Below, in pieces: positions 1 to 60,816 of a stretch of 60,816 bases of DNA. A program made the position numbers and the translations under genes. Every line of letters begins with the position of its first letter. The stretch's first letter is position 1. The stretch is from a virus (lineage: Duplodnaviria; Caudoviricetes). The stretch is taken from the IMG/VR virus record IMGVR_UViG_3300007775_000010, positions 1-60,816 of that record, one strand, 5' to 3'. The notes under the pieces were generated by a model, which did no database searches, was not told the DNA's origin, and saw nothing but the letters and a program-made list of their open reading frames with translations.

Positions 1-90
1 CAGGACGCGCGCGAGGCCCTCGAGGCGATGGCCGAGATGCTGCGCGAGACCGACGAGGCGCACGCCGAACCGGCGATGGGAGGGTACTGA
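1..90 (+). CDS. 3' part of a hypothetical protein that begins at 60628 and wraps across the window ends
   Basis: Frame 1 reads QDAREALEAMAEMLRETDEAHAEPAMGGY*. Its TGA (88-90) overlaps the ATG of the next gene. Confidence 0.75.
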   Translation, partial: QDAREALEAMAEMLRETDEAHAEPAMGGY

Positions 91-335
91 TGGTCTCGCT
101 CAAGATCATTCTGGACGGAGATGGCTCTTTTCCAGAGCTGCAGCAAAAGCGGATCCACACCACCCAGGAAGAGATCACCGTGACCGCGCTCGGTGGCGGC
201 ATGGCCAGCGGAAAGCCGTCGGTGGCGCTCGTGATCCCGCTTCCCGACGGATCTGTCATGTTCGCCGAGACGAGCTTGGCGCTGTTTCTCAGTGCGGCGG
301 AAGTGCTCAAGGCGAAGTGGGGGGATCCCAGATGA
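90..335 (+). CDS. hypothetical phage protein (81 aa)
   Basis: GGAGGG RBS, TGATG coupling, protein-like composition. Confidence 0.75.
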   Translation: MVSLKIILDGDGSFPELQQKRIHTTQEEITVTALGGGMASGKPSVALVIPLPDGSVMFAETSLALFLSAAEVLKAKWGDPR

Positions 336-484
336 GCCCTATCGAGAGCGTCGTCGCAGAAATGAACCGCGCCACCTGGGCGGGCGAGCACAGCCGCGCC
401 GCTGGTCTCTGGTTCGCGCTCGTCAAGCCTGGCTCGTTTCGCGTGGCCACGCGCAGGATCCGCAGGAGGTACGGCCGGTGGTAA
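332..484 (+). CDS. small hypothetical protein (50 aa, MSPIESVVAEMNR...)
   Basis: ATGA overlap with the upstream stop; not in the ORF track, translated by hand. Confidence 0.5.
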   Translation: MSPIESVVAEMNRATWAGEHSRAAGLWFALVKPGSFRVATRRIRRRYGRW

Positions 485-684
485 TCGAACCCGAAGGCCC
501 CCAGGTCCGCAGCACGCTACCCGCGCAACCGTGGACCGCGCGCCTGATCGCGTGGCTCCGTGCGCTCGGGCGAAGGTGCGACCGCTGCGGCCTCCGGGGC
601 GCGGTGCAGTACGGAGAAGAGATGCTCTGCGCCACCTGCAGGCGCGACCACGAGGTCGAGCCGACGAGCGGAGGCGGACGGTGA
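478..684 (+). CDS. small zinc-ribbon protein (CDRC...CATC)
   Basis: GTG start after AGGAGG; two CxxC pairs. Confidence 0.55.
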   Translation: MVIEPEGPQVRSTLPAQPWTARLIAWLRALGRRCDRCGLRGAVQYGEEMLCATCRRDHEVEPTSGGGR

Positions 685-878
685 CTCGCGGCTTCTCGCT
701 CCGCACAAGCGGCCGCACGAACCCGAGCGAAGCGACCCAGCGCCAGGCGGCTACGCTGCGCGCGAAGGCGCGGGAGATTCGGCGCCAGGTCGAGCATCAC
801 GTCGAGGAGGCGCGGCGACTGACCGTGCAAGCCGAGCAGATCGAGCGGAGCGCGCGCGAACTCGACGGAGGCAGCTAG
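681..878 (+). CDS. small coiled-coil hypothetical protein
   Basis: GTGA overlap with the previous gene; helical composition. Confidence 0.55.
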   Translation: MTRGFSLRTSGRTNPSEATQRQAATLRAKAREIRRQVEHHVEEARRLTVQAEQIERSARELDGGS

Positions 879-1093
879 TGGGCCTCGATTGCGCGCTCCG
901 CATCGGTGAGCACCCGGTGCTCAGCATGTCTCGGTGGCTGCGCGTCAACTGCGCCTACGCGAGCGTCACTCTGTACCGCGACCCGAGCGCGAACCTGGCG
1001 GGGCTCCTCGAGCACATGGCGAGCGTCGTCGGCGCTGCGTGTGCGGCTCCCAACAATCTTTCAGCGACCCGCCTTGGTGGCGGGAGCTGTTGA
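878..1093 (+). CDS. small hypothetical protein
   Basis: TAGTG coupling with the previous stop. Confidence 0.4.
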   Translation: MGLDCALRIGEHPVLSMSRWLRVNCAYASVTLYRDPSANLAGLLEHMASVVGAACAAPNNLSATRLGGGSC

Positions 1094-1122
1094 GCAACGA
1101 CAACAGAAAGGGTAGGGGAACA

Positions 1123-2283
1123 ATGGCACAATTCAAGATCCCGTTTGGGAAGGCAAAAGGGCAGACGCTCGACGCGGCGAGCGAGGCGGACATCCGCTGG
1201 GTGGCGGGCAAGATCAAAGAGAAGCTCGACGCGGACCCTAACAAGCCGTACGCGGACAAGGACCGTCGATTCCTCGATGCGGTCAACGCCGAGCTGCAGC
1301 GTCGGCGCAACGGTGGGGGGGCTCCGGCACAGGCGATACAGCGACAGGCGCCCAGCGTCGCGCTAGTCGAATCTTACATCGACCCGGCGAAGGCCACGGC
1401 CGCGCTGCAACAGGCGACGCAGCATTTCCATCTCGTGACGCCTGCCACCTCGGTCGGCAACCTGCCGGACGGGTGCGAGGTCCAGTTGAGCATGGTGCAG
1501 ATCTCTCAGGACGATCCGCATCTCTACACAGTGGGCGACAAGGTCGCCCTCGACAAGTACCACTTGATCGCAATCCTCAACGCGGCCGCGGGCAGCATCG
1601 ACTACCTGCGTCGCGTCGACAACGGGAGTCACCCACACTATTGCGCGTGCGAGGCGCAGGTCAGCTATCGCATGTTCGACGGTTCGCTCATCCGGCGGCC
1701 CGGCAACGCCGAGATGGACGTACGCGCTCCGGATGGCCAGCGCTACGTCGAGATCGTCGAGAAAGCAAAGAACGCGACCCCGCCGCGCGACCCGTCGCGC
1801 CAGTTGCTCGAACTGCGGAAGTTCCTGCTGCCGCAGACCGAGAGCCGCGCGCTCAATCGAGCGATCGCCAACATGGGCGTGCGGCGCTCCTACGAGCGGG
1901 GCGAGCTTTCGAGGCCCTTCATGGTCGCACGAGTCATGTTCACCGGGAGGAGCGAGGATCCCGAGGCCCGTAAGCAGTTCCGCGCCGCGATCGCTCAGAG
2001 CTTCCTCGGAGCGACTGCCGGGATGTACGGTCCGCCGCAGCAGCTCCCGCCGGCAACGACACACACTCCAGCGCCGCCGCTTTCGGCGCCCCCCTTCCGA
2101 GACACCGATGGTTCTGACGAGCCGTACGAGTACGAGTACGACGATCCGGCGCCGGCGACCGCTGCAGCCACTCCAGCGCAGCAGGCTCCGCAGCAGGCTG
2201 CGGCACCCCCCCCGCAGCAACCGCCCGCCGGCGCCGGCGACGCGTGGGAGGGAGATGTCGACGAACAGGGGCGACTGCTGTGA
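1123..2283 (+). CDS. putative DNA single-strand annealing/recombination protein with an N-terminal PFGKxKG domain and a Pro/Gln-rich, acidic tail
   Basis: IPFGKAKGQTL...IRW resembles the DUF3820/ExoX C-terminal motif. SSB-like acidic tail (DAWEGDVDEQGRLL). Lies upstream of the SbcD/SbcC-like genes. Function is inferred from context. Confidence 0.5.
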   Translation: MAQFKIPFGKAKGQTLDAASEADIRWVAGKIKEKLDADPNKPYADKDRRFLDAVNAELQRRRNGGGAPAQAIQRQAPSVALVESYIDPAKATAALQQATQHFHLVTPATSVGNLPDGCEVQLSMVQISQDDPHLYTVGDKVALDKYHLIAILNAAAGSIDYLRRVDNGSHPHYCACEAQVSYRMFDGSLIRRPGNAEMDVRAPDGQRYVEIVEKAKNATPPRDPSRQLLELRKFLLPQTESRALNRAIANMGVRRSYERGELSRPFMVARVMFTGRSEDPEARKQFRAAIAQSFLGATAGMYGPPQQLPPATTHTPAPPLSAPPFRDTDGSDEPYEYEYDDPAPATAAATPAQQAPQQAAAPPPQQPPAGAGDAWEGDVDEQGRLL

Positions 2284-2492
2284 TCCGTGTGCGCTGCAGA
2301 TGGCCCGAGCAGCCGAGCGACGAGGAGCGGTGGCCCAGCATGTTCGCGACGCTGCCGCGCTCGGGTGAGTTCGTCGAGAGCAACACAGGTCGCCGGCTCC
2401 GCGTCGTGCGGGTGACGCACCTCAGCGTGACGCGGTCCACCGAGGCGGGAGAAATGCTCCCGCCGTTCATCGAATTGGAGCTTGGACAATGA
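2280..2492 (+). CDS. hypothetical protein (70 aa)
   Basis: Coupled by GTGA and ATGA overlaps on both sides. Confidence 0.6.
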   Translation: MIRVRCRWPEQPSDEERWPSMFATLPRSGEFVESNTGRRLRVVRVTHLSVTRSTEAGEMLPPFIELELGQ

Positions 2493-3079
2493 AGCGATGC
2501 CCCAAGTGTGGCGTACCGAAGTCGCCTGCAGGATTCTACTCCGACCGCTCCCGCAAGGACGGACTCAGCAACCGTTGCAAGCCATGCGTCCTTGCTGATC
2601 GAGCAGCATACCGGGCCGAGAACCGTGAGCAGCTAAAAGCGCAGGCTCATAGCGATCGGCGACGCACCCCGGAGCGGGGATGTTGGCACATGATGCTAGA
2701 CAGGTGCTACGACGAGAAGAACTCGGCGTTCCACCTGTACGGCGGGCGCGGCATTACAGTCTGCTCTCGCTGGCGCAAAAGCTTCGAGGCTTTTCAGCGG
2801 GACATGGGGCCGCGTCCGTCGCGGCGACACTCCGTCGACCGCATCAACACGGATGGCAACTACGAGCCGGGCAACTGCAGGTGGGCAACGCCGAAGGAGC
2901 AGGCTCGCAACATGCGGTCGAACCGCATCCTAACCGCATTCGGAAAATCACTTTGCGTCGCCGCCTGGGCCGAGGAGACCGGAATCCCTGTCGGGGTCTT
3001 GCGAGACCGCATTGGTAAGCTGGGCTGGGAGACTGAGCGGGCGCTGTCCACTCCGGCACGAAGGAGGGCGGCAGCATGA
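2489..3079 (+). CDS. HNH homing-type endonuclease with an N-terminal zinc finger
   Basis: CPKC...CKPC; YGGRGITVCSRW; SVDRINTDGNYEPGNCRWATPKEQARN. Confidence 0.85.
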   Translation: MKRCPKCGVPKSPAGFYSDRSRKDGLSNRCKPCVLADRAAYRAENREQLKAQAHSDRRRTPERGCWHMMLDRCYDEKNSAFHLYGGRGITVCSRWRKSFEAFQRDMGPRPSRRHSVDRINTDGNYEPGNCRWATPKEQARNMRSNRILTAFGKSLCVAAWAEETGIPVGVLRDRIGKLGWETERALSTPARRRAAA

Positions 3080-4221
3080 GACTCGCGCTCATCTCCGATC
3101 AACACTTCGACGCGTCGTCCCGCTGGGAAGAGATGCTGCGAATCGCGGGCTGGATCGCCGGCGACATTGCCCAGAGGGAGGTTGACCTCGTTGTGCTCGG
3201 CGGGGATCTGTTCGAGCGCCGGCCCGTCCCGCTCGAAACGAAAGCCGCCGCGCAATGGCTCATCTCCCTGGCGGAGACCTCCCCTGTCGTGGGTGTGTAC
3301 GGAAACCACGACGTACCGGAGTCGCTCGCCGTGATGAACCGACTTGAGGCGCGGCACCCTATCACGATCTACGACCGTCCAGCCGTACACTACGCGGCCG
3401 GCGCCGCGATCGCATGCTTGCCGTGGCCTCGCAAGGCCCACCTACTCGCCGCCGTTGGGGCCAACGCGGACGCGGACGCCGTGGCGCACGGCGCTCTGCA
3501 GACGGTGTTGCTCGGGCTCGGCGATGAACTGGAGCGCTTCGAAGGCCCGCGCCTTTTCGTCGGCCACGTGATGATGCGCGGTTCGAAGGTATCCACCGGG
3601 CAGCCGCTCGCACCGGGGGCGGACTTCGAGATTGGTCTCGAAGACCTGGCGCTCGCCCGCGCGTATTTCTACGGGCTCGGTCACATTCACATGGGGCCCG
3701 GTAACGAGTGGAAGGTCGGTGATGCTCCGGCTGTCTTTCCTGGTAGCCCCAGGCGCACCAGCTACGGAGAGACGGAGCCCAAGGGATACGTGATCGCGGA
3801 AGTCGACGAGCACGGTCCCATCGGATGGGAGCGCATCGAAACACCGTGCACCCCGATGTGTCTGCTCGAGTACCATTGGGATGGCGAGGGTTTCTGGGGC
3901 AGCGATGTGCCGGCCGCGTTGGTCGAGCCCGGTGCCGAGGTCCGATATCGATACAGTGTTGCGTCGGAGCACCGGGAGTCAGCGAAGGCCGCCGCGCTGC
4001 AGCTTCGCGATGACCTGATCCGCGATTGCGGGGTCGCTTCGGTCAAGATAGAGGAGAGGGTAACGGCCACCAAACGAGCGCGCGCCCCCGAGCTCGCGCA
4101 GGCGGCGACGCTGCCCGACAAATTGCAGGCGCTGTGGCGCAGTCGCAACGACGTGCCCGACGACGAGCGGGCCGCACGATTGATCGGCAAGGTTCACACA
4201 CTCGAGGAGCAGAATGTCTAG
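3076..4221 (+). CDS. sbcD: SbcD/Mre11-like metallophosphoesterase nuclease
   Basis: Motifs SDQH, GGDLF, GNHD, GH, LGHIH, PGSP. Confidence 0.9.
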   Translation: MRLALISDQHFDASSRWEEMLRIAGWIAGDIAQREVDLVVLGGDLFERRPVPLETKAAAQWLISLAETSPVVGVYGNHDVPESLAVMNRLEARHPITIYDRPAVHYAAGAAIACLPWPRKAHLLAAVGANADADAVAHGALQTVLLGLGDELERFEGPRLFVGHVMMRGSKVSTGQPLAPGADFEIGLEDLALARAYFYGLGHIHMGPGNEWKVGDAPAVFPGSPRRTSYGETEPKGYVIAEVDEHGPIGWERIETPCTPMCLLEYHWDGEGFWGSDVPAALVEPGAEVRYRYSVASEHRESAKAAALQLRDDLIRDCGVASVKIEERVTATKRARAPELAQAATLPDKLQALWRSRNDVPDDERAARLIGKVHTLEEQNV

Positions 4222-4612
4222 AACGACGCACACCTACGCGAAGCTGGAAGTCACCGAGGCGACGTGGCAGGAGATTGCCGACAAGCTGCGGGCCGCGGGA
4301 TACGATCATGCCTTCCACGACGGTGTGATCGACATGCATGGAATCGGGCTGCAGCAGCTCGAGCGCCATCCGGAGCAGCTCTCCGAGGTATCGTACCGAC
4401 TGGGTACCGAGCAGACGCTTCGCAAGCTCGCGAAGCTGGTCGACAACGCGACGCCGCCGGGCCTCGGGTTCGTCCTGGTGCTGGCGACGTTCGGCGAGCC
4501 AGATGAGTCGCACCAGCACATGGCTTACATGTCGAGCATCCAACGCGACACCGCGTCCAGGATGCTGCGCGAGCTCCTCGGTAAGTGGGAGCAGGAAGGC
4601 ACCGTGCGATGA
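4214..4612 (+). CDS. hypothetical protein (132 aa)
   Basis: GAGGAG RBS; overlaps both neighbours. Confidence 0.75.
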   Translation: MSRTTHTYAKLEVTEATWQEIADKLRAAGYDHAFHDGVIDMHGIGLQQLERHPEQLSEVSYRLGTEQTLRKLAKLVDNATPPGLGFVLVLATFGEPDESHQHMAYMSSIQRDTASRMLRELLGKWEQEGTVR

Positions 4613-7053
4613 GACTCGAATCCCTCCGCATCCGTGGTCTCGGTCCCTTCCGCGACGAACAGCAAGTCGACCTCACCCATCTCGGCGACGCCCGCGTGGT
4701 AGCCGTCTGTGGATCCAACGGTGCCGGCAAGAGTACCCTCAACGAGCTGTTTCCCGGAGCGCTCTATCGCCAGTGCCCGACGCGCGGCTCGCTCCAATCG
4801 CTCGCCACCGAGCGCGAGTCTTTCGTCGAGGTCCGGATCGTCAACGGGGCGCCGTACACCGTGCGGCAAACGTGTGACGCCGTGTCCGGCAAAGGCGAGA
4901 GCCTGGTCATGGACGGCGACGGAACGGCTCTCGTTGAAAGCGGGAAACGCAAGGACTTTGACGCCTGGGCGACGAAGCACCTACCGCCGCCCGAGGTGTT
5001 CCTCGCGTCGCAGTTCGCGTCGCAGGGTTCGGGGGGCGTGCTCGCGATGAAGCCTGGCGAAAGAAAAGCCGTCCTGCTTCGCGCCCTGGGCGTAGAGCGA
5101 CTCGAATCCCTCGCCGAACGCGCGCGCACCCGCAAGAGCTCAGCGAGCGCCCAGCTCGACACCCTCGTCGCCCGGCTCAACGACGAGCGCGAGCGGGGAG
5201 GCGACGTCGCCGCTCTCGATGCCGAGCTGCAGGGCGTGCGGTCCTCGCTGCAAGCGGCCGAGCAGGAGCTCGCCGGCGCTCGCCAGGCGCTCGAGGATTC
5301 CCGCGCCGCAAAGGCCGCCTACGACGCCGCTATGGCTGAGCGTGGGCGGGTGGCGGAGCAGCGGGCGCAGATCGGGCGCACCATGGCGACGCTCAAGGAA
5401 AAGAACGCCGACGGCGAGACCCGCATCCGGAACAACCGGGGGCTCGTCGACAGGGCCGCGGAGATTCGGGCGGCGGTCGAGCGAGTCAAGGAGCTCGATG
5501 CGGTGATCGCCGACGCCCAGGTCGCGTATCAGCGGGCAGTTGGCGAGGAGCGGTCCACCCGCGACGCCGTCGAGCGCCTCCGGGCAGAGGCCGCGGCAGC
5601 CCAGAAGCGGGTCACAGACGCGTCAGAGCGCGCTGAGCGGGCCGAGAAGCGCCTCGCCGACCGGGAGCGCATCGATGCCGCGGCGGCGTCCATCGACGGG
5701 CTACGAGAGCAGCTGGCGACCGCGCAGGCCAACGAGAGCGAGGCCGAGAACGTCCTTGAGCAACGGCGGTCGAAGCGTATCGCCGGCGCCGAGGACCGGA
5801 TCGAGGCGCTCCGCGAAGGCCTCACCGAGATCGCCTATCCGACCGACATTGCTCTATTGCAGGACGTAGCGGTCGAGACACTCGCCAAAGACGACGAGGC
5901 GATCGAGCTAGCGCGGACCTTGCCGGGTGACATCGCCGCCGCCGAGCAGGAGCTCAAGGCAGCGCGGGACCGTCGAGCCGTGGCACTGCGCGCGCTCGGT
6001 GACGCCGAGAAACTTGCGGCTCGCGCCGCTGACCTCGAGTCGGCCGAGCAGGAGATCGCCGAGGCTCGACAGGCGGCGCACGATGCGGGGCAGGAGATCG
6101 GTCGCGCGCTCGCTGAGGCCCAGGGACTTTCGCAAGTGGCGGACGGCCACGCTGACGCCGCGCGCAAGCGCATGGCCCAGATCAACGCCGCGGGCGCGGA
6201 GCGCGAGCAGGCGGAGCGCATCGCCAAAGACGCCGAGCCCCTCGCGCGCGCCGAGGCGCGTATCGCCGAGCTCGAGGCACGCGCCACCGAACTACGCGCC
6301 GAGCTCGAGCAGGCGCGAACAGACTTGGCGGCCATGCCGGAACCCTCGGAAGCCCTCCCCGAACCCGCCGGCGTGGCCGCCGCTTTATCTCGCGCCGAGG
6401 GTCTCGAGCGGAGTAATCGCGAGGCACACGCTCGCGTGACCGTGCTCGAGCAAAGCCTCGGAGGCGCCCGCGCCTCCGCTGCTCGCGTCGAGGAGCTCGA
6501 AGGGCAGCGGTCGACGCTCTCCGAGGAGCTCGCCGACTGGACGCGCCTCGCGGCCGACCTGGGGCGGGACGGACTCCAGGCGTTGGAAATAGACTGTGCG
6601 GGTCCAGAGATCAGCGAGACGGCCAACACGTTGCTGCATGGGTGCTTCGGAACTCGGTTCACCGTGAGCCTCGACACGACCAAGCTTTCGGCGGACGGAA
6701 AAAAGCAGCTCGAGGGGTGCGAGATCACGGTGCTCGACACCCTCCGCGGCCGCGAGGGGCCGGCGGAGCGGCTCTCCGGGGGCGAGCGGGTCATCGTGTC
6801 GGAGGCTCTCTCGCTCGCTCTGACCGTCGTCGCGTGCCGGCGTGCCGGTGTCGAGCGTCCCACCCTGGTGCGAGACGAGAGCGGTGCTGCCCTCGACCCC
6901 GAGAACGGGCGCGCCTACGTGACGATGCTGCGGCGGGCGGCCGACATGGTCGGGGCGGATCGCGTGTTGTTCGTCAGTCACTCAGCAGAACTCCAGGAGC
7001 TGGCGGACGCGCGGATCGAGATCGCCGACGGGAAGGTCACGTTGACTCAATGA
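4609..7053 (+). CDS. sbcC: SbcC/Rad50-like SMC ATPase
   Basis: Walker A GSNGAGKST, Q-loop ASQG, long coiled coil, signature LSGGE, Walker B/D-loop LVRDESGAALD, H-loop VSH. Confidence 0.92.
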   Translation: MRLESLRIRGLGPFRDEQQVDLTHLGDARVVAVCGSNGAGKSTLNELFPGALYRQCPTRGSLQSLATERESFVEVRIVNGAPYTVRQTCDAVSGKGESLVMDGDGTALVESGKRKDFDAWATKHLPPPEVFLASQFASQGSGGVLAMKPGERKAVLLRALGVERLESLAERARTRKSSASAQLDTLVARLNDERERGGDVAALDAELQGVRSSLQAAEQELAGARQALEDSRAAKAAYDAAMAERGRVAEQRAQIGRTMATLKEKNADGETRIRNNRGLVDRAAEIRAAVERVKELDAVIADAQVAYQRAVGEERSTRDAVERLRAEAAAAQKRVTDASERAERAEKRLADRERIDAAAASIDGLREQLATAQANESEAENVLEQRRSKRIAGAEDRIEALREGLTEIAYPTDIALLQDVAVETLAKDDEAIELARTLPGDIAAAEQELKAARDRRAVALRALGDAEKLAARAADLESAEQEIAEARQAAHDAGQEIGRALAEAQGLSQVADGHADAARKRMAQINAAGAEREQAERIAKDAEPLARAEARIAELEARATELRAELEQARTDLAAMPEPSEALPEPAGVAAALSRAEGLERSNREAHARVTVLEQSLGGARASAARVEELEGQRSTLSEELADWTRLAADLGRDGLQALEIDCAGPEISETANTLLHGCFGTRFTVSLDTTKLSADGKKQLEGCEITVLDTLRGREGPAERLSGGERVIVSEALSLALTVVACRRAGVERPTLVRDESGAALDPENGRAYVTMLRRAADMVGADRVLFVSHSAELQELADARIEIADGKVTLTQ

Positions 7054-7268
7054 CCCCCGATCACCATCGCCTGCTGCGCTACGTCGCCCGCTACCGCCTC
7101 GCCTACGGCCGCGGGCCTACTCAACGGGAGATCGCTGCGCATCTGGGCTGCACCAGACAGCGAGTCCAGGGGCTCGTCGCGACGATGCGTAACCGCGGTC
7201 TCGTCCGGAGCCGGTGGCGCGGACAGCGGAGCGTGGAGATTGTGGGCGGGGAAACGATGGTGCAGTGA
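7050..7268 (+). CDS. LexA-type winged-helix DNA-binding protein without a peptidase domain
   Basis: LLRYVARYRLAYGRGPTQREIAAHLG...GLVRS...RSVEI matches the LexA N-terminal pattern. Confidence 0.75.
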   Translation: MTPDHHRLLRYVARYRLAYGRGPTQREIAAHLGCTRQRVQGLVATMRNRGLVRSRWRGQRSVEIVGGETMVQ

Positions 7269-7558
7269 CGATAACCCGAGCCTACAAGACAGAGCTGCGT
7301 CCCACGACCGAGCAGCGCGAGTCGCTCGCGAAGCACGTGCGGGCACAGCGTGTCGCCCACAATTGGGCGATCCAGCGCTGGCACGAGCTCGCCGGAGCAC
7401 GCGCGTTCTGCGACCACTCGACCGACTTCGCCGGCGCCGCGGGGCTGTACGCGCGGCTCCAGCGCTCCGCGACGCCTGGCCGCCCCGCGCTGTGGGTCGC
7501 GGCCTGGGCGCACGAGAGCGGCGCCGAGTGGGCCGCGCTGCTGGTCGACCGACCATAG
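7265..7558 (+). CDS. truncated IS605/TnpB N-terminal (HTH_OrfB_IS605-like) protein
   Basis: RAYKTELRPTTEQRESLAKHVRAQRVAHNWAI; no RuvC or zinc finger follows. Confidence 0.65.
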   Translation: MTITRAYKTELRPTTEQRESLAKHVRAQRVAHNWAIQRWHELAGARAFCDHSTDFAGAAGLYARLQRSATPGRPALWVAAWAHESGAEWAALLVDRP

Positions 7559-7577
7559 CTCGCCACCGCCGCGCCCT

Positions 7578-7611
7578 CTCACCAGCCCCGGTCGACGAAT
7601 TTGGGGGTGAG
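7578..7611. terminator. possible bidirectional terminator hairpin between the converging early and lysis operons
   Basis: Imperfect inverted repeat CTCACC(AG)CCCC...GGGGGTGAG in the convergent gap; no clear U-tract. Confidence 0.3.
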
Positions 7612-7624
7612 TTCGGTCAGGCGG

Positions 7625-7912
7625 TTAGGCATTGGTGACCTCCCCACCGCGCACAAACCCGTGCCAGCACCGCGCGTTGATCGACGGCGCCAGCGTGAGG
7701 TCCGCGTACCCGGTCCCGCTGACGGCCCAGCGTGCTGCCGGCTTGTTCGACGCAGGCACGCCGCGATCACGGAACCACACAAGCAGCGTGTGGGCGCGGC
7801 AACTGGGACATGTGAAATAGATCCCCTGCGCCTGGTCGAGACTCTGGACGTCCTGCCATCCGTCTCCGTAAGCGACAGCGAACTGCGGCTCGAGTTCCGC
7901 GAGCTTGGTCAT
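7625..7912 (-). CDS. DUF6527-like small metal-binding protein
   Basis: FTCPSC...W...LTLAPSI...CWHGFVRGG. Confidence 0.65.
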   Translation of the reverse strand: MTKLAELEPQFAVAYGDGWQDVQSLDQAQGIYFTCPSCRAHTLLVWFRDRGVPASNKPAARWAVSGTGYADLTLAPSINARCWHGFVRGGEVTNA

Positions 7913-8003
7913 GGCTTCGGCGGCTCGCTATCGATCCGCTCAAGCTCGGCGGAGTTCTCCTGTGCCTTGATCTCGCAGACCTCGGTGTCGTCGTCCCAGT
8001 CGT

Positions 8004-8228
8004 CTAGCTCGATGTCGGCGGCGGATCCGAATTCTCTCCGCGCCTCCTCCCGAGCAATCGCAGGAAGCGATCGGAGTCCCTCGCTCGCGCCTTCACTTCG
8101 TCCGACCAGCGCTCGCGCCATTTGGCCGAGTCGCGCCAGAGGACGCCAACCGCGAGCAGCAGCAGGCCGCCCAGAGACGTTCCCACCGTGATCGCTGTCT
8201 CGAGTGGGATCATTGTCGGTTCGTTCAC
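8004..8228 (-). CDS. single-TM membrane protein of the lysis region (holin/antiholin/spanin-like)
   Basis: TM segment ITVGTSLGGLLLLAVGVLW followed by a charged tail; overlaps an alternative ORF at 7909-8235. Confidence 0.5.
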   Translation of the reverse strand: MNEPTMIPLETAITVGTSLGGLLLLAVGVLWRDSAKWRERWSDEVKARARDSDRFLRLLGRRRGENSDPPPTSS

Positions 8229-8245
8229 TGGACACCTTGCCCTCC

Positions 8246-8515
8246 CTATTCGGCCGCGCCGTTCGAAGCGCCGACGCCTTCAAGCGCCTCGAGCCTCTTC
8301 TCGATCGCGCCGATGCGCCGATCCTGATGGTCCCGTCTGCTAGCCTCACGCTGGTAGTACTCGGTCATACGCGTGTACAACGACTGCACCGCCTCGGGCA
8401 CGCGCTCCAGTCGAGCCAACCGCTCGGCGACATCCTCGAGCAGGTGGAATACGTCCGACATGCTCGGGGGCGCGGGGCGGTCTGTTTCGGTCTTGGTGTC
8501 GTGGTCGTCGCTCAC
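8246..8515 (-). CDS. coiled-coil hypothetical protein of the lysis region
   Basis: GGAGG RBS, GTGA coupling, heptad pattern. Confidence 0.7.
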   Translation of the reverse strand: MSDDHDTKTETDRPAPPSMSDVFHLLEDVAERLARLERVPEAVQSLYTRMTEYYQREASRRDHQDRRIGAIEKRLEALEGVGASNGAAE

Positions 8516-9072
8516 GCTTCCGTCTCCTCGTTGGTGGTCGCGTATGCCATGGCCGCGTCAGCCTCGACCTGGGCGTCGAGGAGCTTCTCAATCGAGTAGT
8601 AGGCGAAGGCCGCCTCGCGTGCGCGCGTGCGGATCGCGAAGATGCCCGGCCCGACGACGGCGCCGCCGCGGCCCTGGTTGCCGTCGATGGTCTCGATTTC
8701 GTGCGGATCGAGCCCGGCTCCAGTCACGCGGCGCACGAGTGCGTGGTGCCAATTGCGCTCGTAGATCACCACGTCGCCAGGGCGAGGCGAGAGCGTCCGT
8801 GGCAGGTGCTGCTCGGCGAACCCGAAGCCGACGCGCCAGTTGATGCCACAGGACGAGAGCACTGTGCGCAGCGTCGAAAGCGCGAACGCGCCGCACCAGT
8901 GCTTTGGGAACGGAGGCCCCCCCACGCCGATCGAGCGCCACATGTCGGCCACGTCGGGATCGGGTAGCAGTGAACGCCGGAGCGCCTCGGCGAGAACGCG
9001 CTCTCGGTAGGCGTCCTTGGCGTCGAACACGCCGCCTATCCCTGGCTCCTCGGAGAAATTGTCGGTCGTCAT
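8512..9072 (-). CDS. CHAP/NlpC-P60-type endolysin
   Basis: HWCGAF catalytic Cys, PRPGDVVIY, HHALV His, TIDGN. Confidence 0.8.
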   Translation of the reverse strand: MTTDNFSEEPGIGGVFDAKDAYRERVLAEALRRSLLPDPDVADMWRSIGVGGPPFPKHWCGAFALSTLRTVLSSCGINWRVGFGFAEQHLPRTLSPRPGDVVIYERNWHHALVRRVTGAGLDPHEIETIDGNQGRGGAVVGPGIFAIRTRAREAAFAYYSIEKLLDAQVEADAAMAYATTNEETEA

Positions 9073-9219
9073 CAGTGCCCCGTTCCGCGGCTGTAGAACC
9101 TCAAGAAGAGATACAAGAGGGCCCCGCCAGCCACCTGGCGAGCGCCTCGAGCCGTCCTGCGAGCCACTCGCAGAACAGTCCCCAGAGAAATTCGATGGCG
9201 TCGCGTTTCGTCCACTGGC

Positions 9220-10197
9220 TCACTGCGTGCAGCTCTCAATCCACTCTAGGATCGGCCCCGGGATGTAGGTATAGACGCCCGGCCATCCCTCGCGATCGCA
9301 TCCCCGCCCGAACGATGTGATCCCGATCTGCTCCCAGCGCGGAGGAAGCGTGATGCCGTTCCACGCGAGCAGCGGGCCCCCGCTATCACCTTGGCACGAG
9401 TCCCCTGTGCCTTGCCCTCCGGCGCACACCATGCGCGGAGTGAACTCCGGGTAGCGCCCCTGGCATTGCACGTCGGTCCAGGTCATGGGCACGTTGACGA
9501 ACAGCAGGTGCTGCGTTGTCTGCCCTCCCTCGGAAGTGCGGCCCCACCCGGCTACCGTCGCGTCGTTGGTCTGTTTTCCTGTGGCGAGCCGCACGGTCGG
9601 CACACCAGCATCGGACGAGAGCCGAACGACGCTTACGTCCCAGTCGTGCGGCGTCACGTCGTACAGCGGATGGATTCGCGTCTCGATGGTCCGGACCGCT
9701 CGGGCGTCTCCGAGGTAGGTGGATCCGACGAGCACGTAGTCGCCCGGGTCGACCAGGCAATGTGCAGCCGTGAGGACCCATCGATCTTTGTAGACGGATC
9801 CCGTGCAGTACTGCTGCCGCAACGGAGTAGTCAGCGCTGCGGCGAACGGGAATGATCGCTCACCCGTCTGCGGAGCCGGCGTGCCCTGGACGATCCGAGT
9901 CTTGCGCTTGCCGGACCCGCGATCCTTCGGAGTCACGAACTGGCACGGTTTGATCGGATGCGCGTCCGCGCTTGCCTCCGGGGCTGGCTCGTTGCCCGAG
10001 TCCTCGGTCGCAGTCGGAGCGGGGCCGATCGGTGGCGGAGCTTCCGGCGGCTGGAACTGCGAGCAGCACGGGCCGACCATCGCCACGATCGTGGCAATGA
10101 GCGCGCTCAGAGAGATGGACATCACGACCTTTCCGCCACGAGAGAGCGACAGCACGGTCGGCGGTTTCCCTGGAGGGGTTCCGTTGGTGACCATCAT
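9220..10197 (-). CDS. exported or membrane-anchored trypsin-like serine protease (family S1A)
   Basis: Hydrophobic N-terminal segment; R|IVQG activation site; WVLTAAHC, DWDVSVVRL, DSCQGDSGGPL triad motifs; GITSFGRGC, PGVYT. Confidence 0.93.
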   Translation of the reverse strand: MMVTNGTPPGKPPTVLSLSRGGKVVMSISLSALIATIVAMVGPCCSQFQPPEAPPPIGPAPTATEDSGNEPAPEASADAHPIKPCQFVTPKDRGSGKRKTRIVQGTPAPQTGERSFPFAAALTTPLRQQYCTGSVYKDRWVLTAAHCLVDPGDYVLVGSTYLGDARAVRTIETRIHPLYDVTPHDWDVSVVRLSSDAGVPTVRLATGKQTNDATVAGWGRTSEGGQTTQHLLFVNVPMTWTDVQCQGRYPEFTPRMVCAGGQGTGDSCQGDSGGPLLAWNGITLPPRWEQIGITSFGRGCDREGWPGVYTYIPGPILEWIESCTQ

Positions 10198-10703
10198 TCC
10201 CCACTCGATGCGCGCGCGTCGCGCTCGATGGCGCGCTCCTCACCCTTCAGCAAAGCGTCGACGATCGGCTTCACCCACGGACGGATCTGCTCGAAACTGT
10301 TACAGAAAGCGGTCTGCGCCTGCGCGATGTCGATCTTCTTCTTCTCCGCGTAGGATCGTGCGCACGCCTGCTGTGCGAGAAACTCGGCGGTGTCTCCTGG
10401 GTTTTGCAGCGCGGTTTGCACGGCTGGGTTTTGCGCAAGCGCGGAGCCGCAACCGGTGGTGGACAGCGCCAACCCGACCGAGATCATCGCGAGTAGCGCA
10501 GTCGGCGATACGCCGCTGCGGACCAGCTCTCCGGTCGCGACGAACACCGCAACCTCGATACCCACACGTGTTAACTCGGTGATGGCGTCAACCTGACCAT
10601 CGGTCAACGCGACGTCGAAGACGCGCAGCAGCGCAATGACAGCGGAAACCAACGAGAGGAACAGAACGGCGAAACGGACGGGCTCTTTTCGGATCCAGGA
10701 CAT
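10194..10703 (-). CDS. holin-like membrane protein fused to an internal lipoprotein signal and domain
   Basis: KEPV...two hydrophobic helices...VRSGVSP, then LLAMISVGLALSTTG-C85; first gene of the lysis operon. Confidence 0.6.
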   Translation of the reverse strand: MSWIRKEPVRFAVLFLSLVSAVIALLRVFDVALTDGQVDAITELTRVGIEVAVFVATGELVRSGVSPTALLAMISVGLALSTTGCGSALAQNPAVQTALQNPGDTAEFLAQQACARSYAEKKKIDIAQAQTAFCNSFEQIRPWVKPIVDALLKGEERAIERDARASSGE

Positions 10704-10710
10704 GCCGGCG

Positions 10711-10740
10711 AGGCTACGGATCCTCGGTTGCCTCGGCGAA
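10711..10740 (-). promoter_or_regulatory. putative leaderless late promoter of the lysis operon
   Basis: TTCGC-N19-TAGCCT-cgccggc-ATG. Confidence 0.65.
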
Positions 10741-10751
10741 AAGCCGGCCCG

Positions 10752-11063
10752 TCAGAGGTCGGGGGTCGGCTGCACGATCCCCTTGTCGGCCGTGCTCTTC
10801 TGTCCACTCTGCTCGACGAGCTCCAGCTCGTATTGCAGCGGCGTGGTGATGATCGCTGTATCCGCCTGAGGCAAGGTCAGCAACGCGTGCGCCGCGTCCA
10901 CGACGGTGATCCCGTTGCCGATGTCGCGGTTCAGCACCTCGACTCCGTTGTCGAGGCGCTTCGCTCGCCACACGAGTGACTGCGCCACGGTCAGGTCTAC
11001 CGGAGGCGTGCGCGAGGCGAACGCGAGATCGAAATAGCAGTCGTCTCCCTGGTCCACGCGCAT
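10752..11063 (-). CDS. BppU N-terminal-like virion Ig-fold protein
   Basis: QGDD..F.L....PVDLT...ITVVDA...L.L...DT...YELEL pattern. Confidence 0.6.
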   Translation of the reverse strand: MRVDQGDDCYFDLAFASRTPPVDLTVAQSLVWRAKRLDNGVEVLNRDIGNGITVVDAAHALLTLPQADTAIITTPLQYELELVEQSGQKSTADKGIVQPTPDL

Positions 11064-11066
11064 CGC

Positions 11067-12971
11067 TCAATGCCTCCTGGTGATGGTGGCCCGCGCTCCC
11101 GGTCGACGCGAAATGATCGCGGTCGCGCCGGGCCTACGGGTGATGATGGCCCTCGCAGCGACGGGCAGGATTACCGCTCCGATGGTGCTCCCAGCCGTGG
11201 GCTCCGGCGTTATTGGGCCGGGCACGAGGGCGAGAATGCTCTCGGCTGTCGGAGCAACCACGAGGGACTGCAGCGCCAGAGCGAGCACCGATGGCGCCGT
11301 GGGCTCGGGAATGAGCGGCGAAAACTCCAGCCCGAGCGCTTCGACCGTCGAGGGAGCTGTCGGATCGCCGGTGAGTGGACCCGGCACCAGGGCGAGCGCG
11401 GCCTCTGCCACCTCGTCTGCTGCGCAGGGACCGGTCACCATCGAGACCACGCCCGGCGCCGTAGGCTCTGGCGCCAGCGCGTCGAATTGGATCTCGGGCC
11501 CGACCACTGTCGACGGAGCAGTAGGTTCGGGTGTGAGAGCACCCGGCACGAGGGCGACGATGCTCTCGGTGGTCTCCTCGGGCACGAGCGCTCCCGGAGC
11601 CACACCGAGCACCGACGCCGCCACCTCGTCTGCGGCGAACGCCTGAGGCTTGAGCGGCAATAGCGAGGCTGCCACAGGATCGGCCGCAACTGGGCCGCAG
11701 ACGGCCGACAGGACGCTCGGGGCCGTCGGATCGCCCGTCAGCCCGCCGAACGTGAGCGAGCCGCTCTCGATGGTGGACGGGGCGGTTTCTTCGGGGGTGA
11801 GCGGTCCGGGCACGAGGCTCACGGCAGACTCGAGGGTTCCATCGGGCGAGAGCGGCCCGGGCACCGCGTGGGCAACGGCTGGCGCAATGGTCTCGGCGAG
11901 CAGTGGCCCGAGCGCAGCGGCAACAGTCGACGGAGCGGTTGCCTCCGCCGTAGTCGGGCCCGGTACCGCGGCAATGGTCGACGGCGCGGTGCTCTCCGGA
12001 GTGAGCGGATCGAACGTCAGGCCCGAGACGATCGACGACGGCGCGGTCGGTTCCGGCGTGAGCGGACCCGCCACGAGCGCCGCCACAGACGGCCCGGTAG
12101 CCTCGGGGACGAGCGACCCCGGTACCGCCGACATGACGCTCGGTGCAGTGGCTTCCGGTGTGAGCGCCCCGAGATTGATCGCAGGGACGATCGAAGACGG
12201 CGCCGTGGCCTCAGGGGTGAGGGGACCGGGTACGAGGGCGACCGCGCTTTCGGCGGTTGGATCCTCGGCCAGCGCACCCGGAACGGCGTAGACAACGGAG
12301 GGAGCGGTCGCCTCAGGGGTGAGCGCGTCGAAGACCAGATCGGCCACACCGCTCGCGGCATCGATCGACGCGCGCCATGTCGACCAGTACCAGTTACCGC
12401 ACGATCCGGTGGTCGAGGAGAGAGTGCCCGTGTCCTGGTCCAGATCGCGCAAGTGCGTGTTGGCGTTCGAATGCGTGAAGTTGATCGATTCACGCAACGT
12501 CGACGAGTCGCCCGGCGCACCGAGGGTATCATCGCCCACGATGAACTCGACGACCTTCGATCCGTCCGCCGCTACGTCGATGGCCTGCAGGGTGTATGTG
12601 GTTCCGAGGCCGTTGTTCTTGTCCCAGTCGCCGAGCGCTCCTGAGTCGTATGCGACGACGACCAGGGTGTCGATGAACGAGTTGACGAACGTGAAGTCCA
12701 GGTTCGATGGCGCGCTAGCGGCCGAGGCATAGACGGCGGCGAACACGTGGTACCCTCGGCCCCCGCTCCCACCCGGGCCGTCCTGCTGGTCTGTGACCAA
12801 CGACCAGTTGCCATCCGGTAGGGTGACGTTCCCTTGATTGTCCGTGAACGTATCCGCATGGAATAGGTGCGCGAAGATGGGCCCATCATCCGAAAGCGTC
12901 GGCGTCGGGATCGTCAGGCTCGCATCGAATATCGAATAGAGCTGGTTCGAGTCGTTGTACGCGACGGCCAC
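11067..12971 (-). CDS. minor tail/fibre protein with many degenerate ~21-aa PGPLTPExTAPS repeats
   Basis: Repeat-rich C-terminal two-thirds; located in the tail fibre module. Confidence 0.65.
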   Translation of the reverse strand: MAVAYNDSNQLYSIFDASLTIPTPTLSDDGPIFAHLFHADTFTDNQGNVTLPDGNWSLVTDQQDGPGGSGGRGYHVFAAVYASAASAPSNLDFTFVNSFIDTLVVVAYDSGALGDWDKNNGLGTTYTLQAIDVAADGSKVVEFIVGDDTLGAPGDSSTLRESINFTHSNANTHLRDLDQDTGTLSSTTGSCGNWYWSTWRASIDAASGVADLVFDALTPEATAPSVVYAVPGALAEDPTAESAVALVPGPLTPEATAPSSIVPAINLGALTPEATAPSVMSAVPGSLVPEATGPSVAALVAGPLTPEPTAPSSIVSGLTFDPLTPESTAPSTIAAVPGPTTAEATAPSTVAAALGPLLAETIAPAVAHAVPGPLSPDGTLESAVSLVPGPLTPEETAPSTIESGSLTFGGLTGDPTAPSVLSAVCGPVAADPVAASLLPLKPQAFAADEVAASVLGVAPGALVPEETTESIVALVPGALTPEPTAPSTVVGPEIQFDALAPEPTAPGVVSMVTGPCAADEVAEAALALVPGPLTGDPTAPSTVEALGLEFSPLIPEPTAPSVLALALQSLVVAPTAESILALVPGPITPEPTAGSTIGAVILPVAARAIITRRPGATAIISRRPGARATITRRH

Positions 12972-12983
12972 TGAAGGAACCCC

Positions 12984-13451
12984 TCAGATCACGTCCTGGA
13001 TAACGAGCTTTCCGTTGCCGTCGACGGAAACAAGCGCGTCTCTGCTCTGGATTGTTCCGTTGACGTCCGAGTATACAACCGCATTGAACACACCCGGCGC
13101 AACCATGCCGCGCATCAGCAGCCCGGTCGTTGTCGTGTTCGGATCTTCGATCTCCGCCAGCTGGGCTGCACGCATTTTTGCCGCCGCATCCGGAGCGCGC
13201 ATCTGCCCGGTGAAGAGCGGATAGAGCTCCGTATGGCGTGCGTCGGGGCCGGCGTTCTCTTGTGGCGTGCCCTCTCGATCGACGTAAAAGAAGATGACTT
13301 TCCGATTCCACATCGGCGGATTGTCTACCGCTAGGACGGTGACCTCGTAGCAATGCGATGCGCCGACATCGGCTTCAGTCTTGCGCCGTGGAGTGGTGCT
13401 CACGGATGCGTAGAACGCGCCGAGCTGGGCGAGCAGCTCCGCCTTGGTCAC
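12984..13451 (-). CDS. hypothetical virion-region protein
   Basis: GTGA coupling to the upstream gene (MTKAELLAQL...). Confidence 0.65.
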   Translation of the reverse strand: MTKAELLAQLGAFYASVSTTPRRKTEADVGASHCYEVTVLAVDNPPMWNRKVIFFYVDREGTPQENAGPDARHTELYPLFTGQMRAPDAAAKMRAAQLAEIEDPNTTTTGLLMRGMVAPGVFNAVVYSDVNGTIQSRDALVSVDGNGKLVIQDVI

Positions 13452-14302
13452 GCCGCCGAGGCTCCGAGCTTCAAGATCCCGTCGGCGCCCCATGTGACCG
13501 GCTGGTCTTCGCCGTTGGGCGTGACCGGTAGTCCCTGGGCATTCCTCAGCAGCCCGACCAAGCGACTCGACGCCTCGGCCACGCCGTCATCGATGTAGAT
13601 CAGCAGCCCCTCGGACTGATCGCCCGCAAACGCCGGAAACGTGATGCCACCATCGGAGCTATCGAATACACCGTTCGCGAACGTCTTGTTTCCGATGAGC
13701 TGCGGAGTGCCCACCCGGGCGCCGGCTGGCACGTCGTCGAGGAAGTCGTGCGCCGCGCTGTAGGTGTAGTCATCCATGTCCACAGCGACACAGTAGACGT
13801 TCTCGGTGACCAGGTCAGAGTCCGCGGGGCGCTCGAAGATGGCCTGAGCGAAGAGCGGATACCAAATCGCATTCGCCGGACTGGCCACGTAGGTTGTCGC
13901 GCACAAAGGCACCGGCGTCCAGACGATGGGCTGGTCGGGGCCGGAGCCCGTGAGCGGGAACACGCTAGCATTGCCCAGATGCAGCAGAAGACGGCTCGTG
14001 GACGGGCTGCCCGTGTCGATGTACACGACCGCCTGTGTCGCGGTGTTGGTATCGAGGTCGGCGCCGTCGTAGTCAGGCACGACCGCATCGAAGATGCCCC
14101 CCGTGAAGTCCTTCGAGCCCAGCACCGGGTGGTTCGCTTGGGAGCCGATCGCTCCGCTGAGGTCAGAATAGAACTGGTCCGCCGCGTTGTAAGCGTACGC
14201 GCTCGTTAGGAGCACCAGCTTGACGGTCCCAGCGACGAGGTCCGAGTTGGCGTCACGGGCGAGGATCGACTGCAGACCGAGCGGGTACCAGCGGGAGGCC
14301 AT
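13448..14302 (-). CDS. virion structural protein made of two tandem ~140-aa homologous domains
   Basis: WYPL...SDLV...G(I/V)FD...YID.G...SRL...P(L/V)T...DQP.W occurs twice. Confidence 0.75.
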   Translation of the reverse strand: MASRWYPLGLQSILARDANSDLVAGTVKLVLLTSAYAYNAADQFYSDLSGAIGSQANHPVLGSKDFTGGIFDAVVPDYDGADLDTNTATQAVVYIDTGSPSTSRLLLHLGNASVFPLTGSGPDQPIVWTPVPLCATTYVASPANAIWYPLFAQAIFERPADSDLVTENVYCVAVDMDDYTYSAAHDFLDDVPAGARVGTPQLIGNKTFANGVFDSSDGGITFPAFAGDQSEGLLIYIDDGVAEASSRLVGLLRNAQGLPVTPNGEDQPVTWGADGILKLGASAA

Positions 14303-14308
14303 GCGGCG

Positions 14309-14338
14309 ACGCTATGGCTCCCGCCGGAGCTCGGCGAA
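14309..14338 (-). promoter_or_regulatory. putative leaderless late promoter
   Basis: TTCGC-N19-TAGCGT-cgccgc-ATG. Confidence 0.65.
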
Positions 14339-14346
14339 AAAGGGGA

Positions 14347-14583
14347 CTACTCGGCGAGCGCCCGGAGGTCGTCGAACAGGGCCTCGAGAGCGTCCTGTTT
14401 CTCCTTGGGCAGCTGATCGACGTAGGCGGAAAGTGACGAGTCTCCGAGTCGTTCGGTGAACTGCAGGCGGTCGGGCTGCTTCTCGAGAAGCTCCTTCTCT
14501 ATCGTCCGTTTGGCGTTCTTCGGATCCGGAAGCTTGACCTTGACGGGCTTGTCCGGTTGCACGCGCATCTTGAACTGAATCAT
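14347..14583 (-). CDS. hypothetical protein (78 aa), possible fibre chaperone
   Basis: ATGA coupling, GAGGAG RBS. Confidence 0.6.
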   Translation of the reverse strand: MIQFKMRVQPDKPVKVKLPDPKNAKRTIEKELLEKQPDRLQFTERLGDSSLSAYVDQLPKEKQDALEALFDDLRALAE

Positions 14584-15053
14584 CGCTTCGATCTCCTCGT
14601 GGGACGCTTCGACTTGCGCGACGCGCGCGCCTTTGGTTTCGGAGCCTCCTCGGGCGAGTAGTCCGCGGGGCGCTCCGTGGCCGGCTCGTCGATTGCTGAG
14701 ACGTACGGCTCGAGAAGCCGCCCGTAGGGCTGCTCTCCGACCTTCTTTTTCTTCTCGACGTCGATGAGATCCATCGACGGGTATCCGCAAGTGGGTTCGT
14801 TTGCCGCTTCCTTCAGCATGGCGTGGTCGCCAGGGTGAAATCGCCACCAATCGCCGCCGCGGAGCAGCTCCTGCTCGATGCGATTGGCAGCCCGCCACCC
14901 GGCAGGGCTCTTCACGAATCGATCGTCGCGAGAGACCAGGTAGGCGACGAAAGCCTCGTGCGTGTAGAGCGGTACAGTCACCGGCTTGCCGTTTTCGCCC
15001 GGACGGCTCGTCATGATGGGTTGTTTGCGCTGGACGTAGAGGTACTCGCTCAT
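14580..15053 (-). CDS. hypothetical protein downstream of the tail fibre (possible chaperone)
   Basis: GAGGAAAG RBS; position in the module. Confidence 0.7.
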   Translation of the reverse strand: MSEYLYVQRKQPIMTSRPGENGKPVTVPLYTHEAFVAYLVSRDDRFVKSPAGWRAANRIEQELLRGGDWWRFHPGDHAMLKEAANEPTCGYPSMDLIDVEKKKKVGEQPYGRLLEPYVSAIDEPATERPADYSPEEAPKPKARASRKSKRPTRRSKR

Positions 15054-15065
15054 GGTGATCTTTCC

Positions 15066-17522
15066 TCAGCTCGCCGTGGTGCTGTTGTTGAACGGGCCCC
15101 AGGTGGCCAGCGCGCTCAGTAGATTCGCGAGCGCGCTCTCCGGATTGTCCCGCGCCCCGGTGATCGTCTGCTTCGCGACAGTGGATGCGCCGTACCAAGA
15201 CGACCCGGTATCGTCCCAGGCGAAGATCTCCGAGTTGTCGCCCGATATCAGGCGACCCTTGCCTCCCTGGGAGCTTCCGGATCCAGGACCGACGTCGATG
15301 GACCCGCCTGTGCTCGATGCCCCCGTGCAGTTTTGTGCCCTCAGCGTGAGCTTCTGCCCGGTGATCCCGCCACCTGCTGAGTTTGCTCCCTGGCCAACGA
15401 ACGGAGTGGACACAGACACGTCGAACCTGAGCGCCCCGACGCCCACGGTAACGTCGTTGCCGCCGTTGATAAACAGATACGGCACGCCGGACGGGTTTCC
15501 GATGTAGAAGTCCTCACCATCTGCCCCAATTCGGAACCACTCCGTTGAGTCCGTCTGGTCCCAGACGGACCATGAGGCCAACTGTTCAGCCCCGTTATTT
15601 TCGGTCGCTCGAACGATCGGACCTGTCAGATCGCCTGCACCTACCACCCGCAAACCGCCATGCCATGATAGCACCCCCGAATCCGAGTAAAGGTACCCTC
15701 CACCGGTCGGGTCGCCCGTCGGTGACGTCGTGACGTTGGCGATGAACATGCCGCCGTGCATGCCCTGCCAGTTCGGGGCGCTCTGCGTCGCGAGAGCGAT
15801 ATTGCCCCGGCCACCCGTGCCGCCGCCGAGACCGCCTCCGATGAGCACGTGCCCGCCGTCTCGCTCCGTAGCGGTACCTGTGTTGGCGTTTCCGCCAAAT
15901 AGGCGCAGATTTCCCCCGGTGACGAGCGTCCCGGACGCATTGACTCCTTGGGCGCGCATCGTCAGCGTGTCGCCCGTATCGTTTGCTGTGATGGAGTCGT
16001 CGTGTACGATGCTCGGGTTCGAAGTTCCGCGAAACCACTTGACCAGAGTCACGCCCGTCAACTGGAACTCTGCGGCCGATGTCACCCTGACGTCATTGCT
16101 CCCGACGATGAGTCGAGAGGACGTAGGATGCGATAGCGCAGCCAACGAACTGGTGACTTGCATTCCGGATGTGGCCGAGCCGGCTCGATACACGAATACG
16201 TCGCCAGTCTGAGCATTGACGGTCAGATCTCCCGTGGCTGCCTCGAGCAGCAGATCCGCGTCGCGCGTCAGGAACGTCGTGCCTCCGAACAGGAGCGCCG
16301 TGAGGCTCGAGTTGGCGGTGAAAACGTTGTTCCCTCCGAACCCGACGACGGTCTGCGACGAGGACGCGCGGAACACGTCCTGCGCGTTGTGCTGCACGAA
16401 GATCGTCCCAGCGGCTGGTACGCCGATCGTTGTGTTATTTCCAGCGGTGACGAAACGAGTGCTGCCCTGCCTTTGCAGCGTGAGCTCGCCCACGTGCGCG
16501 TTGAGCAAGAACCCGGTCGCGTCCATCTCGGCGAAGATGGTGCCGTCCCAGCTGAGGCGGTATTGGCTCGCGTCGTAACGGGAGGTCTCGTCCGCCCCAA
16601 AGAATTCTGAGTGATGCGTCGTTCCGGCGACGATCCAGTTGTCGTCGTTCGGGTCGCGCAGGATCGTGTTTGCAGCGGTGGCGACAAGGATGTCGATTCC
16701 CTGGCGCTGCGCGTGCAGGTCTCCCTGGAAGTCGACGACCTGGCCCGCGTCAACGTCCAGGTCTGCCGGACCCGTATTGTTGGCGATGGCCATCACCTGC
16801 GGCAGCCCTTGCGCCGCAATGGAGGAGTCGACGTAGGCCTTCGTCGCGGCGTGTGTGCCAAGTGTGGGCGTTCCCGAGAGCCCCGCGAGCACGCCAGCGG
16901 CGAATATCAGCCCGCTTCCCTTGCCGGCTTTTCCGCTCGTCCCGCTGAATGCGACCAGCTCGCCGTCTACCACCCCACCGGCAGGACCGAAGAAGTCGCC
17001 ACCTCCGCCGCCTCCGGGCGAATCCACGAGAGCGTTGAACGGCTCGGCCCACCCGTCGTCGCTGAACTGCGTCCGTTCGGTGGCGACGATCTTTCGCACG
17101 CCGCCGACATTGGGCACCGCGATCATCCGCTCGTGGATTAACGATGGGTCGTCGATGAGCTGGCCCTTGGGGCCGATCGACTTGCCGCCATTGAGCACGC
17201 AGCGCACGATGTACGAATGCGCCCCGGACGCAGGCGCAGCGCTGGTGACTTCTGACGCGGGCGTAGCGGCCTGCACCGATTGCCCCGTCGAGCCTGCACC
17301 GTTGTCGAGCGTGAGCTCTGGTGCGCCATCGGAGGCGCGTGGGGGGTTCTTGGCGAAGTCCGGTTGCGACGGGTCGAACCCTGCAGCCGAAAACACCTGG
17401 AACAGGACCTTGGAGATCCCCACGCTCGGAGAGCGCAGCTTGAAAGCGAGCGCCTCGGAGAGCGTCGCGACGTACCCCTGATCTGATCCGTCGGCGTTGA
17501 TGTCGAAGAGGGGTGAAGGCAC
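15066..17522 (-). CDS. tail fibre / receptor-binding protein (818 aa)
   Basis: Gly/Thr/Ser-rich beta-strand repeats, HAATKAYVD fibre motif, GGNLRLFGG-type motifs. Confidence 0.75.
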   Translation of the reverse strand: MPSPLFDINADGSDQGYVATLSEALAFKLRSPSVGISKVLFQVFSAAGFDPSQPDFAKNPPRASDGAPELTLDNGAGSTGQSVQAATPASEVTSAAPASGAHSYIVRCVLNGGKSIGPKGQLIDDPSLIHERMIAVPNVGGVRKIVATERTQFSDDGWAEPFNALVDSPGGGGGGDFFGPAGGVVDGELVAFSGTSGKAGKGSGLIFAAGVLAGLSGTPTLGTHAATKAYVDSSIAAQGLPQVMAIANNTGPADLDVDAGQVVDFQGDLHAQRQGIDILVATAANTILRDPNDDNWIVAGTTHHSEFFGADETSRYDASQYRLSWDGTIFAEMDATGFLLNAHVGELTLQRQGSTRFVTAGNNTTIGVPAAGTIFVQHNAQDVFRASSSQTVVGFGGNNVFTANSSLTALLFGGTTFLTRDADLLLEAATGDLTVNAQTGDVFVYRAGSATSGMQVTSSLAALSHPTSSRLIVGSNDVRVTSAAEFQLTGVTLVKWFRGTSNPSIVHDDSITANDTGDTLTMRAQGVNASGTLVTGGNLRLFGGNANTGTATERDGGHVLIGGGLGGGTGGRGNIALATQSAPNWQGMHGGMFIANVTTSPTGDPTGGGYLYSDSGVLSWHGGLRVVGAGDLTGPIVRATENNGAEQLASWSVWDQTDSTEWFRIGADGEDFYIGNPSGVPYLFINGGNDVTVGVGALRFDVSVSTPFVGQGANSAGGGITGQKLTLRAQNCTGASSTGGSIDVGPGSGSSQGGKGRLISGDNSEIFAWDDTGSSWYGASTVAKQTITGARDNPESALANLLSALATWGPFNNSTTAS

Positions 17523-17525
17523 GCG

Positions 17526-17870
17526 CTATTCCTGGATTCGGTCTCCGAGTACCTGCACGAGCAGGATCCCGACCCAGCGGTTGTGCCAGCACTCCCGCAG
17601 CGTGACCAAATGCTCGCCCCCTTCGCGTGGCCGAAACGTGAGCGTTTTGGGCACACGCCGGAAGATGCGTTCCTGGAAGTTTCCCTGCGTGGGGGCCGCG
17701 ACGGTCATCACGAGCGGGGGCACGACCCCCTGCGGCAGGGTGGCCGAGTAGTCCACGTTGATGAGGATCGAGTCGAAGGCCTTCGGGCTCTCGCTGGTAT
17801 CGTCCAGGGTGAGCCGGATCCGGTCCTCCCCCACGTAGCTCGGCTCGATGAGCTCGACGATGGCGGTCAC
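17526..17870 (-). CDS. Ig/PKD-like small virion protein
   Basis: FRPREGGEHLVTL; coupled to neighbours. Confidence 0.55.
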   Translation of the reverse strand: MTAIVELIEPSYVGEDRIRLTLDDTSESPKAFDSILINVDYSATLPQGVVPPLVMTVAAPTQGNFQERIFRRVPKTLTFRPREGGEHLVTLRECWHNRWVGILLVQVLGDRIQE

Positions 17871-18259
17871 GGCGGGTCCTGAGCGTCGATATGCATCCGG
17901 ATGGCGCCGCCCCCAGGCCGCGAGAACCGCAGCGTGTAGTGTCCCGGTGTGTCGGGCGTGAACCGCTGCACGCTGGACTGCCCCGCCGGGCTCGTAGCGA
18001 CCGGCCTGGCCGACGAGGCGAACTCCATGAACTCGAGCGGATCCCACGTCGGAGCGCCGCCGAGCGCCGAGTCGAGAGGCGCCCAGCCGAGCCCCCGCAC
18101 GTAGGCCTGCACCTCGACCTCGACTCCGACGGTGGCGACCTCACGGATGAACGGGTGGCCGTCGACTGGGTTCAGGCGAGATGGCCTGGTCCCACTTGCC
18201 GGGTCATCCCACGGGACGACCGAGATCCCAGAGGCGAAGCGCGCGTCGAAGTTGGGCAC
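17867..18259 (-). CDS. Ig/PKD-like small virion protein
   Basis: FTPDTPGHYTLRF; coupled to neighbours. Confidence 0.55.
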   Translation of the reverse strand: MPNFDARFASGISVVPWDDPASGTRPSRLNPVDGHPFIREVATVGVEVEVQAYVRGLGWAPLDSALGGAPTWDPLEFMEFASSARPVATSPAGQSSVQRFTPDTPGHYTLRFSRPGGGAIRMHIDAQDPP

Positions 18260-18264
18260 CGGAC

Positions 18265-19002
18265 CTACGCTCCGATCTGCGTGACGTCGATGTTCACGCC
18301 GATGGATCTGACCGCGAACTTGTTCGCGATCGCGTTGGTCCCGAACTCGCCGGCGAACTTGAGGTAGAAAACGTCCTCCTCGTTGAACGCGATCGAGAGC
18401 CCCGTCTGCTCGATCACATGCACACCGTCGTAGGCGCCCGGCGAAGCACTTGGATCCACCACGTTGAACAGCTGAGTCCACGACGCGATCTGAGCGTTGT
18501 GGTGGTAGGCGATGAGTCTCGGCATGGTGGACGGCAGCCCGCCTGCATGCGCCGAGCCCGCGTCCTTGTCGCCGATCACCGAGGCAAAGATCCGGGTAAT
18601 CGTTCCCATGGCGGGCCGGTTCACGATCGCGAGGCCAACGCCGCCGGTGCCTGCGATGGAGGTCTGCACCATCCACCCGGTGCCACCTCCGCTGAAGCCG
18701 TCGAGATCGAAATAGTCGAGTTCGTTGCGGAATGGGGCGAGCGGCTGTTTGTACGTGAGCGATCGGGTACTGAGCGCGGGCCAGTTGGCGCCGGTCCAGC
18801 CGATGCTGGAGTTGCTGAAGTCAATCGGGTTCGAAAACGTCCACTTGGCGCCCGAGACGCTCAGTGGGTTCGCCGTGACGTGCGCGCCGCCGCCCACAGC
18901 GTCGAGAGCGTTGGCGTGGTCGATGTCGAGCGCGTTCATCTGAGCGCTTGTGAGCTCCTCGAAAAGCGCCCAGCCCAGTGGGTTCACCCGCGTGAAGCTC
19001 AC
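18265..19002 (-). CDS. tail-fibre-base / minor tail protein
   Basis: N-terminal W...EELTSAQMNALD motif typical of fibre anchors; follows the baseplate genes. Confidence 0.6.
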   Translation of the reverse strand: MSFTRVNPLGWALFEELTSAQMNALDIDHANALDAVGGGAHVTANPLSVSGAKWTFSNPIDFSNSSIGWTGANWPALSTRSLTYKQPLAPFRNELDYFDLDGFSGGGTGWMVQTSIAGTGGVGLAIVNRPAMGTITRIFASVIGDKDAGSAHAGGLPSTMPRLIAYHHNAQIASWTQLFNVVDPSASPGAYDGVHVIEQTGLSIAFNEEDVFYLKFAGEFGTNAIANKFAVRSIGVNIDVTQIGA

Positions 19003-19361
19003 GTTACCCGCTTTCCGGCACGCACGCGCTCCACGATGCTGTCGAGCGGGTAGTAGTGCCCCATCGGATCACGAGCCATCCAGCGGGACCACCCCGTCCT
19101 GTCGGTGCGATCGCGCATCGTCACGGGGCGGCGCTTCGGGTCGATGACACGCACCCGGTCGCGGGTCAGGACGTACCCGCGGGAGTGGAGCTGCGCGATG
19201 CATCGCTCGAGCTGGCGTCGATCCTGCTGCTCGTGCCCGAACATCGCGAGCGCCCCAACGATCCCGTCCACCGTGAGCCCGTTGGGCGCCTGGGCCACCA
19301 CGTTGTAGACGCTCATCGCGATCGTGCTGTCCGGGAACTTGTGGGGCAGGGGTGCGGTCAT
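18999..19361 (-). CDS. hypothetical protein with a winged-helix-like pattern
   Basis: NGLTVDGIVGAL...QLERCIAQLHSRGYV; ATGA and GTGA coupling. Confidence 0.55.
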   Translation of the reverse strand: MTAPLPHKFPDSTIAMSVYNVVAQAPNGLTVDGIVGALAMFGHEQQDRRQLERCIAQLHSRGYVLTRDRVRVIDPKRRPVTMRDRTDRTGWSRWMARDPMGHYYPLDSIVERVRAGKRVT

Positions 19362-20068
19362 GTGCCAAACCCCGTGATGTCCATCGGGGACAGGTCGAGA
19401 ATAAAGCCCACGCTCGAGATGACGCGAAACTCCGTCCAGCTCGAGAGCACGTCGGCGAGGTAGTCCTTGACCAGATCGATGATGCGCGCGTCGTCGGCCG
19501 TGGGCACACCACCGGTCGCGCTGAGGTCGAACAGGACCACGACGTCGAAACTCGTCGAGTAGTTTGGTGTGATCGTCGACCTGCGTCCGCCTCCGTACGG
19601 CTCGAGCCCGTCGAGATCCTCGAACGCGCGCCCCTCGTAGGTCGTTTCGACCTGGTCCCATGGGATATCCAGGATCGACAGCCGAGGGTCGATCGCCGTG
19701 AGCTCGTCGCTGAGGGCCGGCATGCTGGCCGGAACCTCGAACGTGTAGCGTCTCGTCGCCTCCGCTCGGCGCTCCTCGTCGTTCGCCCCCTGCGGCACCG
19801 GAATGCCGAGCAGCCACTCGTAGTAGGGGAGCAGGCTCGTCGCACGGTTCGGAAACGCCTCGACTAGCGCGCGATCGCTGAACGCCTCGAGGGCGGCCAT
19901 CGCTCGGGCCCTCGCTTGTCGCCACAGCGCGTCGATCGATTCCTCCTCGTCGATCGCGACGCCGCCGATCCCGGGCGCCTTACGCAGAAAGTCGTAGTGC
20001 TTCTCGACGAGCGTGCGGCCCCCGCCGAACTGGAGGGGCCAAGGGTTGTGCCAACCGAATCCCCCCAC
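19358..20068 (-). CDS. baseplate wedge protein (Mu gp48/DUF2313-like)
   Basis: FPNRATSLLPYYEWLLGIP...EERR motif; downstream of baseplate J. Confidence 0.75.
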   Translation of the reverse strand: MGGFGWHNPWPLQFGGGRTLVEKHYDFLRKAPGIGGVAIDEEESIDALWRQARARAMAALEAFSDRALVEAFPNRATSLLPYYEWLLGIPVPQGANDEERRAEATRRYTFEVPASMPALSDELTAIDPRLSILDIPWDQVETTYEGRAFEDLDGLEPYGGGRRSTITPNYSTSFDVVVLFDLSATGGVPTADDARIIDLVKDYLADVLSSWTEFRVISSVGFILDLSPMDITGFGT

Positions 20069-20071
20069 GGA

Positions 20072-20608
20072 TCACCAAATCGCCACGAAGAACGGCGCGT
20101 CCACGAGAGCCCAGTCGGTGCTACTGCCAACGACCCAGGACAGCGTTTGGACCGTGATCCGGATCAAGCCTGCAGGCGGAGCTAGGTTGATGGCGTGCCA
20201 CGCCTGGTGCAGTGTGTTCAGCGGGGGAGCGACAGGGATGGCATCGGCGAACCGGGCACCGATGACGAGCGGCTGCAGATCTCCGTTCTCGTCCGGATAC
20301 TCCGCCTGATAGTCGACCGTGTACACTCCGACCCCGGAGCGAGCCACGATCGGCGGCGTGTAGGGGGACGTTTGGATGTCGTCGGGGTTCCAGCTTTCTC
20401 CGCGCGCGGCGATCGCGACGTCGGGCCCGGCGACAATATCGGTAGCGAGCCACGCCCGCGCTCCGGCGGCGCTCGCTCCCGCCACCTGGTGAAAGAGCAG
20501 GTGGCCAATGCTCGCGTCGAGATCTCGCTCAGGATCACGAACCGGGCGCGTATTGACAGGCTTGGGGCCGAAGTCGGAGCGGGAGCTGCGAACAGGGAAT
20601 CCGGACAT
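20072..20608 (-). CDS. baseplate-region hypothetical protein
   Basis: GAGG RBS; RSGVGVYTV beta motif. Confidence 0.65.
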   Translation of the reverse strand: MSGFPVRSSRSDFGPKPVNTRPVRDPERDLDASIGHLLFHQVAGASAAGARAWLATDIVAGPDVAIAARGESWNPDDIQTSPYTPPIVARSGVGVYTVDYQAEYPDENGDLQPLVIGARFADAIPVAPPLNTLHQAWHAINLAPPAGLIRITVQTLSWVVGSSTDWALVDAPFFVAIW

Positions 20609-20615
20609 GGGTGCC

Positions 20616-22205
20616 TCAGGTCAGGTGATAGACGCCCAGCTTGCCGAGCGTGAGCATGTTGGGGCCGTCGATCGGATCGGCCGGAATACTCGGAGTCTCG
20701 AGCGAGATGGACGCGAGGTAGGCGCCGGCGAGCGCCGAGCCGAGCCCGTCGCCGATCCAGCTCACGATTGGGTGCCCTGCGCGTGAGCGCCACTCGTCGC
20801 CCGGCTCTGGCCGTCTGAACGCTTGCCCCCCGCGGGACGTCGCCCCGAGGTCGAGGATCTCGCCCGGACCCAGCGAGTCGAAGTAGTCCTGCGCGGCCTG
20901 GGCGACGACGTTGCGGCGCGCCATGTCGGGACTGATGATGTCGTTGACGGCGATGGGGGGCTGTGGCCCATTGGCAAGCACAACGTCGAAGTCCCCCGCA
21001 CCGCCCGCTCCGCCAACGCGCGTAACAGATCCGACCTTGAGCTGTTTCCACGCGCCTGCCGCTTCGTCCCACACCATCAATGACGGTTGCGACCCTCCGG
21101 AAAGCGACGCGACGTTTCCAGGCAGTCCGGTATCGGCGCTCACCCTGAAGTTCTGCTGGTCCGTCACCGTCGTTACGACCGCACTCGACGTGACGAATCC
21201 TGGCCATGGCTCCCGATCAGCCCACCCGGCGAGGCTCGACGTTGGCAGCGCGAGCCGCACCGCGAGGTCCGAAGGCTCTGGGCTCACCGTCGTAACCACC
21301 ACTCGAACACGCGGCGGGATAACGGGCGACCCTGGCGGCACGAGATATCCCGTGACTGCGGTGAGCGCCGTGAGTCCGGCGATACGAGCGAGTGGACCGG
21401 GCACGTTTGCTCGTTTCTGCGTGATCGCCACGAGGAATGAGCCGGATCCGAAAGTGCACGGGTAGACGAACGCTTCCTCGACGGCGTTAGACGCCTGACG
21501 CGCGAACGCGCGCACTTGGGCGGGGTTGCCGATGCCGGGCTTCTTCTTCACGCGGGCGTGCACACGATCGGAGAACTCCGCGTCGGTCTCGGCGCCTGTG
21601 CCACCGGTGAACTGGGCTGCTGCGGTCGCCTTCGGCTGTGCGCCTGCTGGCGGGTTCGACCACGTGAGCTCCGTTCCGGCGTCGATGTTGGTCGACTCGC
21701 CGGTATCGATGCACTTCAGCGTGAGCGTCGCGACGCCTTGCGCGTCCGCCTGTCCGCCCACGAGTACCTGAAAGCGGTTTCCCGCTTGGTCGGTAGCCAC
21801 ATGAGCGAGCGGGTCCGGGACCGTAGTGGACCCCAGGAACGTCGTGCCGGGCGTCGCTGCAGCCGTAACCAGGCCGCTACCGCCCGTGCCAGGGAGCGGC
21901 GTTTCTTCCCACAGATTGCCATGCAAGTCGCGCAGGGCGCGCGAGCTGGCCCGGTCCAGACGAAACTGATTGGCCGTGTACTCGGCGCGGCGCTGGATCG
22001 CCATGCCTTCCAGGTCGATCGCGTCCGCCTCCCGATAGAAGCGCGAGCCGGGCGCCGTAATCCGTCGGATCGTGTCCTCGGTGATCGTCTGGCCGGTGCC
22101 GGGGTCGATCTTGCCGCGGAGTCCGATCCGGAAGTAGCGCAGCATGTCCTCGCGCAGCTGGCCACGCGCGAACACCACGAACTGCCGCTCAGTCGGACGC
22201 GTCAC
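20616..22205 (-). CDS. baseplate J-like protein (Mu gp47 family)
   Basis: G..TN..AGTELT...FTGGTGAETDAEFSDR...GN; VEEAFVYP. Confidence 0.85.
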   Translation of the reverse strand: MTRPTERQFVVFARGQLREDMLRYFRIGLRGKIDPGTGQTITEDTIRRITAPGSRFYREADAIDLEGMAIQRRAEYTANQFRLDRASSRALRDLHGNLWEETPLPGTGGSGLVTAAATPGTTFLGSTTVPDPLAHVATDQAGNRFQVLVGGQADAQGVATLTLKCIDTGESTNIDAGTELTWSNPPAGAQPKATAAAQFTGGTGAETDAEFSDRVHARVKKKPGIGNPAQVRAFARQASNAVEEAFVYPCTFGSGSFLVAITQKRANVPGPLARIAGLTALTAVTGYLVPPGSPVIPPRVRVVVTTVSPEPSDLAVRLALPTSSLAGWADREPWPGFVTSSAVVTTVTDQQNFRVSADTGLPGNVASLSGGSQPSLMVWDEAAGAWKQLKVGSVTRVGGAGGAGDFDVVLANGPQPPIAVNDIISPDMARRNVVAQAAQDYFDSLGPGEILDLGATSRGGQAFRRPEPGDEWRSRAGHPIVSWIGDGLGSALAGAYLASISLETPSIPADPIDGPNMLTLGKLGVYHLT

Positions 22206-22642
22206 AAGCCCGGGATCCTCTGCTCGAGGTCCTGCCCGGTGCGGAGGTTGCGGAACCGGATCCCGGCCACCGCGTGATCGTCGCGTCCGGTGTCCCTCGG
22301 CTCGAGGACCACGCCCGTGAGGCGCACGTCGCCGGCGTCGAGCAGGTGGCGCACGGCCTCCTCGGCGAGCGATAGCGCCGTGGCCTCGTCCAGCTCATCC
22401 TGGTGGCGCAGGGTCCGGAACGAGTGCCCGTGGTTGCGGGCGACGGCGCCGGTGTTCCGCTCGACCGTAAAGGTCAGCTGCACCGCGGCATCGGTGGGCT
22501 CGGCGCTATCGATCAGGCTCGCGTAGTCTCCCGTGGCCGGATCGATCAGGTCCGCGAGGATTACGGGCGGCTCCTGCGAGGGGACGTGCGGGTTTGGGAG
22601 ATACGCCGATGCGGGGGACGTTCCGCCAGGCGGGACGGGCAT
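22202..22642 (-). CDS. baseplate wedge / sheath initiator (Mu gp46/gp25-like)
   Basis: Directly upstream of baseplate J; AEEAVRHLLDAGDV motif. Confidence 0.65.
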   Translation of the reverse strand: MPVPPGGTSPASAYLPNPHVPSQEPPVILADLIDPATGDYASLIDSAEPTDAAVQLTFTVERNTGAVARNHGHSFRTLRHQDELDEATALSLAEEAVRHLLDAGDVRLTGVVLEPRDTGRDDHAVAGIRFRNLRTGQDLEQRIPGL

Positions 22643-22649
22643 GCGGGCG

Positions 22650-22679
22650 ACGGTATGTCCACAGGATCGCTACTGCGAA
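22650..22679 (-). promoter_or_regulatory. putative leaderless late promoter restarting baseplate transcription after the accessory insert
   Basis: TTCGC-N19-TACCGT-cgcccgc-ATG. Confidence 0.6.
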
Positions 22680-22728
22680 TTTGGCCCCCTTGGCACACTT
22701 GGCGCCGACGCAGTACGTTTCGGCTGCA

Positions 22729-23697
22729 GTGCATAAGAAAGCCATTCTTATGGCGGCCGCGCTGGTCGCCTGCGGTGAGGACTTTAGCGGTGGGTCGCCC
22801 GATGCGAGCCACCCGCTCACCCCCACGGGTGATGCCGCAGATGCGCAGGCCCGGGCGACCGGCGGCGTGCGCTCGGATGCGGGCGTGGCGGCGACTGGCG
22901 GGCGCGCAGACGCAGCGATATCCGCGGGGGGAGCGGAGCCCATCGCATCCGGCGGCGCGCATACGGGCGGAACATCGAGCGGTGGACGGGCAACGGGAGG
23001 TCAGGGAGGCAGCGTCCCGGACGCGGGAAGCGACGCGGCGCCAGGAGCGGGGGGTATTCGGGAACTGGATTCAGGTGATGGCGGGACTATCGCGAGCGGG
23101 GGTGCCGACGTCGGCGCTGGCGGCAATTCGTCGGGCGGTGCGGAGACGGGCGGCGAAGGAAGCGGCGGTGAGTCGAGTAGTTGCGCTGGTCCGCTTCCAG
23201 GCGGCAATGGAATCTGCGACGACGAGTGCCCGGTCGAACCTCCGACGTCCGGCAACGGTGGAACCTACTGTGAGATCCTGGACCATTGCGACGCAGAGAC
23301 GGCTATCGACTGGCCTACCGGATCACCGGACTATGACTGGGCGGACGTGCTACCTACGACCAGCAGCCGCCACGTAGGCGCCGTCTTTCTGCCGTCCGGA
23401 TTGTGTGCCCGCTACACCTCCTCGGGGAGCCGCACATTCATCCACAACGAGGACGGGGAACCGAGATTGGCTGACTGCAACGCCGCCGGAGAGGGCGAGT
23501 CGTGCATCGTCGTGACTTCGAGCGACGAGATCGTGGCCGGCCAATTCCTCTCGCCACGGTGCTCGAGCAACCGGCCCGAGGCTACCCGCTGCGAGTGGAT
23601 CCTCGTGGTGACGCCGGCGGGAGCGCCCAGGGGCTGGGTGATGGCGGAGTCGCGGCCGTTGCGGAGTGACGGGAGCTGTCCCCTCAGCTGCCCATGA
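22729..23697 (+). CDS. accessory (moron) lipoprotein with a Gly/Asp-rich linker and a Cys-rich C-terminal domain
   Basis: MHKKAILMAAALVA-C lipobox; DAG/GG linker; multiple Cys; antisense to the flanking tail genes. Confidence 0.75.
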   Translation: MHKKAILMAAALVACGEDFSGGSPDASHPLTPTGDAADAQARATGGVRSDAGVAATGGRADAAISAGGAEPIASGGAHTGGTSSGGRATGGQGGSVPDAGSDAAPGAGGIRELDSGDGGTIASGGADVGAGGNSSGGAETGGEGSGGESSSCAGPLPGGNGICDDECPVEPPTSGNGGTYCEILDHCDAETAIDWPTGSPDYDWADVLPTTSSRHVGAVFLPSGLCARYTSSGSRTFIHNEDGEPRLADCNAAGEGESCIVVTSSDEIVAGQFLSPRCSSNRPEATRCEWILVVTPAGAPRGWVMAESRPLRSDGSCPLSCP

Positions 23698-23720
23698 CGT
23701 CATGAGTTCATGAACTCATG
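23693..23720. repeat. nested palindromes: CATGACGTCATG plus the perfect 20-bp CATGAGTTCATGAACTCATG
   Basis: Read directly; CATG recurs every 8 bp (23693, 23701, 23709, 23717). Confidence 0.9.
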
Positions 23721-24234
23721 GCGCCGCGACGATCTGCTTCGCGGCAACGGGTGCGGAGCCGATCTGCCGCTCCACATCCGCCTGGGCGAGCGCGAGCAGC
23801 TTGTCGTCGGGGTCGCGCATCTTCTCGGCTTCGACCATCTCGGTCTGGTGCATGGCGTCAACAGCGTCGTTGATGGCCTCAGCGTCCTCGCTCTGGTCGG
23901 CCCAAAGGCGCTCGAGCGTGTGGGCGTGGCTGACATACCTGGGCAGAATGGACGCCGCGGTGCGGATCCGGTCCGGAAGCCCGAACACCTGGGCTGACAC
24001 CCCCACGAACGCCGAGACGAGTCCCACCGCGATGGCCACGTTCGTGCTTTCCATCGCCTTGACCGCCGTGATGACTCCAGCCGACGCCAGCAGCGCCGCC
24101 GTCACTCGCAGGGACGTGTCGATGGCCTCATAGCGCCGGATCAAGCGCTGGTAGTACCGGACGTTCATTCGGGCGGTCAGAGCGCTGTGCCAAAGCACTT
24201 CGCGCGGTGTGGCCGTCCGGTCGGTATGCAGCAT
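23716..24234 (-). CDS. SLATT-like two-TM effector protein
   Basis: N-terminal helix (NVRYYQRL), two adjacent TM helices, helical C-terminal tail (LERLW). Confidence 0.6.
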   Translation of the reverse strand: MLHTDRTATPREVLWHSALTARMNVRYYQRLIRRYEAIDTSLRVTAALLASAGVITAVKAMESTNVAIAVGLVSAFVGVSAQVFGLPDRIRTAASILPRYVSHAHTLERLWADQSEDAEAINDAVDAMHQTEMVEAEKMRDPDDKLLALAQADVERQIGSAPVAAKQIVAAP

Positions 24235-24246
24235 GACCGCAGTCTA

Positions 24247-24408
24247 TCACCCTTTCTTCGGAGGGGCAGGGTTCGGGGGCGGGCGTGGCGGCGCAGGGGC
24301 GAAGGGTTTGCCTGGTTGGTATGCGTCTGGTAGCGGCACCCATGGCGGATTGCGCAGCGGTATCACGGGCGGTGGGGGCTTCGGGGGCGGCTTCTTCGGG
24401 TCGCTCAT
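24247..24408 (-). CDS. proline-rich small peptide (53 aa)
   Basis: MSDPKKPPPKPPPP...AYQPGKP...PPKKG directly upstream of the SLATT-like gene. Confidence 0.55.
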   Translation of the reverse strand: MSDPKKPPPKPPPPVIPLRNPPWVPLPDAYQPGKPFAPAPPRPPPNPAPPKKG

Positions 24409-24489
24409 CTGCGGCGTGACGGGTAACCCGGCTCGGGGCAAGCTGCCATACCGTTCGTCCGCACAGTGTGTACGTGGCACCCACAAACG

Positions 24490-24804
24490 CTACGTCGCCG
24501 CATCCAACGGACAGAACAAGCTGGGAGGCGTGGGCAAGGGTGGGGGCCCGACGGACGGCAGAGCTGGAGCGGCAAGGGAGAACCCCAGCGCCGGGACGCC
24601 GGGCAGCGATGGCAGCTGGGGCGGCGTGGGCAAGGGTGGGGGCCCGACGGACGGCAGAGCTGGAGCGGCAAGGGAGAACCCCAGCGCCGGGACGCCGGGC
24701 AGCGATGGCAGCTGGGGAGCGCTCGGAAGCGCCGGGAGACCTAGCGGAGGGAGCGCGGGCGGTGTCAGTTGGAACTCGAGCGACGGAAACGAGCACAGCG
24801 ACAT
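24490..24804 (-). CDS. Pro/Leu-rich protein following the baseplate spike
   Basis: Starts immediately after the spike stop; Cys near both ends; contains a 32-aa duplication. Confidence 0.6.
   Translation of the reverse strand: MSLCSFPSLEFQLTPPALPPLGLPALPSAPQLPSLPGVPALGFSLAAPALPSVGPPPLPTPPQLPSLPGVPALGFSLAAPALPSVGPPPLPTPPSLFCPLDAAT
24527..24717. repeat. perfect 96-bp tandem duplication
   Basis: 24527-24621 is identical to 24623-24717. Confidence 0.92.
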
Positions 24805-24805
24805 G

Positions 24806-25612
24806 TCACTTCACGCTCGTCTTCGTGGCGGCCATCGCGGTCTTGGTGGCCGCCTGTGCGGCGACGAACGTGTTGACGACGCCCAGGTTCACTCCTGGGC
24901 TTGCTGCTAGCTTTGCGTCCAGCGCTGTGGCGAGGGTTATGAGCACCTGCTCGAGTGCCGAGAGGTATGTGGTGACGCTCGGAGCAATCGCCGCCGGCAG
25001 CGCCCCAACCGGATCTCCGATCGTAGCCCCACCATTGATCACTGTATTGCCGTTCACGACGACCCCAGAGTCGCCGACCTCGAGGTAGGCGTCGCCGGCC
25101 TTGTTCTTCACGATCGCCGAGCCTGCAGCGTTGAGCATCACGCCATGCCCATCGGCGTGCAGGACCGAGATGCTCTCGTTGCCAGCGGTCGGATCGATCG
25201 TGATAACATGCGCCTTCTGCGGCACGCCCTGACTGTCGAGTGCATACGGCACATAGAAAGTCTGGAGCGTCGTTCCCTCGGGCGTCTCCGTCATCGAGTG
25301 AAAGCCGCCCCCGTAGTGCACCCACGCGAACTCGCCCTCTTTGGGGTTGGGGAACTTCTCCTGCAGCCGGCGATCGCGGTAGGCGATGTGCGCGTAACCG
25401 TCGCCGCGCCGCGCTGCGATCGACTCGGTGTGCGCTTCGCCCTCGGGAGGCTTCGGGCGCCCAATCATCCCAAGCGCCGAAAACATCTCCTGGCCTATGT
25501 CCTCGCCGCCCAGTCCCTCGGAGCCGAGCAACACTGCCCGCGTCGCGTCCGACACGGCGGAGCTTACGACCTTGAGGAATGCGAACACGTCGTCGAACAC
25601 GTCGTCGAACAC
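24806..25612 (-). CDS. baseplate spike/assembly protein (Mu gp45-like)
   Basis: LGMIGRP...DRR...PKEGE pattern; follows the gp44-like hub. Confidence 0.75.
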   Translation of the reverse strand: MFDDVFDDVFAFLKVVSSAVSDATRAVLLGSEGLGGEDIGQEMFSALGMIGRPKPPEGEAHTESIAARRGDGYAHIAYRDRRLQEKFPNPKEGEFAWVHYGGGFHSMTETPEGTTLQTFYVPYALDSQGVPQKAHVITIDPTAGNESISVLHADGHGVMLNAAGSAIVKNKAGDAYLEVGDSGVVVNGNTVINGGATIGDPVGALPAAIAPSVTTYLSALEQVLITLATALDAKLAASPGVNLGVVNTFVAAQAATKTAMAATKTSVK

Positions 25613-25613
25613 G

Positions 25614-26738
25614 TCACAGCCTCCACGAGCCGGGCGGTACGATGGTCAGCGAGGACTTGGCGCCCATGTGGGGGTCGAGCCGCAGCTGAGTCGCCTCCAC
25701 GTAGTAGCGGCCAACGGCGCCGCCATGGGTCTCGACGAGGATGTCGCACACGGTGTCGGGAGCGTACGGGATGAACTCCCTCCCGTCGCGAAAGCTGAGC
25801 CCGTCGGCCTCGATCTGCCACGAGTCGAGCGACCTCGAGCGCTGCCCCATCTCTCGTCGAGCTCGGCGCGCGGCCAGCTCCTCGGTGCGGATCGACTCGT
25901 CGATGATCAGGACCGGGCGGATGAAACCGAGATTCGTTAGATCCTCGTTCGCCTCGACCGACTGGAACTGAGCCTTGCTGAACTCGGTGCCTCCACCCTG
26001 GCCGAACACGCCGAGCAGTGTCGCGGCCGTGCCGATGTCCTGCGTTCGGTTCACCGAGAGCACGTTGTTCTGAGCGCCCTCACCGCGAAGCAATCGCAAG
26101 TAGTAGAGCGGATCCTGTTCATCGTCGGGCTCTCCGACAACGATCTTACCGTCCGGACCATCCCAATGCATGAAGCCATGGCGGCGCAGGTGACGGTCGA
26201 CGGCCGCGTGCACCGTTTCTGGCGCCCGCACTCGTGCCTGATCGACCTTGATCGGTTCCAGGTCAGTCGGTGAGCGCCCGCCCTTGGTTGCCCTGCCTGT
26301 GATGAGATCGCGAGCCACGTCCGCCTCGAAAACGAAGTCGCTCTCCGTTGCGCCGATCGTGCGATAGACCGCGAGAATGAAGTCTTTGATGCTCGTCTCC
26401 TCGACGCGCACCGCGGGGTCGGCGCTCACGACCATCGCCTCACTTAGGAACGTGCGGACGATAAACTGCACGACCGAGGCTCGAAATGCGTCTGCCGGCG
26501 ACTGCCGCGTGTGCACCTTGCCGCCCAGGCGGGGCTTGTCGTTGACATAGACCTTGAAGCGGCTCCCGAGCCTCGTGAGCTCCTCGAGGGCGTTGTAGGT
26601 CCCGGCGTCGCCGACCTCAAAGCTCGCATGGCTCCCGCCGATCATCGTGTTGCGGAGCTCGAACGACGTCCACGCATCGAACACGCTGCCGTTTTGGTCG
26701 ACGGCCTCGAGCGTAACGCGGTCGACTGGAACGGGCAT
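25614..26738 (-). CDS. baseplate hub protein (Mu gp44/gpP-like)
   Basis: FDAWTSFEL..., GFMHWDGPDGKIVVGEP, NNVLS, ARRARREM. Confidence 0.8.
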   Translation of the reverse strand: MPVPVDRVTLEAVDQNGSVFDAWTSFELRNTMIGGSHASFEVGDAGTYNALEELTRLGSRFKVYVNDKPRLGGKVHTRQSPADAFRASVVQFIVRTFLSEAMVVSADPAVRVEETSIKDFILAVYRTIGATESDFVFEADVARDLITGRATKGGRSPTDLEPIKVDQARVRAPETVHAAVDRHLRRHGFMHWDGPDGKIVVGEPDDEQDPLYYLRLLRGEGAQNNVLSVNRTQDIGTAATLLGVFGQGGGTEFSKAQFQSVEANEDLTNLGFIRPVLIIDESIRTEELAARRARREMGQRSRSLDSWQIEADGLSFRDGREFIPYAPDTVCDILVETHGGAVGRYYVEATQLRLDPHMGAKSSLTIVPPGSWRL

Positions 26739-27739
26739 CAGGCGTACACCCGGATCGTGTCGCCCTGCCGAAGGTCGAGAGGGTCCTCCACGCGCGCGGA
26801 GTTGAGCTCCAGCAGTTGCATCGGGTCCTGTTTCAGGTCCGCCGCGATCGAAAACAGATCGGTGTCCTCCTGCACCGTATAGGTGCGCGTGCGGGGTCGC
26901 GACGAGTAGCGCTCTTCCTCGGCGCGCCCGATCATGTCCTCGAGCTCGACGAGCTGGCGCGTGACCGTGGCGCCTGCGGGGTCCGAGAACGGCATGTTGG
27001 ACGGCGGCGGTACGGGCTCGGGCGGGACCCTTGGTTCGGTATGCGCCTTGTGGATGCGCTCGATCGCCCGCTTGTCCCGTCGCTGCTGCGATTGAATGTC
27101 CTCGAGGGTCGTGAACGGCGAGTTCATCAGCGCCGTGAGCTCCTCGGCGAAGTCGCTGAGGTTCGAGAGGTTCTCGTCCCACGCTCCGACTGACTGCGCG
27201 CTGAACTGCGTCTGTTGCGTGAGCCGGATCACGCTCGCGCGCACGCTCGGATCGGTGAACGAGCTGGCGTCGACGTTGTCCTCGGAGTCCTCGACGAACA
27301 GGAGCTCGAGCATGGCCGTGTCGACCGGGTCGGCACCGTCCACCCGGGAGTAGGTTCCGACCTTGCACCGCCGCTTGCCTACGGTCGGGATGACCGCGTC
27401 TCCGGTCTCCTGGGACCGTATTGCTCGCATGAGCTTGTTCAGCTCGGTGGGGTACAGCACGACGTCATCGGGCAACCCCTGCTCGGTCAGGTTGTTGTTG
27501 TAACAAGCCTTGACCCGCCACCGACGTGCGCGTTGTCCGGTATGATCCAGCTTCGCTCCGTCGCGGTAGGGGCGCTCGTGTTCCACGAGACGGCTGCCGC
27601 CTTCCTCGCGCACCTCCTCGACAAGGAGGTAGCAGGTCTCACCCCCGTCCGGCGTGAACGTGCAGATGTCGTATTGCTCGGCGACTGGTTCCGGGCTGTC
27701 CTCGTTGGGTCCTTCCGCTGCGCCTCGTGCCGTGGCCAT
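26738..27739 (-). CDS. Mu gpN-like (DNA circularization N-terminal domain) tail protein with a C-terminal LysM domain
   Basis: GGSRLVEHERPYRDGAKLDHTGQRARRW; TYTVQEDTDLFSIAA...LLELN...LRQGDTIRV. Confidence 0.85.
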   Translation of the reverse strand: MATARGAAEGPNEDSPEPVAEQYDICTFTPDGGETCYLLVEEVREEGGSRLVEHERPYRDGAKLDHTGQRARRWRVKACYNNNLTEQGLPDDVVLYPTELNKLMRAIRSQETGDAVIPTVGKRRCKVGTYSRVDGADPVDTAMLELLFVEDSEDNVDASSFTDPSVRASVIRLTQQTQFSAQSVGAWDENLSNLSDFAEELTALMNSPFTTLEDIQSQQRRDKRAIERIHKAHTEPRVPPEPVPPPSNMPFSDPAGATVTRQLVELEDMIGRAEEERYSSRPRTRTYTVQEDTDLFSIAADLKQDPMQLLELNSARVEDPLDLRQGDTIRVYA

Positions 27740-27742
27740 CGT

Positions 27743-29881
27743 CTACGCTCCGCCGGTCCCTCCAGAGGGCGTCGGCGTTCTTGCGGCCATTGGACCACGG
27801 GTCGCCGGCGGTGCCGAACCGCCGCCTCCGCCCATGGCGTCACGCAGCTCGTGGGCGTTCACCATGCGCACGCGCAGCTCGCCGTCGCGGATGTGACGCG
27901 CCATGCGCTGCCCTAGGGCCTCCCCGAGGCGCTCGGGGTTCTTGATAGCCATCTCGCGGGGTTCCGAAGGAGCTCCACCGACAGTCTCCCTGCCACGTTC
28001 AGATTCTTTAGTCTTGAGGCCCTCGATCTCCGATTCGAGCTTCTCCACGAGTTCGGCTAGTCGCGCTTCCTGCTGCTTGGCGATCTCGCGCCCCGTTTGC
28101 TGCTTATCTGTTACGCCCAACGTCTGGGACAGGTCGCTCAACCCTTGGAGCATGTCGCCAAAGAGACCGGTGTCCTGCGACGATTGCAGCGATTGGATCT
28201 CGCGCCGGAGGCTGTCGATCGCCTGCTGCTTCTGCTCGGCCGTGCCGACATTTCCCTGCACGCGAAACGCACGCATCTCGGTCCTGCCAGCCTGCTCCAG
28301 CTTTGACCCGCGAGTCGCCTCTTTCTCGATTGTCTCGATGAGGGACGTGGTCGCGCCGAATACTGCTGCGAACTCCCCGATCAGCGCTCCGGCGATAAGT
28401 CCTCGGTTCGCCGCAGGCGCGCCGGCCTTTCCTGGGGCTCCCATCGCTCCTGGCGCACCCTTCGCCCCCGTCACGGCAGCGCCCGCAGCGGCGCTAGTCG
28501 CTGCCTCGGTACCCGCCCTGCGAGCGGCTATGGCCTCTCCAGCCGCGCCCAGTGCGAACGATGTTCCGGCGCGACCACCGACTGCCACCGCCCCGGATAG
28601 CACCGGATGGTCGACAATGAAGTCGAGCGCCGATGCCGCGGCCTCCGCCAGCGCCGGCAGGTTGTCCGACAGCTTGTTCAGCGCCGAGATCATCTGAGGC
28701 TTCTGGAACGACAGCTCGAGCTTGTTGAGCGAGTCCCGTAGCTTGAGGCCAGGGTCGTCCCGCAGGCGGTCGTTGAACCTCTTCTGTAGGGTCTCCGCAT
28801 CCTCGAGCGTCTTGCCAAACGCGAACATCCTCGCGTCGAACGCGTCGAGCCCCTTGCGTGCCGCCTCCGCCGGCGTCTCCCCGGCCTCGCGTGCCTTCGC
28901 AAATGCCTCCTCGAAGGGCTTGACGAGATTATCGATCGTGCGCCGCGCCTCGGGTGAGCGGATCGACTGCTGTAGCGCCTCGATGCCCTTTGGCCCCTTC
29001 GCCAGGATGTCGCGGAACAAGTCGAGTCCCTGCTTGTCCACATCGATCTTGAGCCGCGACTTTTTCAAGAGTCCTTGGATTGCGCGCACCTGTGACGTGC
29101 CGCTCTTGAGTACCTCGCCGAGTCGCTTCATGCCCGGGACGAGGGACTCACCGAGTTCGTTGTCGAGCTCCTTCGCCAGCCCGAGCAGCTGAACGAAACC
29201 CTTGCCGCCCTTGAAGCCGAGCGCCTCGGCCTCAGTGGCAAGCAACGCGAACTTGCCTTGGAGGTCCTCAACCTTGAGCCCGCCTCCGGCGAGCTTCTCG
29301 GTGATACCTGGCAGCACCTCGTTGTTGAATTCCTCGGCCGTCACCCCGAACTTGCGGAAGGCCAACTGACCGGCATCGCCCAGGGCGAGCATGTCCGAGC
29401 CCGTCACTTGGGACTGCTTGCCAATCGCCTTGATGATTCCGAGCGAGTACTCGGCATTGCCGGTGGACTCGAACACTCGCTCGGCGGTCTGTAGGAGCTC
29501 CTCCTGACTCTTCTTGGTGTCGTCAGTGGCATCGCGGAGCTGCATCTGCACCTCGCGCCAGTCCATGGTCTTACCCGTGGAAAGCTCCACGCGCTGCGTG
29601 AACTGCTGGATCTGCGAGTTAAGGTCGACGGCCCCCTTAATCGACGCACCGAACGCGAACGCCCCTCCGAACGTGAGTGCGCTCTTGAGCATGCCACCCA
29701 TGCGCGAGCCCAGTGCTGAGAAGTCTTTAGTCATCCGACTAAGACCCGCGTTCAGCGGTGAGAACGAGCGCGCGGCCTTGCGCGCCTCCTGCTCGGTCTG
29801 GTCACCGATGCGCTTGATCGCCGTCGTGTAGTTTCCGCCGTCCAGGTCGAGCTTGACGGAGGCGACTTTCGTTACTGCCAT
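27743..29881 (-). CDS. tail tape measure protein
   Basis: 712 aa, helical, Ala/Gly-rich; follows the tube and chaperone genes. Confidence 0.85.
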   Translation of the reverse strand: MAVTKVASVKLDLDGGNYTTAIKRIGDQTEQEARKAARSFSPLNAGLSRMTKDFSALGSRMGGMLKSALTFGGAFAFGASIKGAVDLNSQIQQFTQRVELSTGKTMDWREVQMQLRDATDDTKKSQEELLQTAERVFESTGNAEYSLGIIKAIGKQSQVTGSDMLALGDAGQLAFRKFGVTAEEFNNEVLPGITEKLAGGGLKVEDLQGKFALLATEAEALGFKGGKGFVQLLGLAKELDNELGESLVPGMKRLGEVLKSGTSQVRAIQGLLKKSRLKIDVDKQGLDLFRDILAKGPKGIEALQQSIRSPEARRTIDNLVKPFEEAFAKAREAGETPAEAARKGLDAFDARMFAFGKTLEDAETLQKRFNDRLRDDPGLKLRDSLNKLELSFQKPQMISALNKLSDNLPALAEAAASALDFIVDHPVLSGAVAVGGRAGTSFALGAAGEAIAARRAGTEAATSAAAGAAVTGAKGAPGAMGAPGKAGAPAANRGLIAGALIGEFAAVFGATTSLIETIEKEATRGSKLEQAGRTEMRAFRVQGNVGTAEQKQQAIDSLRREIQSLQSSQDTGLFGDMLQGLSDLSQTLGVTDKQQTGREIAKQQEARLAELVEKLESEIEGLKTKESERGRETVGGAPSEPREMAIKNPERLGEALGQRMARHIRDGELRVRMVNAHELRDAMGGGGGSAPPATRGPMAARTPTPSGGTGGA

Positions 29882-29919
29882 CGGCCTCTACCTCCGTCGC
29901 TTCGTCCCGAGAATGTCCG

Positions 29920-30552
29920 CTAGCTGCTCTCCGGAGAGGATGCCGAGTTGGATATCCAGCGCTGCTGCACCCACGAGGGAGCGAGCGGAGAGGCACAGGC
30001 TGCCCTTGCCGAAAGCGCTATGCAGCTGGCCTGCCCGAAGCCAGGCATACCGGCTAAAGGGCTCGGCTCACCTCGGCGCGCCACCTCGAGAATCGTCTCC
30101 CACGCCTCGTCCGCGTTCAGAGAACCGAACCGGCCGTCGACCACGTCGATCAAGAGCTCGTGGCGGTTCCACGTCTCCGAGAGCTCGGCGAGCAGGTACC
30201 GCTCAAACAGGTCCTTGCCGTGCTGCATGTGCTGAATAAACGGCGGCTTCGGGTCGCGGATGATGTGCGCCAACATCTCGAACTTCTCGAGCTCGGCTAC
30301 CAGGTCCTTGTCTCTGTCGAGATCGAGGTTCAGATTGCCCGCCCACTCCCGCGAGTCGACGCGTGCTCGGAATCGGCGCGGGTTGTCGATCACCTTGAGG
30401 GCGACATCGACGGCTTCGATGCTGCCGTCCTTCTTGCGACGCCGGATCTGGTGAGGGAAGTGCAGGGCCCCCTCGTGCTCGAGCACGCCGAGACCGTCCC
30501 ACAACACACCCAGGAGCTGCTCGGTCGCCTTGTCGATGCGTTCGTCTGCCAC
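29920..30552 (-). CDS. tail assembly chaperone (G); a -1 frameshift product would end at 29888
   Basis: Between tube and tape measure genes; in-frame slippery heptamer C CCT TTA. Confidence 0.75.
   Translation of the reverse strand: MADERIDKATEQLLGVLWDGLGVLEHEGALHFPHQIRRRKKDGSIEAVDVALKVIDNPRRFRARVDSREWAGNLNLDLDRDKDLVAELEKFEMLAHIIRDPKPPFIQHMQHGKDLFERYLLAELSETWNRHELLIDVVDGRFGSLNADEAWETILEVARRGEPSPLAGMPGFGQASCIALSARAACASPLAPSWVQQRWISNSASSPESS
30055..30061 (-). other. programmed -1 frameshift slippery site CCCTTTA
   Basis: X XXY YYZ in the correct frame; the -1 frame stays open to TAG at 29888-29890, just before the tape measure start. Confidence 0.65.
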
Positions 30553-30560
30553 GATGCCCC

Positions 30561-30941
30561 CTAGTTGGGCACCTTCTTGCCGACGAAAGTGAACGAGCCC
30601 TTCGTTGCGTCATCGATCGAACCGTTGATCTGCACTTCCTGGAATGCCCCGTTGTACGTCCACACCTCGCCGTGTGGGATCTTGACGCGCAGCTGCTTGA
30701 GCTGCCGCTTCTCGACCATCCGCACATAGTCGCGCTCGAGGCCGTCCTCACCGATGACGAAGTTCGCTGAAACCGCAGACTCGCCGGGTCCGAAGGTAAT
30801 GCCACCCTGTGGATTCCGCAGCGTATGGACCTGTTTCGCTCCGTTGTTGGTGCGGGCGTTGAAGTCCGTGACTTGTCCCAGATCGCCACTGCCCATGGCG
30901 ATGTAGGACTTCGGAAAGAATACCTGCTCGGTGTTGGCCAC
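30561..30941 (-). CDS. tail tube protein
   Basis: 126-aa beta-rich protein directly after the sheath gene. Confidence 0.8.
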   Translation of the reverse strand: MANTEQVFFPKSYIAMGSGDLGQVTDFNARTNNGAKQVHTLRNPQGGITFGPGESAVSANFVIGEDGLERDYVRMVEKRQLKQLRVKIPHGEVWTYNGAFQEVQINGSIDDATKGSFTFVGKKVPN

Positions 30942-30948
30942 GGGTGCG

Positions 30949-32466
30949 CTACTCCTTGCTCACCACCGCGCCGATCTTGGCGAGCGGCTTGATGATCTTC
31001 AGCGGAACGAAGACGTTTAGCTGACTCTCATCGGTCGAATCGATCTCGACGATGAGTTCGCCGCTCGCGATCGTCTCCTCGAGGCGAGCCCGTTGGACGA
31101 TCCCGTTGTCGGCGTGCAGATGCATTCGAGAATGCACCCAGGCCCGCGCGTCCTTTTCTTCGACGACCCCCGGGGGCAGGTCGTTGTCGCCAGGCGGAAG
31201 GTCGGGAGTGATGCTCGCGTTCGGGAACTCCTGAGGCATGGCGGTGCGGATGTCGTCGCCGACGAACTGCGCACCGTACGTGTCGGACATGTGGTGCGCG
31301 CGGAAGTCCGGATTGCCACTGAAGAGAGAGTGCGTGGTGATCGGCTTGACCAGGAACGGACGGTTGGTGCGTCGCGCGAGACCCACGACGCTCACTCCGT
31401 TGTTCAACAGGTCCTCGACCTCAGGTCCGGTGAGCTTGTCGGCGGCGATGTTCTTGGGGCCAACCAACGTCAGGTATTCGTTGCCGATGCGGTTGTAGTT
31501 CGCCCTCTGAGCCAGGCCCGCCAGGGTGTCGCCAGCTTCCTCGCCCGCGAGTTCGCATGGCAATGATTGGAAGGCCTGCCCATAGATGTACTCGAACACA
31601 GGAGAGTTTCGGTTGATGGCTCCCGCCTTGACGTTCGCGATGCTGCCAGTGTGCCCGACGAGACCAACCTGCAGGAGCGCGTCGAGCCCCGAGTCGAGCC
31701 CCTCGATGTGTACGCGCATTCTGTCGGCGTTGCTCGAGCTCGTGGCGTCCGAAGCGTCGGCATTGGACAGACCGCCGACGATGATCGTGTACTGCTCGGT
31801 ATTCACGAGTGCGAGCACGTTGGTGAAGTCGGGCTCGATGGTGCCGCCAGCGAGAGCGGTACCACCGGCGGCAATCACACCGCCGGTACCCCCAACCGTG
31901 AACGCCATGCCGGTCGTGATGTCGTTGCCCCAGGGACCGGCAGATCGTGCGTCGAGGTCCAGATCCCCGGCGCCGGCTCCGGCCGAAGCGATAACAGGCA
32001 AGCCCTGCCCTGACTTCTGGTTGACCAGCGACACGGCCCGATCGCGGGCGACAGTGGGGGACTCGCCCGGATTCCAGGGGACGTCGACGTAGATGCCCTT
32101 GACATCGATCGTGACGACGCTCGACGCCGTGGGCGCCGTCGTAAACACGTGCGTAATGCTCGCCGCCGCACCGGCTCCGACCGCGGGTGCGACGATATCG
32201 ACCGAAGCCAGCGGGTACTTCTTGAAGAGCCCCTTGGCGGTCAGATGACCTTGCCCATCGACACCATGGGAGATCGCAGCGTCGTCGGGCCCGAAGATTT
32301 GACGCACCACCGTGTCCGGAGTGATGTCGCCGTCCGCCGTGTTCTTCGGAGCGATGATCAGCGCGCGATTGACGGCCGCCCCGGGTCCGCTCACACCGCC
32401 AAGCAAGTCGATGGTGAGAAAGAACCCCGGCGTTTTCACCGAGGAAGCGACGGCCTTAGCTACCAT
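30949..32466 (-). CDS. contractile tail sheath protein (Mu gpL-like)
   Basis: KTPGFFL, GPWGNDI, LAGGTIEPD, LLNNGVS, ITT motifs. Confidence 0.9.
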   Translation of the reverse strand: MVAKAVASSVKTPGFFLTIDLLGGVSGPGAAVNRALIIAPKNTADGDITPDTVVRQIFGPDDAAISHGVDGQGHLTAKGLFKKYPLASVDIVAPAVGAGAAASITHVFTTAPTASSVVTIDVKGIYVDVPWNPGESPTVARDRAVSLVNQKSGQGLPVIASAGAGAGDLDLDARSAGPWGNDITTGMAFTVGGTGGVIAAGGTALAGGTIEPDFTNVLALVNTEQYTIIVGGLSNADASDATSSSNADRMRVHIEGLDSGLDALLQVGLVGHTGSIANVKAGAINRNSPVFEYIYGQAFQSLPCELAGEEAGDTLAGLAQRANYNRIGNEYLTLVGPKNIAADKLTGPEVEDLLNNGVSVVGLARRTNRPFLVKPITTHSLFSGNPDFRAHHMSDTYGAQFVGDDIRTAMPQEFPNASITPDLPPGDNDLPPGVVEEKDARAWVHSRMHLHADNGIVQRARLEETIASGELIVEIDSTDESQLNVFVPLKIIKPLAKIGAVVSKE

Positions 32467-32893
32467 CGGTCAGCTCCTCGTTGACGGCCGGCGCCTCACC
32501 GCTCACGGGCGCGGTCGGAGCAGCCGTCTCCGCCTGCTTCGTCGCTGCCGCATCGGCCTTCCGCTCGGCCTCCGCCTCGTCTTTTCGGCGCCGGACCTCC
32601 GCTCCGCGTTTCCGCTCGGCGTCCTCCTGCGCCTTCAGGAAGGCCCGGTAGTCGGCCTCGGTGCGCTGGATCAGGGATCCTGCTCTCAGCGCCCGGCCGT
32701 ACTCCCGGCCATATTGCGCCATCTCCTCGCGGGTGATCGCGACCACCTCGTCGGGGCGATAGCGAATGGTCCGCCCGTTCTTGTCGGACGGATCCCGCTC
32801 CGCGGCGATCATGGTCCCGGGACCGAATCGCGTCACCGGCACGGGGTTTTTCGGGTCGAGACTGACGAACAGGGCGAAGCGCGACAGGTCCAC
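32456..32893 (-). CDS. hypothetical protein preceding the sheath gene
   Basis: ORF fills the gap; start codon uncertain. Confidence 0.6.
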   Translation of the reverse strand: MDLSRFALFVSLDPKNPVPVTRFGPGTMIAAERDPSDKNGRTIRYRPDEVVAITREEMAQYGREYGRALRAGSLIQRTEADYRAFLKAQEDAERKRGAEVRRRKDEAEAERKADAAATKQAETAAPTAPVSGEAPAVNEELTDGS

Positions 32894-32904
32894 GAGGGAC
32901 AGCG

Positions 32905-33834
32905 CTACGGCATCAGGAAAGTAACGTCGATTTTCTGGCCCTCTGGCAGCGGGCCCTCGGCCTCGAGGATGTCCACGTAGCGGGACCGGAGCCATGGGGC
33001 GAACGTGCGGGCGTCCTGACGGCAGAGTGCGATTGCGGAGCGCAGGGTCACCGCGTACACGTAGGCGCTCGGACCCCTCGTGAAGCGTGCGCGCTCGAGC
33101 ACTTCGACCGAGCCGGACGATGCGAGCAGCTCGCCGTCGAGGTTGCGCCCGACGTCGGTGAGCGACTCACTCACCGCGACCATGAGGTCGAGACCCTCTC
33201 GCCGGCGCCGGGGATCGGCGTCGGTGCGGCTCGTGATGATGTAGGCGGCGAACTGCTCAAAGTTGAGCGTCACGCCGCTCTGCACTCGGGACGAGCCCCG
33301 AGACATCCCAGTCGTGCGCCCCTCGACTGGAGTCGAGCGAAACCAGATGAGCAGCACCGCCGGGAATCGCCCAAGCTTTGCGTCAAAGAAGTCCTTGGCC
33401 TGGGTACCAGTCTCGAGGTCCTCGAAGAACCGCACCTCTTTGATCCAGCCCTCGGCGCCACCCGTGAAGTCGGCCGTCACGGTCACGGTTGGCTCAAGCC
33501 CGGCCACATCCGGGTACCACCGCAGGACGTCGCCTGCCTTGAGGTTTGCCCACTTGCCGCCGACGTTCGAGACGAGCGTCACCTGCGTCCCTGCGCTCGT
33601 TACCGTCCACTCGCCGCCCTCGTTGTGCGGGAGCTCGGTGGCCGGGTCTGCGTCGGTCTTGAACGGCCAGTGATACATGGCCGCTCCGTCTCGCACCGGC
33701 ACCAGGTAGGTGTTTCGCGGCACGACCACGTCCGCCCCGGTCGCCTTCGCCGTGACGGCCCCGGTGCCCCTAGTGCCCGTGAGCGGGTGCAGTTGCGCCA
33801 TGTAGGCGTTCGCCAGGTCCTCGATGGTGTTCAT
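32905..33834 (-). CDS. tail terminator (Mu gp37-like) with an inserted baseplate-J-like beta domain
   Basis: IEDLANAYMAQL...[GAVTAKAT...GG..ANLKAGDVLRW...FTGG]...RFPAVLLIW. Confidence 0.6.
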   Translation of the reverse strand: MNTIEDLANAYMAQLHPLTGTRGTGAVTAKATGADVVVPRNTYLVPVRDGAAMYHWPFKTDADPATELPHNEGGEWTVTSAGTQVTLVSNVGGKWANLKAGDVLRWYPDVAGLEPTVTVTADFTGGAEGWIKEVRFFEDLETGTQAKDFFDAKLGRFPAVLLIWFRSTPVEGRTTGMSRGSSRVQSGVTLNFEQFAAYIITSRTDADPRRRREGLDLMVAVSESLTDVGRNLDGELLASSGSVEVLERARFTRGPSAYVYAVTLRSAIALCRQDARTFAPWLRSRYVDILEAEGPLPEGQKIDVTFLMP

Positions 33835-34274
33835 GCGCCGATCACGTCCTGCAGCAGCATCTCCGCCACGCTGTCGGTGAAGCCCTCGAAGTCGATAGCG
33901 GTGAAGTCACGCAGGGGGATCTTCGTCCGAGGTTCTTTGCTCACATGATAGATGGAGTAAGGCACGTCGGTGCCCGCAGCGGCCTCCGAGGGCCCGCTCG
34001 ACGGTTGGATCGAATTGAATAGGACCGCGGTGTCGCGAAGGATGGTGTAGGGCTCGGTCCCGCGGCGCGACGACTTGGTCGAGTCGGCCAAGTCCTCCCA
34101 CCTCTTTCCGCCGGCGACCGCGCCCTCCTCGAGGAACACCTCCTCGATCTGGGCGACGAGCTCCTCGGCAATCGACGGCGTGAAGTGAGCGAGGTTCTGC
34201 CCGCGCGCCTCGAGCTGGCGGACCACCTCGACGAGATCCGACGCGTCGTAGCTGACGCCGGCGAGGTCGGCCAT
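33831..34274 (-). CDS. virion morphogenesis / tail completion protein (Mu gpG-like)
   Basis: F..EG....W..LADST...ILRDTAVLFNSI...GTDVPYSIYH...IPLRDF. Confidence 0.85.
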   Translation of the reverse strand: MADLAGVSYDASDLVEVVRQLEARGQNLAHFTPSIAEELVAQIEEVFLEEGAVAGGKRWEDLADSTKSSRRGTEPYTILRDTAVLFNSIQPSSGPSEAAAGTDVPYSIYHVSKEPRTKIPLRDFTAIDFEGFTDSVAEMLLQDVIGA

Positions 34275-34762
34275 CAGAACCCGCCCGGGCCAGGCTTTCC
34301 CGAGGCCCTGTCGGCCGCACTGGCGGCGAACACGAAAGGAGGGTCGGCGGCGTCGATGCCGGCGCCCACACGCTTGTTCTTCACGCCCACCGCGGCTTCG
34401 GAAGGGATCCGTAGGTCCGCCTTCTGCATTGCCTTGAGGCGCTGGATCGCCCGTTCGCGCACCTGGTGAAAGCGCCCCTGTCCCTGGTCGTTCAGCCATT
34501 CGCTGCGCCGCTCGCCGGCGTACCCCATCGCGATCGCGGCGGCAGTCCGGCGCAGCGTCTGGTCGGCGACGAGCTGGTCGAGGTCATCGTCGGTGTACCC
34601 CTTGCCCTTGAGGTGGGCGCGCACGTCAGCGTCCGCATCGGCGAGCACTTCGGCGACGATGCTGGCATCCGCAACACCGTCGCCGTCGTCGTCGAAGAAT
34701 TGCAGCCACTGGTCCGCCGAAAAGCGAGCCTTGACCGCGTCCTCGTCAACGAAGCCCGCCAT
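34274..34762 (-). CDS. head-tail connector (Mu gp36/DUF1320-like)
   Basis: ARFS...FDDDGDGVAD...ADADVRAHL...Y...AIQRLKAM. Confidence 0.8.
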   Translation of the reverse strand: MAGFVDEDAVKARFSADQWLQFFDDDGDGVADASIVAEVLADADADVRAHLKGKGYTDDDLDQLVADQTLRRTAAAIAMGYAGERRSEWLNDQGQGRFHQVRERAIQRLKAMQKADLRIPSEAAVGVKNKRVGAGIDAADPPFVFAASAADRASGKPGPGGF

Positions 34763-34766
34763 GGGA

Positions 34767-35159
34767 TTACGCCGAGCGCTGCGCCCTGGGCGGTGGCTTG
34801 ACCGAGATCAGCCCACGCCGCCCAAGCGTGCGCAGCCGGTCGCGTGAGAGCAGTCCCTTCGGCACCCGCTGCCCGATTCCTAGGTGGATCCGGCGACCGC
34901 TCTTTTGCACCATGATCGGGTCGCGCACGTACAGCGTCTTGCCGTTCGCCGTTTCCTCCCACTTTGGCGGCGGCTCCTCGACCTTGTCCGGCACATCCGG
35001 ATCGCCGAGAGCAGCGATTGCCTCCTCGAGCTCCTCGGGTGAGTCATCGGATGCATCGTCGACGTTGTCGAAGTCGACGTCATCGAGACTCGCCGTGTGA
35101 GCCTGGGCCTGCTCTTGCGCCTTTCCGGTTCGCTTACCGCGCTTATTGTTGGTTGCCAT
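34767..35159 (-). CDS. hypothetical protein downstream of the capsid gene
   Basis: Acidic middle, basic ends; start uncertain (35159 or 35189). Confidence 0.65.
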   Translation of the reverse strand: MATNNKRGKRTGKAQEQAQAHTASLDDVDFDNVDDASDDSPEELEEAIAALGDPDVPDKVEEPPPKWEETANGKTLYVRDPIMVQKSGRRIHLGIGQRVPKGLLSRDRLRTLGRRGLISVKPPPRAQRSA

Positions 35160-35231
35160 GTTTCTTGCCTTTCTAGAAGGCCGTGGCAACCCGCGCGAAC
35201 GACTCGGCCGGCGCTACGGCCAGTGACCCAA

Positions 35232-36284
35232 TCAGGTCTTGACGTTCTTGATCAGCCCGCCGCACACGTCGCTGATCATCTTCACGTCTTCGGCGTGGCC
35301 CGCTACGAGCATGGTGCTGCCCTCGAGACCTTCCTCCTCGACCTGATATTCGCGACTGGTGTAGCCGGTGCCGCTCTCACCGCGACGGCGGAACGTCTGA
35401 ATCGTACGCACCGACATTGGGTTTCCGTCCGCACCAGGCGGGTTGCAGGTGAGCACCACGTCATCACCGAGAACGAAGTCGAGCAGTCCCGTGCTCTCGT
35501 TCAGCTGCTTCTCTGGCGTGACGTGGAACGGAGGGAATCCCGGGATGACGAAGTCGAGCTGCATCTGGGCGCCCGCTCCCTTGACGGCCTGCGCCTGCGG
35601 CGCGTTGTCGCCGAGCATCTGCCGCATGTGGTCGCGCACCGACGGGTGCCGCAAGAAGATGTGCGCCCCCACGGGTGCCATCCAAATGTCCGTGACGGGC
35701 TGCGCGGAGGCCTCGATCCGCGTCTCCAGGTCGAGGATCGGGTCGCTGTTCAGCGGGTCATCCCACGCCGTCGCAAGCGTCACGCGGTTGGCTGCGTTCC
35801 AGCTGGCGGTGTTCCGCAAGATCGTCCACACCCGGGACTCACGGTCGAGACCGAGGCCACGCGCTACGATCTGCCCGCTTGCCTGCTTGAGGTCGTAGTT
35901 TGCCTGCGCCGCCGTCACCTTGGGGATCAAGCTGCCGAGCTGGCGCTCGAGCACCGTGTAGTCGAGCAGCGTGGACTCCGGGTCGATCTGCCGCACCCGG
36001 CTGCGCCGGGACCCTTCGACGTTCACGGTCTTGAACATGTTGTTCAGGCCGAAAAACCGGAACTTGTCGGTGTCCTTGTCAACCAGGAAGACGGGCGCCA
36101 CCTCGTCGGCCCGCAGCCCGAAGGGAGAGAACCCGGCGATATAGGTGTCCAGCTCCTCCTGGATCGTGACGTCCGAGGGAGACAGCGCCAGGGTGATGGT
36201 CTCGCCCGCGCGCCCGATGCCGGGCTGGTCCGCCGCGAGCATCACGCTCATGGTGGCTGCCTGTGCGATTCGTCGAAGTTTCAT
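35232..36284 (-). CDS. major capsid protein (HK97 fold, phage capsid E-like)
   Basis: ADEVAPVFLV, DRESRV, WDD..NSDPILDLE, CGGLIKNV; position in the head module. Confidence 0.88.
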   Translation of the reverse strand: MKLRRIAQAATMSVMLAADQPGIGRAGETITLALSPSDVTIQEELDTYIAGFSPFGLRADEVAPVFLVDKDTDKFRFFGLNNMFKTVNVEGSRRSRVRQIDPESTLLDYTVLERQLGSLIPKVTAAQANYDLKQASGQIVARGLGLDRESRVWTILRNTASWNAANRVTLATAWDDPLNSDPILDLETRIEASAQPVTDIWMAPVGAHIFLRHPSVRDHMRQMLGDNAPQAQAVKGAGAQMQLDFVIPGFPPFHVTPEKQLNESTGLLDFVLGDDVVLTCNPPGADGNPMSVRTIQTFRRRGESGTGYTSREYQVEEEGLEGSTMLVAGHAEDVKMISDVCGGLIKNVKT

Positions 36285-36314
36285 GGTGCGTTGCTCCCTA
36301 TGCTGCTCTCTGGA

Positions 36315-36716
36315 CTAGGCTCCGTGTTGCTGGCCTGGTGCGACGAGGGTTGCCTCGATGAGGTCGCCGGCGACTCCGCCGGTCGTTTCGGAGATGGCGC
36401 CGACGCACTGGAGATCGGCGGAGACTGGGATTGCGCGACCGGTCCCGTCGGAAGTGAGTTTGATCCCCTCGGCCGCCACGGCGGCGCCGATCTCGAGGAT
36501 CACGGTACCCAGGCTCCTGGCGATGTCGCCGTTGGCCCCGTCCGCGATGTTCTCGAGTGAGACGCCCTGGATGACATCCGTCGCAGCTGCCGCCAGCTGG
36601 ACAGCGTCAGGCCCGTTGCCCGGGTCGTTCTTGATGAACCGGTGCGGGGGTACGGCGACGCCGCTGCGGTTGCGGCCAGGGACGATATGGGGCGTGTCTT
36701 GTCTCAGTTTCGGCAT
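36315..36716 (-). CDS. capsid decoration/cement protein (DUF2190-like)
   Basis: RFIK...AAAATDVIQGV...GAAV...LTSDGTGRAI...GDLIE. Confidence 0.75.
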   Translation of the reverse strand: MPKLRQDTPHIVPGRNRSGVAVPPHRFIKNDPGNGPDAVQLAAAATDVIQGVSLENIADGANGDIARSLGTVILEIGAAVAAEGIKLTSDGTGRAIPVSADLQCVGAISETTGGVAGDLIEATLVAPGQQHGA

Positions 36717-36755
36717 TGCCTTCGCTCCTGGGTGACCTGGGTGATTCCCCCGCCG

Positions 36756-38432
36756 CTAGGCGGACAGTTGCGTGTTGCTCGTGAACACCACGCCGCTCTC
36801 TCGGAGCGCGCGCAGCTCTCGGAAAGCGTCGTCGCGACCGAGCCCCTGGTTTTGGCTGCAGAGGTAGGACACGGCCCGCTCGGTGTCGTTGCGGCCCGCG
36901 TGCTTGCTGACGTCGACCACCTTGCCGCCGCCGGTGGCTCGGTTCGCGTCGTTGCCGAGCGCGAGCGTTCGCGTCTCGGAAGCCGCCGGTGGCGTGAACT
37001 GCGCGCCATCGGGGCCGGCAACGAGCTGCGTGAGCAGGTGAGCGTGCTTCGCCTCGGGCACGCCGTAGTGCGTGAGGAACGCCTTGCGACCGGTTTCCCT
37101 GGCATTCGCGAGCAGCTTGCCCCGGTCGGCCACACCCTCGGGCACCTTCGCGGACTCCTCCCGGATGAGCACAGCGCGATGCGAGGACAACGCGACGGAA
37201 GCCGACTTGTCGAAGCCCTTGGAGGTCAGCGCGGCGTTGACGTCCATCTCGGCCTGCGCCTCGTCGACCTTGGTCTGTTGCGCCAGGGCGGCGTCGAGCT
37301 CCGCCTTGACCGAGTCAAGCTTGCTCGCCGCGTCTCGCAGTTGGGCCACGTTCTCGAGGGCGGCCGGGGCGTCCTTCACACCCAGAGCACCGAGGATGCT
37401 CTGCAGGTCACCGCCGGCGGATGCCAACTCCTGCACAGCGCTCTCGACGTCCGCATCCTCCTGCAGCATCCGGACTGAAAGCGTCACGCGGCTTTTGGTG
37501 AGGATTGCGGCCAGTTTCTTTCCGAGGTCACTGAGTCCCATGGCTTCTCCGGGTGGTGCTTTCGACTGCGTCGACTGATCGCCCTCTGCCAGCCCCCCGG
37601 CAGCCTTGCGAATTTCCGCGCCTAGCTCTTCGAGGGTCGAAGTGACGGGCAGACCGAAGGTCGTACGCAGGGCGGCGATGAGGTCGTCGACCTCGAGACC
37701 CTGCGGGGGGATGCCAGCTCCGCTCGCCCAGCCGAGCACCTTCTCGACCTCGGCCATTGTGGCGGCCGTGTCGGCGGTCGCCGGCAAGCCGAGCAGCTCG
37801 CGCGTCTGCTCCAGCGCCTTCTCGGTGGATCCGGCGGGGTAGCCATAGAACTGGGAGAGCCCCCTGAGCCCCATCCGGGCAGCGGCGATCGGAATGGGCG
37901 TCAGCTCAGTGAGGAACGGCTGATTGGTGAACGCGATGCTGGTGATCTTCGGGCCAATATCGTTGCCGGAGACCCCATCGATGGCCTTTGGGTTGAAGGC
38001 GATCGAGACGTACTGATACTCCTCGTCGGCGATCTGCTGACGGACCTTCTTTCCGAGCTTCGTAAGCGCCCAGAGCTGCGCTTTGCCGTCGCTACTCTGG
38101 CGCACCTCGAGGTCGCGAGCCCACGCTGGGGCAGGCGTTCCGCTCTCGGGAATCGCCCCGAGGAACGCAGCCATTTCGCTGGCGTGCTCGTAGTCATACG
38201 GCACGACGGGAGATGAGCCGTGGCCGTCGTCGCCGAGCTTGAAGCGCGCATCCGCCTTGAAGTTGCGGACCATGGTGGCGAACACATCCGCGTTGAGCGC
38301 GAAGGGACCGGACTTGTGGCCTCGATACTCGCCCTCGGTGGCCACGTGGATCCACTTGACCTCGGGCACCTCGGCGCCGACCGAGGCCTCCTCGAGGCGG
38401 ATCGACGCGGCAAGCAGGAACGGGCGAAGCAT
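36756..38432 (-). CDS. Mu-like prohead protease/scaffold (gpI); probable nested scaffold start at 37541
   Basis: DYEHASE, APAW, IADEEYQYVSIAF, AFTNQPFL; internal GGAGAAGCC-ATG. Confidence 0.88.
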   Translation of the reverse strand: MLRPFLLAASIRLEEASVGAEVPEVKWIHVATEGEYRGHKSGPFALNADVFATMVRNFKADARFKLGDDGHGSSPVVPYDYEHASEMAAFLGAIPESGTPAPAWARDLEVRQSSDGKAQLWALTKLGKKVRQQIADEEYQYVSIAFNPKAIDGVSGNDIGPKITSIAFTNQPFLTELTPIPIAAARMGLRGLSQFYGYPAGSTEKALEQTRELLGLPATADTAATMAEVEKVLGWASGAGIPPQGLEVDDLIAALRTTFGLPVTSTLEELGAEIRKAAGGLAEGDQSTQSKAPPGEAMGLSDLGKKLAAILTKSRVTLSVRMLQEDADVESAVQELASAGGDLQSILGALGVKDAPAALENVAQLRDAASKLDSVKAELDAALAQQTKVDEAQAEMDVNAALTSKGFDKSASVALSSHRAVLIREESAKVPEGVADRGKLLANARETGRKAFLTHYGVPEAKHAHLLTQLVAGPDGAQFTPPAASETRTLALGNDANRATGGGKVVDVSKHAGRNDTERAVSYLCSQNQGLGRDDAFRELRALRESGVVFTSNTQLSA

Positions 38433-38435
38433 GGC

Positions 38436-38660
38436 CTAGACCCTCGGCGGCCAGTTCCAATGGCCGGGCTTCGGTTCGGGCGAGTAGGGGACCAGGCGAT
38501 TGAAAAACTGCCCGGTGGGGTTGAGCACGCAGAGCCCGACCCTGCCCTCGCTATCGCCCTCGACCTCGGTAATGATCGCGGCGCGCGGTTCTGGCAGATA
38601 CTCGCCGCCGGGCGTTCCGTAGCTCTGGTAGTGGACGATGCGTCCGATGCTCGGAGTCAT
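38436..38660 (-). CDS. small conserved phage protein (PSIGRIVHY...AAIITEV family)
   Basis: Recognisable motif; TGATG coupling. Confidence 0.75.
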   Translation of the reverse strand: MTPSIGRIVHYQSYGTPGGEYLPEPRAAIITEVEGDSEGRVGLCVLNPTGQFFNRLVPYSPEPKPGHWNWPPRV

Positions 38661-39004
38661 CAGCCCACCGTCCCGGCGCGCTTGAGCAACCAGTCCGTGC
38701 CGTCGAACTGAACCTCGGCGAAGCCGACGAGGGAGGCGGGGAGCACGACGATCGTCCCGCTACCAGTCCCCCCGTTGGTGAGGGTCAGGGTGAACGCCTC
38801 GGCGTCCACGCGAGTGATCGTGATGGTGTCGCCGGCCTTGGCGCCAGTCGGCTGCACGACCGGCGCGCGGTTCGCGGTCAAGGTCGCGGCAGGGAGGCGC
38901 CGCCAGCGGCCCTGGCTCACGAGGATATCGTTCGCGTTGTCGCCCAGGTCGGCACCTGGGTCCTTGATTTCCGCCTGCAGGCGGGCGAGTAGCTGAGCGC
39001 TCAT
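38660..39004 (-). CDS. small beta-rich virion-associated protein
   Basis: TLTANR...GDTITITR...FDGTDW; begins at a leaderless promoter. Confidence 0.65.
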   Translation of the reverse strand: MSAQLLARLQAEIKDPGADLGDNANDILVSQGRWRRLPAATLTANRAPVVQPTGAKAGDTITITRVDAEAFTLTLTNGGTGSGTIVVLPASLVGFAEVQFDGTDWLLKRAGTVG

Positions 39005-39012
39005 GGCCGGCG

Positions 39013-39042
39013 ACGCTACGGACGCCGCCGGTGCCTCGCGAA
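39013..39042 (-). promoter_or_regulatory. putative leaderless late promoter of the head operon
   Basis: TTCGC-N19-TAGCGT-cgccggcc-ATG. Confidence 0.65.
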
Positions 39043-39044
39043 TA

Positions 39045-39293
39045 TCAGGACTGTTCGACGACGATCGTGGAGCTACGCGAGAAGTAGGCCGGGAGGGCCT
39101 CGAAGAAGCGCTTGCCGTCGTCTGGACCGACCAACCCACGCCTATCACGCACGACGCGCTGCTCGAGCATTCTGCGCAGCTGACCGGAGCCCCGCTCCCA
39201 CTTGATGGAGACCCTGTCTCCCTTCAGTTCGAGCGTTGCCTCGAGGCGGCGATCCGAGCCGTCCTGGTTCTGCGATGAGATGGTGAGTGTCAC
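39045..39293 (-). CDS. small protein; candidate immunity protein for the MuF-fused kinase
   Basis: 82 aa; GTGA-coupled to the MuF-kinase stop; last gene before the next promoter. Confidence 0.55.
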   Translation of the reverse strand: MTLTISSQNQDGSDRRLEATLELKGDRVSIKWERGSGQLRRMLEQRVVRDRRGLVGPDDGKRFFEALPAYFSRSSTIVVEQS

Positions 39294-41179
39294 TTGATCA
39301 GCTTGTCGATGGTTTGGAGCTCTGCCGAGTCTATCAGCTCACCCGGAGCGCTGAACGACAGCTCGATTGTATGAGCGATGTCAGGGTCTTCCACCTTCTC
39401 GAGGACATCCCGAGTGAGCCTACCCGTCTGCTGCAGGTGACGGGCCCGTACCAGGGCGGCCCGCCGAGCTGGCTTGGGTATGCCCCGGCGCTCCAGGATG
39501 CGATTCAGATCCTTGAGCTTCAGACCTCGCACGCGCTTGAGGATGTCGCTGTCTAGCCCGACCAGGTCGGCGCCGGGAACGCTCCGAAACCCCTCCGGGA
39601 ACTGGAGCGGGAAAGCGAGCCCGTTGTCGATGGCAATGCAGCGCCCATCCGGCCGGATCATGGCATTACCCAGGTGGCGATCGCAGTTGGCGGAAATGAA
39701 GTCGAGCGCCGTGGTGCGGTTGGCCGTCTTGGCCTCGGCGACGGTGCCAAGTGGTGATTTCAGGAACGTCTTCGCGTCGCTGGCGAACTCCTGAAAGCTG
39801 CCGACGCCCATGCCGGAGCCAGATAGGTCCGCGGCGATGGTCGTCGGCACAACCGTCGCTCCCCCCAGCGCGCGATCCAGGTCATAGGCCGCTGCCTCGC
39901 GCTTGTAGAACCCTCCCTCCTCCCACGTGTCACCCAAGCCCGTCTCGCCGGAGGCGGGCTTGTAAACTGCCCTGATCGTCTTTCCGTCGGCTGTCTCCAG
40001 CTCGACCAGCTGGGTCTGATTGATGCCGCCTCGGAGCCGCTGCTGCGCCCCTCGCACTTTCGCCGACTCCATCTGCTGCGCCAGGCCTGGGGCGGGACGC
40101 TTGGGAGCTGGGCGGTTGCGCGGTCTTCTCGGCGGTGGGATGCGTGCGGGAGGGCTTGGCTGTTGAGCGACTGAACTGGCTGGACGACTCGGTACGCTGA
40201 ACGACCTACGGCCACCGCCGCTCCACCCCGGATCGGGCAGGGGTGTCGGCATGTCCTCACCGCGTACGATCGTGAGCCCCTTTCGCATGCGCAGCGACCG
40301 CACGCGGCATCTGCAATTAAATCCACTGGGCGGATAGGCTCGCCGCCACCAAGGGTCGTCTGCTCGCAGTACCTTGCGATGGGCGCCCTTGTGCGTGACG
40401 CGGCTCCGACTGTCGGCGACCGAGATCCACTGCCACAGCGGCCGCAGCGCGAGCACCTGGGGCTGGGTTTGCTGCTGGTAGCGCCCGCCGTTGTAGGCCG
40501 ACATGGCGCCAGTCCTGAACACGGTCTCGACGTGACTCGGGTTGCGCGGAGTCCACCCGGCGGACTCGAGGCGCTCGTTGACCGCCTTGCGGAAGTCCCG
40601 CAGCTCCGCCCCCTTCGCGACCTGGCGCACGAGCTCCCGCTTGACGGTGTCGACCACGCGCTTGCTCGCGGCGCCGGCGACCGTGAAGGCCTGCGTCCGG
40701 GCCTCGTCGGTCATCGCGTCGAACACGTCGCGCGTGACGGGTGAGCGCCGCTCGAAGCTCGCGATAGCGTCGTCGATCCCCCGGTGAGTGAACCTCGGCT
40801 GCGTATCGAGCAGGATCGGGTGATAGCGTGCTGACACGTACGCACCGAACCGGGCCGGAGCGACGAGGTCGTCCTCCTCGGCCTCGTAGTCCGCATCGAG
40901 GGCACCGAGCATGCCCCCGTGCAGGCTCGCGTCGCCGAAGGCCTGGGCGAACGCGTCGCGGTCGAACCGCTTCGCCGCGCGGTCTATCGCGCGCTTGATG
41001 GCCGCCGGATCGTCGAGGTCCTCGATTGCCTCGAGCAGCTCATCGACCCACGAGCGAACAGCCCGGGTTGCCTTGCGCACCCCGCGCTCGACGATGGCGT
41101 CAGGGGAGCCGAACACCGTGTCGGGCTGGGCTGCGAGCAGGATCCGCCCGCCGCAGTCAGAGCACGACGCGGCCGGCAT
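39290..41179 (-). CDS. MuF (gp30-like) minor head protein fused to a C-terminal PI3/PI4-kinase/HipA-like domain
   Basis: MuF: QAFTVAG, VFRT..AYN.GR, DSRSR..H, WW...PP.GFNCRCRV, PDPGW. Kinase: GGINQT, AVYKP, REAAAY, VPTT, GSFQEF, NCDRHLGN, IAIDNGLAFP. Confidence 0.88.
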   Translation of the reverse strand: MPAASCSDCGGRILLAAQPDTVFGSPDAIVERGVRKATRAVRSWVDELLEAIEDLDDPAAIKRAIDRAAKRFDRDAFAQAFGDASLHGGMLGALDADYEAEEDDLVAPARFGAYVSARYHPILLDTQPRFTHRGIDDAIASFERRSPVTRDVFDAMTDEARTQAFTVAGAASKRVVDTVKRELVRQVAKGAELRDFRKAVNERLESAGWTPRNPSHVETVFRTGAMSAYNGGRYQQQTQPQVLALRPLWQWISVADSRSRVTHKGAHRKVLRADDPWWRRAYPPSGFNCRCRVRSLRMRKGLTIVRGEDMPTPLPDPGWSGGGRRSFSVPSRPASSVAQQPSPPARIPPPRRPRNRPAPKRPAPGLAQQMESAKVRGAQQRLRGGINQTQLVELETADGKTIRAVYKPASGETGLGDTWEEGGFYKREAAAYDLDRALGGATVVPTTIAADLSGSGMGVGSFQEFASDAKTFLKSPLGTVAEAKTANRTTALDFISANCDRHLGNAMIRPDGRCIAIDNGLAFPLQFPEGFRSVPGADLVGLDSDILKRVRGLKLKDLNRILERRGIPKPARRAALVRARHLQQTGRLTRDVLEKVEDPDIAHTIELSFSAPGELIDSAELQTIDKLIK

Positions 41180-43106
41180 CGTCCATCGCCCGCCACGGGG
41201 CGCCCGCCTTGGCCCTCACGACGCCGCAGTCGCGGCACTTGCGCTTGCGCCCATGCCCGCAGCTGTCTGCCTTCGAGCTGTTGAGCGCGCTGGCGACCTC
41301 CGCTCGCTCCTCGATGTCGGGCGGGGGCTCCGCCGGCATCTGCCGCGAGTCGCCGATCGCCTTCCAGGCCACCGCCCACTTCGGCTCGCCGGTGGCCTCG
41401 TCGAGCTCCACGTCGCGCGATCGCTCCACTCCGCACATGGGGCAGCGGTTGGGCCGGCCGTGCTCGCACCGCTCGATCCCGAGCTCGGTCATCTTGCGGG
41501 CGAGGTCCCGCGCCTCCTCGGGCGTGTTCGGCTCGGGATCGCCCGTGGGGGGCATCTGCGAGGGGGGCTCCTCGATGCCCGGGAGGGACTGCTGTGCGGG
41601 TCCTGGTGGCGCTGGCGTGCCTTCGGGCAGGTTCACCTCGGCGGTGGGCTCGGGGCGGAGCTCTCCCGGCTGCGGAGCCTTGCCGGGCGGGTAGACGACC
41701 GCGATTCTCGGAGCCGGAGCCGGTTGTCCCATGGGCGCCTCGGGGTGCACTTGCACGAGGATCGCCTCTCCCTCGTTCGGCGGGCGGAAGCCCGAGCGCT
41801 CTCGGGCGTCATCGACGCCGACCGCGAGCCCGATACTCGCCGCCTTCTCGATCGTGTCGAGTTCTTCCTTTGGATCCTTGCGCTGCTCAGGCTCGATGAA
41901 AAACCGGGGGGCGTTGATGAGCTCGTGCGGGCCGCGGTTCACGGCGATGATCGCGTCGACGAGGTAGTCCTCGATGCTCTCCGCGCAGTCGGCGCCGTCG
42001 CCCTCGATTATGAGGTCCTCCTCGGTCTTGTGCACCTCGGATTGGTTCGAGCCGAGGCCCGCCGGCTGGGCGTCGGTGGTGCTGGTGGAGCCGAGTACGA
42101 GCTTGGAGATCGTGAGCTCCGCGTGCTCGATGGTGTCCTTGTGCACCTCGCCCTTTGCGTCAGGCGAGACCACCGTGGCTCTGAGCCCGCGAGCGAGTCG
42201 CGCCGTGTTCGTCGCTCCGAGCGCCTGCAGCGCGTCGAACGACTCCTCGAGGTCCTCGTCGTTTGGGTTCTCCTGGTCCTGCTCGAGGATGCGCCAGGGC
42301 TTGCCGAACAGCTCCATCAGGATCAGCCGCTCGCGAACGCCGAACCGGCTGAAGAAAGTCCAGTACAGGATCCGCGGGCAGAGCCCCTCGCGCTCAGGGT
42401 AGTCGCTGAAGAGACGCGGCTTCCGCACAACGAACTTGAAGGGGACTCCGCGCTCGATGGGATAGCCGGCGGTGTCCGAGAAGTCTCCACCCCACTGGTC
42501 CGCATCAACGATGCGCAAGTCGCGCTGTTGCCCGAACGAGAGCCGCCGAGGATGCATCCAGTGGAGGTCCACCGCCCGGTAGGGCCACGGGCCGCCGACG
42601 AACTGCCACTCGACCTCGAGCGCCGAGCGGCCGTCGAAGCTGGCCCATGCCAGATCTCGGAGCCGCGAGCGAAAGCGCTTGAGCCCCCGCATCTGGCTCT
42701 CGACCTCGCGTTGGTAGTCGCGGGCCTTGTCTCGATCGACGCCGGCGCCGCTGGCCGGTTCGGTGCGCCAGGGGAGGGAGGTCACCCGGTTGAGGCGCTT
42801 CTGCAGCACCGAGTTCGCGTGGCCGCTGAGGCTGATCGACTCGCGCCCGAGGTCCGCCATGGGGCGCATGAACCCGTTGTTCGCCGACCGGATCGTGTAG
42901 TCGATGCGGCTGAGGTCGAGGCTCCGGCCGTAGTGGGTCCGGTAGTTCTCGATGCGCTTCAGGTGCGAGTGCTGCACCGTCACGAGCGCCTGCCGGTCGA
43001 GCGCCTGCGGGTGCTTCGGGGGGAGTGCGGTCAGGGTGCGGGCCTGCGTGTCGCGGCGCTGGATCGTCTCGAGCTGCGTTCGTCGCCGCGGGATGTATCG
43101 GTGCAC
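41157..43106 (-). CDS. portal protein (Mu gp29/DUF935-like) with a Pro-rich, zinc-finger C-terminal extension
   Basis: LQKR..., GRSALEVEW, ELFGKPWR, ISKLVLGST, EVH. Confidence 0.88.
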   Translation of the reverse strand: MHRYIPRRRTQLETIQRRDTQARTLTALPPKHPQALDRQALVTVQHSHLKRIENYRTHYGRSLDLSRIDYTIRSANNGFMRPMADLGRESISLSGHANSVLQKRLNRVTSLPWRTEPASGAGVDRDKARDYQREVESQMRGLKRFRSRLRDLAWASFDGRSALEVEWQFVGGPWPYRAVDLHWMHPRRLSFGQQRDLRIVDADQWGGDFSDTAGYPIERGVPFKFVVRKPRLFSDYPEREGLCPRILYWTFFSRFGVRERLILMELFGKPWRILEQDQENPNDEDLEESFDALQALGATNTARLARGLRATVVSPDAKGEVHKDTIEHAELTISKLVLGSTSTTDAQPAGLGSNQSEVHKTEEDLIIEGDGADCAESIEDYLVDAIIAVNRGPHELINAPRFFIEPEQRKDPKEELDTIEKAASIGLAVGVDDARERSGFRPPNEGEAILVQVHPEAPMGQPAPAPRIAVVYPPGKAPQPGELRPEPTAEVNLPEGTPAPPGPAQQSLPGIEEPPSQMPPTGDPEPNTPEEARDLARKMTELGIERCEHGRPNRCPMCGVERSRDVELDEATGEPKWAVAWKAIGDSRQMPAEPPPDIEERAEVASALNSSKADSCGHGRKRKCRDCGVVRAKAGAPWRAMDDAGRVVL

Positions 43107-43112
43107 CCGGCG

Positions 43113-43142
43113 ACGCTATGGCGCACGCTACTGTGCGCCGAA
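43113..43142 (-). promoter_or_regulatory. putative leaderless late promoter of the portal operon
   Basis: TTCGG-N19-TAGCGT-cgccgg-GTG. Confidence 0.6.
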
Positions 43143-43373
43143 GAACTGGCGCACGCGGCGCACGAGCGCTTCACCGGCGCGTCGGCCTCGGGCTCCGGGG
43201 GCGGTTTCGACCAGGAGCTCGCGGCTCAGGCGCGTCGCCTCGTGCCTGTGGGATACGGCGGACCGCTCGAGCTGATCGGCAATGGCGCGCAGCTGCTTCG
43301 CTGTGTGCTCAAGGGCCTCCGCTCGGCCTTGGGCGCGGCCTACCTCGATGAGGGCGGGAGTCTTGGAGGTCAT
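43128..43373 (-). CDS. hypothetical protein (81 aa)
   Basis: ATGA coupling, GAGG RBS. Confidence 0.6.
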   Translation of the reverse strand: MTSKTPALIEVGRAQGRAEALEHTAKQLRAIADQLERSAVSHRHEATRLSRELLVETAPGARGRRAGEALVRRVRQFFGAQ

Positions 43374-44260
43374 CGCCTCAGCTCCTTCGCCTTCCGGATG
43401 AGGATCGAGCGTATCTGCTGGGCGCGCCGGCGGCCACCGCTGAGGGAGGGCTCGACGGGTTCAGACTCGACGGCGAGGTGGTCCAGCACGAGCGGCACGG
43501 CGCCGTCCGGTGTGTTCAGCACGGCCACGATTAGACCCCGGGCGCCCTGGCCCGGCAGGTCCGCCCAAACGGTGCCCTCGGTGAACTCCACCGGCTCGAG
43601 TCCCGTGAGCGAGCGCAGCTCGTCGCGGTCCGGAGTGAGGCGCTGGCCCTGGAAGGGATCGGGGTGCGGTCCGGCTGACGAGTGCACAGCGTTGACCCCC
43701 GTCCCCTGTGCAGCAGTGATGCGCCACTCGCTGATATGCCGGGACAGGTCCCTGACCACTTCGGAAAGAGTCGTGACCCCCGCGTCGAGCTTCAGGGCGA
43801 GATCACGGCTGCCCGTGATCTCAGCGGAGACGTAGCCTATGTGGCGCGAGCGCCCACGGTGCCACCGCACCACGTAGGCCAGTCTATCGAACATACGCTC
43901 AAGCTCCTGGCTCGGAGGCAGGCGCACGGCAGGGCGTGCGGGCGGCCATGTTTCAAGTCTCAGGTCCTCGGGGGGAGTGGCGACGGGCTCCTCTCTCGCT
44001 CGCACCCGCACGCGCTGCCGGGTCTCATCGATCAGCCTCTGCCGGGTCTCATCGATCAGCCTCACGATGTCCGACTCCGTCGAGTCTCTGGACACCAGTA
44101 ACTGCAGCGGAGGCAGGTTTGGGTTGTCTGGCTCGAGCTGTAGCCGCGTCCACTGGCCGCACTGGACGACCGCGCGCAACGTCGGACCTCGGTTCAGCTT
44201 CCACATGAGCTCGACCACTTCCTCACGCTTGCATTCTCCAAAACTCGGAAATCTCGACAT
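43370..44260 (-). CDS. hypothetical protein (296 aa) between terminase and portal
   Basis: AGGAGG RBS; contains a 24-bp tandem duplication at 44015-44062. Confidence 0.7.
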   Translation of the reverse strand: MSRFPSFGECKREEVVELMWKLNRGPTLRAVVQCGQWTRLQLEPDNPNLPPLQLLVSRDSTESDIVRLIDETRQRLIDETRQRVRVRAREEPVATPPEDLRLETWPPARPAVRLPPSQELERMFDRLAYVVRWHRGRSRHIGYVSAEITGSRDLALKLDAGVTTLSEVVRDLSRHISEWRITAAQGTGVNAVHSSAGPHPDPFQGQRLTPDRDELRSLTGLEPVEFTEGTVWADLPGQGARGLIVAVLNTPDGAVPLVLDHLAVESEPVEPSLSGGRRRAQQIRSILIRKAKELRR

Positions 44261-44269
44261 TCATTCCTC

Positions 44270-45844
44270 CTAAAACGGCGACTCCGCCAGATGCGAAGTC
44301 TTGCGGCCGCTGCGGGCCGGAGCTCCTCGAAGCCCTCCGAGGCCTCGCTTGAGTGCGCCCGCTAGGGCGGGGGCGAAGTCGCAGTGTCTCCCGTCCGTAG
44401 TCTTGGGCAGCACGATCGCGTAACCGCCCTGGGTGACGCGCTTCTTCACCGCGCGCAGGTCGCGTATGAGCACCTTGTGGGCCGGCAGCTCGATGCGCTC
44501 GGTGTGAACGAACGTCGCCAGGTTGGTGTAGCTCTCGACCTTCTTGGCCTGGGTCGATTGATCCACTTCGAGGGCGAGCCCGTGCCGGCGCGCGAGGTCG
44601 CGGTTGCTGGCCGAGGCGTACTGGTCGGTCGCCGCGCTGGTGAGCTGGTAGCTCTTGCAGACCGCCGCGATCTCTTGGAGGCACTTGTCGGGCCGCGTGC
44701 CTCTCCACTCGTTGGCGTAGGCCACGATCGCTCGCGGTAGCAGCTTGCCGCCCCGCTGCTCGGCGACGATCCGCAAGACGACCAGCGTCCAGGGGTTGCC
44801 GCGCGACTCACCGTCGCTCGGGTCGATGGCCGCGGCGTACCGCCCGCCGAACTCGAACGGGAGCTCCACGGGGCCCTTTCGCGTGCAGGCCTTGAGCGAC
44901 ACGGGGTTGAGCAAGCCCGCCTCAGGATCCGCGAACTCGCCCATCACGTCGGTTTGGTAGGCGAGGGGGTCGACCTCGGCGAGCTCGTCGCACCGCTCGG
45001 GCGTCCACCACTTCGGGTTGAGCATCGGCCCGGTGCCGCGCATCACGACCATGCCCTCGGTGGGGTGCCCGAACCCTTCCTCGACCATGTCGAACACCGG
45101 CCCATACGGCGCCCATGGTGAGCCGATATAGAGCGCCTGGGCGCCGGGCAACAGACGCCCGATCACTGCCGTGCGTGCGTCCTCGAGATTCACCACGCTC
45201 GCCTCGCGGCCCGTCATGCGTGGCGCCTCATCGAAGACGGCGCCGGCGGACCAGCGGGCGACAAGGCCACCGCCGGCGCGAGCACCGGCCACCACCTTGA
45301 TCTCGACTGGGCGCCCGCTCGGGTGGCGCACGAGCACCGTGTCCGAGGCGTGGTCGAGCACGAGGGCGCGCAGGCGCCTCGACTCCATCATGGTGTCGCG
45401 AATGAGCTTGAGCGGGACGGCGGTCACGTCGAGCTTGAGCGAGACCAGCGACACGCGCGGGATCTCACCCGGACCGAGCGAGGCGAGGTCGACCGTCTGC
45501 GACATCCGGATCGCCGCGGCGCACGAAATGATCGTCTTGGCGCCTCGGATGGCGGCCAGGAAGCACACCTCTCGGGGTGGACGACCCGGCACGTTCTTGA
45601 CGGCATCTGGTCCACCGAGCAGCTCACGCACATCGGCGTGCTTCGCGAGCCCCTCGAGGGGGCGCCCGTCGAGCACCCGGCATGCTGCGAGTTGCGCCGG
45701 CGTTGCCTCGGCGATGTTGAAGGCCTCACTACTCGTGAGCAGCCACTCGGTCGTGAGGTTCTGCCGTAGCGACTTGAGGGAGCGACGCCGCTCGAGCTCG
45801 AGGCGAGCTCGCACGCGGGCTTCGAGCGCGTCGCGGGTGGTCAT
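44270..45844 (-). CDS. terL: terminase large subunit
   Basis: Deviant Walker A IRGAKT, Walker B AVFDEA, motif III IGSP, nuclease AAIDPS / DQY / HCDFA. Confidence 0.85.
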   Translation of the reverse strand: MTTRDALEARVRARLELERRRSLKSLRQNLTTEWLLTSSEAFNIAEATPAQLAACRVLDGRPLEGLAKHADVRELLGGPDAVKNVPGRPPREVCFLAAIRGAKTIISCAAAIRMSQTVDLASLGPGEIPRVSLVSLKLDVTAVPLKLIRDTMMESRRLRALVLDHASDTVLVRHPSGRPVEIKVVAGARAGGGLVARWSAGAVFDEAPRMTGREASVVNLEDARTAVIGRLLPGAQALYIGSPWAPYGPVFDMVEEGFGHPTEGMVVMRGTGPMLNPKWWTPERCDELAEVDPLAYQTDVMGEFADPEAGLLNPVSLKACTRKGPVELPFEFGGRYAAAIDPSDGESRGNPWTLVVLRIVAEQRGGKLLPRAIVAYANEWRGTRPDKCLQEIAAVCKSYQLTSAATDQYASASNRDLARRHGLALEVDQSTQAKKVESYTNLATFVHTERIELPAHKVLIRDLRAVKKRVTQGGYAIVLPKTTDGRHCDFAPALAGALKRGLGGLRGAPARSGRKTSHLAESPF

Positions 45845-46330
45845 TCACTCGTCCCCCGGCCTTTTCCCGGTCCTCGAGAACCGGTCGAGCTCCTCGTCGG
45901 TCCAGCCCTCGTACCCCGTGATGTTGATGGGGATGGTCTTCTGCACGTCGAGCCCGAGCAGCTTGGCGCGGCGCTCCATGATCTTGATGACCCGGTCAGT
46001 GGCCTGCGTGTCGCCCTTCGAGGCGGCCGACCAGAGCGCGTGCAGGAGAGCGTCGAGACGCTGCAGCTCAAGCTCGAGGGCTTCCGATGCAGGCACCCGA
46101 ATCGCCTCGGCCATGCCGGTCTGCCACGCCTTGTACGCCGCTCCCTTGTCGGCGTAGCCGACCTTCTTGGCAATCTGCTCGAACGTGTGCCCCTGCATGC
46201 GCATCTCGAGGCACTTTATGCGTTTGCGGTGGGCTTCTATGTTCGCCGGCTTCGAGCGCGGCGGGGGCTTCTTGCGGCCCTTCTTGGGGGATGGCTTGGT
46301 TGTCCTCCCTTGGGTTCTCTTAGGCGCCAT
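45845..46330 (-). CDS. terminase small subunit-like HTH protein
   Basis: LEMRMQGHTFEQIAKKVGY...LQRLDAL...ERRAKLLGLD; abuts terL. Confidence 0.75.
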   Translation of the reverse strand: MAPKRTQGRTTKPSPKKGRKKPPPRSKPANIEAHRKRIKCLEMRMQGHTFEQIAKKVGYADKGAAYKAWQTGMAEAIRVPASEALELELQRLDALLHALWSAASKGDTQATDRVIKIMERRAKLLGLDVQKTIPINITGYEGWTDEELDRFSRTGKRPGDE

Positions 46331-46345
46331 GGGCCCGTCTCCGCC

Positions 46346-47008
46346 TCACCCCTGCACCTCGGGCCTGAACTTGGCCGTCCAGATCGTGGAGTCGACGTCG
46401 TCGCTGGACGCCCGTACGGTCGCGAGCTCCCACGGCTGCGCCGGCGGGCACACCTCGACGCGGTCGACTCCCGCCGCGCGGCAGACCACCCGCACGATCG
46501 CGGAGTCTTTCTCGGTGAGCACGACCCGAGCATCCTTCGGCGCGTTCATGACCTGAATGCGGGGCGTGACGATGCCGCGGCCGACTTCACGGTGCTTCTT
46601 GGTGCGCGGCGGAGTCATGCGCCCGTCCATGTCCGGGAATCGCAGCTGCGTGCACACGTTGCCCTGACCGTCCTTGATGGTGCACAACACCCTCCCGGTG
46701 TCCTCGATGCGGATGAGCTCTTGCGACTTGCCTGGGGGTGCGAAGCGGGCGACCTGGGCGCGCTCGACGTTGCGGTGGGCACGCTCGAGGAGAGCCCGGC
46801 CGAGGTACCACTCGAGGGCAACGTCGCCCTTCGCCATGCCGTCAGCCTCGACAGCACGGTCGCCGTCGGTGGCGTACACGAGGGCCCTTCCGTCCCCCAC
46901 GTTCACCGAAACCCACGAGCGATCGTCGTTCTCGTCCTTCGCGGCGAACGCGAGGAGCGCGGCGATCTCGTCGCGGTTGAGGACCAATCCAGACTTGGAG
47001 CAGAGCAC
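46346..47008 (-). CDS. degenerate DNA polymerase III beta-clamp-like protein
   Basis: FAAKDE..R...V.V......YATDGDRA, RFPD; about two clamp domains in length. Confidence 0.5.
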   Translation of the reverse strand: MLCSKSGLVLNRDEIAALLAFAAKDENDDRSWVSVNVGDGRALVYATDGDRAVEADGMAKGDVALEWYLGRALLERAHRNVERAQVARFAPPGKSQELIRIEDTGRVLCTIKDGQGNVCTQLRFPDMDGRMTPPRTKKHREVGRGIVTPRIQVMNAPKDARVVLTEKDSAIVRVVCRAAGVDRVEVCPPAQPWELATVRASSDDVDSTIWTAKFRPEVQG

Positions 47009-47514
47009 TACAGCAGCCTCCCTTCCGTGTAGGGCCACTTTTTCTGCACCACCTTCTTTACCGTGCTTCTTGCCACGTGGAAGTCTGTCGCGACTTGGGT
47101 CAATGTGCGTCCGCTGGCCGCAGCGACTCGGATGTCGAGCACTTGTTCCGCGCTCAACCTAGCTACCCGAACCAGACCGTTCTCGTATGCGCCGGTGCCT
47201 TCAATGGCAGCGGTGACGGTCGGCTTCGATACCTGCAGCAAGCGGGCGATCCTTAGCTTCCCAAGTCCATGTCCATACAGTTCTTTGGCCCGCTGCACCT
47301 GCTCACTGTTAAGCGATGATCCTCGGCCACGTTGTGTGCGGCGCCCCCAGAACTCCCTCTTTCGCCGACAATCGCGAACGAACGCTACGCCAGCCCTCTT
47401 GCACTTTGGGCACGGCTGCTCGCCCGCTTTCAGATGACGCAAGTAACCCGCATGCGTGCCTGTGGCAACCTTGCCCTTGTCGGGACCGTGGCGCACTCTC
47501 GACGAACAAAGCAT
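47008..47514 (-). CDS. DNA-binding protein with an H/C metal motif and two HTH domains
   Basis: GTHAGYLRHLKAGEQPCPKC; RIARLLQVSKPTV; TQVATDFHVARSTVKKV. Confidence 0.7.
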   Translation of the reverse strand: MLCSSRVRHGPDKGKVATGTHAGYLRHLKAGEQPCPKCKRAGVAFVRDCRRKREFWGRRTQRGRGSSLNSEQVQRAKELYGHGLGKLRIARLLQVSKPTVTAAIEGTGAYENGLVRVARLSAEQVLDIRVAAASGRTLTQVATDFHVARSTVKKVVQKKWPYTEGRLL

Positions 47515-48002
47515 CAGTCCTCCTCGTCCTCGGTGCCATCCTCGCCGTCGTCGAGTTCGAGGGCGTGAGCGAGCACCCGGGGATCGTCGAGCATGTCGCC
47601 CATTCCCACGCGTTCGATCTGTCGGACCCGCTCACGGGTGACGTTCAGGTAGCCCATTGTGGCGTCGAGCGAGTGCGCCCCCTGGTCTGCCACGTCGAGC
47701 GAGCAGCTCTCCTCCATGTCGCCGGGCTCGATGTCGGGGAAGTTGAGGCGGATGTTCCCGTTCTGCCGGACGTCGAGGTACAGGTGGTGCTTGCATCCGA
47801 CGTATGGGCAGGGGCGGGGGACGTTCGAGCATTCTTCTCGCGTCTTGGGGCGCCAGTAGAACACCTGCTGCGCGTCGCGCTCGCTCGCCAGGACCGTGAG
47901 ACGGCGCGCGGAGAGCTTCTTCCGAGGCACTACCTCGGTATTGCGCGGCTGGTACTTGCGCCGCGTGCGTGCTGGCGCTGGTGATGACACGGGGGCTTGC
48001 AT
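47514..48002 (-). CDS. Cys-rich zinc domain plus sigma-70 region 4 HTH regulator
   Basis: [17 protein letters not shown]...CSLDVAD...LNVTRERVRQIE. Confidence 0.8.
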   Translation of the reverse strand: MQAPVSSPAPARTRRKYQPRNTEVVPRKKLSARRLTVLASERDAQQVFYWRPKTREECSNVPRPCPYVGCKHHLYLDVRQNGNIRLNFPDIEPGDMEESCSLDVADQGAHSLDATMGYLNVTRERVRQIERVGMGDMLDDPRVLAHALELDDGEDGTEDEED

Positions 48003-48007
48003 AGAGT

Positions 48008-48439
48008 CTAGCCCGCCTCCTCGTACAAGTCAGGTTGCGCAGCTGCGGCCGCTCGCTTCTCGCGTTCGGATTGACGCTTCCGTTTGCGCTCTTCGAGATG
48101 CGACTCCCATGCCGCTTCGAAGTCGAGATGCAGCTTGGAAAGCGCGGTGCCTTTGACCACGGTGGACGTACAGTGCTCCGCCAGCTGTTTTGCGTCGTCG
48201 CCCATCTCTCCAGCGAACGCGCGATCGAACAGCCCCTTGCGGGCAGCGGCTTCGTGCTTCTTCTGCTGCCGCTTGAGATGTTGCTCGAAACGGTCGCGCC
48301 CCTCGTCTAGGCGCGCCTCGTACTTCTGCGCCGAGTACCAAAGATCGATGAGCATCGAGACCAACTTCGGGTCATGAACAGCGTCCAGCTTCTTCCGCTG
48401 ATAGTCGGGCATGTGGTGCGGATACTCGGGTCTTTCCAT
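48008..48439 (-). CDS. hypothetical protein downstream of the initiator gene
   Basis: Helical charged ORF in the operon. Confidence 0.6.
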   Translation of the reverse strand: MERPEYPHHMPDYQRKKLDAVHDPKLVSMLIDLWYSAQKYEARLDEGRDRFEQHLKRQQKKHEAAARKGLFDRAFAGEMGDDAKQLAEHCTSTVVKGTALSKLHLDFEAAWESHLEERKRKRQSEREKRAAAAAQPDLYEEAG

Positions 48440-48443
48440 TGGG

Positions 48444-49337
48444 TTACCGTTTCGGCAGTGACGCAATCTTGGCGGCGAGCGCGTCGTGCTTAGGGTCTCT
48501 CGATGTTCGGGCGAGGGCTTGCTCGTGCTCCGAGCCCGGGGCAGGCGTCTTGCCGCGGTCGTTCATCACCGCGACGCGCAGGTAGTTCGTCAGCCGCTCC
48601 GCCGGCCATCGCTTCTGCTCGGCGCAGAGCTTGCCGGCAATGCGCGTGACCACTTGCTCGGCGACATCGCGACGAGCACCAGCCATCTCGCATCCAGAGA
48701 AGAATTGCTCGCCCAACCACGCGACGATCTCGCTCGGCTTTGGGCAAACCAAATGGCTCGTAACAGCGTCCTCGTCCTCCTCCGTCGCTGCATTACGCGC
48801 GCTAACTGACAGGTCTTTAGGAAGAGGATTACTGGCTAAAATAGATCCGGAGCCGGTACCGGAGCCGGATCCAGACGCGCGCGGGGCTGGCTCGGCTGGA
48901 CCAGCCGGCTGGTGCTTCGGCTGGAACCTGCCGGCTGGTCCGCGGCTGGCTCGGCTGGCTCGTGCTTTGCCACCCAGCTGGCTAGGTGTCGGCTGGTTCG
49001 GCTGGTCCAGCCGGCTGGGTTCGGCTGGTGATGGCGGCCCTGTTCCCTTCTGCCCGTACCGCTCCGCCCAGTCGACGAGTACGTAGCTGTCGCCCTCCTG
49101 GCGCCAGAGCCCGACCCGCAGGAGCGCTTTGGCGTACGCCCGCCCCTTCGGGTCAGGGAAGAGCGTCAGCGCCACCTTGACCGGGAAGCGGTCCACGGGC
49201 TCGCCCGCTTTCTCGCGGGCCTCCTGGCGCCGCCTGCAGTAGCAGTGCGCGTAGTCATGCCAAGCCGAGGCGGCGATGCCGGCCTCGATGCGCCGCTCGT
49301 CCTCGTTGGCGTGGTCGTCCAGGAAGACCCAAGTCAT
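48444..49337 (-). CDS. putative phage replication initiator
   Basis: MTWVFLDD...AG..A...YC...LLRVGLW...DW N-terminal domain; iteron-coded low-complexity linker. Confidence 0.65.
   Translation of the reverse strand: MTWVFLDDHANEDERRIEAGIAASAWHDYAHCYCRRRQEAREKAGEPVDRFPVKVALTLFPDPKGRAYAKALLRVGLWRQEGDSYVLVDWAERYGQKGTGPPSPAEPSRLDQPNQPTPSQLGGKARASRASRGPAGRFQPKHQPAGPAEPAPRASGSGSGTGSGSILASNPLPKDLSVSARNAATEEDEDAVTSHLVCPKPSEIVAWLGEQFFSGCEMAGARRDVAEQVVTRIAGKLCAEQKRWPAERLTNYLRVAVMNDRGKTPAPGSEHEQALARTSRDPKHDALAAKIASLPKR
48800..49030. repeat. putative replication origin: about 11 CGGCTGG iterons plus an adjacent AT-rich tract
   Basis: CGGCTGG at 48893, 48906, 48918, 48932, 48943, 48952, 48990, 48999, 49012, 49022; palindrome CCAGCCGGCTGG twice; AT-richer 48800-48850. 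Confidence 0.65.
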
Positions 49338-49786
49338 CCGGTGAGCGCCTCCTTGTCGTCGGTTGCGACCAGCGCTCCCGCTTTGGCGACGCCAGGGCCC
49401 ACCTCGAGGGACGTGAGCAGCGCGTCGAGCCGCGCGGCCAGGGTAGCGTTTACGGCGCGCATCTCGTTGACGCGCCGAACCCCGGACATTGCCGTGGTGT
49501 GATCCCTGTTGCCCACGGCGCGGCCTATCTCGGGGTAGGAGAGCCCGCGATGCCAGAGCAGCCAATACGCGGCGAGGCGGGCTAGTGCGACCGTCTTGGA
49601 GCGCCCACGCCCCTTGATGTCGTCCACCGGGACGTCAAACCGGAGCGACACGGCGCGCAGTATCGCGTCAGCGCGGGGTGTGATGTCGCTCGCGCGCTCC
49701 ATGGCCTTCGCTTGCCACTGCAGCCGGCGCATCTGTCGCATCTGTCGCTGCGCCTGGTCCCGGTGCCAACGGTCCGTTTCGGTCAT
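49334..49786 (-). CDS. stand-alone DnaA C-terminal (domain IV) HTH protein
   Basis: RSKTVALARLAAYWL...LSYPEIGRAVGNRDHTTAMSGVRRV. Confidence 0.85.
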   Translation of the reverse strand: MTETDRWHRDQAQRQMRQMRRLQWQAKAMERASDITPRADAILRAVSLRFDVPVDDIKGRGRSKTVALARLAAYWLLWHRGLSYPEIGRAVGNRDHTTAMSGVRRVNEMRAVNATLAARLDALLTSLEVGPGVAKAGALVATDDKEALTG

Positions 49787-50028
49787 GACCGCGTCCTCCG
49801 TCTCCGCTTGCCGCGCTTGACGGCGGGTGGCAGGTCTTGGGGCTTGATCTGTCGGCGAGCTATCTCCTCGAGGGACGGAACGAACACGCTGCGCGGAGGC
49901 AGCACTGTGATTCGAACATCCTCGACATGACCAACCGTGCGACCGTCGACCCGGATCTCTGCGTTGCGCTGCTTGATGTACGCCTCGGCGTCGCGCTGGG
50001 CCCGCAGGTATCGCTTGACGGTCATCAT
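49783..50028 (-). CDS. hypothetical protein
   Basis: ATGA coupling on both sides. Confidence 0.55.
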   Translation of the reverse strand: MMTVKRYLRAQRDAEAYIKQRNAEIRVDGRTVGHVEDVRITVLPPRSVFVPSLEEIARRQIKPQDLPPAVKRGKRRRRTRS

Positions 50029-50633
50029 GCCGCGCGCCTCCGTCGCTTGGGCACCTCGGGAGGAGGAGGCAGCGCGAGCGCGTAGCCTCCGAGGCCGCTC
50101 AGCAGCCAGTTCGCCACGACGAAGGCGTCGGCCTGGTCAGCGCTCCAGTCGTCAGGCATGCCCATGGTCCGCAGCGTTTGAAAGACCACGTCCTTCTGTT
50201 TCGGCGGCTTCGGCCCGCCTTTCTTCGCGCGCGTCGGTGGAAGCTTTCCAAGCAGGAGCTTGCGCGCCGTCGCCGGCGCCACGGCGACGATCGACAGACC
50301 CAGGGCGTGCCGCAGTGCGGCCTTGACCAGTCCACCGAGCTCGCCGATCGCGTGCGTGTGACTTCGCCCCGGGACGGACCGCATGGCGTACTGCTCGACG
50401 ACGAGATGGGTCGGGCGGTGGTCCTTCGCGAACGCGAGCACCGAGTTGGAGATCTTGACGATCCGCTCAATGCGCTCGTTCTCCGTGGCGTCTCGCGGAA
50501 TCTTCGGCTCGAGCTTGCCTCTGTGAATGCTCGACCAGTTACCGTCCCAGTCACCCGCCATGAGCACGAGGCCCGTGGCGGTTAGGCTGAGATCGAGCCC
50601 GAGTACACGCGGTGTCTCGATGACCGCGCCCAT
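50025..50633 (-). CDS. ruvC: RuvC-like Holliday junction resolvase
   Basis: VLGLDLSLTATG, LVVEQY, ELGGLVK, DQADA. Confidence 0.85.
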   Translation of the reverse strand: MGAVIETPRVLGLDLSLTATGLVLMAGDWDGNWSSIHRGKLEPKIPRDATENERIERIVKISNSVLAFAKDHRPTHLVVEQYAMRSVPGRSHTHAIGELGGLVKAALRHALGLSIVAVAPATARKLLLGKLPPTRAKKGGPKPPKQKDVVFQTLRTMGMPDDWSADQADAFVVANWLLSGLGGYALALPPPPEVPKRRRRAA

Positions 50634-50636
50634 TCG

Positions 50637-51416
50637 CTACTCCGCCGCCTGGGTGCCCGGGATGGAGGTTTGCGCCGCGACCCACTCGAACCCAGTGTCG
50701 ACCTGCTCGGAGAGCTCGGCGATCACCTCCTCGAGGGTGTGGATCTCCTCGTTGAAGATCTTGTTGGCGCGGGTCTTCTCTTTGACCTTCTTCTGCAGCT
50801 TCCGCTCTTGCTTCGCGAGCTCGCGACCGCGCTTCGTGATGTCTTCCTCCGAGAGTTCGCGCTGCACCTGACCGGTGCGGTCGGGCCCTTCCTTCTCCTC
50901 GGGTGGTTCCGAGCGGCCCTTCTTCTTGCCGCTTCGCGTCTTGGGACTGGGGGTGGGGCTCTTCTTTGCCTTCTTGGCTGCCATGTCTCTCTCCTCGGTT
51001 GTGGCGGGCGTGCCGCCGGTCATCGGTGGGGTGCAGTCGTCTCCGTAGACGCCGTCACCGGGTGCGGCATCGGGGTCCTCGTCGCGGTAGCGGGCGAGAC
51101 ATCGCTCCGTCTCGCCCATTGGCTGGTAGGTGCCGGGAGCGGGCGAAGGCTTGCGGGGTATCTTCCGCGGGGGAGTGCCGCGCTCACACCACGGGCAGCT
51201 CAGTGGCTTCTCCGCGGCGACGCCGTGCGCCTCGCAGTAGTACGGGCAGCGCTTCGTTGGCCAGTTGGCGAGCTGCACCACACCGGCGCCAGACCATCTC
51301 GGGTCCATGTAGTAGAGGACCGGCTTCGGGCAGCACTGCCCATTGGTTGGGGCCTCGAGGCACTTGTCGCAGCCCGGCTCCATGCCGCGTCGGATGGCGT
51401 ACTCGGCTCCGAACAT
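50637..51416 (-). CDS. hypothetical protein with a Cys-rich N-terminal half and a Lys-rich coiled-coil C-terminal half; strong internal start at 50984
   Basis: Continuous ORF; GAGGAGAGAGAC-ATG at 50984. Confidence 0.55.
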   Translation of the reverse strand: MFGAEYAIRRGMEPGCDKCLEAPTNGQCCPKPVLYYMDPRWSGAGVVQLANWPTKRCPYYCEAHGVAAEKPLSCPWCERGTPPRKIPRKPSPAPGTYQPMGETERCLARYRDEDPDAAPGDGVYGDDCTPPMTGGTPATTEERDMAAKKAKKSPTPSPKTRSGKKKGRSEPPEEKEGPDRTGQVQRELSEEDITKRGRELAKQERKLQKKVKEKTRANKIFNEEIHTLEEVIAELSEQVDTGFEWVAAQTSIPGTQAAE

Positions 51417-52192
51417 CAGCCGCGGCCCCGGTCAGGTTGACAGAACAGATCCCACGTTCGCGGGAACCGGTCGGCGACCATTTCACCAACAGCGCTAGCG
51501 TACTGACGGATCTCCCACTGCGCGTTGGAAGCCATGCGCAGCGTCAGGAACGCCAGCCAGTTGCGCAGGTTCGCGCTCGCGCGCATCCGTGAGTATCGCC
51601 CCACTGGTAATAGGATTCGTGCGAGCTCCTTTGGAACCCCATCATCGAGCGCTGCTTCGTATCCGGTCTGAAGCGCGTCGTAGCCCACAATGAGAGCTTC
51701 TCGAAAGCGATCGGCTGCCCTAACTGTCAGCTCTCGAGCTCCCGCCGCGGTGCCAGCCTGCTTCGTGAGATGCCCGCCGCCGGCCAGGAGTCGCTCGATC
51801 GTGGGCACGTAGTTGAGATTCGGTAGCGGAGCGTAGCGAGCGCTCATCTCGTTGTAGCTCTGCGTCCGGTGCCGATGCCATTCCCGGAAGACGAAGATCG
51901 GCGCTTGCACCTCGATGACAAGGCCGGCCATCTCGAACGGGGTCGCGTGGTTGTTCCGGTACAGGAATGCGAGGAGCTTCTCGTCGCCCGGCACCTTCAC
52001 GGTTTCGCTCTCGGTATGACGCTCGTCGTCACAACGACCGTCCGTCTTGCCGCAAGAGCCGCAGGCATACTTCGGCCCCCAACCCTCGAACCCCTTCTGC
52101 GTCGACATGCGGGCGGCCTCGATGATCCGCTCATCGGAGCCCCAAGACTCGACCAGCTCGACGTAACCGTGATCCAGGACGTCGATTCTCAC
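51416..52192 (-). CDS. thyX: FAD-dependent thymidylate synthase
   Basis: HATPFE, RHRTQSYNEMSARY, KELARILLP, NLRNWLAFLTLR, AQWEIR. Confidence 0.95.
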   Translation of the reverse strand: MRIDVLDHGYVELVESWGSDERIIEAARMSTQKGFEGWGPKYACGSCGKTDGRCDDERHTESETVKVPGDEKLLAFLYRNNHATPFEMAGLVIEVQAPIFVFREWHRHRTQSYNEMSARYAPLPNLNYVPTIERLLAGGGHLTKQAGTAAGARELTVRAADRFREALIVGYDALQTGYEAALDDGVPKELARILLPVGRYSRMRASANLRNWLAFLTLRMASNAQWEIRQYASAVGEMVADRFPRTWDLFCQPDRGRG

Positions 52193-52566
52193 GACTGCAC
52201 CTCACGCTCGACACGCTCGATCATCCGCTGCAGCGCCGACGCATCCCAGCCACTGCGGTGATACAGGAAGAGCTCACGGAGCACGTCGCCAAGAAGGCCG
52301 CGATCGACCAGGGCAACGGCGCGCCCGGCATCGAACCACGCCTTGAGGCTCTCGTGTCCTGAACCTTTCTGCGGCCGCCCGGTCTCTCGCCTCAGATACC
52401 AAAGAGCCTTCTCGAGATCCTGGCGCTCCGCGCCCTTCTGGCCGGAGCGCCACAGGTACTTCACCGCGTTGCCCAGGTTGAACCCGATGTGCTCGCACAC
52501 ATCAATGGCCTCGACCCCGGACGGGTGTGCGTTGTAGTGAGGCGGGTGATTGACAGGGTCGCTCAT
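52189..52566 (-). CDS. DUF3310 domain protein
   Basis: DPVNHPPHY...EAID...FNLGNAVKYLWR...DLEKALWYL. Confidence 0.88.
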   Translation of the reverse strand: MSDPVNHPPHYNAHPSGVEAIDVCEHIGFNLGNAVKYLWRSGQKGAERQDLEKALWYLRRETGRPQKGSGHESLKAWFDAGRAVALVDRGLLGDVLRELFLYHRSGWDASALQRMIERVEREVQS

Positions 52567-52811
52567 CGCTTACGGTGCTCCTCGGCTTGTGGACACGTGA
52601 CGAAATGCGAGACGTACCGCCGCCCCGAGTCGAAGCCGAGGGCGACCTGCCCGGCTGTCGGCCCCCGGCGGCTCACGTGCGCGACGCTATGCGCGTCGAC
52701 GTAGACGTTGCCGTCGTCGCGCGGCTCGGGGTCGAGCGGGATAGGTCGCCCGTTCTCGGTGCGGGCCCAGAGCAGCGGGGCGCCGCATGATGTGCAGGTC
52801 CCTCGGTTCAC
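52563..52811 (-). CDS. small zinc-finger phage protein
   Basis: [10 protein letters not shown]...PLDPEP...SHFVTCP. Confidence 0.75.
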
Positions 52812-53329
52812 TGTGAGTGCTCCCGAAGCACCGGTAGGTGCCTACTCTGCATGATCTTCGAACACGCGATCTCCTGCAGCTGGCGAGCGCGCTCGCGCGT
52901 CACGTTGAGTAGCGCCGCTACCTGCTCAAGCTTCGCTCCGCCGCGATCCGCAACGTCGAGCGCGCATGTAACGCCGAGCTCGTGCACTTCGACGTCGGGA
53001 AAGTTGAACTTGATCGACCCGTTCGAAGAGACATCTAGATACAGGTGATGCTTGCAGGATACCCACGGACAGGGGCGTTGACCGTACTGGCAGTCTCGAC
53101 GAACCTTCGGACGCCTCGGTCCTGTTTCAGGCGCCGGGGGATTCAGGCGCTCCAGGCGATTCAGGCGCTCCAGTTCCCGCCGCGGTACGGTCACGGCGCG
53201 GCTGCCATGCTTTCGGATGGATCGCGCGCGGTAGTACTCGATGTGGTGCCGGCAGTAGTTCTTTCCCGGTTCGACATGCGATGAGCAATTGAGGCAGACC
53301 CCATCGACGCGGTCGGCAGTCCTGTGCAT
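52808..53329 (-). CDS. second Cys-rich plus sigma-70 region 4 regulator (paralog of 47514-48002)
   Basis: [16 protein letters not shown]...CALDVAD...[12 protein letters not shown]; extra N-terminal CxxC...CxxH. Confidence 0.8.
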
Positions 53330-53526
53330 CACGAGCACCCCTCCTCCGGCCGCGGCAGGAACCATGCCCAGGCGCGAATCCGAAACTCGATCTGCGCCTC
53401 CGCGGCGCAGGTGTCCGGAGCGGCAACACAGTCGAGGCAACGCTCCGAATCGCCCGAAAAGCAATCAAGCGACATCCGCCCGAGACAGGCCACGCACATC
53501 CGGCGCTCGCAGTCGATGAGACTCAA
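53329..53526 (-). CDS. small Cys-rich hypothetical protein
   Basis: CVAC, CLDC; coupled on both sides. Confidence 0.55.
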   Translation of the reverse strand: MSLIDCERRMCVACLGRMSLDCFSGDSERCLDCVAAPDTCAAEAQIEFRIRAWAWFLPRPEEGCS

Positions 53527-54041
53527 AGCCCTGCCTCCTCAATCCGCCCGCGAATCACCCAGCCGAGATCGCTTAGAAACCGTGGAGCTATCGGATCGCG
53601 GCGCAGGTAGGAGTCGACCGCGTCGAGTACAATGGATGCACGCGCGTTGTCCTCGTGCTCGCGCATGCGTGGTGTATTGAGCACGCCGATCACCGGCGGC
53701 ACGCTCAAGCCTTCCGCGGTATGCGCCTCGAAGATCGGGCGCCCATCGTCGTCGACAAGGCATTCGTCGAGCTCGTGGGCGAGCATCCTGAGGAGCGCCG
53801 TGCGGATCTGCGTCGGGACGTCGATGTAGCTCTCCGGTCGTATCTCGTTGCAGAAGATGATCCGAAGCGGTTCACCTGAGGTGCGCTCTTTGACCTCAAC
53901 CTCGACCCTCAGCGTTTCGGCTGGCCGCAGCTCGTTTAACCAGCTGTTGCCCAGACCGATCGCCCGCACAGCGATGCTGAGCGGTAGCAGCCACACACCG
54001 TCGGTGATGTGGTGGCGCGAGTCGCGCGGGTCACCGCTCAT
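53523..54041 (-). CDS. hypothetical protein (HELDE motif)
   Basis: ATGA coupling. Confidence 0.6.
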   Translation of the reverse strand: MSGDPRDSRHHITDGVWLLPLSIAVRAIGLGNSWLNELRPAETLRVEVEVKERTSGEPLRIIFCNEIRPESYIDVPTQIRTALLRMLAHELDECLVDDDGRPIFEAHTAEGLSVPPVIGVLNTPRMREHEDNARASIVLDAVDSYLRRDPIAPRFLSDLGWVIRGRIEEAGL

Positions 54042-54316
54042 GCGGCCCCCCTGGCGCACGTGCGGCACAGGCAGCCGTCCACCGCGCATCCCGCACAGAT
54101 CGGGATAGCGCAGTAGCCGCACCGAAACTGAGTGACGTCGCCGGCGCCGCAGCTCGGGCACCGGTGCTCCCTGGCGGCACGGACGCGGCGCTCAGTGTCA
54201 GCCCGCGCTGCCAGCTGGCGAATCTGCGCTGCGCGGCTATCGACGAGTGCGATCACGACGGACCCGACCAGCAGGCAGCCGGCGAGGATTGCGAGGAGGG
54301 TGATGCCGTCGGTCAC
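54038..54316 (-). CDS. membrane-anchored zinc-finger protein
   Basis: N-terminal TM helix followed by four CxxC pairs. Confidence 0.6.
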   Translation of the reverse strand: MTDGITLLAILAGCLLVGSVVIALVDSRAAQIRQLAARADTERRVRAAREHRCPSCGAGDVTQFRCGYCAIPICAGCAVDGCLCRTCARGAA

Positions 54317-55260
54317 GCACCCCCCTTTGCGAATAGGTCACCCTGCGGCGCGGGCTCGTTGTGCCCCCGATTGTCTCGCTTCTTTCGCTTCTTTCGCGTG
54401 CACGTGGCACCTCGCCGAACCGAACGCACGTCGCCACCAGTGAGCAATCGCCGCATCGCCTCGAACTCGGCGAAGTCGCCGCGCTCGAGAATCGCGCACA
54501 GCTCGTCCACGACGCTCGCCCCCTCAGGCGTCGTCATGGACAGCATGCCGGGCACGTTCTCCATCGCGAGCGCCTTTGGCTGTATCTCGCAGACGACACG
54601 CCGGAACGAAACCGCCCAAACGAACGGATTGCTCTCCCACGAGCAGCGCTTCGCATTCAGCCCGTCCCACAACTCGCGGAATGCTTCCCGCTGCTCGTGC
54701 TCGAGCACGTACGGAAGCTCGACCACGGAGTAATCTATCGGCATGCCTTCGGCTGCGATGTCTTCGGTGGTGATGTCCTGCAGCCGCTCGAGGCGCACGC
54801 CGGTCACGTCGAGGTTGATGCGGGAGGCCCACCGAGGCATGTGGATTGATGGGCGCCAGCGGATCGAGTGGTCGTTCTTCGCAGCGGCTACCCACCGCTC
54901 TGCGGCTTCAGCTGTATTCGCAATCGGAGCAAACGAGTTGTCCGCGCGAAACCCGATGCCATCGGTGCCATCTGTCAGCTCCTCTGGACGCCAGCACTCG
55001 CGTACCCAGAGCCTGTCCCCCGCAACTCCGTACGGGCAATAGCGCTTTATCGATTCTGCGAAGTCGGACCATTCGACAGCGAAGACTCGGTCGCGCCACT
55101 TCCAGCCCGATGGGCGGTGTAAGTCGAGACGGCCGACCGCTTTCGTGTTCGGCAACGTCCGAACCGGTTGCGGATTGACGAGCCGCCGTGTCTGCGTCTT
55201 TTTCCCAGCGAGGATGGCGCGGACCATCTCGCCCGAGAACAGGATCGGACGCTCACGCAC
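54313..55260 (-). CDS. ASCH/PUA-like protein fused to a C5 DNA methyltransferase motif-VI fragment
   Basis: RPILFSGEMVRAILAGKKTQTRR...WRPSIHMPRWASRI...NPFVWAVSFRRV, then EIQPKALAMENVPGM. Confidence 0.75.
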   Translation of the reverse strand: MRERPILFSGEMVRAILAGKKTQTRRLVNPQPVRTLPNTKAVGRLDLHRPSGWKWRDRVFAVEWSDFAESIKRYCPYGVAGDRLWVRECWRPEELTDGTDGIGFRADNSFAPIANTAEAAERWVAAAKNDHSIRWRPSIHMPRWASRINLDVTGVRLERLQDITTEDIAAEGMPIDYSVVELPYVLEHEQREAFRELWDGLNAKRCSWESNPFVWAVSFRRVVCEIQPKALAMENVPGMLSMTTPEGASVVDELCAILERGDFAEFEAMRRLLTGGDVRSVRRGATCTRKKRKKRDNRGHNEPAPQGDLFAKGGA

Positions 55261-55335
55261 GGAAGCACCTCCCAACCGCCCACCCCGCGCCGATCAGCGC
55301 GAGGTCGCGGCAGTAGCGGATGACGAGACGGACCA

Positions 55336-55680
55336 TCAGAAGGCGAGCTCCCCCTGGTCGTCCTCGATCTCATCGTCGTCGGACCCAGTCCGCTCGGGGA
55401 GCTGCGGAGACCAGTCCGCCGGCTTGACCGGATCGATCCCGAACAGCCTGTGAGCCCGCGCCGTCGCGACTTCCTCGGTGCACGGATGCATTTCGAATAC
55501 CGACGTCGGGCGGATAAACTTCGTCACCGTCGCCCCGTCCTGTCGAGGCACGTCGACGCGCAGGAACCCGGCGCCGGCGATCGTCGCCTCGCTCACCAGG
55601 CCCGCTAGCGTCCGGTGGCCCATGATCTCCACGATCGCCCACTGCTTGAAGACTTCCGGTTCGTCGCTCATCCGGGTCAC
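55336..55680 (-). CDS. conserved phage hypothetical protein
   Basis: WAIVEIMGHRTLAG...FLRVDVP. Confidence 0.75.
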   Translation of the reverse strand: MTRMSDEPEVFKQWAIVEIMGHRTLAGLVSEATIAGAGFLRVDVPRQDGATVTKFIRPTSVFEMHPCTEEVATARAHRLFGIDPVKPADWSPQLPERTGSDDDEIEDDQGELAF

Positions 55681-55808
55681 CTCGTCCGTTCAGGGGTGCA
55701 TGCGTCACTGTGTGATCCCTGCGTCGCCCGCACCGATTGCTCGCGGGCCACCCTGCGGGCCCAGCCGCGGGTCAATGACGTGTGTGCAGTAGTCGACGCA
55801 GCCACGGG

Positions 55809-56138
55809 TCAGGCCTCTGTCCCCGTTCGCGACTCCGGCGGCACGTCGCCGAGCAGTGAGTCGAGGTATGCGAGATAGCCGTCCCGAGGCAGCGCCAGCG
55901 GGATCCACGCGGGTTGCCGGCTGCCCTCGATCCAGTCGCGCACGACGCGCTCATCGACGCCCACGTGCCGCGCAGCCTCGCGGCGGCTCCACCGGAGCAC
56001 TGACAGCGCGTGCACCAGTGCCAGGCCGGCACGGGCCTTGCGAGAGGACCGCAGCGATGCTTGGCACTTGGCTACGGATGGACCCCTAAGGGTGGCGATG
56101 CGGTCGCGGAGGTCGGCGATTTCGGGAGCGATGCTCAC
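55809..56138 (-). CDS. XRE/Cro-like HTH protein
   Basis: WSRREAARHVGVDERVVRDWIEGSRQP. Confidence 0.7.
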   Translation of the reverse strand: MSIAPEIADLRDRIATLRGPSVAKCQASLRSSRKARAGLALVHALSVLRWSRREAARHVGVDERVVRDWIEGSRQPAWIPLALPRDGYLAYLDSLLGDVPPESRTGTEA

Positions 56139-57022
56139 TTCAGTTTACTCGCCTCGGTTACGCCATGGTTGTAGATCGACTTCAGAAACTCCACGCCCGC
56201 CGCGACGTCCGTCGTCTTGGCGAAGTTCTTTATCGACTTGATCTGTCCGGTAGCCCTGACAGGGTCGGAGTTCTTGCCGAGCTTCCTCTGAAGCTTCTTT
56301 TCGTCGAAGCCGTCGCCATACTTCACGATGAACGCGGCCATGCTTCGGAGCATCAGCCCGTCGAAAGCGTTGCGGTCTCTGCCCCAGGAGCCAACGAGAT
56401 TCCTCAGGGTCCTGATCAACAGAACCCTGCCCGGGTGAGGGAATCGAGGCAGGCCGCTGACACCGCGGACGCAGCCGCTGTGGATCTGCACCAGGGCCTT
56501 GACCGCAGACACGCTGCCGTTCGAGTGACGAAACCCGAACGTGAGCCCGAAGCCTTCAAGGATAGAAACGATGTCGACGGTCGCCGGATTCCCCGCGGCG
56601 AAACTGATCCGAAACGTCTCGACCGCGCTCGGGTTCTTCTTCTTCCCGTTGAGGTCGAGGAACATCTGAGCTTCCTGTTCGAGCGTCAGGTCCCGCCAAA
56701 CCTTGAACGGGACAGGGATGTCGCCCATGCCAGCGATGATGGCGGCAGCGCAGCGGTGCTGAGAGTCCATCACGTAGTACCCATCAGCGCGAGCCGAAAC
56801 GGAGCCGACGCCGAACAGCGCTGGCTGGTATTCCGAAGCGATGTCAGCGGCATGCTTTGGCCGAAAGGCCTGTTGAACATGGTGATCAACCAGCACCTCG
56901 CTTGGTTTGAGCATCAAGATCTCAGGTTGGCCGTCTCGGAGCGGCCTTATTTCAGCGACTGCTTCAGAGCGTCGCGAAGACGCCGAATCCTTGACAAGCT
57001 TTGCGATAGACTGTGGACGCAT
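56135..57022 (-). CDS. ParB/Srx-fold (DUF6551/DGQHR-like) protein
   Basis: VDHHVQQ...IA...FGV..VS.R...YYVMDSQHR...EQEAQMFLDLN; AAGGAAGG RBS. Confidence 0.75.
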   Translation of the reverse strand: MRPQSIAKLVKDSASSRRSEAVAEIRPLRDGQPEILMLKPSEVLVDHHVQQAFRPKHAADIASEYQPALFGVGSVSARADGYYVMDSQHRCAAAIIAGMGDIPVPFKVWRDLTLEQEAQMFLDLNGKKKNPSAVETFRISFAAGNPATVDIVSILEGFGLTFGFRHSNGSVSAVKALVQIHSGCVRGVSGLPRFPHPGRVLLIRTLRNLVGSWGRDRNAFDGLMLRSMAAFIVKYGDGFDEKKLQRKLGKNSDPVRATGQIKSIKNFAKTTDVAAGVEFLKSIYNHGVTEASKLK

Positions 57023-57987
57023 CTGCTGACTTCCTTCTTGCTTGCTGAAACACCGTTCTCGCGAACCAGATCGGCGAGCTGTTCGACCATAAGCGTCGCC
57101 CCCTCGAGACCAGCGGCGATATGCTCCGCCTCCGACCATGCCTTCACCTTTGGCGCGTTCGCGGCGATCCCTATGTCCGACTTCAGCTTCGATACGGTCG
57201 AAGACTGCAGGCCGAGGCGCTGGGATATCTCGGTCGTGCCGAGCCCAGCCTCGTGCAGCGCACGGACATCGGCAGCGCGTGCCTCGTGGTCTACGCGCGG
57301 CTTTCGTTTTCGCTTCTCCTCTGGAGCAGCAGGAAGCCGATGCTGACCGTCAAGAATCGTGTATTCGACTGGCCCTTCCGCCTTCGCCGCGGCCACCGCT
57401 TCGGATACCGAGCGCTGAGACATACCAGTCGCTTCCGCGGCTTTCGCCTGGGTCGCGCCGTCCTCCACCAACTGAACCGCCTTTCGCTTCTGTTCGGGCG
57501 AGAGCTTTACGCGGGCGTCTGGCTTAGCATCATTATAACTCGGTATATTGCTGCTGAACCACTTGGACACCGTCGGCTGTTTGACCCCCAGCTGATCCGC
57601 AATCCGCTGCTGCGTGTTCTTCCTCGGGTCCTCTGCCCGCAGCTCGAACGCGATCGCTCGCTTGAGCTCCAGCGCCTCCGCCTTCTGGGCCTCCGACATG
57701 TTGCGTCGTCCGGTCGCGCTCCGCAGAACCATCGCGCGCTTCTCCGGCTCGGTCTTGCCGCCGATGACACGACACGCGACGCCGTCACCGAGAATGTCGT
57801 ACCGGTTGTGTCCGTCGAGGATGTTGCCGCCTTCATCGATCAACACCGGTGCCTGCTGCCCGTCGTCGCGCAGGCTGGCCTCGAGGGAGGCCCGCTCGTC
57901 GCTCGAGAGCGGCGGCACGAGATGCGCGTACGGCGTCTTCAGCTTTCGCGGGGCGCCCGGCCGCATCTGAACGACATCCGCGCTCAC
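56947..57987 (-). CDS. ParB N-terminal domain protein with three HTH motifs
   Basis: PPLSSDE...SLRDDGQQAPVLID...ILDGHNR...RRNMS; TQQRIADQLGV, TQAKAAEATGM, TTEISQRLGL. Confidence 0.8.
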   Translation of the reverse strand: MSADVVQMRPGAPRKLKTPYAHLVPPLSSDERASLEASLRDDGQQAPVLIDEGGNILDGHNRYDILGDGVACRVIGGKTEPEKRAMVLRSATGRRNMSEAQKAEALELKRAIAFELRAEDPRKNTQQRIADQLGVKQPTVSKWFSSNIPSYNDAKPDARVKLSPEQKRKAVQLVEDGATQAKAAEATGMSQRSVSEAVAAAKAEGPVEYTILDGQHRLPAAPEEKRKRKPRVDHEARAADVRALHEAGLGTTEISQRLGLQSSTVSKLKSDIGIAANAPKVKAWSEAEHIAAGLEGATLMVEQLADLVRENGVSASKKEVSRCVHSLSQSLSRIRRLRDALKQSLK

Positions 57988-58253
57988 GCCGCGTCTCCCT
58001 CGGGGTGTTGCTCAGCCGGGGGGCGCTCTGCGGAGGTGGGTGGGGGCGGCTCGTCCCAGGCTCGCCAGCTGATCCCAAGCTTGTCTTGGATCAGCGCACG
58101 AACCTCCGGAGGAGGCTTGCGCGCGCCTGAGGCCCACCGACTAACGCTGTCCTGCGGTGCCCCAAGGCGCTCCGCCATGGCTTTGCCATCACCATGGTTA
58201 GGCATCGTCGCAGCAAACTCCCTAGAGCCTCTTGATTCACGTTTCGTTGTCAC
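57984..58253 (-). CDS. Cro-like HTH repressor
   Basis: AMAERLGAPQDSVSRWASGARKP; divergent from the CI-like gene. Confidence 0.75.
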   Translation of the reverse strand: MTTKRESRGSREFAATMPNHGDGKAMAERLGAPQDSVSRWASGARKPPPEVRALIQDKLGISWRAWDEPPPPTSAERPPAEQHPEGDAA

Positions 58254-58261
58254 GCCTACGC

Positions 58262-58297
58262 AGTCTAGCCATATCGCCAATATTGGCAAGTGGGCAA
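58262..58297 (-). promoter_or_regulatory. leftward early promoter/operator (PR/OR-like)
   Basis: TTGCCA-16-TAGACT, 8 nt before the cro GTG; overlaps the palindrome GCCAATATTGGC. Confidence 0.7.
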
Positions 58298-58345
58298 CGT
58301 CGCCGGGCATCGACTTTTGGCGACGCGGCAATTACCTCCAGACCC

Positions 58346-58642
58346 ATGGCTGCTGATCGTGAGAGCGATGACGTGCTGGCAGCGATCGCTCGGCGCCTGG
58401 CTTACGCGATAGGCGAAGGGAAATGGACTGGGGCAGGGCTCGCCCGGCGTTCTGGGGTCGACCCCACAACGATCAGCAAGCTGCAGAACAAGCTGCGCGG
58501 CACAACCATCACCTCTTACATCAAGCTCTCGGGCGCACTTGGTGTGCCACCAGAGTGGCTCATGCTAGGGACCGGCCCAACGCCCGCGATCCGGCGAGCC
58601 CCCGACGACGCCCGGGACAAGCGTCGGAAAAGCGCCAGCTAG
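58346..58642 (+). CDS. CI-like XRE repressor without a peptidase domain
   Basis: AGLARRSGVDPTTISKL...LSGALGVPPEWLMLGTG. Confidence 0.82.
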   Translation: MAADRESDDVLAAIARRLAYAIGEGKWTGAGLARRSGVDPTTISKLQNKLRGTTITSYIKLSGALGVPPEWLMLGTGPTPAIRRAPDDARDKRRKSAS

Positions 58643-58822
58643 GCCCACCTGCTGAAGGCAACTCAGCACCCATTCGACTGAGCCCTCCTCGTGTGCCACC
58701 TCTTGGCGACCGACGTACACGACCGCACGGCACGAGTCCCCTACCCGGGAAATGACAGCGAGCGTCCGCATGTTCCTCCTGTCCCCATGGCCCAATTGCC
58801 AGCACCGGTCGATTTCATGGTA

Positions 58823-58858
58823 TTGCCCACTTGCCAATATTGGCAAACGGGCTATTCT
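58823..58858 (+). promoter_or_regulatory. rightward early promoter/operator (PL/OL-like)
   Basis: TTGCCA-16-TATTCT; palindrome TTGCCAATATTGGCAA; 58823-58844 is the exact inverted copy of 58276-58297. Confidence 0.7.
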
Positions 58859-58884
58859 GGTCCCTGCCACCACGGAGGGACCCC

Positions 58885-59184
58885 ATGCACACCAGCTCAC
58901 CGAACCCGCTTCGACACCCCAACGCCCCAAGTTGTGGGAAAACTCCGAAATCTGCTGAGAAAGCACGGGTAGGGGATTCGCCCGGCAGTCGCGCTGCCCG
59001 CGTCCGTCGCTGCAACCACACCCTGCTCACCGCACAGATCCATGACGGCGGGTTCGCTGCTGTCCGGTACCGGGGCCGCTGGGAGCTCTACACGGTCGTG
59101 GACGGACTCGAGCTGTTCGTGCGGCACGCTGATGCCGGCGAGGCCGCTCAGCTAGATACGATCGTCGCTCGGGAGGCAGCGTGA
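58885..59184 (+). CDS. hypothetical early protein
   Basis: GGAGGG RBS; first gene after the rightward promoter. Confidence 0.55.
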   Translation: MHTSSPNPLRHPNAPSCGKTPKSAEKARVGDSPGSRAARVRRCNHTLLTAQIHDGGFAAVRYRGRWELYTVVDGLELFVRHADAGEAAQLDTIVAREAA

Positions 59185-59522
59185 CAGCCCCCCCCAACCA
59201 GTTCCGCGAGCGCGCCCGGGACCGCAAGGCCGCCAAGCTCGTCGCCGCCATCGACGCGGACTGGATCGCCACCTTCGGCGCAGGCGCCCCCTTCCGCCAC
59301 GCGCGTGCGATCGCCTCCCGGCTTCGTGAGTGGGGCGACGCGGAGTGGCAGCAGGTCGCTGACGCGGCCGGCACCCGCCCGCCGAAGAGCTCGCGCCAGG
59401 CGGTGATCGCGACGTACGAGGCTCGGGCCGCGCAGAGCGAGCCCCGCAACTACCGCAGCGGTTCGCGTGCGGCGCAGGACGAGATTGATGCGGCGATCGC
59501 GACGAATGGGGGGCGGCTGTGA
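59181..59522 (+). CDS. hypothetical early protein
   Basis: GTGA coupling, GGGAGG RBS. Confidence 0.7.
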   Translation: MTAPPNQFRERARDRKAAKLVAAIDADWIATFGAGAPFRHARAIASRLREWGDAEWQQVADAAGTRPPKSSRQAVIATYEARAAQSEPRNYRSGSRAAQDEIDAAIATNGGRL

Positions 59523-59719
59523 TCCACCGCGCCACCCAGGTCGAGCTACCGCCGGCAGACACCGGCTACGCGGTGCACGCCCGCGACAACGCCCGGGCCG
59601 CGATCCGGCAGGCCGAGACGGCGGCGGAGCGGTGCCGGTACCTCGCGGAGCGCTACGGCGCGCCGAAGCCAGTCGCGGTCGTGACTGCTGGCACGAGGGC
59701 GGGACGGAGGTCGGCCTGA
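59519..59719 (+). CDS. hypothetical early protein
   Basis: Coupled on both sides. Confidence 0.55.
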   Translation: MIHRATQVELPPADTGYAVHARDNARAAIRQAETAAERCRYLAERYGAPKPVAVVTAGTRAGRRSA

Positions 59720-60222
59720 TGCGCTACCTCCTCCTCCTCGCCGTCAGCTGCAGCGCTCCGGCGCCCGCCACTGCCGTCCAGTCCGACGACGCTTCGCTCG
59801 CGCCCTACGCGGCACCGGACTACGGCGTCGTCCACGTCGACCGCGCGCAGGGCGCCCGCATCTGCGCGCCGATGGCCATCCGGTACGAGACCGGCATCGC
59901 GGCGGCCCGCTGGCATGAGCGGTCCGACGTGCCATTCGAGCTGCTCTGCCACGAGCCGACGATCGTCGTGCAGTGGGGCGACGTCGGCGGCTACTACGGA
60001 CAGCTCGTCTACTGGAGCCACGATGGAGAGCCGGCGCTGATCCTGCTGACGCCGGACCTGCCGGTGAGGCAACTCATCCCCGTGCTCACGCACGAGCTCG
60101 GGCATGCTCTCTCTCCGGTGGAGGGACCGCACCACCACCACGAGCCTGGAATCCTCGGCGACCCGTGGGTGGACGAGATCACCGACGCGGACATGCGGTT
60201 GGTGTTTGGGGGTGCCTCGTGA
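59719..60222 (+). CDS. putative lipoprotein zinc metallopeptidase (matrixin-like)
   Basis: MRYLLLLAVS-C lipobox; VLTHELGHAL...HHHH; ITDAD. Confidence 0.7.
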   Translation: MRYLLLLAVSCSAPAPATAVQSDDASLAPYAAPDYGVVHVDRAQGARICAPMAIRYETGIAAARWHERSDVPFELLCHEPTIVVQWGDVGGYYGQLVYWSHDGEPALILLTPDLPVRQLIPVLTHELGHALSPVEGPHHHHEPGILGDPWVDEITDADMRLVFGGAS

Positions 60223-60413
60223 CACCCCTCGGCCATGCCATGGCGTCGCGCGTCGCGCGAGTCGATGCTCTGCGCGCTAAGACAGATGAGGAGAGCGCGC
60301 ACCTGCACGCGACGGCTGACCTGGCGGCGCACCGCACGGTGGATGCCGTCTACCGCGAGTGGGACACGAGCCTCGCCGACGTCGAGCGCCGCGTGCTCGA
60401 GGAGGGGGTCTGA
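60219..60413 (+). CDS. hypothetical early protein
   Basis: GTGA and TGATG coupling. Confidence 0.55.
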   Translation: MTPLGHAMASRVARVDALRAKTDEESAHLHATADLAAHRTVDAVYREWDTSLADVERRVLEEGV

Positions 60414-60631
60414 TGGACTGCATGTGCGAGTTCGACGACGAGTGCAACGGGCTCGGGACGCTCCACTGCCGCGGCTGTGGCGGTGACCTGTGCGTCTGCG
60501 CCTGTGGCGGCGAACTGTGCGTCTGCGCCTGTGGCGGCGAACTGGACTGCGACGGCTGCCCCAACTGCATGGAGCTCGACCCGATGGATCGCATCGGCGA
60601 CCACGACTCCGACGAGGAGGACTGCCCGTGA
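60413..60631 (+). CDS. Cys-rich metallothionein-like peptide (72 aa, 15 Cys)
   Basis: GGAGG RBS; CxCxC repeats; 27-bp duplication at 60488-60541. Confidence 0.65.
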   Translation: MDCMCEFDDECNGLGTLHCRGCGGDLCVCACGGELCVCACGGELDCDGCPNCMELDPMDRIGDHDSDEEDCP

Positions 60632-60816
60632 ACCGCCGCGGCTACCCGCTCCGCTACTGGGCGGCGCAGGCCCGGGACGGACTGCACGCCATCGGTCTCG
60701 CCGAGGATGCCCGCCACATCGACGAGCTCTCGCGCGGCAACTGCCGACTCGGCCCGCTCGGAGACCAGGTGCAGGCGTCGCTCCGGCTCGCTCGCGCGGC
60801 TGAGGCGGTGCTGACC
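60628..60816 (+). CDS. 5' part of a hypothetical protein that continues into bases 1-90
   Basis: GTGA coupling; exactly 63 codons with no stop, in frame with position 1. Confidence 0.7.
   Translation, partial: MNRRGYPLRYWAAQARDGLHAIGLAEDARHIDELSRGNCRLGPLGDQVQASLRLARAAEAVLT

Follow-up and report, generated by a model that had tools for sequence, protein, structure and literature searches.

The window analysed here is a 60,816-nucleotide stretch of DNA from a virus of the Caudoviricetes (IMG/VR record IMGVR_UViG_3300007775_000010). On its minus strand, between the portal and head protease genes, lies a gene for a minor head protein of the MuF type that ends in a predicted kinase domain, and the end of this gene overlaps a small downstream gene encoding a protein of 82 aa. 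The features of the locus are listed below, numbered along the window.

41157..43106, minus strand: Mu-type portal gene, directly upstream of the MuF-kinase gene (PF06074, E = 1.9e-51)
39290..41179, minus strand: MuF-kinase gene, 629 aa, stop codon included in the coordinates (phrog_220, 'minor head protein and DNA pilot', E = 2.8e-48)
40301..40648, minus strand: MuF domain, residues 178–293 (PF04233, E = 1.2e-17; TIGR01641 match)
40094..40228, minus strand: Pro/Arg-rich linker, residues 318–362 (P or R at 21 of 45 residues)
39293..40093, minus strand: C-terminal kinase domain, residues 363–629 (predicted from an AF2 model and from structural and profile matches to PI4KIIα)
40013..40030, minus strand: Gly-rich loop GGINQT, residues 384–389 (aligned to the GSSGSY loop of PI4K2A)
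39959..39961, minus strand: putative ATP-binding Lys407 in AVYKP, residues 404–408 (invariant in the kinase alignments; aligned to VFKPK of PI4K2A)
39665..39688, minus strand: catalytic loop NCDRHLGN, residues 498–505, with D500 and N505 (aligned to NTDRGNDN of PI4K2A)
39620..39631, minus strand: putative metal-binding IDNG, residues 517–520, with D518 (within an AIDNGLAFP stretch that is identical in PI4K2A)
39045..39293, minus strand: 82-aa partner gene, GTG start, 4-nt overlap with the kinase stop (family HMM, E = 1.4e-26; AF2 model)
36756..38432, minus strand: Mu-I-like head protease/scaffold gene, downstream (PF10123, E = 8.1e-15; phrog_328)

The MuF domain scores above the cut-offs of both PF04233 (Phage_Mu_F; 65.1 bits vs. 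29.6) and TIGR01641, the SPP1 gp7-type minor capsid domain (46.3 bits vs. 39.65). This family membership places the N-terminal portion among the minor head proteins that occupy the portal, with a few copies in each capsid; gp7 of SPP1, for example, is a portal-binding protein with 1–2 copies per capsid (PMC5576092). An earlier note on this DNA, which was made from the letters alone, had described a MuF domain followed by a Pro/Arg linker and, beyond it, an intact set of kinase motifs. The domain order was borne out by the Pfam match and by the composition of the linker, and all five of the motifs were located, including REAAAY at residues 427–432, with their catalytic residues invariant in relatives. 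Specifically, K407, E428, D500, R501, H502, N505 and D518 do not vary in an alignment of 14 MuF-kinase proteins, and the equivalent catalytic positions are invariant or nearly so among 48 kinase-domain sequences, the His being the nearly invariant one.

An AF2 model of the C-terminal domain (pLDDT 91.9, pTM 0.91) was compared with solved structures. The best match was human PI4KIIα (4pla_A), with a Z score of 20.1 and an rmsd of 3.2 over 234 aligned residues at 24% identity; Fam20 (Z 13.5), CtkA (12.9), HipT (11.2 and 10.8), HipA (10.5 and 10.2) and actin-fragmin kinase (10.5) ranked lower. A Foldseek search with the same model also placed PI4KII at the top (E = 6.4e-9), and a family profile built from 48 relatives matched PI4K2A across both lobes (E = 7.4e-23). 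The Pfam PI3_PI4_kinase model (PF00454) was matched at 30.4 bits against a gathering cut-off of 27.1, the match being confined to the catalytic-loop segment at residues 488–527. Among named bacterial proteins, SCO1664-like proteins are the closest neighbours in the Atlas (TM about 0.74), and the SCO1664 family model (TIGR03843) gave 57.7 bits, which is below the NCBIfam cut-off of 172.4. Sequence profiles and the predicted structure together show the C-terminal domain to be a kinase, predicted to be catalytically complete, of the type II PI4K/SCO1664-like branch of the protein-kinase-like fold. The Gly-rich loop is reached 22 residues into the domain; the kinase therefore begins right at this loop and would be a 'core kinase' that lacks an N-terminal subdomain.

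HipA, PI4K, CtkA and actin-fragmin kinase, the folds named for comparison in the earlier note, were all matched, PI4KII being the best. Its description of the domain as 'PI3K/HipA-like' stands at the level of the superfamily; at the family level it does not, the nearest relatives being the type II PI 4-kinases and the bacterial SCO1664-like group and not HipA. There was no Pfam match of the MuF-kinase protein to HipA_C or HipA_2, and an hhalign comparison of the kinase with E. coli HipA reached 54% probability over 75 columns that cover the catalytic loop only. The family label 'HipA-like kinase' was dropped in favour of type II PI4K-like on the strength of the PI4K2A profile match and of a Z score of 20.1 vs. 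10–11 for HipT and HipA.

The kinase is not confined to the present phage, with 1740 representative proteins matching at E ≤ 1e-3, and the family is found in phages of 30–70% GC. Among 63 relatives scanned, the same domain was located at the C-terminus of a MuF protein in 17, joined to portal proteins in three and joined to ADP-ribosyltransferase domains in another three (3/63 each). Stand-alone kinases and multi-kinase proteins without a small domain corresponding to the 82-aa protein are common. Close relatives of the whole protein were absent from INPHARED phages, where the MuF part alone matched 382 records and none of these covered 80% of the query; a tblastn search with the kinase domain alone gave no match, and single-protein scans found no relative in IMG/VR or in GTDB genomes. 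A genome scan by kinase pattern gave three MAG loci only (Patescibacteria, Saccharimonadales and Izemoplasmatales), in which the kinases are stand-alone or giant. No description of a PI3/4K-type kinase on a MuF protein, or of the 82-aa family, was found in searches of open-access literature text.

The GTG start of the 82-aa ORF overlaps the TGA stop of the kinase gene (aaGTGAca), confirming the GTGA coupling that had been proposed, and the codon-position GC of the ORF (0.63/0.47/0.81) is coding-like. The ORF is a genuine gene in an unannotated family of ~82-aa proteins. A word-based search with the 82-aa sequence returned that sequence alone; the family came to light only when ORFs lying downstream of related kinases were compared with one another. 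The family has no match in Pfam, PHROGs, NCBIfam or PADLOC, its profile gave nothing below E = 0.49 against PDB sequences, and a search of BFVD with the 82-aa protein returned uncharacterised phage proteins only (best E = 2.6e-3).

At E ≤ 1e-3, 22 of the 32 viral loci have a member of the small family directly adjoining the kinase gene, a number that rises to 27 when weak matches in five further loci are counted, leaving between 5 and 10 kinase loci in which the small gene was not recognisable; it was found near the kinase in none of the three bacterial MAG loci. The small gene starts within 40 nt of the kinase stop, frequently with a 4-nt overlap. At locus L027, where the kinase is fused to the portal protein, the small gene comes directly after the kinase and before a separate MuF gene. 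A carrier-based sample was also drawn, consisting of 74 loci that were picked by the MuF N-terminus alone, with the C-terminus ignored, and dereplicated at 90% identity. Within the MuF-lineage clusters, kinase and small gene occurred together in 12, the kinase only in 1, the small gene without a kinase in 0 and neither gene in 32 (Fisher p = 4.5e-10). The small gene is hence present in 12/13 kinase-bearing clusters vs. 0/32 kinase-less ones. In the reverse direction, when the small gene served as the query, a kinase lay upstream of it in all 3 metagenome and all 8 viral loci recovered, and a small-family match was found in none of three kinase-less MuF phages. The question of whether the C-terminal domain and the small gene are swapped together, which the earlier note had raised, is thus answered positively: the small gene tracks the kinase domain and not the MuF carrier. 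Kinase and small-protein sequences also fall into the same three groups at 20 of 20 loci, a pattern that is weak evidence because linked genes co-vary even without interaction. Comparative genomics shows that the 82-aa protein is the cognate partner of the kinase.

Single-chain fusions of the two proteins occur in both orders, as kinase followed by small domain (P0004) and as small domain followed by kinase (L032, ORF 6947–8470). Such natural fusions would suit an integral subdomain that regulates or activates the kinase no less well than an inhibitor.

The small gene had been thought to close the operon. This proved wrong, as same-strand head genes resume 41 nt past it with a 114-aa ORF (ATG at 39004), and no terminator-like site was found on the gene strand. 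The 114-aa ORF is followed in order by a 74-aa gene (phrog_2293), the Mu-I-like protease/scaffold gene, a phrog_673 gene and the major capsid gene. A scan of roughly 75 ORFs of the window, which was not exhaustive, identified no integrase, transposase or repressor, and an immunity role in lysogens is therefore unsupported here.

The AF2 model of the 82-aa protein is of high confidence (pLDDT 94.3). [quoted passage not shown] The first rank was taken by E. coli HipS (7ab3_B; Z 4.1, 70 residues aligned), and ranks 2, 3 and 5 by residues 8–108 of Shewanella HipA, Legionella HipS (7vkb_B) and residues 2–106 of E. coli HipA, respectively. An independent ESM Atlas model of the protein has Couple_hipA, HipS-HIRAN-type and DUF3037 neighbours. 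No match to the PDB was obtained by Foldseek with the 82-aa model (best E = 0.31), none of the 18 small-family members matched Couple_hipA or DUF3037 in Pfam, PF13657 is absent from the window, and hhalign against the HipA N-terminus gave a probability of 0.4%; homology to HipS was not found at the sequence level. The models weakly suggest that the 82-aa protein folds like HipS, a kinase-blocking antitoxin. HipS is described in the available parts of PMC10627512 and PMC9325769 as the antitoxin of the kinase HipT, blocking its Gly-rich loop and ATP site. Sections of PMC8262856 describe hipJS and hipIN operons with a HipS-like gene downstream of a core kinase, and sections of PMC12548924 a HipA-like kinase that is neutralised by a DUF3037 protein.

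We lean, by a little, towards the reading that the locus encodes a capsid-carried, injected kinase that is kept inactive by a HipS-like partner and serves host takeover or counter-defence. The kinase and its regulator would then form a cassette grafted onto a carrier protein of the capsid interior, and by analogy with other MuF proteins the MuF-kinase would be packaged and injected. The 82-aa protein may dock onto the kinase close to its ATP site and Gly-rich loop, in the manner of HipS on HipT, and so bound it would hold the kinase inactive in the cell in which virions are built. Being a non-covalent partner, it could be lost at packaging or during passage through the tail; the kinase would then be active only once inside the next host with the DNA, where it would phosphorylate a host target for takeover or counter-defence.

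The alternative that survives best makes the small protein a subunit that the kinase cannot do without, such as an activator, a specificity factor or a folding or packaging chaperone. It would be equivalent to the N-terminal subdomain built into the HipA chain and would not be an inhibitor, with the pair acting, and perhaps being packaged, together. The single-chain fusions in both orders are consistent with such a subunit, and the small-then-kinase order mirrors HipA; coupled translation would yield equal amounts of the two proteins, and a phage without detected lysogeny genes has less need of immunity. Against these points, every characterised free-standing partner of the HipS or DUF3037 type described in the available parts of PMC10627512, PMC9325769 and PMC12548924 neutralises its kinase, and the abundance of kinases without the small domain implies that the core does not generally need it. 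We regard an obligatory subunit as unlikely, if well worth keeping in mind.

Improbable in our view is a toxin–immunity pair of the classical MuF polymorphic type that serves competition among bacteria: sensitive cells that the phage particle reaches would be killed or arrested by the kinase, and lysogens would be guarded by the small protein. The MuF domain, variable C-terminus and small downstream ORF do fit the definition of MuF toxins given in the available part of PMC5576092, and C-termini differ within the same MuF lineage (ADP-ribosyltransferase, unknown domains or none). Yet the small gene is part of the head operon, which is a late one that a lysogen would not express, lysogeny genes were not found in the window, and the word 'kinase' has no occurrence in the main text of PMC5576092. 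Least probable is that the kinase acts in the producing cell or capsid on phage proteins, a small molecule or a lipid during morphogenesis and is not an injected effector: the gene lies within the morphogenesis module, and kinases of lipids and sugars (PI4KII, the Fam20-type xylosylkinase, MavQ) are among its nearest solved relatives, but the domain is dispensable for head assembly because it is absent from 32/45 related MuF clusters, and it travels with ADP-ribosyltransferase and other effector-type domains.

The injected, partner-restrained kinase that we favour can be taken one step further, in an extension that we hold only tentatively. The starting point would be a split kinase–antitoxin pair with the HipT/HipS layout whose kinase comes from the type II PI4K lineage, and phages may have made of it an effector switched on by injection. 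The partner resembling HipS would restrain the MuF-tethered kinase in the producing cell and be stripped off at packaging or on threading through the tail, leaving the kinase active in the next host only. If this were true, HipS-type regulators would have arisen not within the Hip systems but as ancient partners across the wider PI3/4K-HipA-Fam20 clade of kinases, and the closest non-eukaryotic relatives of PI4KII would be phage weapons.

The idea that capsids deliver cargo, in the form of MuF toxins or polyvalent proteins, is already known but has been backed by very few experiments, and phage kinases are emerging as broad anti-defence tools. The present locus offers a compact and well-defined cassette of two genes, encoding a kinase of 267 aa and a partner of 82 aa, with a confident model of each and with the catalytic residues named; it recurs in many uncultured phages that differ widely in GC content and in head type and is therefore testable in laboratory strains. 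An unannotated small-protein family is gained whose sole known property is its strict linkage to one type of kinase. The regulatory logic suggested here, in which the partner would block the kinase until injection, is directly testable.

Among known systems, the MuF polymorphic toxins of temperate phages (Jamet et al., 2017; PMC5576092, available part) share with this locus the MuF domain, the variable C-terminal effector, the small downstream ORF and the position in a head module beside the portal. The main text of that paper contains no occurrence of 'kinase', 'PI3' or 'phosphatidylinositol', and in contrast to those toxins the partner gene here belongs to a defined, conserved family, and the scan of the window yielded no lysogeny gene. 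Polyvalent proteins are likewise multi-domain and capsid-delivered; kinase domains and a fusion of MuF with a zeta-toxin-like kinase have been reported among them (Iyer et al., 2017; PMC5512222, available part), and ADP-ribosyltransferase and methyltransferase co-domains are common to them and to the present kinase family. As far as the available part of the same source describes it, the polyvalent kinase group is of the Ser/Thr/Tyr type, lacks a C-terminal subdomain and occurs mainly in Verrucomicrobia-Chlamydia and Bacteroidetes, and by this description only is it set apart from the present family; the part available makes no mention of a small cognate partner. T7 gp0.7 is also a phage kinase, one that phosphorylates many host proteins and disarms defences (PMC13645617, available part). 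Unlike the protein studied here, it is made early from injected DNA, carries no head-protein tether and lacks a small cognate partner, and its kinase family is unrelated to the present one.

The type II PI 4-kinases (PI4K2A/B) are the best match in sequence and in structure, down to the identical AIDNGLAFP stretch, whereas the phage domain is about 100 residues shorter than PI4K2A, lacks its inserts and has DRHLGN where PI4K2A has DRGNDN. The phages that carry this family range from 30 to 70% GC, and their hosts are unlikely all to make PI; the class of substrate, whether protein, lipid or sugar, is not readable from the sequence. The pair of a HipA-like kinase and a DUF3037 protein (PADLOC candidate PDC-M66/DS-6) is a two-gene module of kinase and neutraliser, in which deletion of the DUF3037 gene is toxic (PMC12548924, available part), and DUF3037-bearing clusters neighbour the fold of the 82-aa protein. 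That pair belongs to host anti-phage defence, whereas the present one is carried by a phage; neither protein of the window matches PADLOC, and the kinase alone of one relative matches PDC-M66A (E = 8.6e-6). The Hip modules differ from this locus in that the present kinase is not of the Hip family by sequence and is tethered to a virion protein, that no HipB-type regulator occurs here and that the likeness of the partner is structural only, at a Z score of about 4. What HipBST, hipJS and hipIN share with the phage cassette is a core kinase without an N-terminal subdomain accompanied by a separate protein of ~80–100 aa whose fold resembles that subdomain, and in hipJS and hipIN, as described in the available sections of PMC8262856, the small gene lies downstream of the kinase as it does here.

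The window, a 60.8-kb virus record rated 100% complete, carries its structural genes on the minus strand, and these include an ORF encoding a 629-aa protein with a small ORF directly after it.

39290-41179, minus strand: ORF of the 629-aa protein (MuF-kinase gene)
residues 178-293 of that protein, minus strand: Phage_Mu_F domain (Pfam, E 1.2e-17)
residues 318-362, minus strand: Pro/Arg linker, 21 of 45 residues being Pro or Arg
residues 488-527, minus strand: PI3_PI4_kinase domain (Pfam, 30.4 bits against a cut-off of 27.1)
39045-39293, minus strand: 82-aa ORF, GTG start within aaGTGAca
ATG at 39004, minus strand: 114-aa ORF, 41 nt past the small ORF
41157-43106: Mu-type portal gene (Pfam), flanking the MuF-kinase gene
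36756-38432: Mu-I-like protease/scaffold gene (Pfam), on the other flank

The 629-aa protein was assigned to phrog_220, 'minor head protein and DNA pilot' (PHROGs, E 2.8e-48), and contained an SPP1 gp7-type domain (NCBIfam); a match to SCO1664 was sub-threshold (NCBIfam, 57.7 bits vs 172.4). SPP1 gp7 is described as a portal-binding protein present in 1-2 copies per capsid (PMC5576092). The MuF carrier bears a catalytically complete kinase, and the five kinase motifs named in the earlier note are all present where it had placed them.

An exhaustive HMMER search with the kinase domain (residues 363-629) matched 1740 representative proteins at E<=1e-3, of which 370 also passed E<=1e-10. Across an alignment of 48 relatives the Lys, the D-R-(H)-x-x-N loop and the Asp of IDNG were invariant and the Glu of REAAAY was nearly so; K407, E428, D500, R501, H502, N505 and D518 were likewise conserved in 14 MuF-kinase fusions. 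The family profile matched human PI4K2A over both lobes at E 7.4e-23, followed by PI4K2B (8e-18), FAM20A/C (1e-12 to 1e-9), Vps34 (1e-4) and CtkA (0.04). A confident AlphaFold2 model (pLDDT 91.9, pTM 0.91) returned PI4KIIalpha and beta as the top ranks in Foldseek (E 6e-9 to 2e-7), and, compared without filtering against 48,161 solved chains, it matched PI4KIIalpha with Z 20.1 (rmsd 3.2, 234 residues aligned, 24% identity), Hydra Fam20 (13.5), CtkA (12.9), Fam20C (12.6 and 12.2), Legionella HipT (11.2), E. coli HipT (10.8), MavQ, Shewanella HipA and actin-fragmin kinase (10.5 each) and E. coli HipA (10.2). Its ESM Atlas neighbours, at TM about 0.74, were bacterial clusters labelled 'PI3/PI4-kinase domain' or SCO1664 family. 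The earlier note had described a PI3K/HipA-like kinase and named HipA, PI4K, CtkA and actin-fragmin kinase for comparison: the fold matches all four, but HipA does not hold as the family, and the domain belongs with the type II PI 4-kinases instead. An hhalign comparison with E. coli HipA reached only 54% probability, around the catalytic loop. Kinases acting on lipids, proteins and sugars are all found among the nearest relatives, so relatedness does not point to one class of substrate.

Carriers were surveyed by a Pfam scan of 63 proteins, comprising 7 from an earlier search and the top-ranked part of 150 listed HMMER matches (P0024 and P0033 were omitted as too long, and the remaining 90 listed proteins lay outside the scan). 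MuF with a C-terminal kinase was found in 17 of the 63, a portal domain in three and an ADP-ribosyltransferase domain in three, and several were giant proteins with 2-4 kinase copies each. Four such giants (P0010, P0012, P0027 and P0058; 1500-3200 aa) have 3-4 copies, and P0012 additionally carries GDPD, alpha/beta-hydrolase and glutamine-deamidase toxin domains. By pattern scan, 32 viral loci were recovered from IMG/VR; MuF was detected (E<=0.01) in 12 of the 26 non-duplicate kinase ORFs scanned, Portal_Mu in one (L027) and Phage_min_cap2 in one (L028), with additional ADP-ribosyltransferase (two), methyltransferase (one) and AAA (one) domains. The viral loci have a portal gene upstream and head protease, scaffold and capsid genes downstream, drawn from several unrelated head-module types, and range from 30 to 70% GC. 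At L032 (4611-10169) four kinase domains of the family are spread over three consecutive ORFs; at L022 (5989-7932) and L033 (998-1810) the small gene lies between two kinase-bearing genes, and no second small gene was found at either. None of the isolated phages in INPHARED carries the kinase; the architecture is therefore one common in uncultured phages. We did not find it described in the open-access text searched, although supplementary tables of papers on MuF and polyvalent proteins may list the domain.

The start of the 82-aa ORF overlaps the kinase stop by 4 nt, and its codon-position GC (0.63/0.47/0.81) resembles that of the neighbouring genes. It had been thought to close the operon, which is wrong: the same-strand 114-aa ORF is followed by a phrog_2293 gene of 74 aa, the protease/scaffold gene, a member of phrog_673 and the gene for the major capsid protein, and no terminator-like site was found on the operon strand.

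The small protein had no match in Pfam, PHROG, NCBIfam or PADLOC, and as a lone query it retrieved only its own sequence. Most related loci nevertheless have an ORF of 76-98 aa directly after the kinase gene, and these ORFs are mutually similar; 18 of them align as a family with the conserved C-terminal signature P-x-DG-x-x-[FYW]-x-x-A-L ... G/S-S. A profile search of 5.8 billion proteins yielded 16 members beyond the window's own, all annotated 'hypothetical'. By family HMM (E<=1e-3), 22 of 32 loci have a member directly adjoining the kinase gene, a count to be read with the fact that the HMMs were built partly from loci later scanned, where matches arise by construction; at L014 (6074-6286) the small gene lies on the opposite strand, still immediately next to the kinase. 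Weak signature-bearing matches at full sensitivity (L023, L025/L026, L030 and L032) bring the count to 27 of 32. The sequence of L012 ends right after the kinase, L024 is cut, and nothing convincing was found at full HMM sensitivity in L028, L029 and L031. The independent information on linkage lies in the absence of the family from kinase-less loci and in new loci.

Four tests set linkage to the kinase against linkage to the MuF head module. At L027 a portal-fused kinase is followed by the small gene and then by a separate MuF gene. For the second test, 74 loci were gathered through the N-terminal region of MuF alone, irrespective of the C-terminus: 15 had kinase and small gene, one the kinase without the small gene, none the small gene without the kinase and 51 neither, with seven not assessable. 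Reduced to 50 clusters at 90% identity, 45 of them assessable, the sample gave 12, 1, 0 and 32 in the same order (Fisher p 4.5e-10, which overstates independence because the clusters are related to one another). The suggestion that C-terminal domain and small gene swap together is thus borne out, with the small gene in 12 of 13 kinase-bearing and 0 of 32 kinase-less clusters. Most kinase-bearing loci of this sample were contigs already seen (L086, L107 and L108 being new); its information resides in the kinase-less relatives, among which are short MuF proteins and long ones with ADP-ribosyltransferase, intein or unknown C-termini. The lone exception is L108, where a 1296-aa protein contains a kinase-like segment that is only partial. 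Searches seeded with the small protein found a kinase upstream in 8 of 8 IMG/VR loci, all on known contigs, and in 3 of 3 new metagenomic loci; the three isolated kinase-less phages with the best INPHARED MuF matches had no small-family member (0/3, E<=10). In the sampled lineage, the MuF protein at L090:3810-6548 (same in L092) is interrupted by an intein, with Hint and intein-splicing matches.

Kinase and small domain also occur in single chains, in P0004 (kinase 67-372, small domain 492-548, E 2e-8) and, in reverse order, in L032 ORF 6947-8470; P0003 may be a third fusion (E 0.01). This L032 ORF is the middle one of the three, and its linker is of the N-P-x-Q-P-R ... G-G-Q-F type, also seen in P0003. 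Sorted by sequence, the kinase and the small protein each form three groups, and their assignments agree at 20 of 20 loci (Mantel rho 0.69, reached by 0 of 2000 permutations), which adds little because linked genes are expected to co-sort. Three bacterial MAG loci with related kinases had no small gene nearby, which counts against a universal link. We conclude that the small protein is the cognate partner of the kinase. The L002:3828-7127 protein (same in L003) has an ADP-ribosyltransferase domain C-terminal to its kinase, and the downstream ORF is of 160 aa, with the small family confined to its C-terminal half; the N-terminal half of that ORF, without a Pfam match, might serve the second effector as its partner.

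The AlphaFold2 model of the small protein, from an 18-sequence alignment, is very confident (pLDDT 94.3, pTM 0.81; six strands, two helices). Foldseek gave no PDB match (best E 0.31), and its BFVD matches were all uncharacterised phage proteins. Against the 48,161 solved chains, again unfiltered, E. coli HipBST chain B (HipS) ranked first (Z 4.1, rmsd 3.9, 70 residues aligned), Shewanella HipA residues 8-108 second (4.0), Legionella HipS (7vkb chain B; PMC9325769) third (4.0) and E. coli HipA residues 2-106 fifth (3.9), values of about 4 being in the range where, as the tool warns, a common arrangement alone may be reflected. The same small domain nevertheless accounts for four of the five best matches, aligned over the right part of the chain, and these ranks agree with an independent lead from the ESM Atlas, whose own model has Couple_hipA, HIRAN-linked HipS-type and DUF3037-bearing clusters among its neighbours. 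No sequence-level relation to HipS or the HipA N-terminus was found. The modelled protein probably has a HipS-like fold.

As the most likely mechanism we propose that the partner would hold the kinase off in the cell where virions are made and would be lost on packaging or ejection, and that the kinase would then act on a target in the newly infected cell; precedents exist for phage kinases that disarm host defences (PMC13645617). The partner could instead be an activating or structural subunit of the kinase, which the fusions of the two domains allow, or the kinase could act during morphogenesis. The pair could also be a classical toxin and immunity protein for lysogen competition, but no lysogeny gene was found among the window ORFs scanned.

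No integrase or transposase was found among the window ORFs scanned, although the head module is Mu-like, and no tRNA genes were found. HNH endonuclease, SbcD-like, SbcC-like, RuvC-like resolvase, thymidylate synthase, nucleotide-kinase-like, DnaA C-terminal HTH and ParB-like/DUF6551 proteins are encoded at 2489-7053 and 49334-57139. Near the tail-fibre end of the structural region, a 325-aa ORF (9220-10197, minus strand) encodes a trypsin-family serine protease domain, which is unusual for phages, with a strong match (Pfam Trypsin, E 4e-42); a 96-nt tandem duplication with two 99% identical copies lies in the tail/baseplate region (24523-24714). Between the portal and putative terminase genes, a 296-aa ORF (43370-44260, minus strand) has an exact internal repeat of the peptide LIDETRQR and no family match.

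There is precedent for MuF proteins that combine a variable C-terminal effector with a small gene downstream, and for kinases within polyvalent proteins delivered from the capsid. What appears to be new is a type II PI4K-like kinase on MuF/portal carriers together with a conserved, unannotated partner family of about 82 aa with a HipS-like predicted fold. HipS is the antitoxin of the kinase HipT, and a DUF3037 protein is reported to neutralise the HipA-like kinase of a defence system (PMC12548924). Gerdes et al. describe core kinases without the N-terminal subdomain that have HipS-like putative antitoxin genes downstream (hipJS, hipIN), and one family with kinase and HipS-like domain in a single chain (PMC8262856). 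The window follows this design, with a core kinase that starts at its Gly-rich loop, a small partner gene downstream and fused relatives; unlike in the Hip systems, the kinase comes from another branch of the fold and is attached to a virion protein.
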